A DNA stretch of 37,888 bases, from sequence record DRR378314_1703; one strand, given 5' to 3'. A program made the translations under genes and the position numbers. Numbering within the stretch: the stretch's first letter is position 1; each line of letters starts with the position of its first letter. Below the pieces are notes generated by a model. That model ran no database searches and was not told the origin of the DNA. It saw nothing but the letters and a program-made list of their open reading frames with translations. Positions 1-37,888 of this stretch are shown one piece after another.

Positions 1-1
1 G

Positions 2-352
2 GCGATGCTGCTGTATTGGGGCCCGGACTTTATGGACCCGCATTCCAACGCAAAAGCCTTTGCCTATAACAGCAACAACAGTGATGACAGCTATGCAGCC
101 ACGACAACATGGCGCAACGCATGGGCCGTGCCTGATGAGCTCAACAAAAAGACAATGGCAGCAATGAGCGAAGCAGATCCGGAAAAACGTCTGGATATGT
201 ATCGTGAACTCCAGCAGGCGGTTCAGGAAAAATCGCCGATTGTCATCATGTTCCAGGCGGCAAGCCAGATTGCCATGGGTCAGAACGTCAGTGGCTATGT
301 AAATGGCGCGGCCTCTGATTTTGTCTACTACCGTCTGGTCGACAAAGACTAG
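2..352 (+). CDS. ABC transporter substrate-binding protein, dipeptide/oligopeptide family 5 (C-terminal part, truncated by window edge)
   Basis: Open frame from window start. WGPDFMDP motif and DPEKRLDMYRELQ...SPIVIMFQ C-terminus are typical of DppA/OppA-like proteins. Confidence 0.8.
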   Translation, partial: AMLLYWGPDFMDPHSNAKAFAYNSNNSDDSYAATTTWRNAWAVPDELNKKTMAAMSEADPEKRLDMYRELQQAVQEKSPIVIMFQAASQIAMGQNVSGYVNGAASDFVYYRLVDKD

Positions 353-372
353 GTTTCCACACCCCACTCTCC

Positions 373-403
373 GGCCGGCAGCGCAGGCTGCCGGCCCTTT
401 TTT
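373..403 (+). terminator. Intrinsic (rho-independent) terminator
   Basis: Perfect 10-bp stem GGCCGGCAGC-GCAG-GCTGCCGGCC followed by C and a T6 run, 20 nt after the stop codon. Confidence 0.8.
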
Positions 404-414
404 GGTTATGATAC

Positions 415-1512
415 ATGCAAGATACCTACCAGAAGCGACTTGACGCGCTGCGTCAGAAGATGGCGCAGTCCTGTACTGATTTGGTCGTACTTGGCCCCTC
501 AAGCCATATGAACTGGATTTCCGGTGTAAACCCGCATGGCGATGAACGCCCGGTGATGTTGCTGATCTCGTCAGATTATGCCGGTTTTCTGATGCCATCG
601 TTGAACGCGGACAGTGTACGCCAACACACCGATTTGCCTTTCCACATCTGGCATGATGCACACGGCCCCACTGAGGCGCTGCGCGATCTGCTGGCGGCAA
701 GCGGCACCCCGAAGGGCGCAAGTCGCATCGTTCTGGATGAAACCATGCGCACGGATTTCACGTTTCTGATAAAGGACGCACTGCCAGAGGCACAGCTCCG
801 CTTCACCGCTGATACGGTTGGTGACCTGCGCAAATCAAAAGACGCAACAGAATATGACGCCCTGAAGGCCAGCAATATCATCAACGATCTGGCGTTGACC
901 GCTGCTTTCGACGGCCTCAAGGAAGGCATGAGCGAACGCGACGTCGCCGCCATCATCGAGGCGGTTTATACCTCCTACGGGGCACAGGTTGAATTCATCG
1001 CGGTCGCCTTTGGTGCAAACGGTGCCTTTGCCCATCACCACACCGGCGATACTCTTCTGACGCAGGACACTGCTGTGCAAATCGATACCGGATGCCGATA
1101 TCAAGGCTATCCTTCTGACAACACACGATGTGGTTGGTTCGGCACACCCACGGCAGAATACAAACAGGTCTTCGATATTGTCGAACGTGCGGTTCAGGCT
1201 GGCCTTGCTGCGGCTCATGTCGGCGCAATTGCCGGTGAGGTCGATAAGGCGGCACGTCAGGTTATCGAGGACGCCGGATATGGACCGCATTTTCTGTCAC
1301 GTACCGGGCATGGTCTGGGTCTGGACCTACACGAACCGCCCTATATCACCTCCAACTCCGACGTGGCGTTGGAAATGGGCAATGTCTTCTCCATCGAACC
1401 GGGGATCTATCTGGCAGATCGCTTTGGTATTCGACTGGAAGAAATTGTGTTTCTGCGCGCTGAGGGATGTGAAATTCTGTCCGACATGCCACGCGAGATG
1501 CTGGTGCGTTAA
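415..1512 (+). CDS. M24 family Xaa-Pro peptidase (creatinase-like N-domain plus pita-bread domain)
   Basis: Metal-ligand motifs IDTG, SDNTR, TGHGLGLDLHE, SIEPG and GIRLEE. Confidence 0.9.
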   Translation: MQDTYQKRLDALRQKMAQSCTDLVVLGPSSHMNWISGVNPHGDERPVMLLISSDYAGFLMPSLNADSVRQHTDLPFHIWHDAHGPTEALRDLLAASGTPKGASRIVLDETMRTDFTFLIKDALPEAQLRFTADTVGDLRKSKDATEYDALKASNIINDLALTAAFDGLKEGMSERDVAAIIEAVYTSYGAQVEFIAVAFGANGAFAHHHTGDTLLTQDTAVQIDTGCRYQGYPSDNTRCGWFGTPTAEYKQVFDIVERAVQAGLAAAHVGAIAGEVDKAARQVIEDAGYGPHFLSRTGHGLGLDLHEPPYITSNSDVALEMGNVFSIEPGIYLADRFGIRLEEIVFLRAEGCEILSDMPREMLVR

Positions 1513-1660
1513 CCCCTAACCAGATCGTCGGGTTTGGGCGGATGCGCGGTAAATGCCAATGTAAACGGCGGTTCCGGCATCTGTCTATTTCCCTAGTCAG
1601 CAAAGGGAATCGGGGCAGGAACCGGAGCTGGAGATTTCCCCCTGGGCAAAATTCTGATTG

Positions 1661-1689
1661 TTGACGCATAATCGGCCTCTCGCTATGGT
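1661..1689 (+). promoter_or_regulatory. Putative sigma70 promoter of the XRE regulator
   Basis: TTGACG-N17-TATGGT. Confidence 0.5.
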
Positions 1690-1751
1690 TTAGCGTGAAA
1701 CGGCCAAGAGCGGCCGTGGGGAAACATTTGCCTACAAAAACCGAAGGGATG

Positions 1752-2378
1752 ATGCCGAAAGTGCCCACCAACACGCTTGGCGTCCGTATGCGTACGCAAC
1801 GGCATCGGCTGGCGATGACTTTGCAGCAGCTTTCAGCCGCCTCCGGCATTTCTGTTGGTTATCTCAGTCAAGTGGAACGCGGCAAGGCAACCCCGACACT
1901 CGGCGCGCTGGAGCAGATCGCTCAAGCGTTGAACGTTGAAACAGACTATTTCGTGCGCACGCCCCGTGCTGTTGACAGCCTGACGCGCGGCGCGGCACGG
2001 CCAAAATTCGCGGTTGCCGGATCTTCCCTTGAATATGAGCAAATCGGCGCAGAGCGGGCAGGCCATGAACTGACCTCCTACGTCATCAACGTCCCTCCCG
2101 GCTACGCTTCCGAGGTGGTCACCCATGTCGGTGAAGAAATAATCTATATCCTTGAAGGTGAAATTTCCCAGATGGTCGGCGAACGGGAGTACCTGATGGG
2201 TGTGGGTGACAGCCTGCACTTTCTGGGAACAACGCCACATTGCTGGTCCAACAAAACGGACAGGCTTGCCCGGTTATTTTGGGTGGGCCGAATGCAATAT
2301 GATAAGTCCGATCAACTCGGGCAGGCAAAGATTGAAGATCCCTCCGTCACCCGAGAGATGCTGCCGCTGCGGCGCTAG
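1752..2378 (+). CDS. XRE-family HTH transcriptional regulator with C-terminal cupin domain
   Basis: HTH MTLQQLSAASGISVGYLSQVERG and cupin HVGEEIIYILEG...GDSLHF...PH. Start moved to ATG 1752 (or 1749) after GAAGGG; the ORF track starts at GTG 1695. Confidence 0.88.
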   Translation: MPKVPTNTLGVRMRTQRHRLAMTLQQLSAASGISVGYLSQVERGKATPTLGALEQIAQALNVETDYFVRTPRAVDSLTRGAARPKFAVAGSSLEYEQIGAERAGHELTSYVINVPPGYASEVVTHVGEEIIYILEGEISQMVGEREYLMGVGDSLHFLGTTPHCWSNKTDRLARLFWVGRMQYDKSDQLGQAKIEDPSVTREMLPLRR

Positions 2379-2582
2379 GTTCAGGCGGAAATCGATCTTT
2401 CCACACCACGGTTCAGCATGGCTTTCCCAAGCACTCGCATCATTGGCAACACGCACCCCAAAGTCCTGTTTGGAAGCTGCCCCGCGCCAAGCGCGACAAT
2501 ATAGCAGTGGCACGTGCATGGGTTTTGACCTATCCAGCGCCATATCGTCTGCAGCACCATATACCGACAGGGACGCACGGCC

Positions 2583-3464
2583 ATGACCCAGAATTTCGAA
2601 GATCAAAAAGCGCAGGCATCCAGCTGGTTTCGCCAGCTACGTGATGAAATCGTAAGCGCATTTCACGATCTGGAAGATCGCCACACGACAGACTCCCCCG
2701 CTGGTCGCGTTGAGGTTCGCAAGACCACGCGCAGCGCCGATGACGGCACTGACGCAGGCGGCGGTGAAATGAGCGTGATGCGTGGCGGTCGCGTGTTTGA
2801 GAAGGTGGGCGTGAATATCTCTACCGTCTACGGAACCCTGGGCGAGCGCGCACAGTCCGCCATGGCCGCGCGCAAAGGCATCCCCGGAATGAAAGATGAT
2901 CCACGGTTCTGGGCCTCTGGCATTTCATTGGTCGCCCATATGCAAAACCCCCATTGCCCGGCTGTACATATGAACACGCGGATGTTCTGGACACCGCATT
3001 GCTGGTGGTTTGGCGGCGGGGCGGATCTGAACCCCTGTATCGAATATGATGAAGACACAGCACATTTCCATGCCGAGATGCAAAGTGCCTGTAGCCCGCA
3101 TGGAGAGACCCTCTATGACGAGCTGAAAAAATGGGCTGACGAGTATTTCTACATCCCGCACCGGCAAAGGGCGCGCGGCGTTGGTGGCATTTTTTACGAC
3201 GACCGCAATTCCGGCGATTGGGAGGCTGATTTCAAATTGACCCAAGACGTTGGCAAAGCGTTCTTGCCGGCTTTCCTGCCGTTGATCGACAAGCGGCGCA
3301 GCACGCCGTGGGACGAGGCCGACAAGGACACGCAACTGCGCCATCGCGGGCTTTATGCCGAGTATAACCTTGTTTATGATCGCGGCACAAAGTTTGGGCT
3401 GGAAACCGGGCATGATCCCGATGCCGTTCTGATGAGCCTGCCACCAATGGCGAAATGGTATTGA
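2583..3464 (+). CDS. hemF: Oxygen-dependent coproporphyrinogen III oxidase
   Basis: Motifs FEKVGVN, HMQNP..P.VHMNTR, WWFGGGADL, RGVGGIFYD and RGLYAEYNLVYDRGTKFGL. Confidence 0.97.
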   Translation: MTQNFEDQKAQASSWFRQLRDEIVSAFHDLEDRHTTDSPAGRVEVRKTTRSADDGTDAGGGEMSVMRGGRVFEKVGVNISTVYGTLGERAQSAMAARKGIPGMKDDPRFWASGISLVAHMQNPHCPAVHMNTRMFWTPHCWWFGGGADLNPCIEYDEDTAHFHAEMQSACSPHGETLYDELKKWADEYFYIPHRQRARGVGGIFYDDRNSGDWEADFKLTQDVGKAFLPAFLPLIDKRRSTPWDEADKDTQLRHRGLYAEYNLVYDRGTKFGLETGHDPDAVLMSLPPMAKWY

Positions 3465-3663
3465 GGCCCCGAGGGTAAACCCTGCCCCACTGAAACAGGC
3501 CCGGAATGCGGCCTCTGTCCAAGAGTTACTTCCCGACTATATGAAGTGGCTCTAGGGATGATCCCGCCTTGCCGCGGCGCAGATGGGTTTCCATCGTCGC
3601 CCCCCAAAAATTTGACAGGCATTTCCCGGCGATAAACAATTGCCCTTAGGCACCCAAGGACAC

Positions 3664-3698
3664 TTGACTATCGTTAACATATCTATAATTCGTGAACT
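3664..3698 (+). promoter_or_regulatory. Putative promoter/ArsR operator region of the ars operon (arsR probably leaderless)
   Basis: TTGACT at 3664 and AT-rich TATAATTC at 3684-3691 directly before ATG 3699, with no SD. Spacing to TATAAT is non-canonical (14 nt), so element positions are uncertain. Confidence 0.35.
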
Positions 3699-4031
3699 AT
3701 GGATAAGATTAATGCTCTCGACGCTTTCGCCGCCCTTAGCCAGCCTACCCGGCTTGATGTGTTCCGCCTACTTATCAAGGCGGGCGAACAGGGGATGTCG
3801 GCAGGCGATATCAGCGGCACCCTCGGTGTTCGGCAAAACACCATGTCAGCAAACCTTGGAATTCTCAATCGCGCCGGCCTGATCCGCAGCGATCGCGAGG
3901 GCCGCAGCATTCGGTACTTTGCCGATATGGCCGGATTGCACGGGCTGCTCGCTTTCCTGATGGAGGATTGTTGCGGCGGACGCCCCGAGCTTTGCCAACC
4001 CATTATCAAAGAACTCGCCTGTGCCTGTTAA
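3699..4031 (+). CDS. arsR: ArsR/SmtB family As(III)-responsive repressor (C-terminal CC-x6-C type)
   Basis: Winged HTH (ALSQPTRLDVFRLL...REGRSIRY) and C-terminal EDCCGGRPELC. First gene of an acr3-arsC operon. Confidence 0.9.
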   Translation: MDKINALDAFAALSQPTRLDVFRLLIKAGEQGMSAGDISGTLGVRQNTMSANLGILNRAGLIRSDREGRSIRYFADMAGLHGLLAFLMEDCCGGRPELCQPIIKELACAC

Positions 4032-4118
4032 CCGAAGTTGTTCCGGGCAGCTTACCCTGCCCGTGAACAAGGTCGCGAACGACCGGGCGATATAACCCAC
4101 CAAAGCAGAAAGTTTGAC

Positions 4119-5186
4119 ATGTCCGATACATCGTTCCCCGCTTCAGCGGGTCTGGGAACCTTTGAACGCTGGTTGTCTGTCTGGGTCGCCCTTGCCATTG
4201 GTGTCGGTCTATTGCTTGGGAATCTGCTCCCCGGTCTCTTTTCTTTTCTGGCGGGGTTGCAGATCGCCTCGGTCAACCTGCCTGTCGCAGTCCTGATCTG
4301 GGCGATGGTATATCCGATGATGGTTGGGGTGGACTTCGGTTCGCTGCGACAGGTCGGGGATAAACCAAAAGGTCTGATTGTTACTCTTGTGGTGAACTGG
4401 CTGATCAAACCCTTCACCATGGCGGCACTCGGCGTTCTGTTTTTCGAATATATCTTCGCAGGGCTGATCCCACCGGACGACGCTCAGGCCTATCTCGCAG
4501 GGGTGATCCTGCTTGGGGCCGCGCCTTGCACTGCAATGGTGTTCGTCTGGTCAAACTTGACGCGAGGGGATGCGAATTACACGTTGGTTCAGGTCAGCGT
4601 GAATGACGTGATAATGGTGTTCGCTTTTGCACCTATCGTCGCCTTCCTGTTGGGGGTCACCGATATTGTGGTGCCCTGGGATACGCTGCTGCTGTCCGTC
4701 GGGCTCTACGTCCTACTGCCGCTGCTGGCAGGGTATCTGACGCGCAGCAATCTGGTAGCAAAGGGCGGCGAGGCGGCGGTCGATGCGTTTAAGGCAAAGG
4801 TGCAGCCGTTTTCGATCATCGGGCTGCTAGTTACAGTGGTACTGCTGTTCGGGTTTCAGGGTGAGGTGATACTTGAGCGCCCGCTGGTAATTGCCCTTAT
4901 CGCTGTGCCCCTGCTGATCCAGTCTTATGGCATCTTTTTCATAGCATATGGCGCGGCAAGAGCCTGGGCCATTCCGTTCAACGTGGCAGCGCCCTGTGCC
5001 ATGATCGGTACGTCAAATTTCTTTGAACTGGCTGTTGCTGTCGCGATCAGCCTGTTTGGGCTTGGCTCTGGCGCTGCACTTGCCACTGTGGTCGGCGTCC
5101 TCGTGGAAGTGCCTGTGATGTTGTCACTTGTGGCTTTCGCCAACAGGACACAACACTGGTTTCCCTCCGAAGAGCATCCGTCATGA
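4119..5186 (+). CDS. arsB: ACR3-family arsenite efflux transporter
   Basis: [43 protein letters not shown] and VLVEVPVML are Acr3 signatures (acr3, often annotated arsB). Start set at ATG 4119. Confidence 0.95.
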
Positions 5187-5605
5187 GCATCGTCATCCAC
5201 CACAACCCCGACTGCGGCACATCGCGCAACGTCCTGGCCATTATCGCGGCGTCTGGTGAAACACCTACGGTCATCCCCTACCTCGAAACGGGCTGGACCC
5301 AAGCACAGCTATTGGCGTTGTTTGCCGCTGCGGATCTAACGCCGCGCCAAGCGCTGCGCACAACTAAATCCCCGGCTGAAGAACTGGGGCTGCTTAATCC
5401 TGATGTGGATAACGAGGCACTCCTCGCCGCGATGCTAATTTATCCCATTCTGGTCAACCGTCCCATCGTTTGCTCACCCAAGGGGGTCAAACTATGCCGA
5501 CCAAGTGAAACCGTTCTGGACCTGCTCGACCGCTTGCCACCCGGTCCGTTGTCAAAGGAAGACGGCACGCCGTTGATCGATGCAAAGGGGCATCGCCTTG
5601 CCTGA
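5183..5605 (+). CDS. arsC: Arsenate reductase, glutaredoxin-dependent
   Basis: HNPDCGTSR active site, NRPIV and LCRPSE. ATGA overlap with acr3. Confidence 0.93.
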
Positions 5606-5713
5606 TGCTTTAAATATTGTGAATGAACATAATGCGTCATCTGCAAGGGCAACGCGCCACACCCGACGTGTTCTGTTTGTGCGGTCTGAGATGAAATAAA
5701 CAGCGGCCTAGGG

Positions 5714-6334
5714 CTACTCGGCCTCAAAACCCCCGATCATAGCAAGTAAGCTAACAACGTCATCGACGCCAGTTCGGTTGCGCAAGGACGTAAACACAAA
5801 AGGCCGCTCTCGCCGCATTCTTTTGGCATCACGATCCATTACATCAAGAGAAGCCCCAACATAGGGCGCAAGATCGGTCTTGTTGATGATCAAGATGTCC
5901 GATTTGGTAATCGCGGGCCCACCCTTGCGCGGAATTTCCTCACCCGCCGCTACGTCGATTACATACAGCGTGACGTCCGCAAGCTCAGGGCTAAAAGTCG
6001 CCGACAGATTGTCACCGCCGCTTTCGATCAGCACAATCTCCACATCGGGATGCCGAACGGTCATCTCGGCCACAGCCGCAAGATTGATCGACGCATCCTC
6101 GCGGATCGCGGTGTGTGGACAACCCCCGGTTTCAACACCGATAATCCGATCTTGCGGCAGCACCTGAAGCCGCATGAGGGCTTCGGCATCTTCCTGCGTG
6201 TAGATGTCATTGGTGATCACACCAACAGAATGTGTCTCGCGCAGGGCTTCACATAATGCAGCCGTCAGCGTGGTCTTACCCGCGCCCACCGGACCACCGA
6301 TGCCGACGCGAAGCGGGCCATTCATTTGGGTCAT
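5714..6334 (-). CDS. ureG: Urease accessory GTPase UreG
   Basis: GPVGAGKT P-loop, [20 protein letters not shown] and NKTD. Confidence 0.98.
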
Positions 6335-6978
6335 GTGCGGAAAATCCTTGAATATTGGGTTTCATGTTTCATCGAGGCGATATCGGAAGCCAAGGCGGTG
6401 GCGCTAAGGCTATCCAAGCCCGCTTCAACCGCGTGGCTGGCAATTTCGGCAGTCTGGGGCATCAGGGCGTGGATCAACCGCTGCCCCTCTGTCTGACCCA
6501 GCGGCACAAGACGCATCGCAACTGCGGCAAGGTTGGCCACAATACTGTGCAGATACATTTGTGCGGTCAGGCGCAACGGCAGGTTTTGCAGGTGTGCCGC
6601 ACGGCCAACTGCAACCGGATAAACCAAACCCCGCACCCGCGTTGACCAAATGGCCGAAGTTGCTGCGCAGAAAGCCGCCCCTTGCAGATCAGCTTCTCTC
6701 AGTCGCTCACGAGAAGCGGCAAAGGCGCGGCAAGTTGCATCGATATCGTCAACTTCCTTTGCATTCCTGGCACGATAAGCGGCACCTATAAACACACAAT
6801 CATTGCGGCCCGCACCATGAACCATTGTGGCTGAAATCCAGTCACGGGCGGTTTCCGCATCTCTTACCTTTTCGGTCTCAATCGCCCATTCCAACCCATG
6901 CGAATAAGCAAAAGAACCCACAGGAAAACCGGGAGAAAACCATTGGGTCAGTGTCAGAACTTCTTGATCAGTGGGCAT
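6331..6978 (-). CDS. ureF: Urease accessory protein UreF
   Basis: [17 protein letters not shown]-terminus, [10 protein letters not shown] and [12 protein letters not shown]-terminus. Start approximate (ATG 6978 or 6984). Confidence 0.95.
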
Positions 6979-7420
6979 GACCATGGGTCCGTCCCTGGCC
7001 ATATGCGCCGCCTTCCGGGGTGAAAGGTTCCATCACCTCGCGGGTGGTCGCGCCGATTTTACCAAGCATGTCGCGGATCACATGATCGCGCTGGATCAAC
7101 AGGCGGTCAGGCTCGATCTGGCAAGGTGTATGGCGATTACCCACATGCCAGGCAATACGCACAAGATCATCGCCAGTGACTTCGAGCAGATCTTCAGGGG
7201 CCGCAACAACCCGAATTTCGCGGCCATCTTCCAGAACCAATACACCATCATGATCCAGCGATATGGTCTGGGTCAAATCAACAAGAAGGGCCTGCCCATC
7301 ATCAGTGACAAGCACTTTACGGCGCAGAAACCGGCCTTCATAATCTAGTGAAACCCGTGCGATTTCTGAACCATGGGAATGATCGCGGTAAACGCGCGCG
7401 GTGAGGCTGGGCAGGGTCAT
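6968..7420 (-). CDS. ureE: Urease accessory nickel chaperone UreE
   Basis: AWHVGNRHTP, DHVI, FTPEGGAYG and a short His tail. Confidence 0.95.
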   Translation of the reverse strand: MTLPSLTARVYRDHSHGSEIARVSLDYEGRFLRRKVLVTDDGQALLVDLTQTISLDHDGVLVLEDGREIRVVAAPEDLLEVTGDDLVRIAWHVGNRHTPCQIEPDRLLIQRDHVIRDMLGKIGATTREVMEPFTPEGGAYGQGRTHGHAH

Positions 7421-7446
7421 AAGGTTCTCTTCTCAGTCATTGGGTC

Positions 7447-9186
7447 TTAGAACATGAAGTAACGCTGGGCCATCGGCAGCACCTCGGCGGGTTCGCAGGT
7501 AAGCAGTTCACCATCTGCGCGCACCTCATAGGTTTCGGGGTTTACTTCGATTTCAGGCGTGGCCGCGTTCAGGATCAGGTCCGATTTGCCAATGTTACGG
7601 GTGTTGCTTACCGCGACGGTCTGCTTCGCCAACCCTAGCTTTTCGCCAATACCCGCATCCTGCGCAGCTGCGCTGACAAAGGTCACCGTGGCGTTTTCAA
7701 CAGATCGTCCAAAAGCACCGAACATGGGGCGCGAATAGACCGGCTGCGGTGTCGGAATGGACGCATTCGGATCGCCCATTTGCGCCATCACAATAGTGCC
7801 GGCCATCAACACCATCTCTGGCTTCACGCCAAAGAACGCCGGATCCCACAACACCAGATCCGCACGTTTTCCCTCAGCGATCGAACCTATCTCTTGGCTT
7901 ATGCCGTGGGCGATGGCGGGGTTAATGGTGTATTTCGCAATGTAGCGGCGCACGCGGAAATTATCGTTATCACCGGTTTCCTCAGTCAGTCGGCCGCGTT
8001 GTTTCTTCATTTTATCTGCGGTTTGCCATGTGCGGATCAGAACCTCACCAACCCGGCCCATGGCCTGACTGTCAGACGCAATAATTGAAAACGCGCCCAT
8101 GTCATGCAGGATATCCTCAGCAGCAATTGTCTCTCGGCGGATACGGCTTTCGGCGAATGCGACATCTTCTGGGATGGATTTATCCAGATGATGGCAGACC
8201 ATCAGCATGTCGAGATGTTCCTCAAGTGTATTTACCGTGAAGGGCCGCGTGGGATTGGTAGAAGACGGCAACACATGTTCTTCACCGCAGATCTTGATGA
8301 TGTCCGGCGCATGACCTCCCCCAGCTCCCTCGGTGTGGAAGGCATGTATGGTACGGCCTTTCATCGCGGCAACGGTATGTTCGACAAAACCAGATTCGTT
8401 CAATGTATCGGTGTGAATCATCACCTGCACATCCAGATCATCCGCAACAGACAGACAGCAATCAATCGCCGCAGGCGTTGTGCCCCAGTCCTCATGTAGC
8501 TTAAGCGCACAGGCACCGCCCAGTACTTGCTCTTCCAATGCCGCAGGCAAAGATGCGTTGCCCTTGCCGGCAAAGGCCAGGTTCACCGGCATCGCATCGG
8601 CCGCCTGCAACATGCGCCCCAAATGCCACGGCCCGGGCGTGCAGGTGGTGGCGAGCGTCCCGTGAGCCGGGCCAGTGCCACCGCCCAGCATGGTGGTCAG
8701 GCCGGAATGCAAGGCATCCTCAATCTGTTGCGGACAAATGAAGTGGATATGTGAATCAAACCCACCTGCGGTGAGAATGCGCCCTTCTCCCGCTATCACC
8801 TCGGTGCCCGGCCCGACAATGATGTCCACTCCCGGCTGTGTGTCAGGGTTACCTGCTTTGCCGATTTTAGCGATCCGCCCGTCCCGCAGCCCCACATCCG
8901 CCTTGTAAATGCCTGCATGATCCACAATCAACGCATTGGTAATGACAGTATCAACCGCACCCTCCGCACGCGTGACCTGACTTTGCCCCATGCCGTCGCG
9001 GATCACCTTGCCGCCACCGAATTTGACCTCTTCGCCGTAACGCAGGGCATTTCCGCCACTGGCGCGTTCTGCCGTCAGGTCGCGTTCCACCTCGATCATC
9101 AGATCGGTATCCGCAAGGCGCAACTTGTCGCCGGTGGTCGGGCCAAACATCGCTGCGTAGTCGGCACGGGATATGGGTGCTGGCAT
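7447..9186 (-). CDS. ureC: Urease subunit alpha
   Basis: [43 protein letters not shown] and SDSQAMGR. Confidence 0.99.
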
Positions 9187-9213
9187 TATTGTCTCCCTAA
9201 GGTCTGACTGGGC

Positions 9214-9522
9214 TCAGTCGAGCGCCCCCATGACTTTCTGATTAAATCCAAACACGCGACGCGCCCCGCTCAGCGGGATCAACGACACTTCGCGTCGCTG
9301 GCCCGGTTCAAAGCGCACAGCGGTTCCCGAAGCGATATCAAGACGCTTGCCGCGAGCGGCAGTGCGATCAAACTCAAGCGCTGGATTGGTTTCCGCGAAA
9401 TGGTAGTGACTGCCCACCTGCACAGGCCGGTCCCCGGTGTTGGCGACCATCAGCACAGTAACCTCTAGTCCCTCATTCAGGATCAAGTCGCCCTCGGCAG
9501 GGAAAACCTCACCGGGGATCAT
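9214..9522 (-). CDS. ureB: Urease subunit beta
   Basis: MIPGE...[15 protein letters not shown]...GTAVRFEPG. Confidence 0.98.
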
Positions 9523-9698
9523 GTGCGGCGTGCCAGTGCAACTGTTGTAACGGCCGCAATAAACAGACCCGCAAACAACACAGGCAGCCAGGAAGGATCA
9601 TTCGCATGCGGATGAACATGCGTACCAACATGGGCCAAGGCAGGGCTGGCGGCAAAAGGGGTCAGGACAAACAGAGCGGTTTTCATGACAGGTTTCAT
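9519..9698 (-). CDS. 59-aa secreted/membrane-anchored His-rich miniprotein (not in ORF track)
   Basis: Hand translation: [66 protein letters not shown] 7 nt upstream, TGA overlaps the ureB ATG (ATGA), and it fills the ureA-ureB gap. Confidence 0.85.
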
Positions 9699-9710
9699 AT
9701 TGGGGCTCCT

Positions 9711-10013
9711 TTAGCGGATCGGTTTGTGAACGGTGACTAGTTTTGTGCCATCGGGAAATGTGGCCTCGACCTGCACCTCATGGATCATTTCGGGGATGCC
9801 GTGCATGCATTGATCTGCGGTGATCACATGCGCACCAGCTTCCATCATTTCGGCCACAGTGCGCCCGTCACGCGCCCCTTCGACAACAGATTCTGTAATC
9901 AGCGCAATGGCTTCTGGATGGTTCAGCTTCACGCCACGCGCCAGTCTCTTGCGGGCGACCTCAGCAGCCATGGCCAGCAGCAGTTTATCTTTTTCTCGGG
10001 GGGTCAGGTTCAT
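9711..10013 (-). CDS. ureA: Urease subunit gamma
   Basis: [11 protein letters not shown]...LNHPEA...[16 protein letters not shown]. Confidence 0.98.
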
Positions 10014-10014
10014 C

Positions 10015-10827
10015 TTAAATCATCCAGCATCTGGGAAGGGTGTCGTTATTCAGACGGTGCAGCACAGGGATCAGGGTTTGACGCAATGCAAAGCTGTCCT
10101 GCGCAAGCAGTCGCAACACAAGCACATCATCCCCGATCAGGCTGGCACCAGCCGTTTCTGGCAACAGGGCCCTGATGGCGTCCAGATGTGCCTCTGCATC
10201 AGCTGCAACATAGACAAGAGAGGCCATCGCCCCTGCGCCATCACCGATGAAGGGCGCATTGAGATGTGCCGTCACATCGCCACTAAGATTCAGTGCATCG
10301 AGATAAAGCGGCTTTTGATCGCGATAAATCTCAATGCGATCGTTGAAAGAAACATCGCCAAGAACCTCGCCCATTGCCGCCCGACCAAAGATCAGCGGTT
10401 CGACCATCAGCAATGACGCACCATGCGCCATATCGATCCGCAACCGGCGTCGCAGGGCACTGCCTTCAAACAAGATGGTTTCCTGCGGCAACCAGTGGAT
10501 CCGTGCACCTGCCTCGATGTTCAATTGTGTGTCGATTGTGCCGGTCTCACCCGGTTGCGCGCGATAGGCACGTTCAAATGCCTGTGTGGTGCAGGTCAGG
10601 GTTGTTCCCGCTGCGGCATTTAGAGTGATCGAAAAGCAATCCCCCCCGGTCACACCACCAGCAGTGTTTAACAGGACTACATCCATGCCACCCGATGCCG
10701 CCCTGGGAAACAGGCATTTCGACGAACCTGCTTGGCCAAGCCGATTCAACACAGTGCACCCTAATGACAGTTTGGTACTTAGATGCACCCTGCCCCGCGC
10801 CCTTGGTTGCAGGCGTGTTGGCGACAT
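10015..10827 (-). CDS. ureD: Urease accessory protein UreD
   Basis: [30 protein letters not shown] and FGRAAMGE. Start may lie 9 codons upstream (ATT 10854). Confidence 0.95.
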
Positions 10828-10951
10828 CGCAGATATGTTTGCATGTTGGTTAATCGGGGCATCCTCAGCGGGTTGAACTCGCTTTTGTTAGAGGCCCCAG
10901 AGCGAGAAGCACCATCAGATAGTCATGTTTCCCCTGTATCGCCCCTTCGTT

Positions 10952-10999
10952 TGCCTGTTTTTTCACCAACAACAGCAATAGCTGATCAAAATTTGACCA
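10952..10999. promoter_or_regulatory. Two possible NtrC-like 17-bp boxes in the divergent ureD-urtA intergenic region
   Basis: TGCCTGTTTTTTCACCA (10952) and near-palindromic TGATCAAAATTTGACCA (10983), 31 bp apart. Only loosely match TGC-N11-GCA. Confidence 0.3.
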
Positions 11000-11234
11000 A
11001 TTCCTGGGGTGATGCGAATTAATCCAGCTCTGAAATTGCCAAACGTGCCGCACTGCAGAATGGATTAATCACCTGCCGAGGGACGGGACGTTCTAAATCG
11101 GGGGTGTGTGACGACCATGCGAATTGGACCTCGACCAGGCCGTCACACGATTTGCAACAAGAGTTGCGGGGTTAGCTAAGGGTAGATCGCGCAGATGCGC
11201 AAGACATTCCCCGACGCCCCGCGAGGAGAATAGT

Positions 11235-12515
11235 ATGACCTTTCTAAAATCCACACTCGCGGGATCGATGGTGTTTGCCGCTCTGGCCACATCCGCAGCC
11301 GCGGCAGACGATACAATCAAGGTTGGCGTTCTGCACTCGCTGTCCGGCACGATGGCCATTTCCGAAACAACATTGAAAGACACCATGCTGATGTTGATCG
11401 ACCAGCAAAACGCCAAGGGTGGTTTGCTGGGCAAGCAACTTGAGGCGGTTGTGGTTGACCCTGCATCAGACTGGCCGCTGTTTGCAGAAAAAGCCCGTGA
11501 GCTGCTGAGTGTGCATGAAGTGGACGTGATCTTTGGCAACTGGACCAGCGTTAGCCGCAAATCCGTTCTGCCAGTGATCGAAGAGTTGAACGGCCTCTTG
11601 TTCTACCCTGTGCAATATGAGGGCGAAGAAAGCTCTAAAAACGTGTTTTACACCGGTGCCGCACCAAACCAGCAGGCAATTCCTGCTACTGATTATTTCC
11701 TGGAGGAACTGGGAGTCGAGAAATTTGCTCTGCTCGGCACGGACTATGTCTATCCCAGGACCACCAATAATATTCTTGAAAGCTATCTGAAGCAAAAAGG
11801 CATTGCGGACGATGACATCTTTGTAAACTACACACCCTTTGGCCATTCTGACTGGTCCAAGATTGTCGCTGATGTTGTGGCTTTGGGTGCCGACGGCAAG
11901 AAAGTCGGCGTGATCTCGACCATTAATGGCGATGCGAACATTGGTTTTTACAAGGAGCTGGCTGCGGCTGGCGTTTCGGCCGATGACATTCCGGTTGTCG
12001 CCTTCTCAGTGGGTGAGGAAGAACTTGCCGGTCTGGATACCTCCAACCTCGTGGGTCATCTGGCCGCCTGGAATTATTTCCAGTCTGCCGACACTGAAGT
12101 GAACGCCGAGTTCATCAAAACGTGGAAGGCAACCATGGGCGAAGAGCGCGTCACCAATGATCCCATGGAAGCCCATTTCATCGGTTTCAACATGTGGGTG
12201 AACGCCGCAACCGCTGCCGAGAGCACGGATGTGGATGCGGTGCGCGCGAAAATGTATGGTCAGGAATATCCTAACCTGACCGGCGGCACGGCAGTCATGC
12301 TGCCGAACCATCACCTCGCCAAACCCGTACTGATTGGTGAAATTCAGGATGACGGGCAGTTTGATATCATCAGCCAGACCGACGAAGTGCCCGGCGACGC
12401 ATGGACCGACTTCCTGCCGGAGTCGTCGGTGCTGATGTCCGATTGGAAGGACCTTGGTTGCGGTATGTACAACACCGAAACCAAGACCTGCGTTCAGACC
12501 TTATCGAACTACTAA
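11235..12515 (+). CDS. urtA: Urea ABC transporter substrate-binding protein
   Basis: Signal peptide, IKVGVLHSLSGTMAISE, WTSVSRKSVLP, FYPVQYEG and GTDYVYPR. SD GAGGAG before ATG 11235. Confidence 0.96.
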   Translation: MTFLKSTLAGSMVFAALATSAAAADDTIKVGVLHSLSGTMAISETTLKDTMLMLIDQQNAKGGLLGKQLEAVVVDPASDWPLFAEKARELLSVHEVDVIFGNWTSVSRKSVLPVIEELNGLLFYPVQYEGEESSKNVFYTGAAPNQQAIPATDYFLEELGVEKFALLGTDYVYPRTTNNILESYLKQKGIADDDIFVNYTPFGHSDWSKIVADVVALGADGKKVGVISTINGDANIGFYKELAAAGVSADDIPVVAFSVGEEELAGLDTSNLVGHLAAWNYFQSADTEVNAEFIKTWKATMGEERVTNDPMEAHFIGFNMWVNAATAAESTDVDAVRAKMYGQEYPNLTGGTAVMLPNHHLAKPVLIGEIQDDGQFDIISQTDEVPGDAWTDFLPESSVLMSDWKDLGCGMYNTETKTCVQTLSNY

Positions 12516-12529
12516 CGAGCACCCCAATC

Positions 12530-12554
12530 GGAGGGGGTCACAACGGCCCCCTTC
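12530..12554 (+). terminator. Stem-loop after urtA (partial terminator or mRNA stabiliser)
   Basis: GGAGGGGGTC-ACAAC-GGCCCCCTTC, with no clear U-tract. Confidence 0.5.
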
Positions 12555-12578
12555 TCAAATTGCGCGGAACATCCTGAC

Positions 12579-14534
12579 ATGAAAACGTTTCTTTTTGCGA
12601 TTTTCGCAATTATCTTGTCCTGCTTTGCCGTCAGCGCCCAAGACAGTGCAATCCAGCCGTTGTTGCAGGAAAACCAGGCGTTAATTGCCAAAAGTTCCCG
12701 CAAAACCATCGGGCCGGTGATTGATGCGATTGCCGATAGCAGAATGGCTCAGGCGCAAAGCGTCTTGGAAAACTGGGCGGCAAAAGACATGTGGATGCGC
12801 AAGTCTGACGGGCTATTTTTCAAAGGTGAAGCCGCTGCAGATCGGCACATCCAACTGATTGATTTTGATAGCCGCGAGGTGGTCGGAACCGTTGCCAAGT
12901 CAGATCTAAAACAGCTTAAACCCAATAGCGGTGTCCGCGCCCTGATCGCCACTGCGCTCGTGCGTTTCCAACTTCTGGACCCGGACAAGTCAAAGCGGCA
13001 AGACGCGCTGACTTCCATTCAGAGAGACCCGAACGGGGAACTTCTCGCGCCATTGCGGGCCTCGATAGAGAAAGAGCTGGATGCCGACCTCAAAGCGCAA
13101 AAGCAGCGGCTAGAACGGCTTTTGACCATCGGTTATGACAGCGACCCAGAAGCGCGTATCAATGCCATCACGGATATGTCCGGCGATCTTGGCGTTGATC
13201 TGCGGGCCACGCTGAACCCTATTGTTGCAACGACACGTGGTGTGGCCCTTGGCGTTCTGCCCGAAAACATCAATCTGGCCGCGACCCTGCAACCGGGCGA
13301 TGACGGGTTTTCGCATGATGATGCCTATGAACTATTGGTCAGAAATAATATGGCCCCGCCGCGCATTTCACCGGATGCCATCCACGCCGCATTGTCCGAA
13401 AACATCGACGGCGGGCGCGTTGCCGGTTTTCCCTTGGTACAAATGAACACCGATGACGCCCGCAGGCTGGCCTATCAGGCCTTGGCCGAAGCGGGCAAGG
13501 TACCGCCCTTTGTAACTGAGACACAGGTGTCCCTGTCGTTGGCGCAACACGTATTTTTCGACAGCTATGCCGACCCGTCACCCCAAGTGACAGAGGCCGC
13601 AGCGAAGGCGTTGAAATCAATCGAACTGAAAGTCGGACTTAACCGCACAATTGATTTACTGCTCGACGCCTTGTCACTGGCCTCGATCTATTTTCTAGCG
13701 GCAATCGGGCTGGCCATCACCTTTGGTGTGATGGGTGTCATCAACATGGCGCATGGCGAATTTATCATGATGGGGGCCTATACTGGATATGTCGTGCAGC
13801 AGATCATCCCTGATCACACCCTCTCGATCATAGTGGCGATCCCAATGGCCTTTGCCGTTACCTTTGCCGCAGGGGTGGCAATGGAACGGCTGGTCATTCG
13901 CTGGCTCTATGATCGCCCGCTTGAGACATTGTTGGCGACCTTCGGCATTTCGATTGCACTGCAACAACTGGCAAAAAACATCTTTGGCACGCAGGCGCGT
14001 CCGCTGACCTCACCGGGATGGCTGGACGGGGCGCTGGTGTTGAACGATGTGGTATCGATCAGTTTTATCCGCATCGCGATATTCTTCCTCGCGCTCTTAT
14101 TCCTCTGCGTGTTCCTGTTCATAATGAAGCGCACCCGGCTGGGGCTTGAAACCCGTGCTGTCACGCAAAACCCGCGGATGGCCGCGTCGATGGGCATCAA
14201 TCCGGGCCGGGTGAACATGCTGACCTTTGGCCTTGGCTCTGGTATCGCAGGTGTTGCCGGGGTGGCGATTGGACTGTTTGCCAAGGTCACATCCGAACTC
14301 GGTTCCGACTACATCGTGCAAAGTTTTATGACCGTAGTTGTCGGCGGCGTTGGCAATATATGGGGCACGCTTGCAGGGGCGGCAATGATCGGCTTCCTGC
14401 AAAAGGGGATCGAATGGTTGAACCCCTCGAACACGCTGGCAGCGCAGACTTACATGATCATCTTTATCATCATCTTTATCCAGTTCCGACCAAGAGGGAT
14501 TATCGCCCTCAAAGGTCGTGCGGCGGGGGATTGA
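12579..14534 (+). CDS. urtB: Urea ABC transporter permease UrtB (large N-terminal periplasmic domain)
   Basis: GLAITFGVMGVINMAHGEF, RPLETLLATFG and SFMTVVVGGVG; position in the operon. Confidence 0.94.
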   Translation: MKTFLFAIFAIILSCFAVSAQDSAIQPLLQENQALIAKSSRKTIGPVIDAIADSRMAQAQSVLENWAAKDMWMRKSDGLFFKGEAAADRHIQLIDFDSREVVGTVAKSDLKQLKPNSGVRALIATALVRFQLLDPDKSKRQDALTSIQRDPNGELLAPLRASIEKELDADLKAQKQRLERLLTIGYDSDPEARINAITDMSGDLGVDLRATLNPIVATTRGVALGVLPENINLAATLQPGDDGFSHDDAYELLVRNNMAPPRISPDAIHAALSENIDGGRVAGFPLVQMNTDDARRLAYQALAEAGKVPPFVTETQVSLSLAQHVFFDSYADPSPQVTEAAAKALKSIELKVGLNRTIDLLLDALSLASIYFLAAIGLAITFGVMGVINMAHGEFIMMGAYTGYVVQQIIPDHTLSIIVAIPMAFAVTFAAGVAMERLVIRWLYDRPLETLLATFGISIALQQLAKNIFGTQARPLTSPGWLDGALVLNDVVSISFIRIAIFFLALLFLCVFLFIMKRTRLGLETRAVTQNPRMAASMGINPGRVNMLTFGLGSGIAGVAGVAIGLFAKVTSELGSDYIVQSFMTVVVGGVGNIWGTLAGAAMIGFLQKGIEWLNPSNTLAAQTYMIIFIIIFIQFRPRGIIALKGRAAGD

Positions 14535-14537
14535 ACC

Positions 14538-15767
14538 ATGCAGCAATCATTTATCACAAAGAACCCTTCGGTGCTGGTGTTTCTGGCCATCCTTGCGTTG
14601 TTTACCCTTGGTGTAACGCTCCTGTCCGAAGGGGCCGGTGCAGGCTTCATCTCTACCAGTTTCATCAAAACACTGGGCAAGACACTGTGCCTTTGCCTGA
14701 TCGCCGTGGCCATGGATCTGATCTGGGGCTTCACCGGCATCCTGAGCCTTGGTCACTTCGCCTTCTTTGGCCTTGGCGGATATATGATTGGCATGTGGTT
14801 GATGTATGAACGCACGCGTCTGATCGTGGTTGAATCTCTGTCCCAAAGCGAAATCCCTGCCACGACTGCCGAAATCACCGACGCCATCGGGCACCAGATT
14901 TTCGGCGTGGTCGGATCCAGCGACTTCCCCCTCATCTGGGCCTTCGCCGACAGTCTCTTTCTGCAACTGGCCCTGGTGGTCATCGTTCCCGGCATCCTTG
15001 CGCTGATCTTTGGCTGGTTGGCCTTTCGCAGCCGCGTGACCGGCGTATATCTATCGATCCTGACGCAGGCCATGACGCTCGCCCTCGCGCTTTATCTATT
15101 CCAGAATGACAGCGGTTTGCGGGGCAACAACGGGCTTTCCGGCTTGCAGAACCTTCCTGGGGTCACGGCTCCGCAAGACATGGTATCCCTGTGGTTCTTC
15201 TGGGGGTCGGCGCTGGCGCTTGGGCTGGGCTACATGTTGGCCGCATGGATCGTTTCGGGGAAATTCGGCTCAGTGATACGCGGCATTCGCGATAACGAAG
15301 CACGGGTGCGGTTCCTTGGCTATTCGGTCGAGGTGTATAAGCTGGTTTTCTTTACACTTACGGCCTGCATCGCTGCCATTGCAGGGGCTCTGTACTATCC
15401 GCAGGCAGGCATCATCAACCCGGCCGAAATCGCCCCTATTGCGTCGATCTATCTGGCTGTCTGGGTCGCCATTGGCGGGCGCGGGCGGTTGTATGGCGCG
15501 GTCATCGGCGCGGCTTTGGTCAGTTTGTTATCGTCTTGGTTCACAGGCGGGCAGGCACCAGATATCCCACTGGGCTTTGCCACCATCAAATGGGTGGATT
15601 GGTGGTTGGTCCTGCTGGGGTTGTCGTTTGTTTTGGTGACATTGTTTGCACCCAAAGGCATCGGCGGGCTGATTGATCTCTGGACCGAGCGGCGCACGCC
15701 TGATCGCCATGGTGCTGACCTTGGCCCCGATGCTGGTGCATTGCGCGAACAGGAGGCCCAGCAATGA
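14538..15767 (+). CDS. urtC: Urea ABC transporter permease UrtC
   Basis: DLIWGFTGILSLGH, FRSRVTGVYLSILTQA, IRDNEARVRFLGY and WVAIGGRG. Confidence 0.94.
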   Translation: MQQSFITKNPSVLVFLAILALFTLGVTLLSEGAGAGFISTSFIKTLGKTLCLCLIAVAMDLIWGFTGILSLGHFAFFGLGGYMIGMWLMYERTRLIVVESLSQSEIPATTAEITDAIGHQIFGVVGSSDFPLIWAFADSLFLQLALVVIVPGILALIFGWLAFRSRVTGVYLSILTQAMTLALALYLFQNDSGLRGNNGLSGLQNLPGVTAPQDMVSLWFFWGSALALGLGYMLAAWIVSGKFGSVIRGIRDNEARVRFLGYSVEVYKLVFFTLTACIAAIAGALYYPQAGIINPAEIAPIASIYLAVWVAIGGRGRLYGAVIGAALVSLLSSWFTGGQAPDIPLGFATIKWVDWWLVLLGLSFVLVTLFAPKGIGGLIDLWTERRTPDRHGADLGPDAGALREQEAQQ

Positions 15768-16504
15768 GGACGCTTCTCGAAGTATCTGGCGTTTCCGTCT
15801 CTTTCGACGGGTTTCGCGCTATCAACAACCTGTCCTTTCGCGTGGCCGAGGCAGAGTTACGCGCCGTGATCGGTCCGAATGGCGCAGGCAAGACCACCTT
15901 CATGGATATCGTGACAGGCAAAACAAAACCCGATGAAGGGCGCGTGATCTGGGGTGAAAAATCGGTGTCCTTGCTGAAAATGAGCGAGGCCAAGATCGCA
16001 CAGGCCGGTGTCGGGCGAAAATTTCAGAAACCCACAGTTTTTGAGGACCAGACGGTGCAGGAGAACCTGCAAATGGCATTGAAAAAACCACGCGGTTGGC
16101 TGGCGGTGCTTGGGTATAGGACAAGCACCGATGACCTCGAGAAAATCGCGGATCTGGCGAAACAGATCGGTCTAAGTGACGCGCTGACACGTAAATCGGG
16201 CGAATTGAGCCATGGCCAGAAACAATGGCTTGAGATTGGCATGCTGTTGGCACAGGAGCCCCGTCTGCTGCTTGTCGATGAACCTGCCGCCGGTATGACG
16301 CCGGAAGAGCGTGAACACACTACAGATATTCTGCTTGAGGCGGCCAGAACCCGCGCCGTTGTTGTCGTTGAACATGATATGGATTTCGTGCGCCGGCTCA
16401 ATTGCAAGGTCACGGTGCTGCATGAAGGGTCGGTTCTGGCCGAAGGCAGTCTTGATCACGTGACCTCAAACCAAGACGTGATCGACGTCTATCTGGGACG
16501 GTAG
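15764..16504 (+). CDS. urtD: Urea ABC transporter ATP-binding protein UrtD
   Basis: VSFDGFRA, GPNGAGKTT, GRKFQKP, LSHGQKQWLEIGM and DEP. Confidence 0.95.
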   Translation: MRTLLEVSGVSVSFDGFRAINNLSFRVAEAELRAVIGPNGAGKTTFMDIVTGKTKPDEGRVIWGEKSVSLLKMSEAKIAQAGVGRKFQKPTVFEDQTVQENLQMALKKPRGWLAVLGYRTSTDDLEKIADLAKQIGLSDALTRKSGELSHGQKQWLEIGMLLAQEPRLLLVDEPAAGMTPEEREHTTDILLEAARTRAVVVVEHDMDFVRRLNCKVTVLHEGSVLAEGSLDHVTSNQDVIDVYLGR

Positions 16505-16507
16505 GAT

Positions 16508-17203
16508 ATGTTGAAACTTGAAAACCTCACACTGCACTACGGGCATTCTCAAATTCTCAATGGCATTTCGATGGAGGCTGCGCAGGGTGAAGTAACCTGT
16601 GTCATGGGCACCAATGGCGTTGGCAAAACCAGCCTGATCAAGGCGATTTCGGGCACGCATCCGCGCTCTGGCGGGGCGGTCCATTTTGATGGGATCGAAC
16701 TGGGTGTGTTTCCGGCGCATAAACTGGCCCATCTGGGTATCGCGTATGTCCCGCAGGGCCGCGAGATCTTTCCACTAATGTCCGTACGTGAAAACCTTGA
16801 GACCGGTTTTGTTTGTTTGCCCGCCGAAGAACACTTCATCCCCGACCAGATTTTCGAGCTGTTTCCCGTGCTAAAAGAGATGCAAATGCGACGGGGCGGC
16901 GACCTATCGGGAGGTCAGCAGCAACAGCTGGCAATTGCGCGGGCACTGATCACCAAGCCAAAGCTGTTGCTTCTGGATGAACCAACCGAAGGGATTCAAC
17001 CCAATATCATCCAGCAAATTGGCAATGTCATCCGCCTGTTGCGCGATCAGGGTGACATGGCAATTGTGCTTGTCGAACAATATTTTGAATTCGCCTATAA
17101 TCTGGCCGACCGCTTTGTCGTTTTGCGGCGCGGGGAGGTTATCTTGCAAGGCGCAAAGCAGGATCTGTCCAAAGCCGAAGTTTTGAAAGGTGTTTCCGTG
17201 TGA
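16508..17203 (+). CDS. urtE: Urea ABC transporter ATP-binding protein UrtE
   Basis: GTNGVGKT, YVPQGREIFP, GGDLSGGQQQQL and DEPTEGIQP. Confidence 0.95.
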   Translation: MLKLENLTLHYGHSQILNGISMEAAQGEVTCVMGTNGVGKTSLIKAISGTHPRSGGAVHFDGIELGVFPAHKLAHLGIAYVPQGREIFPLMSVRENLETGFVCLPAEEHFIPDQIFELFPVLKEMQMRRGGDLSGGQQQQLAIARALITKPKLLLLDEPTEGIQPNIIQQIGNVIRLLRDQGDMAIVLVEQYFEFAYNLADRFVVLRRGEVILQGAKQDLSKAEVLKGVSV

Positions 17204-17340
17204 TACACTTGCGCGAGGTCTGCCCCAAAACAGTCCGGTGAATTGATCACGTCCTTCGCAGAACCGTGTCCCTTGAAGTCAGTATGGGGGCAGTTGAACT
17301 TACCCTAACAGGCCACAAGGAGGTTACTGGCTTCTTGTTT

Positions 17341-18066
17341 CTACAGCGTCAGCGTTCCAATGCTGGACCCGCCGCAGACAAAAAGCGTCTGCCCTGTCAC
17401 AAAACTATTTGCAGGATCGCAGAAGAACAGGAAGGCGTTGGTGACATCCTGCACCTGCCCCAGACGCCCGACCGGAATGCGTTTGGTCAATTCCGCTTCG
17501 CGTTCGCTTTCCTTGGGAATAATCCCCCAAAAATTGTCTGTTTGTACCGGGCCGGGTGCCACAACATTCACTGTAATGCCGTGCGGTGCCAGTTCCAGCG
17601 CCCATGTGCGCGCCATTCCGATCATACCCGCCTTTGATGCAGAGTAAGCCGTGCGTGTCGGCGCACCCAGGGCCGCCCGCGATGCATTGAACATGACGCG
17701 TCCGAAACCACGCTCTTTCATTCCCGGCAGAAATGCTTGCAGCAATGTCAGAGCAGAGCCGAGATGTAATTGTGCCAATCCGGTGATGTCATCCGGTTTT
17801 GCGTCTTCGATCAGATTGGGCCAGATCAATCCGGCGTTATGAACCAAATGGGTCACCTCGTAACGCGCGGCAATATCGGCGGCCGCCTGCGCCACTGACG
17901 CAGGATCCAGTAAATCCGCCTCGATATGTTCGCAACCTTCGGCGCTCCACTCTGCGATATTACGTGCAATGGACACCACACGGTACCCCCGTTCCAGCAG
18001 ACGTTGTGCCAGATCTGCGCCAATGCCTTTACTCCCGCCGGTAATGACGGCTGTGTGTTCAGTCAT
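17341..18066 (-). CDS. Classical short-chain dehydrogenase/reductase
   Basis: TGGSKGIG, HNAG, YSASK and NVVAPG. Start at ATG 18066, overlapping the upstream TGA. Confidence 0.92.
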   Translation of the reverse strand: MTEHTAVITGGSKGIGADLAQRLLERGYRVVSIARNIAEWSAEGCEHIEADLLDPASVAQAAADIAARYEVTHLVHNAGLIWPNLIEDAKPDDITGLAQLHLGSALTLLQAFLPGMKERGFGRVMFNASRAALGAPTRTAYSASKAGMIGMARTWALELAPHGITVNVVAPGPVQTDNFWGIIPKESEREAELTKRIPVGRLGQVQDVTNAFLFFCDPANSFVTGQTLFVCGGSSIGTLTL

Positions 18067-18845
18067 TCGATGTCTCCGGGTATCAGGGCCAGCACGCGCA
18101 GCGGGCTGCCGGTGCCGCCTTTGATCTTCAGCGGTGGCGCGATCAGCATCGCACCGGTCGGCGGCAGCTGGTCCAGATTGCACAGGCATTGCAGCCCGTA
18201 TTTTCCAGCCCCATGTAGCAGGTAATGTGCCGGATAAGGCGGTTCATAGTGCATCCCCTGCCCTGCGTCGGTGCCCACTGTTTCCGTGCCGAAACCACGG
18301 ATACCGCGTTCCAGCAGCAGCGAAATGGCCGCTGGTGTCGGCCCCGGCGAATGTGGGCCGTCCTCGCGCATATTCAGGTAATCAGTACCGCGCCGCCGCG
18401 ACCAATCACTGCGCATCAGCACCCATACCCCTGAGGGGATCTTGCCGTGCTGATCTTCCCAGGCAGTGATGATGTCGGGCGTCAGCTCAAAGTCATCGTC
18501 GCTGGCGGCCCCATCGGAACAGTCGAGCACAACCACAGGTCCGACAAAAGCCTCGACCGGAATTTCATCAACCGCACCCGCCGGTACATCTTTGCCCGAA
18601 ATCCAGTGAATAGGTGCATCAAAATGCGTGCCTGTGTGTTCGTTCAGCGTCAGGTTGTGCCATTTCCATGCCGGGCCGCGATGATCGTAGGCAGACACCT
18701 CCTCCATCCGAAAGCGCGCGCATTGGCCAAACTCCGGCGGCAATACGATCACCGGGAAATCGGCGTCCAATGTATGTGTCAGGTCGACGATCCTTGCCTG
18801 CCCGCCCGCAAGAGCTGCGGCCAGCCCTGTGATTGCATCGCTCAT
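18063..18845 (-). CDS. Cyclase/kynurenine formamidase-family metallohydrolase, isatin hydrolase-like
   Basis: EHTGTHFDAPxH metal motif, GTDAGQ and PLKIKGGTGSPLR. By recollection very close to Labrenzia aggregata isatin hydrolase A (e.g. FPVIVLPPEFGQCARFRMEE.SAYDHRGPAWKWHN). Confidence 0.88.
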   Translation of the reverse strand: MSDAITGLAAALAGGQARIVDLTHTLDADFPVIVLPPEFGQCARFRMEEVSAYDHRGPAWKWHNLTLNEHTGTHFDAPIHWISGKDVPAGAVDEIPVEAFVGPVVVLDCSDGAASDDDFELTPDIITAWEDQHGKIPSGVWVLMRSDWSRRRGTDYLNMREDGPHSPGPTPAAISLLLERGIRGFGTETVGTDAGQGMHYEPPYPAHYLLHGAGKYGLQCLCNLDQLPPTGAMLIAPPLKIKGGTGSPLRVLALIPGDIE

Positions 18846-20089
18846 GAATGTCCCCCGCGCGTTTCACGTTCCAACAACGCCGGATCGGACAGCCACCGGT
18901 CAAGCGCATCTGTGGCGATATCCCCACATGCGACCTCTTCCAGCCCGTCAACCAAGCCGTCGATGACCGTCCGCGCCAGCGCTTTGGGTGACACCTTGGG
19001 CGGCAGCAATGGCTGGTGCCAAGCGTCATCAACCGGGCCTGTATAGACATTCATCACCCGCAACCCCGACGCACTGAACTCGCCACGCATGGTCTGGGCA
19101 ACGGATCGCGCCGCCGCTTGGCTCGCCGCAAAACCACCAAATCCCATATCCGGTGCCAGCGCCTGTACTGACAGAATATTAACCCATGCCACCGCAGCGT
19201 TGATTCCGTCTGCGGTACGTGCGCACATCGCAGGGCCGAACCCCTGGGCCAGTCGCATCAGGCCCAGCACATTGGTTTCCAATCCGTCGCGGGCAAAAAC
19301 CGTATCGCCAGCCACCACCCCACCGGGGCGGATGAATTGCGCGGTGTTGATTAAAATATCAACCTTCCCGCCGATTTCTGCCGCCAGTCGCGCAACAGAG
19401 GCCGTGTCGGTCACATCCAGCGGCATCAGCGCCACGTTTTCCATCGCCGCCAATGCCTCCCGGCCTTCCCATCGCCGCCAGCTTTCCGCTTCCCCAAGAA
19501 AGATGGTCGTCGCCCCGGCGCGCTGCAATGCTTCGGCCAAGGGTTGTGCAAGAGGCGAACGCGCATCAGTGATCAGGACGCGCCGGTGTTTCGGGTCGCA
19601 CGACATCGCGCGGAGCATCGGATCATCCTGCATCGTTTCACTTCCTTTCAGCGGCAGCGCCACCATGACGCCCTGTCCGGCCTTATCCAATTTCAATGCC
19701 ATGCGTACGCCATCACCGCGCGCAACCTCGCCATGCAGATGGCAGACAACAACCGGCCCCGCTGCAAGTTGGACCGAGCCCATCCGCCATGGCAAACGTT
19801 CACGGAAATAGGGGTCGGGCGAGACCCGAATGGTGGTTTGCGCCAGCACCTGCGCGGCGGGATCAGTCAAACGCCACTCAAGGGCTACAGACAGACATTT
19901 GCAGCAAGCATCGCGCGGCGGGTATTGAACCGCACCGCAGTCCACACAGTGTTGCAGCGCAAATTGTCCCCGCGCAGCCGCAATGCCCAGACCCAATGCC
20001 GCGCGCGATCTCTTCACCGGCGGCAGCGTCGGTACAACGGTCCTTTTTTGCGGGTCTTTTGGTGCCGGAACCGGCAGCGGTTTGGTCAT
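18842..20089 (-). CDS. DUF35-type Zn-ribbon/OB-fold domain fused to a degenerate SDR domain
   Basis: CVDC...YPPR..CCKC Zn ribbon plus OB fold. C-terminal Rossmann-like region has TDARSPLA in place of TGxxxGxG and FAASQ in place of YxxxK. Start ATG 20089. Confidence 0.85.
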   Translation of the reverse strand: MTKPLPVPAPKDPQKRTVVPTLPPVKRSRAALGLGIAAARGQFALQHCVDCGAVQYPPRDACCKCLSVALEWRLTDPAAQVLAQTTIRVSPDPYFRERLPWRMGSVQLAAGPVVVCHLHGEVARGDGVRMALKLDKAGQGVMVALPLKGSETMQDDPMLRAMSCDPKHRRVLITDARSPLAQPLAEALQRAGATTIFLGEAESWRRWEGREALAAMENVALMPLDVTDTASVARLAAEIGGKVDILINTAQFIRPGGVVAGDTVFARDGLETNVLGLMRLAQGFGPAMCARTADGINAAVAWVNILSVQALAPDMGFGGFAASQAAARSVAQTMRGEFSASGLRVMNVYTGPVDDAWHQPLLPPKVSPKALARTVIDGLVDGLEEVACGDIATDALDRWLSDPALLERETRGGHS

Positions 20090-21255
20090 CTGCCCGATCC
20101 TTCGATAATAGCCGCAGCAGAGCAAACACCGCGATCATAGTTGATCATGCCAAAGCCTGACACCATTGCGCGACGGGCATCTGCCACCTGCGTGCCGCCT
20201 GCCTGCCCGGTGACTTGCCGGATGGCTTCGACCAAGCCGAGATATCCCCCCGCTGCCCCGGCCTGCCCAACAGAGAGCTGCCCCCCGGACGTGTTATGCG
20301 GAAAATCACCAGAGATCGTCAGATCGTGGTCACGCACGAAACCAGCTCCCTCTCCCTTGGCACAAAATCCCAAATCTTCGAATTGCATCATCGAAATAAC
20401 CGGATAGTCGTCATAGGTCTGCAACAGGTCAATTGCTTCGGGGCCATGGCCAGCCATGCTGTACAACTCGTCTATGTCCATCACCCAGCCACCGCGCAGC
20501 TGGATCGGATCGTCGGCAAAGCCATTGTGCCGCTCGATTGTTCCGCTGATACGGGCAAAAGGCAGCGCGCGCTGTTTTGCCTCCTCTTCGCGCATGACCA
20601 GAAACGCTTCCGCGCCAGCACAGGGCATGACACAATCAAACAACGAAATCGGGTCTGCTATCATACGTGCGTCCATATATTGCGACAGCGTCAAAGGTGT
20701 CTTCATCAACGCATCTGGATAGAGCAGCGCATTGGCCCGCTGCGCCACCGCGATCTTGCCGAAATCCTCGCGGGTGGCCCCATATTCAGCCATGTAAGCA
20801 TCCATCAGTAGCGCGAAACTGGCATTCGGGCCGCCGAAACCATAAGGGAACGTGGCATCCATCGAAAACCGCGAGAACCCGGTCAGCAAGGTCCGAAAAC
20901 TGTCAATTCGATTGGCGTCCCCCGCCACACAGGCCACCACATCTACATCCCCGGCCTGCACCGCGCGCGCAGCACGACGCAGCGCAATCACGCCACTGGC
21001 GCCGCCTGTCGGCACGGTATCCAACCATCGCGGGCAAAGCCCGAGGTGCTGTGTCAACCCTACCGGCGTATCAGGAAACAGCGAAAAGCTGGACACGGAA
21101 AACCCATCAAGATCACGCGGTGCAATATCCGCCTGCTCCAGCATGGCGCGCAACGCGCGCGCGATCCACCAATGTGCGGTTTCGTTGCTGTAGCGAATGT
21201 AGGGCACGGAGACCGGCACCGCGAGCACGACCCCATCATAACCCTGCCGCTTCAC
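20086..21255 (-). CDS. SCP-x/Ltp2-type thiolase-fold protein
   Basis: AQRANA..P.A, PISLFDC, YDDY and NTSGGQLS. The nucleophile position reads TGGASG (no Cys). GTG start 21255 with SD GGAG, overlapping the upstream TGA. Confidence 0.87.
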   Translation of the reverse strand: MKRQGYDGVVLAVPVSVPYIRYSNETAHWWIARALRAMLEQADIAPRDLDGFSVSSFSLFPDTPVGLTQHLGLCPRWLDTVPTGGASGVIALRRAARAVQAGDVDVVACVAGDANRIDSFRTLLTGFSRFSMDATFPYGFGGPNASFALLMDAYMAEYGATREDFGKIAVAQRANALLYPDALMKTPLTLSQYMDARMIADPISLFDCVMPCAGAEAFLVMREEEAKQRALPFARISGTIERHNGFADDPIQLRGGWVMDIDELYSMAGHGPEAIDLLQTYDDYPVISMMQFEDLGFCAKGEGAGFVRDHDLTISGDFPHNTSGGQLSVGQAGAAGGYLGLVEAIRQVTGQAGGTQVADARRAMVSGFGMINYDRGVCSAAAIIEGSGR

Positions 21256-22877
21256 GAGGCACTCCGTTTTTTCAGGTGGCGGGTATCGATGGTTGCAGGA
21301 TCTTTGATCAACGCGACCGCCTGCGATTTCAACACTGCACGTTGCAGTTTCTGTGTGGAGGTCAGCGGCAGCGCACTGACAAAATTGATAAATCCGGGAG
21401 CCTTGTAATAGGCAAGTTGGCTCAGGCACCAGGTCGTGATTTCATGGGCCAGCTTTGCCGGATCATCTGGGCTCTGCTTGGCTACGATGCAGGCAAATAC
21501 CTCATCACCGCGCACCGCATCAGGTACCGCGGCAACCGCTGCGCTGGCGATGTCAGGGTGGCGCATCAGGGTCGATTCCACCTCAACTGCGGCAATGTTT
21601 TCGCCGGATCGACGAATAACGTTTTTCTTGCGGTCGACAAAGAACATCGCCCCATCTGCCTCTTGCCGCACGATATCGCCGGTGTGAAACCAGCCATCGG
21701 CCCAGACTTCATCCGTCGCTGCCTTATTCTTGAAATACCCTGCAAAGAAACCTCTGCGCGGATCTTCACCGGCGCGCCGTACCAGAAGTTCCCCCTGCGC
21801 AGCCTCAGCACCGGCATCATCAACCAGACGCACCTCAAGGCCGGCATCAGGCTTGCCAAGGCAGCTTTCTCCGACCCGGCGCGGTTCGCGGTTGGCACAG
21901 ATCACCGCCCCTGCCCCCGTCTCGGTCATTGCCCAGGCCTCGACCAGTCGAAAACCAAAACGCGCCTCGAAATCGGCGTGCAACTTGGGGTCAACACCCG
22001 CGCCAAAGCCAAAGCGCAGCCTGTGATCCCGATCACCCGAATCCGGTTCGACCGCCATCAACATCGACGGCATAACGCCCAGGTAATGCAGGCAAGTCGC
22101 ACCGGAAGCGCGCACCGACGCCCACCAGCTGCGCGGATGAAACCGATCCAGCACCGTAAGGCATCCGCCCACAGCAATCATTGCCATAAAGGAATAGGCC
22201 ATCGCGTTCATGTGGAAGATCGGCAGTGGCGTAATCATGCGCTCGCCATCCGTCTTTAGTGCACAAAGCCCGCCGGTCTGTGCATACCAGCGTCCAGCGT
22301 CGAGAAAATATGTGTTGGTCAGGATACAGCCTTTAGGCTGACCAGTGGTGCCCGATGTATAAAGCAGTGCCGCCTCTGCATTTTCACTGCCCCCCTCGCG
22401 CGCCGCAATTGCATCTTGCGTAACCGGCAAGGGCCACGGCTCATCAGTTGCGATCACCGGCATTTCGCGTCCCGCCTCGGCGGCTGCCGCACGCAGTTCT
22501 GCACATCGTTCAGGCAGCGCTAAGGCCAGCACCGGTTCCGCATGCTCGATCATATAGCTTAGCTCCGCCGCGCGCAGATCCGGGTTCACCGGCACCACCG
22601 ACAGGCCCAACCCATTCAGGGCCAGCCACCAAAGAAAGAACGCGGGCCGGTTTTCCAGCAGCAGCATTACCCGTTGCCCTGAGCGATAATCGGCTTCGCG
22701 CACAGCCACCTGCAGTTCGCTGACTTGATCCATCGCCGCAGCATAGGTCATATCCCCGACAGTAATGTCGTAGATACCAGCGGTTTCCGGCAAAACATTC
22801 AGAAATGCGCGATCAGGATAACATTTTGCGGTAGCCTCAAAAGCGGCAAAGACCGAAGTGGTCTCGGGTGCGATCAT
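21252..22877 (-). CDS. AMP-binding acyl-CoA ligase (CaiC-like)
   Basis: YTSGTTGQPKG, AMTETG, GWFHTGD, VDRKKNVIRRSGENI and LPLTSTQK. Start ATG 22877. Confidence 0.93.
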   Translation of the reverse strand: MIAPETTSVFAAFEATAKCYPDRAFLNVLPETAGIYDITVGDMTYAAAMDQVSELQVAVREADYRSGQRVMLLLENRPAFFLWWLALNGLGLSVVPVNPDLRAAELSYMIEHAEPVLALALPERCAELRAAAAEAGREMPVIATDEPWPLPVTQDAIAAREGGSENAEAALLYTSGTTGQPKGCILTNTYFLDAGRWYAQTGGLCALKTDGERMITPLPIFHMNAMAYSFMAMIAVGGCLTVLDRFHPRSWWASVRASGATCLHYLGVMPSMLMAVEPDSGDRDHRLRFGFGAGVDPKLHADFEARFGFRLVEAWAMTETGAGAVICANREPRRVGESCLGKPDAGLEVRLVDDAGAEAAQGELLVRRAGEDPRRGFFAGYFKNKAATDEVWADGWFHTGDIVRQEADGAMFFVDRKKNVIRRSGENIAAVEVESTLMRHPDIASAAVAAVPDAVRGDEVFACIVAKQSPDDPAKLAHEITTWCLSQLAYYKAPGFINFVSALPLTSTQKLQRAVLKSQAVALIKDPATIDTRHLKKRSAS

Positions 22878-23353
22878 GGCAGCAACTGAATATTGCGAAA
22901 GGCTGCATCGCAATTGACGATATCAACCCGCTTGTTGGCGATGCGCAGCTTGCCCTCAACCAATGCCAGTTCATGCCGCGCGGTGACGGCAAGCAGCTGC
23001 TGTTCGTCCAGACGCGTTTCGACATAATGCATGAACGTCGTGGTCACGAACTGGCCTGCGTCCTCGTCCATCTCATCCACGAAAGGCCGCTGGATTACGT
23101 GGTGACAACGGCTTTTGGGTTTCTGGCTGAAAGTACGCGCGCCCATCAGGCGTTCCACCCGCAGCTTGAGCATGAACATATCTTCATACATCAAAGAGGT
23201 CTCGTTGATCGGATCGGTCTGTTTATAGTCCAGCGGCATCCAATAGTGGCCATCAGGCAACCACAGATTCAGCCACTCGGCAAAACGTCCCTCGTCCAGC
23301 ATGCGTACTTCGTCATAGATGAAATCAATCAGGCGCTCGCGTGTAACGGTCAT
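22874..23353 (-). CDS. Aromatic ring-hydroxylating dioxygenase beta subunit (IadE-like)
   Basis: FIYDEVRMLDEGRFAEWL..W...G.YWMP, LKLRVERL and SQKPKSR. Directly follows the alpha subunit. Confidence 0.93.
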   Translation of the reverse strand: MTVTRERLIDFIYDEVRMLDEGRFAEWLNLWLPDGHYWMPLDYKQTDPINETSLMYEDMFMLKLRVERLMGARTFSQKPKSRCHHVIQRPFVDEMDEDAGQFVTTTFMHYVETRLDEQQLLAVTARHELALVEGKLRIANKRVDIVNCDAAFRNIQLLP

Positions 23354-24693
23354 TCTGCAACCTCCGCATTTTTGTCCATTCCCATGGTCATGAACTTGAC
23401 CCATGCATGGAACTGATTGCGCATCTGACGTTCGGTGGTACCGTTTTCGACTGCTTCGACATCAAAATCTTCGTCATCTTCGATCAGACGTTGGATATTG
23501 ACCCACTCCAACCCGTCAACCAACAGCCCCTCCTGCGCGCGCTCGTACATTTCCAGATCATCATGCCCCACAATAGAGGTCGGCGCATTGATCATCCGAT
23601 TGTACATAGCCGTGCGCGCGGTCAATTCTTCAGGTGCGTCAACCAGCCGGTAAATGTAGCTTTCCACAATTGTCCTATCCGCCGCCAACGGGATAAAGAC
23701 CCGCAGCTGCTGGATTGGACCTTTGATCATGATATTCGGAAAATATACTGTATTGTGGCGATTTTCATCCAGGATCGCCTTGGCCTTATCCGCGCCATAG
23801 CTGGCGCTCAAGGCTTCGAAATATCCCGGAATGGCAGAATAATCCGAATGGATTGAATGGTTCACCCCGGTGTGCCCATGCCCATTTGGCCAGGTGCGAA
23901 TGCCCATCCCCTCAAAGAATTCATAAGGCGACATAAAAGGCGCGATAATCTCCATCGCAGCGGGTTTTGGGGCGTCTTCGGGCAGGTCCAACTCTTCGTA
24001 AAGCTTGACCGCCGTCCCGGCAGAACTTTCATGCGCGACCATCGGGTGACATGTATCAGTCTGGTTTTCGACCAGCATCTTCCAATTGCAATAATGCAGA
24101 TAGCGTAGCGGCGGACCAACGACCTCAAGCCGCCCAGCGGGAGAACGGTCCACCATGTTATCAAGTGATGAAAGGCTATCGCCAAAGAACTCCTCAAAGC
24201 TGATGCCTGTCTCGGCCAGTCGCGCAAAGATGAAGCCCCGGTAATTTTTCACATCACCAACCGCGCGCATGCCCTTGCCGCTTTCCGTCTTTTCCAGCCC
24301 GGTGTCCTGATAACCTTTCTTCAGCGGAATCGCCAAAAGGCAGCCATCGGTCTTGAACGACCATGCGTGATAAGGACAACGGAAAAACTTGCCGGTGTTG
24401 CCCTGCCGGTCAATTACAATCTTGGTGCCCTTATGCGGACAACGGTTCAACAGGACATGGATATCACCCGTGGAATGGCGCACCTGGATCACCGGCTGAT
24501 TGCCAATCTGTGTGCTGAAGTAGTCACCCCTGTTGGGCGTCTGGCTTTCATGGCCGACAAATACCCAGGCATTGGCAAAGAGATGTTTCATCTCCTGCTG
24601 GTAAACTTCCTGATCTGTATAGATGTCGCGATGAACCTGATGTGGTTGAACAAGTGCTGCCAACGCCGCAGGGTTGTCGGTGTAACGTCCCAT
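23350..24693 (-). CDS. Rieske aromatic ring-hydroxylating dioxygenase alpha subunit (IadD-like)
   Basis: Rieske CPH...CPYH and mononuclear Fe site NWK..VEN..DTCHPMVAH...HDD. SD GGGAG before ATG 24693. Confidence 0.95.
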   Translation of the reverse strand: MGRYTDNPAALAALVQPHQVHRDIYTDQEVYQQEMKHLFANAWVFVGHESQTPNRGDYFSTQIGNQPVIQVRHSTGDIHVLLNRCPHKGTKIVIDRQGNTGKFFRCPYHAWSFKTDGCLLAIPLKKGYQDTGLEKTESGKGMRAVGDVKNYRGFIFARLAETGISFEEFFGDSLSSLDNMVDRSPAGRLEVVGPPLRYLHYCNWKMLVENQTDTCHPMVAHESSAGTAVKLYEELDLPEDAPKPAAMEIIAPFMSPYEFFEGMGIRTWPNGHGHTGVNHSIHSDYSAIPGYFEALSASYGADKAKAILDENRHNTVYFPNIMIKGPIQQLRVFIPLAADRTIVESYIYRLVDAPEELTARTAMYNRMINAPTSIVGHDDLEMYERAQEGLLVDGLEWVNIQRLIEDDEDFDVEAVENGTTERQMRNQFHAWVKFMTMGMDKNAEVAE

Positions 24694-24704
24694 AATATTC
24701 TCCC

Positions 24705-25658
24705 TCAAATATCCAGCACAAGGCGGGGCGACTTTGACCGGCTGACGCAAATCTGCATTACCTTTCCCGCAGCACGCTCTGCCTCTGATAAAACCACATC
24801 CCGGTGGTCCGGTGTGCCGCTGATCACATCACATTGGCAAATGCCACAATCGCCGCGCTGGCAATCATACATCACATCGACCCCACCCTCTTCCAATGCC
24901 TCAATGATGGACTGTCCCGGAATGACGGTGAACACCGCCCCTGTTGACGCAAGTTCAACTTCAAAAGCGGTATCACCCACCTCTTCCTGTGGTGCGTCAA
25001 ACAATTCGAAATGAATCCGCGCTGCCGCGATCCCGGCCGCCTCGGCCTTTGCCTTTGTTGCATCAATCAAACCCTTGGGGCCACAGACATACAGATGCGC
25101 GGTTGGCGCCAGATCCGCAATCACCCCATCAAGGTCCAATGCAGAAAGCGGATCGTCGTCACAGTGCAGATGCAGCTTGTCACCAAGTGATCCCCGCAGC
25201 ACATCGCGATAGGCCATCAACGATGCACTGCGGCCGGAATAGTGAAATACAAATTCTTGTTGGTGGTCCATTAATGTCATCGCCATCGAGATCATCGGCG
25301 TGATGCCGATCCCCCCCGCAAGAAGCACAGCCGGCGCATCAAGGTTCAGCGGAAAATCATTCTTGGGCAGCGCGCAGCTAATCGCCGCCCCGGCCTCAAG
25401 CCCGTGCATATATTTGGAGCCACCCTTTCCTTCCGGTTCACGCTGTACCGCGATCCGGTATTCCTGCGGCGTGGGGCTGATCGGTTCAAACGCAATAAGA
25501 GAATAGGCACGGGTTTCGCCGTCAGGCAGATCAAACAGCACGTGTGCACCCGGCGCAAAGGTAGGCAGCGCCGCGCCATCCGTCGACGCCAGACGAAATT
25601 CGCTGATGCGTTCCGTCAACGGAGTTACTTGCGTAATCTTAGCTTCAATTTTTGACAT
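24705..25658 (-). CDS. PDR/VanB-family FMN/[2Fe-2S] oxidoreductase (IadC-like)
   Basis: RAYSL, GGSKY, AGGIGITP, YVCGP and C-terminal ferredoxin CQRGDCGIC...QIC. Confidence 0.94.
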   Translation of the reverse strand: MSKIEAKITQVTPLTERISEFRLASTDGAALPTFAPGAHVLFDLPDGETRAYSLIAFEPISPTPQEYRIAVQREPEGKGGSKYMHGLEAGAAISCALPKNDFPLNLDAPAVLLAGGIGITPMISMAMTLMDHQQEFVFHYSGRSASLMAYRDVLRGSLGDKLHLHCDDDPLSALDLDGVIADLAPTAHLYVCGPKGLIDATKAKAEAAGIAAARIHFELFDAPQEEVGDTAFEVELASTGAVFTVIPGQSIIEALEEGGVDVMYDCQRGDCGICQCDVISGTPDHRDVVLSEAERAAGKVMQICVSRSKSPRLVLDI

Positions 25659-25679
25659 CTGCCGCCCTCCCTGTCAAAC

Positions 25680-25708
25680 AATATGATTTTTCATGTATTT
25701 TTGGTCAA
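25680..25708 (-). promoter_or_regulatory. Sigma70-like promoter of the dioxygenase operon overlapped by a putative MarR operator
   Basis: Minus strand TTGACC-N17-CATATT. The motif AATACATGAAAAATCATAT (25681-25699) covers the spacer and the -10 element. Confidence 0.65.
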
Positions 25709-25793
25709 GGGTTTTCTTGCCATCAGTGACCATCACGGTCATTTAAGAGCCGCCGGACGCGTTTCTATCCGGCCTATCAAAGGGTTGAGCCGC

Positions 25794-26282
25794 GTGTCGC
25801 AACAGATTACGGAACCAGTTACTGAAGAAAACGGGGCGCAAGGCGCGGCATTTGTCCCCGATTACCTGCTCTATCTTCTGGCCGCGGCCAGCGAAGCGGC
25901 CAGTGCGCAGTTTCACGCAAAGGTCCGCAAGATGGGTTTGCGGGTGCCGGAATGGCGCGTATTGGCCTGCCTTGCAGATCAAGATGGCGCGATGATCACC
26001 CACCTCGCACGCATCGCCTTGGCAGAGCAGTCCCGATTGACCCGTATCATCGCCCAAATGGAACAGCGCGGGCTGTTGACCCGCCGCAACGACCCCGCAG
26101 ACGGGCGTCGCGTTCGGGTTTTCTTGACGGATCAGGGGCGTGACTTGGCGGCAACACTGGTGCCCCAGGCCCGCGAACATGAAACCGCCCTGTTAGAGCT
26201 ATTGCAAGGCAAGGAGGGTGCCCAACTTAAACCCGCCCTAAAGTCGTTACTGAAAGTGCTGGAGGCCAGTTCGCCGGAGTAA
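25794..26282 (+). CDS. MarR-family transcriptional regulator (IadR/IacR-like)
   Basis: FVPDYLLYLLA...EWRVLACL...QSRLTRII..ME.RGL..R...DGRRVRVFLT..G. Likely GTG start 25794. Confidence 0.9.
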   Translation: MSQQITEPVTEENGAQGAAFVPDYLLYLLAAASEAASAQFHAKVRKMGLRVPEWRVLACLADQDGAMITHLARIALAEQSRLTRIIAQMEQRGLLTRRNDPADGRRVRVFLTDQGRDLAATLVPQAREHETALLELLQGKEGAQLKPALKSLLKVLEASSPE

Positions 26283-26331
26283 GCAAGGCCGGCCCCTACG
26301 AAAAAAAGGTTCCAATAGCGTTTGAAATGTG

Positions 26332-26350
26332 AATACATGAAAACGCATAT
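26332..26350 (+). promoter_or_regulatory. Second copy of the putative MarR operator, upstream of the TRAP operon
   Basis: AATACATGAAAACGCATAT, 17/19 identical to the copy at 25681-25699 (opposite strand). TTGAAA lies at 26322. Confidence 0.65.
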
Positions 26351-26415
26351 ACTTGGTGAGCGCGCCAAAGGCGCTCCCATCAAGTCATATCAAACGATAT
26401 GGGGAGGAGCCCGAA

Positions 26416-27435
26416 ATGACCAAAATCACCAAGTTTCTGACGACGTCAGCCTTGGCACTCTGTACCGCTACAGGTGCCTTTGCTGCCGAAACCCTGACAA
26501 TCTCGACCTGGCTGCCACCAACACATCCGGTCAACACCGGCATGTTTGCCAAACTGACCGAAATGATGTCCGAAGCCACCGGCGGCGAGATCACAACCGA
26601 ACTTAAGAACGGCCTGGCCCCGCCCCCGGCACAGATGGATCTACTGCTGGATGGTGCTGCGGATATCGCGATCCTGTTTCATGGATACACCCCCGGCCGT
26701 TTCGTGGGCACCAAACTGGTTGAGGTACCCGGCTATGAAGGCAGCGCCGAGGCCGCTTCAGTCGCACATTGGCGTGTACATGAAGCGATGCTGGCGGAGC
26801 TGAACGAACATCGTGGCGTGAAAGTCATCGCGCTGACCACACATGGTCCGGGTCAGATCCACTCTAACAAGGAAGTAAATACCCTTGATGATCTGCAAGG
26901 GTTGAAAACCCGCCTTGGGGGCGGTGTTTCGGCTGATGTCGGAGCGGAACTCGGGCTTGTCGGCATTCAGGTACCTGCCCCCAAAGTCTATGAAACACTG
27001 GATTCCGGTGCCGCCGACGCAGTGGCGATGAATATGGGCGAACGGATCAGCTTCAAATTGGATGAAGTTGCCAAAAACGTCTATGAAATGCCCGGCGGTT
27101 TCTACCGCGGTTCTTTTGCGGTCATCATGAGTCAGGAAAAATTCGACAGCCTGCCGGAAGAGATGCAAACCGCATTGGACGAACAGGTTTTTGGTGAACC
27201 TTCCAGCCGCATGATGGGTGCCGTCTGGGATCAAAGCGATGTTGATGCACGCGCCAAGACCGAAGCGGCGGGTGACAATACAATCGTCACCGCCTCCGCT
27301 GAGGACCAATCCCGCTTTGCCGAAATGGCCGCGCGGGTGCGTGATAAAATCATTGCAGAAATCACTGATGCAGGGATCGACGGTGAGGCCGCATATGAGA
27401 TGATGCGCGCGGAAATGGCTGCGGCAAACAAGTAA
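26416..27435 (+). CDS. TRAP transporter substrate-binding protein (DctP family)
   Basis: Signal peptide, WLPPTH, GYTPGRF, LQGLKTR (conserved Arg) and YETLDSG. SD GGAGGAG. Confidence 0.92.
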   Translation: MTKITKFLTTSALALCTATGAFAAETLTISTWLPPTHPVNTGMFAKLTEMMSEATGGEITTELKNGLAPPPAQMDLLLDGAADIAILFHGYTPGRFVGTKLVEVPGYEGSAEAASVAHWRVHEAMLAELNEHRGVKVIALTTHGPGQIHSNKEVNTLDDLQGLKTRLGGGVSADVGAELGLVGIQVPAPKVYETLDSGAADAVAMNMGERISFKLDEVAKNVYEMPGGFYRGSFAVIMSQEKFDSLPEEMQTALDEQVFGEPSSRMMGAVWDQSDVDARAKTEAAGDNTIVTASAEDQSRFAEMAARVRDKIIAEITDAGIDGEAAYEMMRAEMAAANK

Positions 27436-27495
27436 CCGACGTTGGCAGCCGGGCACAGGCGTTGCTTGCGCCCGGCGCGACCGCAAGGGAATTCC

Positions 27496-27999
27496 ATGCG
27501 CTCTTTGATCCGCCTTTTCGAAATCGTTTCTGTTATTCCGATGGTGATGGCCTCTTTGGCGCTGTTTGCGCTGATGGGGCTGACCTTCGCTGATGTACTG
27601 ATGCGCTCATTGTTCAACGCGCCGATACAGGCAGCGACCGAGCTGATCCGCATCGGCATTGCACTGATTGTCTTTTCCGCCCTCCCGATCCTGTCGGCCC
27701 GTGAAGGACATATCGCAGTCGATCTGCTGGACGGCCCCTTTGCCCGCTTCGGGCTGGAGCGCTGGCGCAATGCGCTGGTCACCTTAAGCTGCGGTGCGAT
27801 GCTTTGGTTGCCGGCGCAGCGCGTGGTTGATCTGGCCTATCGCGCGCGCAGCTATGGGGATGTCACGGAATACCTTGAAATTCCAACGTTCTATATCGGC
27901 ATGTTTATCGCCGCCATGACCTTTCTGACTTCAATTGTACTGATTGTACGCGGCCTTTTTTATCTCTTCGCCCCCCAGCTTCTGGACACATCCAAATGA
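27496..27999 (+). CDS. TRAP transporter small permease (DctQ family)
   Basis: ADVLMRSLFNAPI..ATEL and HIAVDLL, with four hydrophobic segments. Confidence 0.9.
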   Translation: MRSLIRLFEIVSVIPMVMASLALFALMGLTFADVLMRSLFNAPIQAATELIRIGIALIVFSALPILSAREGHIAVDLLDGPFARFGLERWRNALVTLSCGAMLWLPAQRVVDLAYRARSYGDVTEYLEIPTFYIGMFIAAMTFLTSIVLIVRGLFYLFAPQLLDTSK

Positions 28000-29309
28000 T
28001 TGCATCCGCTATCGGTTTCGCCGCCGTGTTCCTTCTTGTTCTGCTGCGTATCCCGATTGCTTTTGCGATGGGTTTTGTCGGCATGGTCGGGCTTGTCTAT
28101 GAAACCAGCTACCGCGCCTCCATTTCAATGGTGTCACGGCTGATCATCGACACCAGTCAGGATTACGGCCTGTCCGTGATCCCACTGTTCATCCTCATGG
28201 GGCTCTTCGTGAACAAGGGCGGCATCAGCCGCGAGCTTTATCAAGTGTCCAATGCTTTTCTGGGGCATTTTCGCGGAGGGTTGGCGATGGCGACAATTGT
28301 CGCCTGCGGGGGCTTTGCCGCGATCTGTGGTTCCTCCCTCGCAACGGCCGCCACGATGTCAAAGGTCGCTATGCCGGAAATGCGAAAGTTCGGCTATGCT
28401 GACAGCCTGTCGACCGCCTCCATCGCGGCGGGCGGAACACTGGGCATTTTAATCCCACCTTCTGTCATTCTGGTAATCTATGGCCTTCTGACCGAGACTT
28501 CTATCGGGGCTTTGTTCATCGCTGGCATCATTCCGGGGTTCCTTGGCATTCTTTTCTATCTGGGCGCCGTCCGGTATTCCGTAGCAATGAACCCGGAATC
28601 CGGCCCCGCTGGGCCGCGCGCCACCTGGCGCGAACGGCTGCATGCGCTGAATCACGTCTGGTCTGTACTGGCGCTCTTTGCACTGGTGATTGGCGGCCTT
28701 TACGGCATATTGGATTTCTGGCCAATCCATCTGGCGTTTTCCCCAACTGAAGCTGCCGGCATGGGGGCAGCAGGTGCTTTCCTGATTGCCTTGGCGCGCG
28801 GGGGCCTGAACTGGCGTGCTCTGCGTGAGGTGCTGGAAGAAACAACCCTTACCACGGCATCGCTTTTTGCCGTTCTTATCGGGGCATGGATTTTCTCCAA
28901 CTTCGTCAACCTCGCTGGCCTGCCCGAAGGCTTGCTTGCCATGGTGACCGCTTTGGAACTTGGGCCTTGGGTGGTCATGGGGCTGATCTTGCTGATTTAC
29001 ATTGCATTGGGATGTATATTTGAAAGTATGTCGATGCTGTTGCTGACGGTGCCGATCTTTTTCCCACTGGTCACCAGCCTTGGATTTGATCCGGTATGGT
29101 TCGGCATCATCGTTGTTGTCGTGACGGAAATCAGCCTGATCACACCGCCCGTGGGGCTGAACGTCTTTGTTCTGAAGGGTGTTGTCGGCGATGTCAGCAC
29201 TGGCACAATCTTTCGCGGTGTAACCCCTTTCTGGATTGTCGACATCCTGCGCTTGCTGCTGCTGCTCGCCTTTCCAGCTCTGGTGCTTTTCTTACCATCG
29301 CAAATGTAA
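27996..29309 (+). CDS. TRAP transporter large permease (DctM family)
   Basis: IPLFILMG, CGSSLATAA, GGTLGILIPPS, SPTEAA and LITPPVGLNVFV. Confidence 0.94.
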   Translation: MIASAIGFAAVFLLVLLRIPIAFAMGFVGMVGLVYETSYRASISMVSRLIIDTSQDYGLSVIPLFILMGLFVNKGGISRELYQVSNAFLGHFRGGLAMATIVACGGFAAICGSSLATAATMSKVAMPEMRKFGYADSLSTASIAAGGTLGILIPPSVILVIYGLLTETSIGALFIAGIIPGFLGILFYLGAVRYSVAMNPESGPAGPRATWRERLHALNHVWSVLALFALVIGGLYGILDFWPIHLAFSPTEAAGMGAAGAFLIALARGGLNWRALREVLEETTLTTASLFAVLIGAWIFSNFVNLAGLPEGLLAMVTALELGPWVVMGLILLIYIALGCIFESMSMLLLTVPIFFPLVTSLGFDPVWFGIIVVVVTEISLITPPVGLNVFVLKGVVGDVSTGTIFRGVTPFWIVDILRLLLLLAFPALVLFLPSQM

Positions 29310-29322
29310 TCGCAAAACAAAT

Positions 29323-29352
29323 GGGGGTGCCCGGTCTATACCGGACACCCCC
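29323..29352. terminator. Hairpin between convergent dctM and amine oxidase genes (probable bidirectional terminator)
   Basis: GGGGGTGCCCGG-TCTATA-CCGGACACCCCC, with an A-rich left flank. Confidence 0.7.
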
Positions 29353-29372
29353 TATTGCAACAGGCCTGCCGC

Positions 29373-31355
29373 CTACTGCGGGTCGCGTATGGTGATCGCT
29401 GGATTCATTGGGAAGAAATTATGCGGCATGATATGCACTGTCTTCCACTCCGTTGACATCACCGGCCAGTCTTCAGTGCGCGGCACATGGTGGAACCCTG
29501 CGGTGAACCAAGTGACAATATCCTGATCCTGAAGTGGCGCGTCATCCTTAACCCATTGCGCCAAAGTATCAGACCCATCACTTTGCAGGGCGAACTTACC
29601 CCCTGCATAGCGTTCGGCAGGGTCATGCACCGTGTTCCAGACCGAATTCTCGATATAGGCGTTTCGGATCATCGGCGGGTCGTTTTCAAAATCAAACGGC
29701 CCATAGGCGACGCTGCCGTGATGGATCATATAACCAGGCTTATGGCCCAATGGGCCCTTGCGATCCGGGTTCTGCAACATGAAGTAACGCGGCTTGAAGG
29801 ATGAAACCTGATACTTCGCCTCCATCTCGGATTTAGGCATGCTGTGCTTAACCTTCCACAACGACCGCCGGGGGCTGTCATCGTCGACTTCCGCAGCTAC
29901 GATGTCCATCGTCATAAAACGGTTGCTTGGTTGATCGATGTCAAAATCAATTCGGAAATTGAAATAGTGATCGTGATTGGCCGCCACCAGATTGGGAGCA
30001 ATCAAGGTGCCATATTCGGTTTCCGCCACCGCAGTTGGATCATCCATCGATCTGGCATTGGCCCCTTTGACCCCGTCCAATCCGGTTGCGCCGATCTTGA
30101 TCTCGATCTGCCCGTTTTGTTTGAAACGGTAGTCGATCAGGTAATCATAGTTACCGACTTCAGAAGCGGTGCGTACCACCAGTTCCGTCTCTGGACGTCC
30201 TTCGGCAGGCACATATTGATCCGGGCCCTGCGCGAAGACTTCGAAATGCCGCCATGCAGGGTCACCGATATTGCGCTCGAAAATACAGATCGCATCTGGA
30301 ATTTCGAGTGGGTTGCCACCATCATCCGCGATCATCGCAGGCAGGAAGGTTGCGTGACTTGGGCAATCTATACCCGCTACCAAAGGCGTCAGGAACAGAC
30401 CAAAGCCGTATTCGCCACTGTCCATATAGGTGCGCCAATACAAGCCCTCGCTGGGATCCATATAGGGCACGAAGACTTCGGACAAATGCGCCTGATAAAT
30501 CAAAGAGCGCCATTCATCGCCGTCTTTGACATCAATGTTCGACAGGACCGGGCCCGGGCGTTTGTCTACCCGCAGCCGCATCCGCCACATGTCCCATTCC
30601 AGCGCACCGTTGTCGTAGGTAAAGTTTGCGCCGCCCTCTTGCGAAAGGGTGGCCGGATTCATCTCGGGCCGCTGGCTTGTCCGCGCCTCGATTTCCTCTC
30701 CGGTATATCCCCAGCCATCTTCGGGTACCGCCACAAGACCCTCGTCAATCACCCGCAAGGCGGTCCCACTTTGCAGATCGACAACGGCATAAATGCCTTC
30801 AATCGGTTTGGCATAAAAGTTGGAACCGTCAGGGTTCACATAACACGGCACCTTCATCAGGCGGGTGCCATCGTCCTCATCGTTGAAGAAATTCCCGGCG
30901 GTCAATGGCAGGCAGAACACCTGCTCCGGCGTCAAACCACGTTTCGCCAAACCCGCAATCATATCTGGATGGGTCAGAGCGGCCCCCATCGCATTGGCAA
31001 ATTCAGCAAACAAGATCATCGGCTGCCCTTCGACCGGGCTGTTACCTTCGACCTGTCCGCTGGTCAGGTTCACCACCGCCTCGATAAAGCCGGTACCATC
31101 AGCGTTGGACATATGTACCATCGCCCGTCGGTCCAGCTGATCACCCTCCTGCCAGGCGAGCACCTCGGCCTTTGGTGGTTCGATCAGTTCAATCAACGGA
31201 TAAAGCGTGTCATCCCCCGCCAAATCGCTGGCGCGCAGGATTTCGTTGATCTTTTGATATTCCGGGCCAGACAGCCCATCCAGCGGATGCGCCATCGCAC
31301 CCCCTGCCAGCATCACAAGGGCCGCGCTGCCCCCAAGTATGGTTTTGCGTAACAT
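29373..31355 (-). CDS. Copper-containing (TPQ) primary amine oxidase, Sec-exported (TynA/MaoA-like)
   Basis: Signal peptide ending AMA|HPLD, base Asp in YMDSGEYG, TPQ motif GNYDY, and Cu ligands NHDH and GFHHVPR.EDWPVM. SD GGAGGAG before ATG 31355. Confidence 0.95.
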   Translation of the reverse strand: MLRKTILGGSAALVMLAGGAMAHPLDGLSGPEYQKINEILRASDLAGDDTLYPLIELIEPPKAEVLAWQEGDQLDRRAMVHMSNADGTGFIEAVVNLTSGQVEGNSPVEGQPMILFAEFANAMGAALTHPDMIAGLAKRGLTPEQVFCLPLTAGNFFNDEDDGTRLMKVPCYVNPDGSNFYAKPIEGIYAVVDLQSGTALRVIDEGLVAVPEDGWGYTGEEIEARTSQRPEMNPATLSQEGGANFTYDNGALEWDMWRMRLRVDKRPGPVLSNIDVKDGDEWRSLIYQAHLSEVFVPYMDPSEGLYWRTYMDSGEYGFGLFLTPLVAGIDCPSHATFLPAMIADDGGNPLEIPDAICIFERNIGDPAWRHFEVFAQGPDQYVPAEGRPETELVVRTASEVGNYDYLIDYRFKQNGQIEIKIGATGLDGVKGANARSMDDPTAVAETEYGTLIAPNLVAANHDHYFNFRIDFDIDQPSNRFMTMDIVAAEVDDDSPRRSLWKVKHSMPKSEMEAKYQVSSFKPRYFMLQNPDRKGPLGHKPGYMIHHGSVAYGPFDFENDPPMIRNAYIENSVWNTVHDPAERYAGGKFALQSDGSDTLAQWVKDDAPLQDQDIVTWFTAGFHHVPRTEDWPVMSTEWKTVHIMPHNFFPMNPAITIRDPQ

Positions 31356-31385
31356 ATTATCTCCTCCATAAATTTGCATTTCCAA

Positions 31386-31415
31386 GTTCCCGCTTCGCCT
31401 CCCCGGAGCGGGAAC
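31386..31415 (-). other. Intergenic stem-loop between the ALDH and amine oxidase genes
   Basis: Minus strand GTTCCCGCTCCG-GGGAGG-CGAAGCGGGAAC (11/12 pairs), no strong U-tract. Confidence 0.55.
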
Positions 31416-31427
31416 CAGCATACTTGA

Positions 31428-32846
31428 TCAGGCAAAAATCACTTGAATTTGGGTGTATTCCTTGAGGCCCTCTTCACCAAACTCAACGCCAAGTCCCGAT
31501 TTTTTTGCCCCGCCAAATGGCGCATTCGGCTGGATCATCCCATGACTGTTCACCCAGACCGACCCACATTCCATCCGCAGCGCCACCGATTTGGCCGCCG
31601 CTATGTCGCCTGACCAGACAGACCCGCCCAATCCCACATCCAGTGCATTTGCCTGTAACAGGGCATCTTCCAGTTCCGTGTATCGGATGATGGGCAGAGC
31701 TGGTCCAAATTGCTCTTCGTAGACCAGCGGATCATCCGCCCCCATCCCGGCGATGATCGTGGGCGGATAGAACAAGCCCTGCCCCGGTTCCCCACCCAGC
31801 AAGACCTGCCCGCGTTCCTTGGCCTGCGCCACCAAACGCGACAGCTTATCAAACTGCATCTGGTTCTGAACCGGGCCAAGCATGCTGTCTTCCAGACTGC
31901 CTTCGCCGACCTTGATGTTGCGCGCAAAGGCCACCAGAGCGTCACAAACAGCATCATGGATATCGTCATGCACATAAAGACGTTTCATTGCCGCACAGGT
32001 CTGACCATTATTGATGAAAGCACCCCAGAACAGGCCCTCTGCAATCTGCTCGGGGTTCGCGTCGGGCAACACAATGCCGGCGTCGTTTCCGCCCATCTCA
32101 AGGGTCAGCCGTTTCATCGTTTCCGCCCCGGACTGCATGACCTTCTGGCCCGTACCGCAAGACCCGGTGAAAACGATCTTTGCGATATCCACATGTGCCG
32201 ACATCGCGGCCCCCATGTTGAACGCCCCATCCTGACAACTGACGGAATTCACCACCCCAGCAGGCAGAACTTCGTTCATCAACTCGATCATCCGCAGTGA
32301 TGCCAGCGGTGTCAGAGGGGAAGGTTTGCTCACAACAGTATTGCCCGTGCGCAGGGCAGGCAGGATATGCCAGACTGCAATCAGCACCGGAAAGTTCCAC
32401 GGGGTGATCGAGCCCACTACGCCCAATGGCTTGCGGTGCATCTCGACCCGGCCTTGATCCGTGTCTTGTAAAACCTGAAGCGGCAAAGACAGGCCCGCAG
32501 TATAGCGCGCCCAAGCGACAGCGCCGCCCATTTCCCACCGCGAACCGATACCGTCCAACGGCTTGCCCTGCTCTGCGGTGATCAACTGTGCCAGTTCTTC
32601 TGCATGTTGCTCTAGCTTGTCTGCCACCGCGTTGCAGGCCGCAGCCAGCTCCGCGTCAGACTTTGCCGACCACATCGGAAAAGCCGCCTTGGCCGCTGCA
32701 ACGGCCCGGTCAAGTTCCTCCTGCCCTGCATCGGGGGCTGTGCCTGCCACACCACCCGTGCCGGGGTTCGTAACGTCAAAACGCCGTGGCGTCTCCGGTC
32801 TCTCGCCATTCGCGATTAACCCGATTGTTTCGGTAGTATCTTTCAT
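31428..32846 (-). CDS. NAD(P)-dependent aldehyde dehydrogenase (probable arylacetaldehyde dehydrogenase)
   Basis: ITPWNFP, KPSPLTP, FTGS, LEMGGND, GQTC and EEQFGP. Directly upstream of the amine oxidase. Confidence 0.94.
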   Translation of the reverse strand: MKDTTETIGLIANGERPETPRRFDVTNPGTGGVAGTAPDAGQEELDRAVAAAKAAFPMWSAKSDAELAAACNAVADKLEQHAEELAQLITAEQGKPLDGIGSRWEMGGAVAWARYTAGLSLPLQVLQDTDQGRVEMHRKPLGVVGSITPWNFPVLIAVWHILPALRTGNTVVSKPSPLTPLASLRMIELMNEVLPAGVVNSVSCQDGAFNMGAAMSAHVDIAKIVFTGSCGTGQKVMQSGAETMKRLTLEMGGNDAGIVLPDANPEQIAEGLFWGAFINNGQTCAAMKRLYVHDDIHDAVCDALVAFARNIKVGEGSLEDSMLGPVQNQMQFDKLSRLVAQAKERGQVLLGGEPGQGLFYPPTIIAGMGADDPLVYEEQFGPALPIIRYTELEDALLQANALDVGLGGSVWSGDIAAAKSVALRMECGSVWVNSHGMIQPNAPFGGAKKSGLGVEFGEEGLKEYTQIQVIFA

Positions 32847-32946
32847 GATGTCCTCCCAATCTCCACAATCGACGGATGCCGATTGCGCTCCCTGGAAGTC
32901 AGGCTAGGCGCTCATCCTGTGGACATCTTGGGCGAACGCGACAGCG

Positions 32947-33891
32947 CTATTGGACGATCGCGCCAGCCGCACGGCTGCGGTTTTGGGCCTCTCCGGGGGT
33001 CACCCCATATTGCTGCCGAAAGGTGCGATAGAAATACGACAGATCGTTAAATCCGCAGGCATAGGCGCAATCCACCACAGAGACTTCTGATGCCCCGGCA
33101 CGCGACAGATCCGCATAGGCTTGCGCCAACCGCGTCTGTACCAGCCTCTGCCCCGGCGTATCACCCAGCGGCTCGAAATACCTTTGCAGACTGCGCAGGG
33201 AAACGCCCAACCGCAACGCCAATGTCCCCGGTCCAAACTCTGGATCGCGATAGTTTTGTGCGATCAACCGCAGCGCCCGCGCGATGATTTGCCCGCGCGG
33301 GTCTGGCTCCTGACTACGGCGTTCCTGAAAATATGCCCCTATCAGACCATAGAAGGCTTCGCTCAATTGCGTGCCTGTTTCCGGCGCACTGTGCAGCATT
33401 TTCACCAACACCGCCCGCATCGCCAGCCACAAGGGGTCGGTCCGGTCAATAGCAACGCCGCCATTACAGATCGCACCAAAGCGCCCCAACATCTCATCAC
33501 GCGGAAGATGTACAGAAATCTGATGCGCCAGCTGCCCATCATACACGAATTTCGACGGCTGCGTCGCATCAACAATGAACATATCCCCCGGCGAGAGCAG
33601 CGTAGAGGTGCCATTTTGATGCACAACACAGCGGCCAAAATCCTGAACAAGCATGAAGAAATATTCACTCGGATCGCGCCGTATACAGGCCCGTGTGCGC
33701 GCCGCCTCTTCAACGTCAAGCGACACCAGCGCGGTATCAAAGCCCCCCATCGTCTGCTTGCGCGCTAACCCATGCGACTGCGCGTGGTGACTTGCAGGCT
33801 CAATCTCGAAGGCCCCACAAATTTCACCTATATCGTCGCGCAATGTCTCAATCGCGATGGCTTCCGTTGTCATCTGGCTAAGCGCTTGCAT
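32947..33891 (-). CDS. AraC-family activator with FeaR-like N-terminal domain
   Basis: HQNG....LSPGDMFIVDATQP N-domain and C-terminal LA.RLGVSLRSLQRYF...AYACGFNDLSYFYRTFRQQYG.TP. Start ATG 33891 after AGGAGG (ORF track gives 33957). Confidence 0.9.
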   Translation of the reverse strand: MQALSQMTTEAIAIETLRDDIGEICGAFEIEPASHHAQSHGLARKQTMGGFDTALVSLDVEEAARTRACIRRDPSEYFFMLVQDFGRCVVHQNGTSTLLSPGDMFIVDATQPSKFVYDGQLAHQISVHLPRDEMLGRFGAICNGGVAIDRTDPLWLAMRAVLVKMLHSAPETGTQLSEAFYGLIGAYFQERRSQEPDPRGQIIARALRLIAQNYRDPEFGPGTLALRLGVSLRSLQRYFEPLGDTPGQRLVQTRLAQAYADLSRAGASEVSVVDCAYACGFNDLSYFYRTFRQQYGVTPGEAQNRSRAAGAIVQ

Positions 33892-34091
33892 TCTCGCACC
33901 CCTCCTCTCGCCCGCATTCTGCGCACCCTCGGGAAAGGCTAGCGTATGAATTTGCATGCATCAAGCCCACCGCAGTGTTCCCCATGGCTGACGGTATTTC
34001 CGTGGCTTTGCAGAAGTTTCCTACCCGGTTCGACTGGGGCAAAGCTGGACGAACGCAACGGCAACCGCGCCAGCGCCCTTCACCACGCAGC

Positions 34092-35249
34092 CTAGAATGC
34101 GGTCTGATAAATCGCCAAAGCATCCGCCTCCGTCAACGGACGCGGGTTGTTCATCAGCAAACGGGATTGGTTCATCGCATCTGCCGCCAGTTTCGGCAAC
34201 ATATCCTCTGGAATCTCCATCGCCCGCAGGTTGGGTTGCAGCCCGCAATCCAGCGCGAGTTTTGCCAGCGCATCACAAAAAGCGGCGGCACGCTCCTGCC
34301 CCTCCAGCTTGCTCAGCTCAGGAAAGGCAGCAGGTGCCAGATCAGCATAGGGCTGCGGTGCGGTCACAATGTTGAAGCGCAGCACATGCGGAAGAACCAG
34401 CGCGTTGGACAACCCATGAGGAATGTGAAAATGCCCGCCCAGCGGGTAAGCCAGCGCATGAACAGCAGCGACCGGCGCGTTGGCAAAGGCCTGCCCCGCC
34501 AGCATGGACCCAAGCAGCATATCTGCCCGCGCTTGCCTATCGGTGCCCTCGTGCACCGCTGTCAGAATTGCGGAGCCGATCAGTTTCAATGCCTCAATCG
34601 CCAGCATACGCGACATCGGATTATTGTTGGGGCTCGCCGAGGCATAGGCCTCAATCGCATGCACCATTGCGTCAATTCCAGTGGCGGCCGTGATCTGCGG
34701 CGGCAAACCATAGGTCAGTTCCGGATCAAGCAATGCCACATCGGGCAGGATCACCGGAGAGACGACGCCCATTTTTTCATTTGTGCCCGTTGTGACAATC
34801 GAAATCGGCGTGACCTCGGACCCGGTGCCAGAAGTGGTTGGGATCAGAACAAGCGGCAAACGCGGCCCCTTGGCGTTGCCAATACCATATGCATCGGCCA
34901 GTTTTTCATTGCTACAGGCCAACAGTGCCACCAGTTTGGCAACATCCAAAGACGACCCGCCGCCAAATCCGACGATTGCATCCACCTTGGCACGCACCGC
35001 GTGATCCGCCGCGCTTTGAATAACATGTTCGGGCGGGTCAGCCTGAACATCAGCATAGATCTCGACCTCGACATCTGCGTCTTTCAGGGCGGCCAGCGCA
35101 TGCTCGACCAGTCCGGTCGCGATCATGCCCGGATCGGTCACCAGCAACACCCGCGTGCCAAAACCGTTTTTGACGATCTCGCCCAGCTGCTTGATCATGC
35201 CTGCGCCGAAACGAATGGAATTTGCGGTATTGAAGGTGAAGGGGTTCAA
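34092..35249 (-). CDS. Iron-containing alcohol/hydroxyacid dehydrogenase
   Basis: GGGSSLD, PTTSGTGSEVT, DAMVHAIE and HALAYPLGGHFHIPHG. TTG start after AGGAG. Confidence 0.93.
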   Translation of the reverse strand: MNPFTFNTANSIRFGAGMIKQLGEIVKNGFGTRVLLVTDPGMIATGLVEHALAALKDADVEVEIYADVQADPPEHVIQSAADHAVRAKVDAIVGFGGGSSLDVAKLVALLACSNEKLADAYGIGNAKGPRLPLVLIPTTSGTGSEVTPISIVTTGTNEKMGVVSPVILPDVALLDPELTYGLPPQITAATGIDAMVHAIEAYASASPNNNPMSRMLAIEALKLIGSAILTAVHEGTDRQARADMLLGSMLAGQAFANAPVAAVHALAYPLGGHFHIPHGLSNALVLPHVLRFNIVTAPQPYADLAPAAFPELSKLEGQERAAAFCDALAKLALDCGLQPNLRAMEIPEDMLPKLAADAMNQSRLLMNNPRPLTEADALAIYQTAF

Positions 35250-35390
35250 GGAAAGCTCCTATAACTTTTTCAGCTGTTCAGGATCCTCAGCGACCCCGGC
35301 GGGTGTCGCGATAGTGAACCTGCTGAAAGCTATGGGAGTCAAGCGAACAGTCTGTGCAGATTTCGTAAGGGAGAATGGATTTAGGGCCAC

Positions 35391-36014
35391 TCAATCTTTT
35401 GAACTGGTCGAAACCACATGCGCGCCGTCAATCCCGCCCAATGAATGAAACAAACCGCTGGTGTTGTTGACGTTGAATTTCTTGAGCAATTTCGCGCGGT
35501 AGACTTCGACTGTCCGGTAGGAAAGGTCCAAACGCAAGGCGATCTCCTTGCTGGTCAACCCTTCACTCAGGTGACTGATGATCTCGCGTTCACGTCTGGT
35601 CAATTTGAAATACGGCCGCTCTGACGAAAGATCCGCAAAGCTCCAGACCGCGCGGGCCAGCGGATCATCGGGGGTGAAGGAATGGCCCCGAACGCGGCAC
35701 CAGAATAAGGTGTTATCGTTGCGCGCCATGATCCGTTCGTCCCAATAGGTGTTATGTTCACGCAGCTGTTCGACGCCGCGATCACGGACATTCACGAATT
35801 CCTCGTTGGAAGGGTAGAGAATTGAAAACAACTGATCACAGAGGTCTTCACGGGAATAGCCAAACATCTGCGCAAAGGCGTTGTTGCAATCACGGATCAC
35901 GCGCATTTCTGTGACAACCAAGCCAATGGGTGCGTGCAAAAATGCCAGCTCCGCAAAGCGTCCTTCTGCATAGCAATTGTCGATACGTATTTCCACGATC
36001 TTGCCCCGTTGCAC
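35391..36014 (-). CDS. PAS-domain LuxR-family transcriptional regulator (5' end uncertain)
   Basis: PAS region (APIGL...CN.AF..MFGY) and LuxR HTH LTRREREII..L.EG.TSKEIA..L.LS.RTVE.YR..L.KK. Confidence 0.88.
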   Translation of the reverse strand: MQRGKIVEIRIDNCYAEGRFAELAFLHAPIGLVVTEMRVIRDCNNAFAQMFGYSREDLCDQLFSILYPSNEEFVNVRDRGVEQLREHNTYWDERIMARNDNTLFWCRVRGHSFTPDDPLARAVWSFADLSSERPYFKLTRREREIISHLSEGLTSKEIALRLDLSYRTVEVYRAKLLKKFNVNNTSGLFHSLGGIDGAHVVSTSSKD

Positions 36015-36094
36015 TAAGTCTTGAATGCTACGGGGATGTTAAACAAGCGGTTGGGTGCGTGCAACGTCACGCCCTGCCGGCTAGGGAGGATACT

Positions 36095-37294
36095 ATGAAG
36101 ACGATTGCGCGGTTCGCCGCATCTTTTGCCGTTTCCATTGCGATGGCAGGCTCTGCTTTGGCGCAGGACCCGATCAAGATTGCCTTGATTCACGGCCTGT
36201 CCGGCTCCAGCTTCGAAGCCTTCTCAAAGCAGGCACAGACCGGATTCGAGCTGGGTCTCGAATATGCCACAGGGGGAACAAACGAGGTCAAAGGTCGCCC
36301 CATCGAAGTCATCGTCAAAGACACGCAGTTCAAACCTGACGTGGCCCGCGCCGTGCTGGCGGAGGCCTACGGCGACGACGAGGTGTTGCTGGCCGTGGGT
36401 GCAACATCCTCCGGTGTGACCAAAGGCATGCTGCCCATCGCAGAGGAATACGAGAAGATCCTTATCGTAGAGCCTGCCGTCGCTGACAGCCTGACAGGAC
36501 CCGACAGCAACCGTTATATCTTCAAAACATCACGCAATTCCTCGATGGACATGCAGGCGCAGGCAATTGCACTGAAACCTGACGAGAACCTGTTTGTCGC
36601 CACCCTCGCGGAAGACTATGCTTTTGGCCGCGACGGCATCAACGCCTTCAAAGCAGCGCTTGAGGGCACCGGCGCGACCGTCGTGACCGAAGAATATGTG
36701 CCACAAGGCACCGCCGATTTCACGGCGGCAACCGAGCGGATGTTTAACGCACTCAAGGACAAAGAAGGCCGCAAGGTGATCCTCGTCTACGTTGCGGGCG
36801 GCGGTGATGCACCGGGCAAAATTCAGGCGCTGGACCCTGACCGCTATGGCATCGAGCTGTCGATGGGTGGCCATATCCTGCCGGTTTTGCCTACCTACAA
36901 GCGCTTCCCCGGTTTGGAAGGTGCGGTGTATTACTATTATGAGGCCTATGACAATCCGGTGAACAAATGGCTGGTGGAAACCCATCAGGAACGGTTCGAC
37001 GGCCCGCCTGATTTTTTCACCGCCGGTGGGATGGCCGCAGCACTCGCAGTGGTCAAAACACTGGAAACCGCCACAAGCTATGAGACTGATGACCTGATCA
37101 CTGCCATGGAAGGCATGTCATGGGAAACCCCCAAAGGCACCATGACCTTCCGTCCCGAAGATCACCAAGCGTTGCAATCCATGGTCCACTTCAAAATCCG
37201 CGTGGATGATAACGTCGATTGGGCCATCCCCGATCTGGTGCGCATCATTGAAGCGGATGAAATGAACATTCCCGTTGGTCGCACTAACGACTGA
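36095..37294 (+). CDS. Branched-chain/Liv-type ABC transporter substrate-binding protein
   Basis: Signal peptide (ALA|QDP), GATSSG, EPAVADSLTG, DYAFGRDG and TPKG.MTFRPEDHQA. SD GGGAGGA before ATG 36095. Confidence 0.9.
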   Translation: MKTIARFAASFAVSIAMAGSALAQDPIKIALIHGLSGSSFEAFSKQAQTGFELGLEYATGGTNEVKGRPIEVIVKDTQFKPDVARAVLAEAYGDDEVLLAVGATSSGVTKGMLPIAEEYEKILIVEPAVADSLTGPDSNRYIFKTSRNSSMDMQAQAIALKPDENLFVATLAEDYAFGRDGINAFKAALEGTGATVVTEEYVPQGTADFTAATERMFNALKDKEGRKVILVYVAGGGDAPGKIQALDPDRYGIELSMGGHILPVLPTYKRFPGLEGAVYYYYEAYDNPVNKWLVETHQERFDGPPDFFTAGGMAAALAVVKTLETATSYETDDLITAMEGMSWETPKGTMTFRPEDHQALQSMVHFKIRVDDNVDWAIPDLVRIIEADEMNIPVGRTND

Positions 37295-37301
37295 TCAACC
37301 G

Positions 37302-37331
37302 ATCCGGCCCTGCCCGATGGTAGGGCCGGAT
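37302..37331 (+). terminator. Stem-loop after the SBP gene (mRNA stabiliser or partial terminator)
   Basis: ATCCGGCCCTGCC-CGAT-GGTAGGGCCGGAT, a 13-bp stem with one G-U pair. Confidence 0.6.
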
Positions 37332-37360
37332 ACAATCAGGCAAAGCTCAAGAAACTCCCC

Positions 37361-37888
37361 ATGTCCCAGCCGTCCCTCGTAACCACTGATCTGACGATCC
37401 GTTTCGGCGGCCATGTCGCGGTCAATCAAGTCAACTGTGCCTTTCACCCCGGTGAAACCACGGTGATTGTTGGCCCCAATGGTGCCGGCAAGACGACCTA
37501 TTTCAACCTGATATCAGGCCAGCTTGCTGCATCTTCTGGCAAGGTACACAAAGGCAGCACCGACATCACCGCCCTGTCCCCGTCTTCACGTGCACGGCTG
37601 GGTGTTGGCCGTGCATTTCAGCTGACCAACCTGTTCCCACAGCTCACCGTGCTTGAAAATATCCGCCTTGCGGTACAAGCCCGCGCGGGTGCCGGTTGGG
37701 GGCTGTTGCGCCGGGCGCATCGATTGCTGGAACTCAAAGCAAGCGCTGAAAAATACCTTGAAGCAGCGCAGCTGACCGACAAGGCCTATTTACCCGCTTC
37801 TGCCCTGCCCCATGGCGACCAGCGCAAACTCGAGGTTGCATTGTTGATGGCGATGGAACCGGACATCTACATGTTCGACGAACCCACC
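37361..37888 (+). CDS. LivG-like ABC ATP-binding protein (truncated by window end; not in ORF track)
   Basis: Hand translation MSQPSLVTTDLTIRFGGHVAV...GPNGAGKTTYFNLISG...GRAFQLTNLF...LPHGDQRKLE...MFDEPT. Confidence 0.9.
   Translation, partial: MSQPSLVTTDLTIRFGGHVAVNQVNCAFHPGETTVIVGPNGAGKTTYFNLISGQLAASSGKVHKGSTDITALSPSSRARLGVGRAFQLTNLFPQLTVLENIRLAVQARAGAGWGLLRRAHRLLELKASAEKYLEAAQLTDKAYLPASALPHGDQRKLEVALLMAMEPDIYMFDEPT

Follow-up and report, generated by a model that had tools for sequence, protein, structure and literature searches.

Gene content and organization of the locus

The question raised by this DNA is whether a gene cluster that standard annotation would describe only by enzyme family constitutes a pathway for the uptake and degradation of indole-3-acetate (IAA), an auxin hormone of plants and algae. 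The window, that is, the whole analyzed stretch DRR378314_1703 (37,888 nucleotides), contains twelve intact iad/TRAP genes between positions 17341 and 29309, as determined by Pfam and NCBIfam searches and by a check of the open reading frames. Eight of them form an operon on the minus strand (17341-25658), and a divergent MarR gene and the TRAP genes occupy the plus strand up to 29309. A sequence-only reading of this DNA had proposed an eight-gene operon, a divergent MarR gene, and a TRAP system within the outer boundaries 17341 and 29309; all twelve genes were found intact, with the order, strands, and boundaries that it gave. The gene order, iadCDEFGHIJ, matches both the description of the Variovorax genes and the table for Ruegeria pomeroyi. 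The longest-frame starts are overlong in six genes. With the likely starts, consecutive genes in the run from iadD to iadJ overlap by four bases at stop and start (ATGA or GTGA), and the lengths agree with those of the RefSeq genes in the module on plasmid p1SUD7 of Sulfitobacter sp. D7. As anticipated, the RefSeq annotation of that module gives only generic names. The host had been described as marine and Roseobacter-like, and this description holds because the best matches of the oxygenase alpha subunit are from Sulfitobacter spp. (93% and 91% identity).

Judging from sequence comparison, this is probably an iad-type locus for the uptake and aerobic catabolism of IAA, orthologous to the locus of R. 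pomeroyi DSS-3 and homologous to iadCDEFGHIJ/iadR of Variovorax paradoxus; we assign this reading a probability of about 0.88. The comparisons with IadD, IadE, and 7YLR, with the MarR structures 3CDH and 7KFO, and with isatin hydrolase A all favor the iad type, as the sequence-only reading had suggested.

Oxygenase and reductase

The iadD gene (23350-24693, minus strand) encodes a Rieske oxygenase alpha subunit of 447 residues. In a search of the PDB it matched Variovorax IadD with E values of 1.7e-171 (9O71_A) and 3.1e-170 (7YLS_B), and the next-best family, HcaE, followed at 1.1e-39. IadD is far ahead of every other solved oxygenase. The entries 9O71 and 7YLS are assigned to Variovorax IadDE in a preprint (Jiang et al., bioRxiv 10.1101/2025.10.25.684584). 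Three peptide stretches that the sequence-only reading named as common to IadD are present and align to 9O71 as described. Functional residues, listed by Ma et al. 2023, were read by hand from the alignment with 9O71 and 7YLS, with His280 of 9O71 serving as a check on the numbering. All four Rieske ligands (Cys85, His87, Cys106, and His109) and all three iron ligands (His216, His221, and Asp377) are kept. Eight of the nine residues of the IAA pocket are also kept, the exception being Leu211, which is replaced by Gln.

The beta subunit gene, iadE (22874-23353, minus strand; 159 residues; Pfam Ring_hydroxyl_B), matched IadE (7YLS_A/8H2T/9O71) with an E value of 1.7e-42, compared with 1.3e-8 for the runner-up, as expected from the proposed relation to Variovorax IadE. 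The operon opens with iadC (24705-25658, minus strand), which is preceded by a Shine-Dalgarno sequence, GGGAGGG, and encodes an FMN/NADH/[2Fe-2S] reductase of the PDR/VanB type (317 residues; Pfam Fer2 and NAD_binding_1). Its best match is 7YLR (1.8e-84), ahead of phthalate dioxygenase reductase (2PIA, 6e-51). We infer that 7YLR is IadC from its length (330 residues) and from its accession, which adjoins 7YLS; with this putative IadC chain, the proposed likeness of the reductase to IadC was borne out.

The replacement of Leu211 bears on an alternative in which a locus of iad architecture has another indole or aryl acetate (halogenated IAA, indole-3-propionate, phenylacetate, or oxindole-3-acetate) as its natural substrate and IAA is at most a side substrate. 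The conservation of the rest of the pocket argues against it, as does the finding that Variovorax IadCDE does not turn over IBA or IPA. Because of Gln211, and of two substitutions in the regulator (Ala18 to Tyr and Val65 to Ile), the substrate preference could nevertheless differ in detail.

Regulator and predicted operators

The iadR gene (25794-26282, plus strand) encodes a MarR-family repressor (Pfam MarR), probably of 162 residues from a GTG codon at 25794. The open frame reaches back to 25683; the GTG is preferred because of the alignment with 3CDH, the 164-residue RefSeq gene, and the position of the promoter inside the longer frame. Sequence matches and IAA-contact residues would put it in the IadR group of MarR proteins. 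Its closest solved relative is the R. pomeroyi protein 3CDH (E value of 3.6e-47), followed by Variovorax MarR_73 (7KFO, 1.1e-20). MarR_3CDH is reported to bind IAA with a Kd of 0.237 uM, the tightest measured (PMC9613470). Five of the seven IAA contacts of MarR_73 are identical (Tyr15, Ser28, His32, Trp45, and Arg46), and they include all three ligands of the IAA carboxylate, Ser28, His32, and Arg46. The two differences are Tyr at Ala18, which is also found in the IAA-binding 3CDH, and Ile at Val65.

These two indole-contacting substitutions, and the crystallization of Variovorax MarR_73 with nine further auxins besides IAA, would also suit another natural substrate. However, the nearest solved MarR is the tightest IAA binder measured, its host, whose genes are laid out alike, is reported to remove IAA, and all carboxylate ligands are kept, which points back to IAA.

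A promoter (TTGACC, 17 nt, CATATT) was detected by a promoter scan in front of iadC (25680-25708 with the operator O1, minus strand). Its spacer and -10 element are spanned by O1, an 18-bp palindrome, TACATGAAAAATCATATT (25680-25697, minus strand), which scores 27.4 bits with our position weight matrix. The arrangement CTTGAC...TATATGAAAATTCATATT recurs upstream of iadC in related loci, and the exact core ATGAA-N2-TTCAT is present in 35 of 49 intergenic regions. A second site, O2, TACATGAAAACGCATATA, lies upstream of dctP (26334-26351, plus strand; 20.1 bits). In the 37.9-kb window these are the only two sites of at least 14 bits, and the chance expectation per window is 0.01 for sites of at least 20 bits and 0.04 for sites of at least 17 bits. 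In all 29 loci whose DctP is at least 60% identical, the 300 nt preceding dctP contain a site of at least 14 bits, and none of these 29 sites was used in training the matrix. The iadR gene is divergent from iadC in every one of the 62 loci that have both genes. The conserved 18-bp site is our predicted IadR operator.

TRAP transporter

Three genes on the plus strand encode a TRAP system: dctP (26416-27435), for the solute-binding protein (339 residues from ATG 26416; Pfam DctP); dctQ (27496-27999), for the small permease (167 residues from ATG 27496; Pfam DctQ); and dctM (27996-29309), for the large permease (437 residues; Pfam DctM, E value of 5.6e-95; TIGR00786 above its cut-off). GGAGGAG precedes the ATG of dctP as a Shine-Dalgarno sequence, and both dctP and dctQ have the lengths found on p1SUD7. 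The best PDB matches of DctP, 4P56 (3.4e-52) and 7NR2 (9e-41), carry generic names only. The predicted operator precedes both iadC and dctP; therefore, the TRAP genes would belong to the same regulon, and uptake of IAA is predicted. Regulon membership is what identifies IAA as the predicted ligand of DctP.

No counterpart of the IAA-specific ABC binding protein IadK2 of Variovorax was found in the locus, and the TRAP system stands in its place. This difference in transporter class would also fit a substrate other than IAA. IadK2 itself is reported to be non-essential in Variovorax (Jiang et al., bioRxiv 10.1101/2025.10.25.684584).

Downstream enzymes

The remaining five genes are tightly packed on the minus strand. 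The iadF gene (21252-22877), whose start overlaps the iadE stop as ATGA and whose length equals that of the p1SUD7 gene, encodes an AMP-forming acyl-CoA ligase of 541 residues (Pfam AMP-binding, E value of 7e-57, and AMP-binding_C). A GTG start overlapping the iadF stop begins iadG (20086-21255), whose product of 389 residues has a thiolase fold of the SCP-x/Ltp type (Pfam Thiolase_C_1) and is probably a retro-aldolase. The iadH gene (18842-20089), overlapping the iadG stop as ATGA, encodes a fusion of 415 residues in which a DUF35 part (zinc ribbon and OB fold) is joined to a degenerate SDR-like domain (Pfam zf-ChsH2, OB_ChsH2_C, and adh_short).

The best PDB matches of IadG are the CtSal aldolase (9MYR, 9.2e-47), 4U4E, and Ltp2 (6OK1, 7e-37). 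The best solved relative, 9MYR, is a CtSal aldolase-DUF35 complex. IadG has a Gly, within GGASG, at the position of the nucleophilic Cys of thiolases. All 34 sequences compared share its YDDY motif, which retains the catalytic Tyr of YDxY. The roles of these motifs in Sal and Ltp2 were taken from PMC12329534. IadG would work like Sal and Ltp2 and yet be a member of neither clade, because its third aldolase-motif residue is Asp in all 34 sequences, where Sal has Cys and Ltp2 has His (the acid residues are Cys304 in Sal, and His296 with Tyr344 in Ltp2). In IadH, the CxxC...CxxC zinc ribbon is retained. In its SDR-like domain, TDxRxP replaces TGxxxGxG, and FxxS[Q/N/H] replaces YxxxK (most frequent variants among 60 aligned sequences). 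IadG and IadH thus look like a retro-aldolase of the Sal/Ltp2 type with its DUF35 partner, and not like a thiolase and a dehydrogenase. Chemical reasoning also favors retro-aldol cleavage, since dioxindole-3-acetyl-CoA carries a tertiary alcohol, which cannot be oxidized to a 3-keto thioester. Jiang et al. (bioRxiv 10.1101/2025.10.25.684584) describe IadG as a ketothiolase and IadH as an alcohol dehydrogenase, and report that C8H7NO2 (dioxindole level), not isatin, was detected after IadFGH. Our reading departs from their enzyme assignment, and this counts against it.

The iadI gene (18063-18845) encodes an isatin hydrolase of the cyclase family, a Mn-dependent amidohydrolase of 260 residues (Pfam Cyclase, 2.4e-39). 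Its supposed resemblance to isatin hydrolase A proved to be close: residues 5-255 match 5NNB/5NNA with an E value of 1.4e-145. Over 253 residues, isatin hydrolase A is identical to the protein encoded by the iadI-position gene of locus L047 from Roseibium aggregatum; that protein is 79% identical to IadI. IadI carries HTGTHFDAPIH, which we take to be the Mn-binding motif of isatin hydrolase. By sequence, IadI is an orthologue of the characterized enzyme. An orthologue of a proven isatin hydrolase downstream requires an indole-derived C8 product, and this argues once more against another natural substrate. Together with the conserved oxygenase pocket and regulator ligands, it makes that alternative very improbable.

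The last gene, iadJ (17341-18066), has an ATG that overlaps the iadI stop as ATGA and a length equal to that of the p1SUD7 RefSeq gene. It encodes a classical SDR dehydrogenase (241 residues; Pfam adh_short and adh_short_C2) with the canonical TGxxxGIG and YxxxK motifs, which are kept among 71 aligned sequences. It holds the position of Variovorax IadJ, which is reported to convert the hydrated IadCDE product to dioxindole-3-acetate (Jiang et al., bioRxiv 10.1101/2025.10.25.684584).

Proposed pathway

A route from IAA to anthranilate is reported for relatives (PMC9613470; bioRxiv 10.1101/2025.10.25.684584). Binding of IAA by the orthologous MarR, loss of IAA from R. pomeroyi cultures, the chemistry of Variovorax IadCDE, and isatin hydrolase activity have all been demonstrated in such relatives. 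In the working that we propose, IadR would sit on the 18-bp palindrome without IAA, one copy overlapping the iadC promoter and the other preceding dctP, and would be released from the DNA upon binding IAA. DctPQM would import IAA. IadC would pass electrons to the IadD3E3 oxygenase, which would oxygenate the indole 2,3-bond, and IadJ would oxidize the hydrated product to dioxindole-3-acetate. IadF would form the CoA thioester, and a retro-aldol cleavage by IadG, bound to the DUF35 domain of IadH, may then yield isatin and acetyl-CoA. IadI would then open isatin to isatinate, which would proceed to anthranilate. Anthranilate is the expected end product, as in Variovorax CL14; a search of R. aggregatum and of the two closest Sulfitobacter genomes gave no AntA-type dioxygenase above the cut-off.

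Flanking genes and distribution

A G+C-rich hairpin of 13 pairs (29323-29352), detected by a terminator scan, lies between dctM and a convergent amine-oxidase gene and marks the right end of the iad/TRAP unit. Beside the TRAP genes are genes for a FeaR-like regulator, an aldehyde dehydrogenase, and a primary-amine oxidase; an ABC transporter of the urea (urt) type, beside urease genes, occupies the other flank. The primary-amine oxidase module co-occurs with iad: among 401 genomes of the family, all four close orthologues of the oxidase are in IadD-positive genomes.

This co-occurrence and the adjacency to the TRAP genes are in keeping with a main role in disposing of intracellular IAA, formed from tryptamine or tryptophan via the neighboring oxidase and aldehyde dehydrogenase, instead of scavenging from outside. 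The same oxidase adjoins iadJ in three of 80 related loci and lies 6.9 kb from iadD in one genome (G172). It is absent from the other 77 loci, however, and the nearest relative has it on another contig; the oxidase cluster here is convergent, with the hairpin in between. TynA/FeaB-type systems usually take phenylethylamine or tyramine. A periplasmic-binding-protein importer under the same predicted operator argues for an external substrate, and internal disposal as the main role is accordingly very unlikely.

Of 401 genomes sampled from the family, 40 have IadD. The iad module is located on Sulfitobacter repABC plasmids, and Sulfitobacter sp. AS92, M05, and D7 are close relatives that possess it. 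The 80 related loci contain IadE in 80, IadC in 79, IadF in 73, IadJ in 70, IadG, IadH, and IadI in 64 each, MarR in 62, and DctP in 54 cases. The alpha subunits of Ruegeria-type loci (L061) are about 76% identical to the one here. Some family members carry a broken iadD, with an internal TGA (G314) or a split into two pieces (G175), but a pathway decayed or silent in the present strain is scarcely credible with all twelve frames open and of full length, start and stop codons overlapping from iadD through iadJ, and ribosome-binding sites, a promoter, and a predicted operator in place.

Comparison with known systems

R. pomeroyi DSS-3 is reported to degrade IAA in culture (Conway et al. 2022, PMC9613470). 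By COG assignment in the supplement table of that paper, which classes the locus as 'Vario' (iad), it has the same twelve genes in the same order and orientation, and its MarR is the closest solved relative of IadR. The TRAP genes are unnamed in that table, and the main text never uses the word 'TRAP'. R. pomeroyi belongs to another genus and has a second MarR of the iadR2 type a few genes away, whereas none was seen in our window; the urea transporter and the amine-oxidase cluster are flanks found here and not there.

V. paradoxus CL14 (iadCDEFGHIJK2/iadR) has the same enzyme set in the order C to J (PMC9613470, PMC10374108, bioRxiv 10.1101/2025.10.25.684584), with clear homologues of IadD, IadE, and the IadC-like reductase and a MarR with the same carboxylate-binding triad. 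In contrast to CL14, the present host is a marine alphaproteobacterium, uptake would use a TRAP system instead of the ABC binding protein IadK2, Leu211 of IadD is Gln, and iadA and iadB are missing, as is every ABC gene of the 25-gene hot spot. The orthologue of our cyclase in Labrenzia (Roseibium) aggregata, isatin hydrolase A (5NNA/5NNB; PMC6117287), comes from a locus that shares the iad, MarR, and TRAP genes with ours and has the hydrolase gene in the iadI position; there, the TRAP genes are downstream of iadJ, while here they are beside the MarR gene.

Like the aldolases of Sal-Shy(DUF35) and Ltp2-ChsH2(DUF35) (PMC12329534), IadG has a thiolase fold without the nucleophilic Cys, keeps the Tyr of YDxY/F, and has as its partner a DUF35 zinc-ribbon domain that is itself part of a fusion protein. 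The motif is YDDY, compared with YDCY or YDHF in Sal/Ltp2, and the fusion partner is a degenerate SDR instead of the MaoC hydratase of the steroid retro-aldolase systems. Sal and Ltp2 act on steroid side chains, whereas the predicted substrate here is dioxindole-3-acetyl-CoA.

The iac locus of Pseudomonas putida 1290 likewise serves aerobic IAA catabolism under a MarR repressor, but with a different gene set and a pathway ending in catechol. Of the genes in the present locus, only those for a generic SDR, the Rieske alpha and beta subunits, and the reductase have counterparts among the iac-flavor COGs of Conway's table. A Pfam search of the locus and flanks for an iac-type locus revealed no iac-specific genes beyond these shared Rieske, reductase, and SDR types.

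Conclusions

The locus is not new in kind, as IAA degradation and the gene layout are already known from R. pomeroyi DSS-3 (Conway et al. 2022). This study contributes the operator, the placement of the TRAP genes in the iad regulon, the retro-aldolase reading of IadG and IadH, the distribution of the module and its occurrence on plasmids, and the co-occurrence with the amine oxidase; of these, we infer the operator, the TRAP substrate, and the retro-aldol step. The literature consulted treats Roseobacters mainly as producers of IAA, as the sequence-only reading had remarked, and the locus described here would probably serve its consumption.

Gene organization of the iad unit

The iad unit in the window (17341–29309) consists of eight intact consecutive genes on the minus strand, iadCDEFGHIJ, together with a MarR gene (iadR) and a three-gene TRAP transporter (dctPQM), which are divergent on the plus strand. 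Pfam matches assign the minus-strand products as a reductase with Fer2 and NAD-binding domains (IadC), Rieske alpha and beta subunits (IadD and IadE), an AMP-binding ligase (IadF), a thiolase C-terminal domain protein (IadG), a DUF35 protein with a ChsH2 zinc ribbon, an OB fold, and a C-terminal SDR domain (IadH), a cyclase (IadI), and an SDR (IadJ). These gene and domain calls confirmed the outer coordinates and the gene list of the sequence-only reading. Overlaps between the longest open reading frames of the iad genes reach 178 bases. Likely starts were located at an ATGA or GTGA start/stop overlap at each junction from iadD to iadJ, and each of them is preceded by a purine-rich ribosome-binding site. 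The gene lengths counted from these starts are identical to the RefSeq lengths of the same module on plasmid p1SUD7 of Sulfitobacter sp. D7.

The left flank (5714–17203) is unrelated to the iad unit. It contains ureG, ureF, ureE, ureC, and ureD, followed by a urea-type ABC transporter (a binding protein, two permeases, and two ATPases), and this block adjoins the end of iadJ. The transporter (11124–17203) was considered as an IadK-like uptake system, but its urt type and its place next to the urease genes led to its rejection.

Identities of the oxygenase, reductase, regulator, and cyclase

A search of the PDB placed the alpha subunit with IadD of Variovorax paradoxus over its full length (9O71_A, E = 1.7e-171; 7YLS_B, 3.1e-170); the next solved oxygenase was HcaE (1.1e-39). 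According to Jiang et al., 9O71 represents IadDE from strain CL014, and 7YLS is a near-identical homologue. The beta subunit matched IadE (1.7e-42). The reductase matched 7YLR (1.8e-84), which is presumably IadC judging from its chain length and neighbouring accession, and then phthalate dioxygenase reductase (6e-51). The IadD peptides that the sequence-only reading had cited were present in the alignment to Variovorax IadD. The residues listed by Ma et al. 2023 were mapped by hand onto the printed alignment of the alpha subunit. Identity is complete at the four Rieske ligands and the three iron ligands, and eight of the nine listed IAA-pocket residues are the same; the sole change in the pocket is Leu211 to Gln. 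The residue numbering was checked on the Variovorax row, where every listed residue matched the letter expected.

The nearest PDB entry to the MarR protein is 3CDH from R. pomeroyi (3.6e-47), followed by MarR_73 of Variovorax (7KFO, 1.1e-20). Hand mapping of the IAA-holding residues of MarR_73, as given by Conway et al. 2022 (PMC9613470), showed that Tyr15, Ser28, His32, Trp45, and Arg46 are the same in both proteins. Ala18 is replaced by Tyr, a change shared with 3CDH, and Val65 by Ile. The cyclase matched isatin hydrolase A of Labrenzia aggregata (1.4e-145). Over 253 residues, this characterised enzyme is identical to the product encoded in the iadI position in the orthologous Roseibium aggregatum locus (L047). 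IadF, IadG, IadH, and IadJ were likened to their Variovorax counterparts by published gene descriptions alone.

A shared predicted operator before iadC and dctP

Related loci were collected by a scan of one genome per species. Relatives of the alpha subunit are encoded in at least 569 stretches, of which the 80 best were retained. Forty-nine iadC-upstream regions from these 80 loci share CTTGAC followed, after a spacer, by the palindrome TATATGAAAATTCATATT, and the exact core ATGAA-N2-TTCAT is present in 35 of the 49. The iadC promoter of the window has TTGACC, 17 nt, and CATATT, with a predicted operator (O1) at 25680–25697. A repeat finder returned no inverted repeat in the iadC-marR spacer; the operator was seen only through the comparison of the 49 intergenic regions. 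A TGACC-N5-GGTCA palindrome at about 25727–25741 was dropped as an operator candidate because it does not recur in the related loci as the other palindromes do.

A position weight matrix was built from 61 iadC-upstream sites, with the dctP-upstream sites kept out of the training set. Only two sites in the whole window score at least 14 bits: O1 (27.4 bits) and O2 (20.1 bits), the latter at 26334–26351, 65 nt before the start of dctP. In simulated sequence of the length of the window, 0.04 sites of at least 17 bits are expected by chance. Among the best 80 loci, a site of at least 14 bits lies within 300 nt upstream of dctP in all 29 loci whose DctP has at least 60% identity, and in 15 of the 25 loci with a more distant DctP. 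The site is also kept where the TRAP genes are on the opposite side of the operon. The shared site therefore places the TRAP system in the same regulon as the iadC operon. IadR is the putative regulator acting at the predicted operator, and IAA is the predicted substrate carried by the TRAP system. In five Hoeflea loci (L009, L011, L012, L013, and L019), dctP is preceded by a tandem pair of operator-like sites spaced by 20 nt, where the other genera have a single site.

A proposed retro-aldol route for side-chain cleavage

In the Variovorax work (bioRxiv 10.1101/2025.10.25.684584; Ma et al. 2023), IadCDE oxygenates IAA, and the hydrated product is then oxidised by IadJ to dioxindole-3-acetate. 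By analogy, both steps would take place in this organism. The following cleavage can be read in two ways. In Jiang et al. (bioRxiv 10.1101/2025.10.25.684584), IadG is a ketothiolase and IadH an alcohol dehydrogenase, and a C8H7NO2 species was detected after the IadFGH steps. In contrast, the proteins encoded here are read as a retro-aldolase and a scaffold.

The closest solved structures to IadG are the CtSal bile-acid retro-aldolase with its DUF35 domain (9MYR), the uncharacterised ‘thiolase’ 4U4E, and Ltp2 (6OK1). Aldolases of the Sal/Ltp2 type, as described in PMC12329534, are without the thiolase cysteines, and a Tyr within their YDxY/F motif acts as the base. In IadG, the position of the thiolase nucleophile is occupied by Gly, and its YDDY is invariant in 34 of 34 sequences from the best 80 loci, a count that left out about 30 rows with a stop in the tblastn segment at the iadF overlap. 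However, the third residue of this motif is Asp in IadG, which fits neither of the Sal/Ltp2 clades. IadH has the DUF35 zinc ribbon. Across 60 sequences, the common motif variants of its SDR-like half have neither the glycine-rich loop nor the Tyr-Lys pair. An active dehydrogenase is therefore doubtful, and we read IadH as a scaffold.

The tertiary alcohol in dioxindole-3-acetyl-CoA makes a retro-aldol split a chemically simple route. We favour, with a probability of about 0.6, a retro-aldol cleavage of dioxindole-3-acetyl-CoA into isatin and acetyl-CoA, from which the isatin would go straight to isatin hydrolase. No protein over the cut-off of the AntA family TIGR03228 (anthranilate dioxygenase) was found in the two nearest Sulfitobacter genomes and that of R. 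aggregatum (G001–G003).

Distribution and plasmid location

The best 80 of the at least 569 loci are headed by Sulfitobacter sp. AS92 (93%) and M05 (91%), and they also span Planktotalea, Hoeflea, Lutimaribacter, Roseibium, Ruegeria marisflavi, and Bradyrhizobium. By tblastn matches covering at least half of the query, IadE is present in 80 of these 80 loci, IadC in 79, IadF in 73, IadJ in 70, IadG, IadH, and IadI in 64 each, MarR in 62, and DctP and DctM in 54 each; these counts are lower bounds because several loci end at contig ends. MarR and iadC are divergent in all 62 of these loci that have both, directly adjacent in 48 and about 3 kb apart in 14. In a database homologue of 569 aa (P0031), a beta-subunit domain is joined to the Rieske domain and the catalytic domain; this is either a genuine beta-alpha fusion or an artefact of gene calling at the 4-base overlap.

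IadD matches with E ≤ 1e-100 were found in 40 of 401 genomes evenly sampled from the family of Sulfitobacter sp. AS92. Some iadD copies in this family are damaged, one by an internal TGA (G314:C408:1515-2816) and one by a split into two adjacent pieces (G175:C13:63322-64652). The whole 12-kb module, at about 77% nucleotide identity, occurs in 24 plasmid records (13 Sulfitobacter, 10 Roseibium/Labrenzia, and 1 Loktanella), 12 of which cover at least 80% of it. On p1SUD7, the module is a few kilobases from repABC, and its product names are only generic. In an uncultured Sulfitobacter MAG (L003, 4011–17314), urtD-urtE adjoin dctM instead of iadJ, so the whole iad-TRAP module is next to urt but turned the other way round, suggesting that it moves or inverts as a block.

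The amine-oxidase cluster

The cluster on the right flank is convergent with the TRAP genes, behind a strong hairpin. Its minus-strand genes encode a TynA-like primary-amine oxidase (29373–31421), a FeaB-like aldehyde dehydrogenase (31428–32846), a FeaR-like AraC regulator (32947–33957), and an iron alcohol dehydrogenase (34092–35249). Every gene of this module (29373–35249) scores under the equivalog cut-offs. A 429-aa open frame on the plus strand (33975–35264) has no family match and is an antisense shadow of the iron alcohol dehydrogenase; it is probably not a gene. At the end of the window (35391–37888), a PAS-LuxR regulator precedes a further ABC binding protein of the branched-chain type and an ATPase, where the sequence breaks off.

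In L037 and L070, two of the best 80 loci, the oxidase gene directly follows iadJ and shares its strand, and in a third, L042, it lies near iad; in the sampled genome G172, it is 6.9 kb from iadD. Close orthologues of the oxidase (at least 59% identity) are present in 4 of the 401 family genomes, and all four are IadD-positive. Fisher's exact test for this co-occurrence gives 8.6e-5, or 8.6e-4 without the centre genome, in a calculation that ignores phylogeny and genome size. However, the oxidase and iad are on separate contigs in the nearest relative, which is counter-evidence. The oxidase of L037, L042, and L070 comes without an operator-like site. A third operator-like site of the window, at the start of the FeaR-like gene (33943–33960), was not counted; its 13.3 bits are below the weakest training site, and such sites are expected at 0.19 per window by chance. 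A role of the cluster in feeding tryptamine into IAA is possible.

Discussion

This kind of locus is already known. Conway et al. 2022 (PMC9613470) report the loss of IAA from cultures of R. pomeroyi DSS-3 and the binding of IAA by MarR_3CDH at 0.237 μM. In the source table of their Extended Data Fig. 4, this strain has the twelve COGs of the present locus, arranged and oriented alike, the TRAP genes included, and the latter are without an assigned name. The word ‘TRAP’ is absent from the main text, and ‘Sulfitobacter’, ‘Labrenzia’, and ‘Roseibium’ are absent from the supplement files that were searched. In searches of the literature on marine and phycosphere IAA degradation and TRAP-mediated IAA uptake, we found, besides the R. 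pomeroyi data, only a report of an iad-like operon in 2 of 304 marine MAGs (PMC11630574) and one in which ABC uptake was assumed in Sulfitobacter (PMC12114110). The same searches yielded neither this operator and its position before dctP nor an aldolase reading of IadG, a prevalence figure for IadD, or a plasmid location in Sulfitobacter. The principle was shown by R. pomeroyi, and the value of the present locus is therefore incremental: it adds an operator with a defined sequence, a TRAP system as candidate IAA importer, a more precise proposal for side-chain cleavage, and a list of marine strains, with Sulfitobacter sp. AS92, M05, and D7 and S. indolifex as cultured carriers of the module.

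Auxin in the exchange of roseobacters with algae usually figures as a gift from the bacteria. A widespread module for regulated uptake and degradation would mean that part of the same bacterial group is able to remove the signal. IadD is found in about one tenth of the sampled family species, and the module is on plasmids in Sulfitobacter. We consider it rather unlikely that the full picture holds, in which many roseobacters are high-affinity auxin sinks through an IadR-controlled TRAP system and a subset has a route from tryptamine through IAA to anthranilate. If it is true, the sinks would include Sulfitobacter strains whose copy of the iad module is on repABC plasmids, and in a subset the neighbouring module of FeaR, aldehyde dehydrogenase, and primary-amine oxidase would turn tryptamine into IAA. 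One genus would then both produce and remove the auxin signal around algae.

Follow-up and report, generated by a model that had tools for sequence, protein, structure and literature searches.

A predicted retro-aldol route to isatin in the side-chain removal step of an iad auxin degradation operon

Background

By which carbon-carbon bond cleavage do iad operons remove the side chain of the auxin IAA? The question is raised by a stretch of 37,888 nucleotides (record DRR378314_1703; hereafter the window), which encodes a thiolase-like protein and its neighbours. IAA degradation to anthranilate has been demonstrated for Variovorax, and isatin was detected in IAA-grown Variovorax cultures. The iad locus of Variovorax paradoxus CL014 is described in PMC9613470, PMC10374108 and bioRxiv 10.1101/2025.10.25.684584, the last a preprint dated 2025 and revised 2026. 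In the preprint CoA activation is assigned to IadF, side-chain removal, which its authors describe as reductive, to IadFGH, and upstream oxidation to IadJ, which makes dioxindole-3-acetate in Variovorax; IadG is termed a ketothiolase, from annotation. IadF, G, H and I are each required in Variovorax and all act after C10H9NO4, a compound that accumulates most strongly in the iadF deletion and accumulates too when iadI is deleted. Without iadI it is C8H7NO2 (the formula of dioxindole), not isatin, that builds up, and C8H7NO3 (the formula of isatinate) accumulates only when the locus is complete. No CoA intermediate was ever detected, and the first iad intermediate proved to be an unexpected lactone.

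Identity and layout of the locus

The stretch under study corresponds to iadF-G-H-I in the known iad operon for degradation of the auxin IAA, here in a Sulfitobacter-like genome. Start codons were read from the sequence, and the minus-strand features were confirmed at the places given:

17341..18066, minus strand: iadJ, intact SDR of 241 aa with Gly motif, Ser, Tyr and Lys
18063..18845, minus strand: iadI, isatin hydrolase orthologue (cyclase) of 260 aa, ATG start at 18845
18842..20089, minus strand: iadH, DUF35-SDR fusion, ATG start at 20089
20086..21255, minus strand: iadG, Cys-less thiolase-fold protein of 389 aa, predicted retro-aldolase, GTG start at 21255; best PDB match Sal 9MYR
21252..22877, minus strand: iadF, acyl-CoA ligase of 541 aa, ATG start at 22877; Pfam AMP-binding and AMP-binding_C, ligase motifs intact
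22874..23353, minus strand: iadE, oxygenase small subunit; Pfam Ring_hydroxyl_B
23350..24696, minus strand: iadD, Rieske oxygenase large subunit; E 4e-171 to 9O71, next family 1e-39
24705..25658, minus strand: iadC, reductase; Pfam Fer2 and NAD_binding_1
25683..26282, plus strand: iadR-like MarR regulator; best PDB match 3CDH (E 4e-47), true start probably further in
26353..29309, plus strand: TRAP transporter, candidate IAA uptake system; Pfam DctP, DctQ and DctM

All genes from iadC to iadJ are present in the Variovorax order (iadC-D-E-F-G-H-I-J), with a four-base overlap of each start with the preceding stop from iadE through iadJ, and the locus holds both an IadD orthologue and an IadR-type MarR protein; iadA/iadB and iadK are absent from the window. 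According to the preprint 9O71 is Variovorax IadDE; 3CDH is a MarR protein of Ruegeria pomeroyi that binds IAA at 0.24 uM. Compared with the Variovorax locus, the window version is marine alphaproteobacterial and comes with a TRAP transporter (a DctP homologue is present in 29 of 80 related loci), and identities with Variovorax-like loci amount to 61-63% for IadG (58-63% is also given), 48-50% for IadH and 58-61% for IadI. The genes for IadG and IadH are adjacent in 79 of the 80 related loci and G, H and I occur together in 78. Elsewhere the side-chain removal module moves about unaccompanied by the Rieske oxygenase as well.

The preliminary description of this DNA covered 18063..22877, iadJ lying just outside, and placed a CoA ligase and an isatin-hydrolase-like gene on the flanks of a thiolase-fold/DUF35 pair, where iadF and iadI are indeed found. 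Its suggestion that the intact SDR could oxidise the diol to the dioxindole agrees with the assignment of this oxidation to IadJ in Variovorax.

The active site of IadG

IadG has the same length (389 aa) as a database protein 100% identical to it and carries the motifs DTVPTGGASG, QTYDDY and NTSGGQL at residues 79-88, 279-284 and 321-327. The sites considered here are:

21001..21003, minus strand: Gly85, at the position of the thiolase nucleophilic Cys in the alignment with 7YVY, Sal and Ltp2
20404..20415, minus strand: Tyr281-Asp282-Asp283-Tyr284, with predicted base Tyr281 and predicted acid Asp283, aligned with YDCY of Sal and YDHF of Ltp2
20263..20280, minus strand: Gln326 to Gln331, equivalent to Gln347 and Gln352 of Sal at the same spacing from the catalytic Tyr

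The fold is of the SCP2 thiolase type. At the start of helix 84-101 of the structure model, Gly85 lies opposite the Cys of the thiolase 7YVY and the Gly of Sal and Ltp2; it is present in 135 of 138 orthologue rows (three gaps, zero substitutions), and Tyr281, which corresponds to the base of the YDxx motif of the Sal/Ltp2 retro-aldolases, Asp282, Asp283, Tyr284, Gln326 and Gln331 are each present in 137 (one gap, zero substitutions). The nucleophile found at the start of helix 3 in Cys-dependent thiolases (EC 2.3.1.16, including the SCP2 type) is thus absent from IadG, and so are the His of GHP and the acid-base Cys (CxG or HDCF); Gln331, Gly367 and Asp283 stand there with zero substitutions in the aligned rows, the placement of Gly367 at CxG resting on the thiolase motif. 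The same residues recur in the Variovorax-like loci, 30 in number and from a genus with an IadD ~95% identical to that of Variovorax (9O71). The lack of a nucleophilic Cys, the YD motif and NTSGGQL, all noted in the preliminary description, are therefore borne out and are no chance matches, and the alignment puts Gly, not Cys, at the nucleophile position.

By sequence (E 1e-46) and by fold (Z 45.7, rmsd 2.7, 366 aligned residues, 30% identity) the top match of IadG is Sal, a bile-acid retro-aldolase that has Gly at the nucleophile site and Gln347/Gln352, uses Tyr302 and Cys304 and releases acetyl-CoA (PMC12329534). Sal ranks first in both Foldseek and VIA, where Ltp2 comes second and third, respectively. 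Ltp2, which together with the DUF35 domain of ChsH2 forms a steroid C3 side-chain retro-aldolase (PDB 6OK1; residues per PMC12329534), had been proposed as the model: its fold, Gly and Tyr are recovered in IadG, but Sal is the closer relative on both counts. Fold alone does not separate retro-aldolases from true thiolases, as Ltp2 scores Z 43.5 and two true thiolases score 43.7 and 43.2, a small gap to Sal that we count against a retro-aldolase.

With Sal, IadG shares the Gly, the catalytic Tyr, both Gln, a DUF35 partner, a poorly ordered loop after strand 4 (residues 121-141) and, as predicted, acetyl-CoA as product. It differs in having Asp283 for the general acid Cys304, Pro or Ala for Gln161 of the oxyanion hole and an extra Asp-Arg loop (372-376), in a DUF35 partner that is of the Cys4 type and fused to an SDR-fold domain instead of a hydratase, and in its predicted substrate, a small oxindole with a tertiary alcohol rather than a steroid. 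With Ltp2 it has in common the fold, the Gly, the first catalytic Tyr, a Cys4 DUF35 partner and the predicted cleavage of a tertiary beta-hydroxyacyl-CoA to a ketone; unlike Ltp2 it carries Asp283 for His296 and Gln331 for the general acid Tyr344, and its predicted product is acetyl-CoA, not propionyl-CoA. The Ltp2 motif and its Tyr-to-Gln exchange were given correctly in the preliminary description, yet this Gln does not signal a new variant site, as Sal already has Gln at the Tyr344 position (PMC12329534). Judged from the alignment, the real novelty relative to Sal is Asp283 at the place of its essential Cys304. A sister group with the same Asp adjoins tfdA on the 2,4-D plasmid pJP4.

The partner protein IadH

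The two parts of IadH are:

19652..20089, minus strand: N-terminal DUF35 domain (Cys4 zinc ribbon and OB fold; Pfam zf-ChsH2 and OB_ChsH2_C), predicted to bind IadG
18842..19588, minus strand: C-terminal domain of SDR fold with decayed catalytic residues, likely non-catalytic

The DUF35 domain makes up the N-terminal third of the protein, fused to the degenerate SDR domain, and its four zinc-ribbon Cys are kept in 79 of 79 sequences. A DUF35 partner encoded by the adjoining gene, as expected of a Sal/Ltp2-type retro-aldolase and as the preliminary description had it, is therefore present. The complex model of IadG and DUF35 proposed there predicts a pairing (0.86 versus 0.00 for the best control, named interface residues 23-142, at least 93% of contacts agreeing between runs, partner pLDDT of at least 89); 51 of 78 solved pairs attain the mark applied, as against 2 of 108 mismatched ones, and the pass may reflect likeness to the solved complexes 9MYR and 6OK1.

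Classical SDR enzymes have a TGxxxGxG loop and YxxxK. IadJ retains the loop, the Ser and YxxxK in 44 of 44 sequences. The C-terminal domain of IadH does not: in the window copy Asp175, Pro179 and Ala181 replace the three Gly, and Phe320 and Gln324 the Tyr and Lys. None of the 138 rows has the first Gly of the loop, and only 7 of them have both Tyr and Lys. The Lys, missing from the window copy, is kept by Variovorax-like IadH, which have Phe for Tyr in 30 of 30 rows, and the betaproteobacterial-type set has Lys in 29/30 and Tyr plus Lys in 7/30. The Ser is kept in 77 of 79 sequences, and the domain is under purifying selection (dN/dS 0.04-0.16 in 11 pairs). The model predicts rigid packing of the domain against DUF35 (pTM 0.92), and 5U4S, the closest relative of known structure, binds NADP. 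The Lys and the Tyr-plus-Lys copies of the betaproteobacterial-type set and this NADP-binding relative count against a non-enzymatic IadH; the domain is nevertheless likely to be a retained scaffold or ligand-binding part and not a dehydrogenase.

IadI and the proposed route

IadI matches isatin hydrolase A of Labrenzia (Roseibium) aggregata (PDB 5NNA/5NNB) with E 1e-145 and 201 of 251 residues identical (~80%), and in the iad cassette of Roseibium aggregatum the cyclase is 249/257 (97%) identical to that enzyme. The metal and catalytic residues given in PMC6117287 are all shared, with no notable difference: the HxGTHxDxPxH motif, the Asp193-His207 dyad and Gln219 are kept in 76/76 orthologues and in 30/30 Variovorax-like rows. 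A Km of 16 uM for isatin and an absorbance of isatinate at 368 nm are reported as well, and the accessible part of that paper links the enzyme to IAA breakdown, not to an operon.

The substrate of the side-chain removal step has a tertiary alcohol at C3 and cannot become the beta-ketone that a thiolase needs. We consider it probable that IadF forms dioxindole-3-acetyl-CoA, that IadG and IadH convert it to isatin and acetyl-CoA and that IadI hydrolyses the isatin. IadF would likely activate dioxindole-3-acetate; in the complex of Cys-less IadG with the DUF35 domain, Tyr281 would take the proton of the tertiary 3-OH, as Tyr302 of Sal does, the C3-CH2 bond would then break, and Asp283, beside the same two Gln as Cys304 of Sal, would protonate the acetyl-CoA enolate. 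IadI would turn isatin into isatinate. Because isatin is a reactive ketone the retro-aldol step should be reversible, and IadI would therefore pull it forward. In cells lacking IadI, dioxindole-3-acetate would accumulate and other reductases would convert surplus isatin to dioxindole, an extra assumption that the published C8H7NO2 build-up needs on this reading.

We infer the CoA ester, the retro-aldol step, the residue roles and dioxindole as a side product; retro-aldol cleavage is the prediction that best accounts for the residues and the fold, for the DUF35 partner, for the enzyme that follows and for the knock-outs in print. The literature check suggested earlier found the steps of IadF, IadFGH and IadJ already in print, and no paper stating a retro-aldol step for the iad pathway. 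Asp283 as the acid is a guess, since exchange of Sal Cys304 for Ser, His or Ala abolished activity (PMC12329534), and the lack of either known general acid (Sal Cys304, Ltp2 Tyr344) counts against the retro-aldol reading, as do the lack of Ltp2 His296 and of Sal Gln161 of the oxyanion hole and the conservation of Cys212 (134 of 138 rows; Val in two, gaps in two).

Alternative readings

Could IadG be a ketothiolase (EC 2.3.1.16) after all, removing the acetyl unit through an acyl-cysteine intermediate? Database names and the annotation-based reading of the preprint say so, and four Cys (109, 208, 212 and 298) are highly conserved. Yet Sal and Ltp2 share Cys109 and Cys298, Ltp2 shares Cys208, and two loci have Val in place of Cys212. 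IadG has Gly where the nucleophile would be, Gln in place of the His and Gly or Asp where a thiolase has its two acid-base Cys, and the substrate has no beta-keto group; we regard this reading as highly improbable. A different Cys-free route or substrate (for example a lactone or a ring-opened CoA ester), or thioester hydrolysis releasing acetate, would accommodate the undetected CoA intermediates, the unexpected lactone and two traits of IadG's own, an invariant C-terminal loop (Asp374-Arg375 in 136 of 138 rows) and a long branch apart from other thiolase-like proteins. Against it stand Sal, which releases acetyl-CoA from the same scaffold (PMC12329534), and the knock-outs: free C10H9NO4 is most abundant when iadF is deleted and a C8 product arises in the absence of IadI, which places loss of the side chain ahead of ring opening. 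We hold such a route to be unlikely.

Hardly less unlikely is an unchanged retro-aldol step combined with an atypical NAD(P)H reductase activity of the IadH SDR domain, which would convert isatin to dioxindole on the main path, the dioxindole then being re-oxidised or opened by IadI. The C8H7NO2 that accumulates without iadI, the reductive removal described by the preprint's authors, and an older Bradyrhizobium scheme that places dioxindole ahead of isatin would all fit, as would the purifying selection on the domain, its rigid packing, the Ser and, in one clade, the Lys. It is at odds with the missing first Gly in every row, the scarcity of Tyr plus Lys, the absence of both from the window copy and the Phe of all Variovorax-like rows; moreover, IadI orthologues are isatin hydrolases, and opening of dioxindole would yield C8H9NO3, not the reported C8H7NO3.

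Returning to direct retro-aldol release of isatin, the residues are at odds with the labels in print for IadG (ketothiolase), IadH (alcohol dehydrogenase) and IadI (broad amidase). On balance we lean slightly towards the fuller proposal that IadG founds a third type of thiolase-fold retro-aldolase site, with a Tyr/Asp pair where Sal has Tyr/Cys and Ltp2 has Tyr/Tyr. Its substrate would be no steroid, its partner in a rigid complex would be a non-enzymatic DUF35-pseudo-SDR protein, and isatin would be released directly, in which case the published dioxindole-then-isatin order and the three gene labels would be wrong.

Conclusions

The pathway is known and the active site is a variant within a known aldolase type; what we offer is a correction of mechanism, not a new system. 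The iad pathway serves auxin removal by root and marine bacteria, its transfer to engineered plant commensals is under way, and its C-C cleavage step has so far rested on database labels. Our reading specifies the bond, the products and two residues. If true, aldolases of the Sal/Ltp2 type would extend beyond steroids, with a new acid residue, IadH would be reassigned as a mostly structural subunit and a solved isatin hydrolase would be tied to its operon. In the reverse direction, the enzyme would join isatins with acetyl-CoA and so yield chiral 3-hydroxy-oxindoles.

Gene content and conservation of the iad locus

The stretch carries eight genes on the minus strand, which encode a reductase (IadC), the large and small Rieske subunits (IadD, IadE), a CoA ligase (IadF), a thiolase-fold protein (IadG), a DUF35-SDR fusion (IadH), a cyclase (IadI) and an intact SDR (IadJ), with 4-base start/stop overlaps at every junction from the Rieske small subunit to the last SDR. 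Upstream of the operon, in divergent orientation, lie genes for a MarR protein and a TRAP transporter. The gene order is that of iadC to iadJ of Variovorax in the accessible table of PMC12852158. IadD matches 9O71 with an E value of 4e-171, the next family reaching only 1e-39, and the closest match of the MarR protein is 3CDH, reported to bind IAA at 0.24 uM. Together, gene order and these two matches identify the locus as a member of the known iad auxin-degradation locus. A protein labelled as coming from Sulfitobacter pacificus is 99% identical to IadG. IadF had no match at E 1e-45 among solved structures, and no mention of an operator motif for the regulator was found in PMC10374108.

18063..22877, minus strand: iadF, iadG, iadH and iadI
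29373-33957, minus strand: copper amine oxidase, aldehyde dehydrogenase and FeaR-like regulator, beside the iad locus
5714-17203, convergent with the iadJ end: urease cluster and urea ABC transporter, ordinary

The copper amine oxidase and aldehyde dehydrogenase also flank iad in two orthologue loci (L036 and L043, 70-71% identity), and this putative pair could feed tryptamine into IAA. On its other side the operon adjoins the urease genes.

Conservation was assessed in three orthologue sets. Set 1 (L001-L080) comprises the best 80 of 581 loci that were confirmed. Set 2 comprises 30 loci from one family sample, in which 30 of 401 genomes gave a match; 29 of these loci yielded an IadG row. Set 3 comprises the best 30 of the 53 genomes that matched among 61 of one genus; its rows are close kin and not independent. 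With one locus common, pooling gave 138 rows. Within the best 80 of 581, iadG and iadH are neighbours in 79 loci and iadG-iadH-iadI form a block in 78, one miss being a contig end. The preliminary description had the thiolase-fold gene flanked by a CoA ligase and an isatin-hydrolase-like gene and followed by a DUF35 protein; all are seen, as iadF, iadI and the conserved neighbour iadH.

IadG resembles the thiolase-fold retro-aldolases

IadG finds its best matches in the two known thiolase-fold retro-aldolases. The bile-acid retro-aldolase Sal (9MYR) ranks first by sequence (E 1e-46), by Foldseek and by VIA (Z 45.7, rmsd 2.7, 366 aligned), and the steroid retro-aldolase Ltp2 (6OK1) has a VIA Z of 43.5. 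Since true thiolases score 43.7 and 43.2, the fold alone is indecisive, and it is the residues that separate a retro-aldolase from a thiolase.

These residues argue against thiolase chemistry. Gly85, at which helix 84-101 begins in the IadG model (pLDDT 86.1, pTM 0.90), aligns to Gly of Sal and Ltp2 and, in the archaeal thiolase 7YVY, to Cys, which bears out the earlier claim that the nucleophilic Cys is absent. Gln331 occupies the position of the GHP His, and Asp283 is the third position of the XDCX motif. Among the cysteines, the conserved Cys109 and Cys298 are Cys also in Sal and Ltp2, Cys208 is Cys in Ltp2, and Cys212 is Val in 2 of 138 pooled rows; Cys378, considered as the acid-base Cys of a thiolase, is Ala, Ser or Gly in 36 of 138 and was discarded. 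Moreover, the beta-carbon of dioxindole-3-acetyl-CoA is a tertiary alcohol, so that the beta-ketone required for thiolysis is impossible. IadG is thus not a thiolase. Every thiolase-fold motif quoted in the preliminary description was found in IadG, and the residues are conserved without substitution: Gly85 in 135 of the 138 pooled rows (including the best 80 of 581; 3 gaps), and Tyr281, Asp282, Asp283, Tyr284, Gln326 and Gln331 in 137 (1 gap). The Cys-less site is real and well conserved.

According to the accessible text of PMC12329534, from which the Ltp2 residues compared here are also taken, Sal has Tyr302 as base and Cys304 as acid, with Gln347 and Gln352 alongside and Gly at the nucleophile site. 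Measured against these residues, Tyr281, Gln326 and Gln331 of IadG are spaced as in Sal, whereas Asp283 stands where Sal has Cys304, and Pro or Ala replaces Sal Gln161. The same text states that Ltp2 Tyr344 corresponds to Gln in Sal, so that the Gln previously taken as the sign of a variant active site is Sal's state and no novelty; the new element is Asp283 in place of Cys304. IadG also carries its own Asp374-Arg375 loop. It belongs neither to Sal proper nor to Ltp2 proper and has the features common to both. In a tree of 45 rows, from which Sal and Ltp2 themselves are absent, IadG forms a single clade (100/100) next to a YDDF group, on a long branch that calls for caution.

IadH as predicted partner of IadG, and IadI

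The N-terminal part of IadH is a Cys4 zinc ribbon with an OB fold, the DUF35 arrangement that binds the aldolase in Sal-Shy and Ltp2-ChsH2 (PMC11321319, in the text accessible). The complex predicted for IadG and full-length IadH had a score of 0.86 (best control 0.00), passing a mark that 51 of 78 solved pairs and 2 of 108 mismatched pairs reach, although this may reflect mere likeness since similar complexes are already solved. Contact agreement between runs was at least 93% and partner pLDDT at least 89; the contacts involve IadH 23-142 and, on IadG, mostly 127-156 and 197-203. In the confident model of IadH (18842-20089; pLDDT 92.9, pTM 0.92) the two domains form a single rigid body, whereas Shy is described as flexibly tethered in PMC12329534.

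The C-terminal part folds like an SDR, and SDR matches fill the Foldseek list for the IadH model. However, Asp, Pro and Ala stand at the three Gly, and Phe and Gln at the Tyr and Lys, of the SDR motifs. Across the 138 pooled rows (including the best 80 of 581), the first Gly of the loop occurs in none and Tyr plus Lys in 7. The Lys is found in 0 of 78 aligned rows of set 1 (best 80 of 581) and in 29 of 30 of set 2, and a Variovorax-like genus has Phe and Lys in 30 of 30 rows (best 30 of 53 genomes); loci with IadD about 95% identical to 9O71 served as stand-ins for IadG and IadH of Variovorax CL014. A dN/dS of 0.04-0.16 (11 hand-picked pairs, rough method) rules out decaying junk and indicates that the domain is maintained by selection. 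It is likely a pseudo-enzyme, with a reservation for cofactor binding in the Lys-bearing clade because its nearest solved relative binds NADP.

IadI shares 201 of 251 residues, counted on the alignment, with isatin hydrolase A of Labrenzia aggregata, and the cyclase of a Roseibium aggregatum plasmid iad cassette shares 249 of 257 with that enzyme. The metal ligands, Asp193, His207 and Gln219 are retained in 76 of 76 rows. Identities and retained residues establish as the orthologue of IadI the characterised isatin hydrolase, whose Km for isatin is 16 uM (PMC6117287, accessible text).

Proposed mechanism

We propose that IadF would convert dioxindole-3-acetate to its CoA ester, that IadG with the DUF35 domain would split this ester to isatin and acetyl-CoA via Tyr281 and Asp283, and that isatin would be removed by IadI. 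This full assignment is probable; the predicted retro-aldol step itself, counting also a rival version in which IadH reduces isatin, we regard as highly probable.

A different scheme stands in the available text of the Variovorax preprint, where annotation makes IadG a ketothiolase and casts IadH as an alcohol dehydrogenase, and where IadG/IadH are proposed to act by reductive removal to C8H7NO2, the formula for dioxindole. There, C10H9NO4 (dioxindole-3-acetate) is produced by IadJ and accumulates on deleting iadF, iadG, iadH or iadI singly, most highly for iadF; C8H7NO2 builds up without iadI, and C8H7NO3 (the formula of isatinate) occurs only with the complete locus. For the iad genes the preprint's spreadsheet holds only primers. 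Isatin and isatinic acid were detected in PMC9613470 (accessible text). Retro-aldol cleavage would account for the fixed G-H-I block, for the requirement for IadH despite its dead SDR motifs, for C8H7NO3 as isatinate and, the aldol being reversible, for C10H9NO4 backing up without iadI. This reading is weakest on the reported C8H7NO2, which we interpret as the product of a side reduction of isatin.

The pathway is known and the gene-to-step map largely published. In the text available, the word 'aldol' is absent from both preprint versions and from PMC9613470, PMC10374108 and PMC12852158 assign IadG no function, and PMC11630574 leaves it unnamed. Pseudomonas LY1 has a cluster labelled 'iad' that was rejected as a homologue because it is iac-type (PMC8383072, accessible part). 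No retro-aldol statement was found in the literature searched, which comprised few subscription journals and the preprint text without figures; neither the likely retro-aldol chemistry nor the Tyr/Asp site appears in it.

Variant loci, plasmids and related modules

Half of L001-L080 (40 of the best 80 of 581, e.g. L044, L051, L072 and L080) lack iadD within 8 kb. A hydantoin-racemase-like gene occurs in 24 of these 40 versus 3 of the 40 with iadD, an Ohr/OsmC gene in 21 versus 1 and a luciferase-like monooxygenase in 17 versus 0, counts that come from loci that are kin. In 3 of 4 searched genomes of such loci iadD lies elsewhere. Speculatively, these loci may use another entry, e.g. C3 oxygenation of 2-oxindole-3-acetate. 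Of the records of plasmids with iadG (matches H1-H23; 190-540 kb), 13 are from Sulfitobacter and 10 from Roseibium/Labrenzia, and both of the two examined contain the complete operon.

On the 2,4-D plasmid pJP4 (L203:5439-8589), a CoA ligase, a thiolase-like gene and an OB-fold gene directly follow tfdA; the thiolase-like protein is 36% identical to IadG and has Gly at the nucleophile site, YDDF and Gln. This is likely a related, putative aldolase module. In a phylum sample (L096-L117), all 22 distant thiolase-like matches are without the nucleophilic Cys, and their third YDxx position is Asp, Cys, Ala, Ser or Asn. Judged by these residues, cysteine-less thiolase-fold enzymes form a wide, mostly uncharacterised set.

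What the first reader, a model, noticed from the sequence alone, without database searches (positions are those of the whole stretch)
29373..33891. Amine oxidase-ALDH-AraC module abutting the iad-like locus: a possible tryptamine -> IAA -> isatin make-and-break island
Seen: a FeaR-like AraC, an ALDH and an exported TPQ copper amine oxidase converge on the TRAP operon, separated only by a 63-bp gap with a hairpin. Established: TynA/FeaB/FeaR-type modules convert arylethylamines to arylacetates, and amine oxidase plus ALDH is the tryptamine route to IAA. Inference: tryptamine is oxidised in the periplasm (releasing NH4+ and H2O2) to indole-3-acetaldehyde, then to IAA, which the neighbouring operon degrades. 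With separate regulators the cell could switch between secreting and destroying auxin. I know of no described locus coupling the two. Caveats: phenylethylamine or tyramine is the default substrate for such modules, and the MarR motif is not seen upstream of these genes.
Basis: partly seen in the sequence, partly recalled or inferred. Interest (0 to 1): 0.72.

Follow-up and report, generated by a model that had tools for sequence, protein, structure and literature searches.

The report
Tryptamine feeder for auxin breakdown
A marine bacterium carries a three-gene amine-oxidising unit next to a full set of genes like those that destroy the plant and algal hormone auxin, and the unit likely turns tryptamine into auxin so that the cell can eat it, rather than to release it.

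Summary
An AraC regulator, an aldehyde dehydrogenase and a signal-peptide-bearing copper amine oxidase converge on a TRAP operon across 63 bp with a terminator hairpin. The neighbour is a real iad-type cluster (iadC-J; its MarR best matches an IAA-binding protein). The cassette itself is a common tynA/feaB/feaR-like unit, but its oxidases split by context. In the window's clade, 18 of 21 genomes hold iadD, 6 of 21 have the cassette beside iad (four layouts) and 0 of 21 beside paa. In the sister clade the figures are 6, 0 and 30 of 56. Family background for iadD is 33 of 401. Best reading (0.6): a catabolic feeder, tryptamine to IAA to anthranilate, probably induced by IAA, with broad amine specificity kept. 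The secrete-or-destroy switch is not supported. Against: the substrate is untested, nearly all carriers tested also have paa, the AraC pocket residues are the same in both clades, and counts are not corrected for kinship. A new variant of a known layout; ten library searches found no description.

The parts
29373..31355 (-). Copper/TPQ primary amine oxidase, 660 aa, with a Sec-like leader and no N1 domain; 34% identical to E. coli TynA
   Evidence: Pfam PF01179 E 9e-119; best PDB hit E. coli amine oxidase E 5e-109; motifs
31428..32846 (-). Aldehyde dehydrogenase, 472 aa; 37% identical to E. coli FeaB; catalytic motifs PWNFP, LEMGG and GQTC present
   Evidence: below every NCBIfam subfamily cut-off shown (best 25 of 40)
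32947..33891 (-). FeaR-like AraC activator, 314 aa; 26% identical to E. coli FeaR
   Evidence: PF14525 and PF12833; NCBIfam FeaR model 149 bits against a cut-off of 199
32928..32965 (-). Two direct 16-bp boxes (period 22) over the end of araC, upstream of a -10-like hexamer at 32901-32906: predicted activator site for the ALDH-oxidase transcript
   Evidence: Found in 61 of 63 araC-ALDH spacers against 2 of 1260 shuffles; the pattern was drawn from these same spacers; only strong hit in the window, 41 bits against -4.8 for the next
33944..33959 (.). IadR-type palindrome (ATG-N6-CAT) between the -35-like (33959-33964) and -10-like (33936-33941) hexamers of the araC promoter: candidate operator
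   Evidence: Third-best site in the window with a matrix built from other genomes' iad promoters; unchanged in 4 of 4 runs laid
29323..29352 (-). Intrinsic-terminator-like hairpin in the 63-bp gap between dctM and the oxidase
17341..25658 (-). iadC (reductase), iadD and iadE (Rieske oxygenase), iadF (CoA ligase), iadG (thiolase), iadH, iadI (isatin-hydrolase-like cyclase), iadJ (SDR), in the Variovorax order; no iadA or iadB
   Evidence: IadD E 3e-170 to PDB 7yls and 4e-171 to 9o71, with 8 of 9 published pocket residues identical; cyclase E 1e-145 to isatin hydrolase A; gene order
25683..26282 (+). IadR-like MarR (longest ORF given; the true start is probably further downstream)
   Evidence: Best PDB hit 3CDH, E 2e-47, an IAA binder with KD 0.237 uM; Y15, S28, H32, W45 and R46 of Variovorax IadR kept, A18 and V65 changed
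25681..25696 (.). IadR-type palindrome at the iadC promoter
26335..26350 (.). IadR-type palindrome at the dctP promoter
26416..29309 (+). TRAP transporter dctPQM, inferred to import IAA or a related acid in place of IadK
   Evidence: found with iad in 14 of the 16 iadD-centred stretches listed (L111 and L114-L129 except L124 and L125, plus L113, which starts inside iadC and so cannot show it)

Best explanation
The three genes form an amine-oxidising cassette that likely works as a feeder pathway, turning tryptamine from the surroundings into indole-3-acetic acid (IAA) for the neighbouring iad genes to break down. Shown: gene identities, catalytic residues, layout, the split of the oxidase family into an iad-linked and a paa-linked clade, and the two kinds of DNA motif. 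Inferred steps: (1) the oxidase is exported and deaminates an arylethylamine in the periplasm, giving aldehyde, ammonium and H2O2; (2) the aldehyde activates the AraC at the double box, raising ALDH and oxidase expression; (3) the ALDH makes the acid; (4) with tryptamine the acid is IAA, which binds IadR and releases iadC-J, the TRAP operon and probably araC itself, a feed-forward loop; (5) IadC-J take IAA to anthranilate. The enzymes probably still accept phenylethylamine, which goes to the unlinked paa pathway.
For: Oxidase tree: window clade of 21 rows, SH-aLRT 98, with iadD in 18 of 21 genomes (the window counted), iad adjacent in 6 of 21 and paa adjacent in 0 of 21. Sister clade of 56 rows: iadD in 6, iad adjacent in 0, paa adjacent in 30. 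Backgrounds: iadD in 33 of 401 genomes of the family sample. In Sulfitobacter, 11 of 12 carriers of the close oxidase have iadD against 23 of 101 non-carriers. Four layouts of adjacency in three genera. The closest relative has no iadD or IadR found and has the cassette directly beside kynureninase and tryptophan 2,3-dioxygenase. The candidate operator scores 18.0 bits; none as good in 1.55 million positions of 77 other loci, 0 of 5000 shuffles; its spacing matches the DNA bound by Variovorax IadR. In L005 araC follows dctM on the same strand with no terminator-like site between. HpaE, a sink for tyramine and dopamine products, is in only 2 of 12 Sulfitobacter carriers against 56 of 101 others and in 1 of 9 further clade genomes. 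TynA oxidises tryptamine and FeaR senses its aldehyde.
Against: No substrate, induction or expression data. PaaA is in 27 of 28 genomes tested, so phenylethylamine always has a route. The AraC positions matching FeaR A81, M83, L108 and Q116 are the same in both clades, and F115 (FeaR L108, Klebsiella I109) is invariant in 65 of 65; I109F made Klebsiella FeaR specific for phenylacetaldehyde, though identity is only 26%. Oxidase core residues are shared by both clades. Six Roseibium-type genomes have iadD yet keep the oxidase beside paa genes. In 12 of the 18 iadD-bearing clade genomes the units are apart. The left half of the palindrome is shared by 13 clade promoters, so the shuffle test is too lenient; most of these score only -2.6 to 10.7; L018, without iadD, has a 13.2-bit hit, probably at its start codon; the Tropicimonas cassettes have no site. 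Fisher tests ignore kinship: about seven Sulfitobacter rows are near-copies.
Confidence: 0.6

Rival explanations
1. An ordinary phenylethylamine cassette feeding the paa pathway. It sits by iad because mobile aromatic-catabolism genes collect in the same islands and in related, alga-associated lineages.
For: The sister clade sits by paa in 30 of 56, as tynA-feaB-feaR does in E. coli. PaaA in 27 of 28 genomes. AraC pocket and activator boxes are shared by both clades. Many window-clade cassettes have unrelated neighbours. Six genomes with iadD keep the oxidase by paa.
Against: 0 of 21 window-clade cassettes lie by paa while 6 lie by iad in four layouts; iadD in 18 of 21 against 8% background; carriers are poor in HpaE, so they are not simply rich in aromatic pathways; IadR-type site in the araC promoter.
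Confidence: 0.28
2. One reading: the cell uses the cassette to make and secrete IAA as a signal to algae and, under separate control, destroys it.
For: Separate transcripts with a terminator between; its own activator boxes; a group II pyridoxal decarboxylase (PF00282, substrate not determined) in 4 of 5 relatives tested, unlinked; a Variovorax strain both makes and consumes IAA (abstract start).
Against: The IadR relative binds IAA at sub-micromolar levels, so IAA would be expected to switch on degradation; the candidate operator puts araC under the same control; no decarboxylase or exporter in the locus; a periplasmic oxidase suits uptake of outside amine.
Confidence: 0.07
3. A tyramine or dopamine cassette feeding the homoprotocatechuate pathway.
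For: TynA and FeaR accept these amines; database label 'tyramine oxidase' on relatives.
Against: HpaE found in 2 of 12 Sulfitobacter carriers and 1 of 9 other clade genomes (in one search only 12 candidates per genome were scored).
Confidence: 0.05

Closest known systems
E. coli tynA-feaB-feaR beside the paa cluster
   Same: Periplasmic TPQ amine oxidase, ALDH and AraC activator next to the cluster that degrades the acid product; TynA accepts phenylethylamine, tyramine and tryptamine.
   Different: Only 34%, 37% and 26% identical; gene order araC-ALDH-oxidase on one strand; no N1 domain; Glu in place of Thr before the TPQ motif; the neighbour is iad, not paa; E. coli's FeaR box consensus (TGNCA-N8-AAA, recalled, from no call) differs from the TGNCG-N6-TCCAA boxes here.
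iad locus of Variovorax paradoxus CL14, and the iad-type system of Ruegeria pomeroyi (IadR 3CDH)
   Same: iadC-J in the same order; IadD pocket 8 of 9 identical; IadR-like MarR; operator spacing ATG-N6-(C/G)AT.
   Different: No iadA/iadB (indolepyruvate oxidoreductase) in the locus; TRAP instead of IadK-N ABC transport; the published Variovorax table lists no amine oxidase or aldehyde dehydrogenase.
Tryptamine pathway of IAA biosynthesis (decarboxylase, amine oxidase, aldehyde dehydrogenase)
   Same: Same two last reactions; marine genome surveys count amine oxidase genes as capacity to make IAA; Fusarium copper amine oxidases make auxin from tryptamine (titles and abstract starts).
   Different: Here the genes lie beside, and perhaps under the repressor of, an IAA-degrading cluster, and no decarboxylase is linked.

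Membership tests
Copper/TPQ amine oxidase | Asn-Tyr(TPQ)-Asp-Tyr motif, catalytic Asp, three copper His | tested here: met
   N402-Y403-D404-Y405, D312, H461, H463, H623; the TPQ Tyr, the base and the three His are invariant in 77 of 77 rows of both clades
Copper/TPQ amine oxidase | Ser/Thr three places before the Asn of the TPQ motif (consensus recalled) | tested here: not met
   Glu399 where E. coli TynA has Thr, in 77 of 77 rows; a subfamily trait of unknown effect
TynA (E. coli equivalog) | NCBIfam PRK14696 score over cut-off | tested here: not met
   427 bits against 1278
TynA (E. coli equivalog) | Export to the periplasm | tested here: inconclusive
   Sec-like leader by inspection and a crude rule only; no signal-peptide predictor was on hand
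FeaR | NCBIfam FeaR model over cut-off | tested here: not met
   149 bits against 199; still the best named model
FeaR | Direct-repeat boxes upstream of the ALDH/oxidase genes | tested here: met
   61 of 63 spacers; binding not shown
FeaR | Activation by aromatic aldehydes | not testable with these tools
   Needs a reporter or binding assay
FeaB / phenylacetaldehyde dehydrogenase | Subfamily model over cut-off | tested here: not met
   StyD model 361 against 850; 37% to FeaB
iad locus | iadC, D, E, F, G, H, I, J in one cluster | tested here: met
   compared; for F, G, H and J the match rests on domain content, length and order
iad locus | IadR MarR with IAA-contacting residues | tested here: met
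   5 of 7 identical to Variovorax IadR; best hit is the IAA-binding 3CDH
iad locus | iadA/iadB marker genes (Conway et al. 2022) | tested here: not met
   Not in the window; the rest of the genome is not held; they are outside the iadC-K2 region that suffices for degradation
iad locus | IadK-type ABC binding protein | tested here: not met
   TRAP transporter in its place; the window's next binding protein hits only 3n0x and 3nnd at E 1e-25 or better
Tryptamine pathway of IAA formation | Oxidase and ALDH turn tryptamine into IAA | not testable with these tools
   Needs enzyme assays

The most novel reading that the evidence does not exclude
A tryptamine-catabolism regulon in marine Alphaproteobacteria: one branch of the phenylethylamine-type cassette has been rewired under the auxin sensor IadR, so that IAA induces its own supply line and its own destruction. 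Roseobacters counted from their genomes as 'tryptamine-pathway auxin producers' would then be tryptamine consumers and auxin sinks in the phycosphere.
Probability: 0.38. Interest if true: 0.72.

Novelty: new variant of a known kind. Interest (0 to 1): 0.58.

Why it matters
IAA is a key signal between Sulfitobacter-like bacteria and algae, and genome surveys read amine oxidase plus aldehyde dehydrogenase as a sign of auxin production. If this clade feeds iad, the sign of that inference flips for these strains. It would give a defined bacterial gene set for growth on tryptamine, which my searches did not find described, and it would add a target to the IadR regulon. It is directly testable in type strains such as S. 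dubius DSM 16472, which holds both units apart, and in Tropicimonas strains, which hold them together.

Tried and rejected
No whole genome is held for the window, so its own paa, hpa, iadAB and decarboxylase genes could not be checked; relatives stand in. Sequencing runs: no RNA holder listed. Two look-ups in earlier findings returned nothing. A first activator-box pattern had the wrong spacing and found 0 of 63; it was corrected. A first operator seed was too narrow. Scanning genes flanking iad in other genomes for another amine-oxidising system found none among 90 of 223 candidate ORFs scanned at E 1e-15; an unrelated ALDH follows iadJ in four Sulfitobacter loci. Neighbours of the cassette: 56 of 233 ORFs and 26 of 110 cluster representatives were scanned. 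The Hoeflea ABC binding protein between iadJ and araC did not hit IadK2 in the PDB at E 1e-25. No clade-specific change was found at the FeaR-equivalent pocket positions. The AraC and ALDH trees need 2 changes for the clade label, so the three genes do not give exactly one shared clade. GC and codon-position GC do not set the cassette apart from its neighbours. No structure was predicted: the models cannot be docked here and the fold is not in doubt. The plasmid collection held 10 relatives at E 1e-150, all under 80% identical; the one opened, a Phaeobacter plasmid, has the cassette without iad or paa within 15 kb. One genome (G848) was not scored.
Full report
Observation. The window holds urease and urea transport genes (5.7-17.2 kb), an eight-gene catabolic run on the minus strand (17341-25658), a MarR, a TRAP transporter (26416-29309) and then, facing it, a copper amine oxidase, an ALDH and an AraC. 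Ribosome-binding sites place the starts at 31355, 32846 and 33891. The gap between dctM and the oxidase is 63 bp and holds a 13-pair hairpin with a U-rich tail on the oxidase strand. The oxidase keeps the TPQ motif, catalytic base, gate and copper ligands and has a Sec-like leader by inspection. A contig of another study's run carries all of 16000-35900 in one piece with 228 differences, so the layout is not an assembly artefact. Seventeen runs from seven studies other than the possible source hold half or more of the cassette's words; where a habitat is named it is seawater, marine, aquatic, aquaculture or rhizosphere. The closest named relatives are Sulfitobacter (oxidase 96%), so the organism is probably one (inference).

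The neighbour is an iad-type cluster. IadD matches PDB 7yls and 9o71 at E about 1e-170. Read against the residues listed by Ma et al. (PMC10374108, passages), 8 of 9 pocket residues are identical, with Leu211 changed to Gln; the numbering of 9o71 fits that paper, although the entry codes are not in its text. The cyclase matches isatin hydrolase A at E 1e-145. The MarR's best hit is 3CDH, which Conway et al. measured binding IAA with KD 0.237 uM (PMC9613470, abstract, passages and part 1 of supplement 7; supplement files 6 and 13 were not searched). Order and domain content follow iadC-J, which with iadK2 restore the pathway to anthranilate (bioRxiv 2025.10.25.684584, abstract and section 5). 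iadA and iadB are missing from the window, and TRAP stands where Variovorax has IadK-N.

How common is the adjacency? Of 233 relatives found, 80 were kept with up to 10 kb of flank. The araC-ALDH-oxidase cassette is widespread (AraC cluster in 71, ALDH cluster in 63 of 80). iad genes lie within the flank in 4 of 80: Sulfitobacter PS-8MA, a Hoeflea MAG and two Tropicimonas. A fifth, G464, came from the genus search. With the window there are four layouts: facing dctM; following dctM on the same strand; beyond iadJ with an ABC transporter between; facing iadJ. PaaN, PaaG or PaaK lie in the flank in 30 of 80.

The tree sorts these contexts (89 rows, quick IQ-TREE, SH-aLRT only). A clade of 21 (support 98) holds the window, Sulfitobacter, Hoeflea, Sedimentitalea, Tropicimonas, Thalassococcus and Jannaschia rows: iadD in 18 genomes, iad adjacent in 6, paa adjacent in 0. 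A group of 56 (support 94; Rhizobium, Shinella, Ensifer, Roseibium and others) has iadD in 6, iad adjacent in 0, paa adjacent in 30. The 12 other rows were left out of this contrast; two Paracoccus among them have iadD. Some flanks are short. Backgrounds: iadD in 33 of 401 genomes of the family sample, where 4 of 5 carriers of a 58% or closer oxidase have it (one is the centre genome); 34 of 113 Sulfitobacter, where 11 of 12 carriers have it against 23 of 101; 28 of 300 Rhizobiaceae, where 4 of 14 carriers have it and none of the 8 at about 70% identity. The dependence runs one way: most iad genomes lack the oxidase, as expected of an optional feeder. Fisher p-values are small but ignore kinship; counted by genus-level group, 5 of 7 in the clade have iadD. 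The closest relative, S. sp. F26204, has no iadD or IadR found, and its cassette abuts kynureninase, tryptophan 2,3-dioxygenase and a hydrolase: one case, but again tryptophan catabolism. PaaA is in 27 of 28 genomes tested. HpaE is in 2 of 12 Sulfitobacter carriers against 56 of 101 others and in 1 of 9 further clade genomes, which weakens tyramine and dopamine and shows that carriers are not rich in every aromatic pathway.

Regulation. Two direct 16-bp boxes sit before the ALDH in 61 of 63 cassettes of both clades (2 of 1260 shuffles; pattern drawn from the same data), which fits an AraC-activated promoter. A palindrome ATG-N6-CAT overlaps the iadC and dctP promoters across genomes. A matrix from 15-16 such sites of other genomes finds three clear sites in the window: 25681, 26335 and 33944; the next scores 8.9 against 16.5. 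The third lies in the 17-bp spacer of the predicted araC promoter. Nothing as good occurs in 1.55 million positions of 77 loci, or in 5000 shuffles. A plain pattern gives 4 matches against 1.07 expected, three of them in these promoters. The DNA bound by Variovorax IadR has the same spacing, with GAT for CAT, and scores 4.2. Cautions: the left half is shared by 13 clade promoters, so few changes are needed to complete the palindrome; the others score -2.6 to 10.7. Eleven of the 13 keep ATG-N6-(C/G/A)AT; the two that break it are F26204, which lacks IadR, and L015, which has iad. L018 has a 13.2-bit hit without iad. The best of 57 promoters outside the clade is 6.8. Tropicimonas has no site. 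In PS-8MA and G464 this promoter is absent and araC follows dctM, with no terminator-like site in PS-8MA. The site is unchanged in 4 of 4 runs, which is weak evidence over 16 bases.

Protein signs of a substrate shift are thin. Position 305 of the oxidase is Leu or Met in 21 of 21 clade rows and Trp in 56 of 56 sister rows and in E. coli TynA; position 120, beside the Phe matching TynA Phe192, is Ala, Val or Ile against Met in 53 of 56. That Phe192 lines the substrate channel is recalled, and the role of either change was not tested. The AraC positions matching the FeaR pocket do not differ between clades, and the invariant F115 matches a Klebsiella FeaR change that gave phenylacetaldehyde specificity (PMC11542736, passages). 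That paper and PMC4640556 (passages) also show that TynA and FeaR handle tryptamine and its aldehyde along with phenylethylamine and tyramine.

Mechanism and rivals. The most likely reading (0.6) is a broad arylethylamine cassette whose window-clade branch serves tryptamine breakdown: periplasmic deamination, aldehyde-activated AraC, ALDH to IAA, release of IadR, degradation to anthranilate, with ammonium as a nitrogen gain. A plain phenylethylamine cassette that gathers near iad gets 0.28. The secrete-or-destroy switch gets 0.07, because IAA would induce its own destruction and the candidate operator joins the two units. Tyramine or dopamine gets 0.05.

Novelty. An amine cassette beside the cluster that degrades its acid is the E. 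coli tynA-feaB-feaR/paa layout. The iad version is a new variant. Ten library searches, read as listings and abstract starts apart from the papers named, showed no locus joining an amine oxidase to iad; none of the five papers listed contains 'amine oxidase', and the word 'tryptamine' is absent from the main text of PMC9613470 and PMC11630574. PMC12114110 and PMC11487934 (passages) treat the tryptamine route in marine bacteria as biosynthesis only. The library lacks most subscription journals, the original Achromobacter iad paper was not seen, and bioRxiv supplements are closed, so absence is not proven.

Noticed in passing
L005:12143-14482, L111/L112 (G464) and L126:1299-3584: A fused cytochrome P450 (with a ferredoxin domain in L005) lies right after the amine oxidase in two Sulfitobacter iad loci and beside iadR in Paracoccus aurantiacus; it may be another feeder for substituted indoles.
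   Followed up: no
L005:8204-9927, L007:8204-9925, L144 (G527): A GMC oxidoreductase is inserted between ALDH and oxidase in three window-clade cassettes; it might return the alcohol side-product (tryptophol or phenylethanol) to the aldehyde.
   Followed up: partly
L001:12444-16233: In S. sp. F26204 the cassette abuts kynureninase, tryptophan 2,3-dioxygenase and a hydrolase, with 3-oxoadipate-type CoA transferase and thiolase genes and another Rieske cluster upstream.
   Followed up: partly
window 29373-31355, residue 399: This oxidase subfamily has Glu where E. coli TynA has Thr just before the TPQ motif, in 77 of 77 rows, and a conserved pair of Cys (148, 171) that could form a disulfide.
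   Followed up: no
window 17341-29309; L114-L129: Marine iad clusters come in two forms, with marR between iadC and TRAP or after TRAP; IadA/B-like genes were seen in only one stretch scanned (L123).
   Followed up: partly
window 34092-37888: Fe-containing alcohol dehydrogenase, PAS-LuxR regulator and a branched-chain-type ABC transporter lie upstream of araC; none of the 80 cassette loci carries the Fe-ADH or PAS-LuxR gene.
   Followed up: partly
L002:8494-9923; G497:C1:2344267-2344956: The ALDH is split into two frames in the S. profundi record, and G497 holds only the last 230 residues of the oxidase with no ALDH or AraC nearby: decay or sequencing error.
   Followed up: no
window 3699-5605 and 5714-17203: An arsR-acr3-arsC operon and a full urease plus urtABCDE cluster precede the iad genes.
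   Followed up: no
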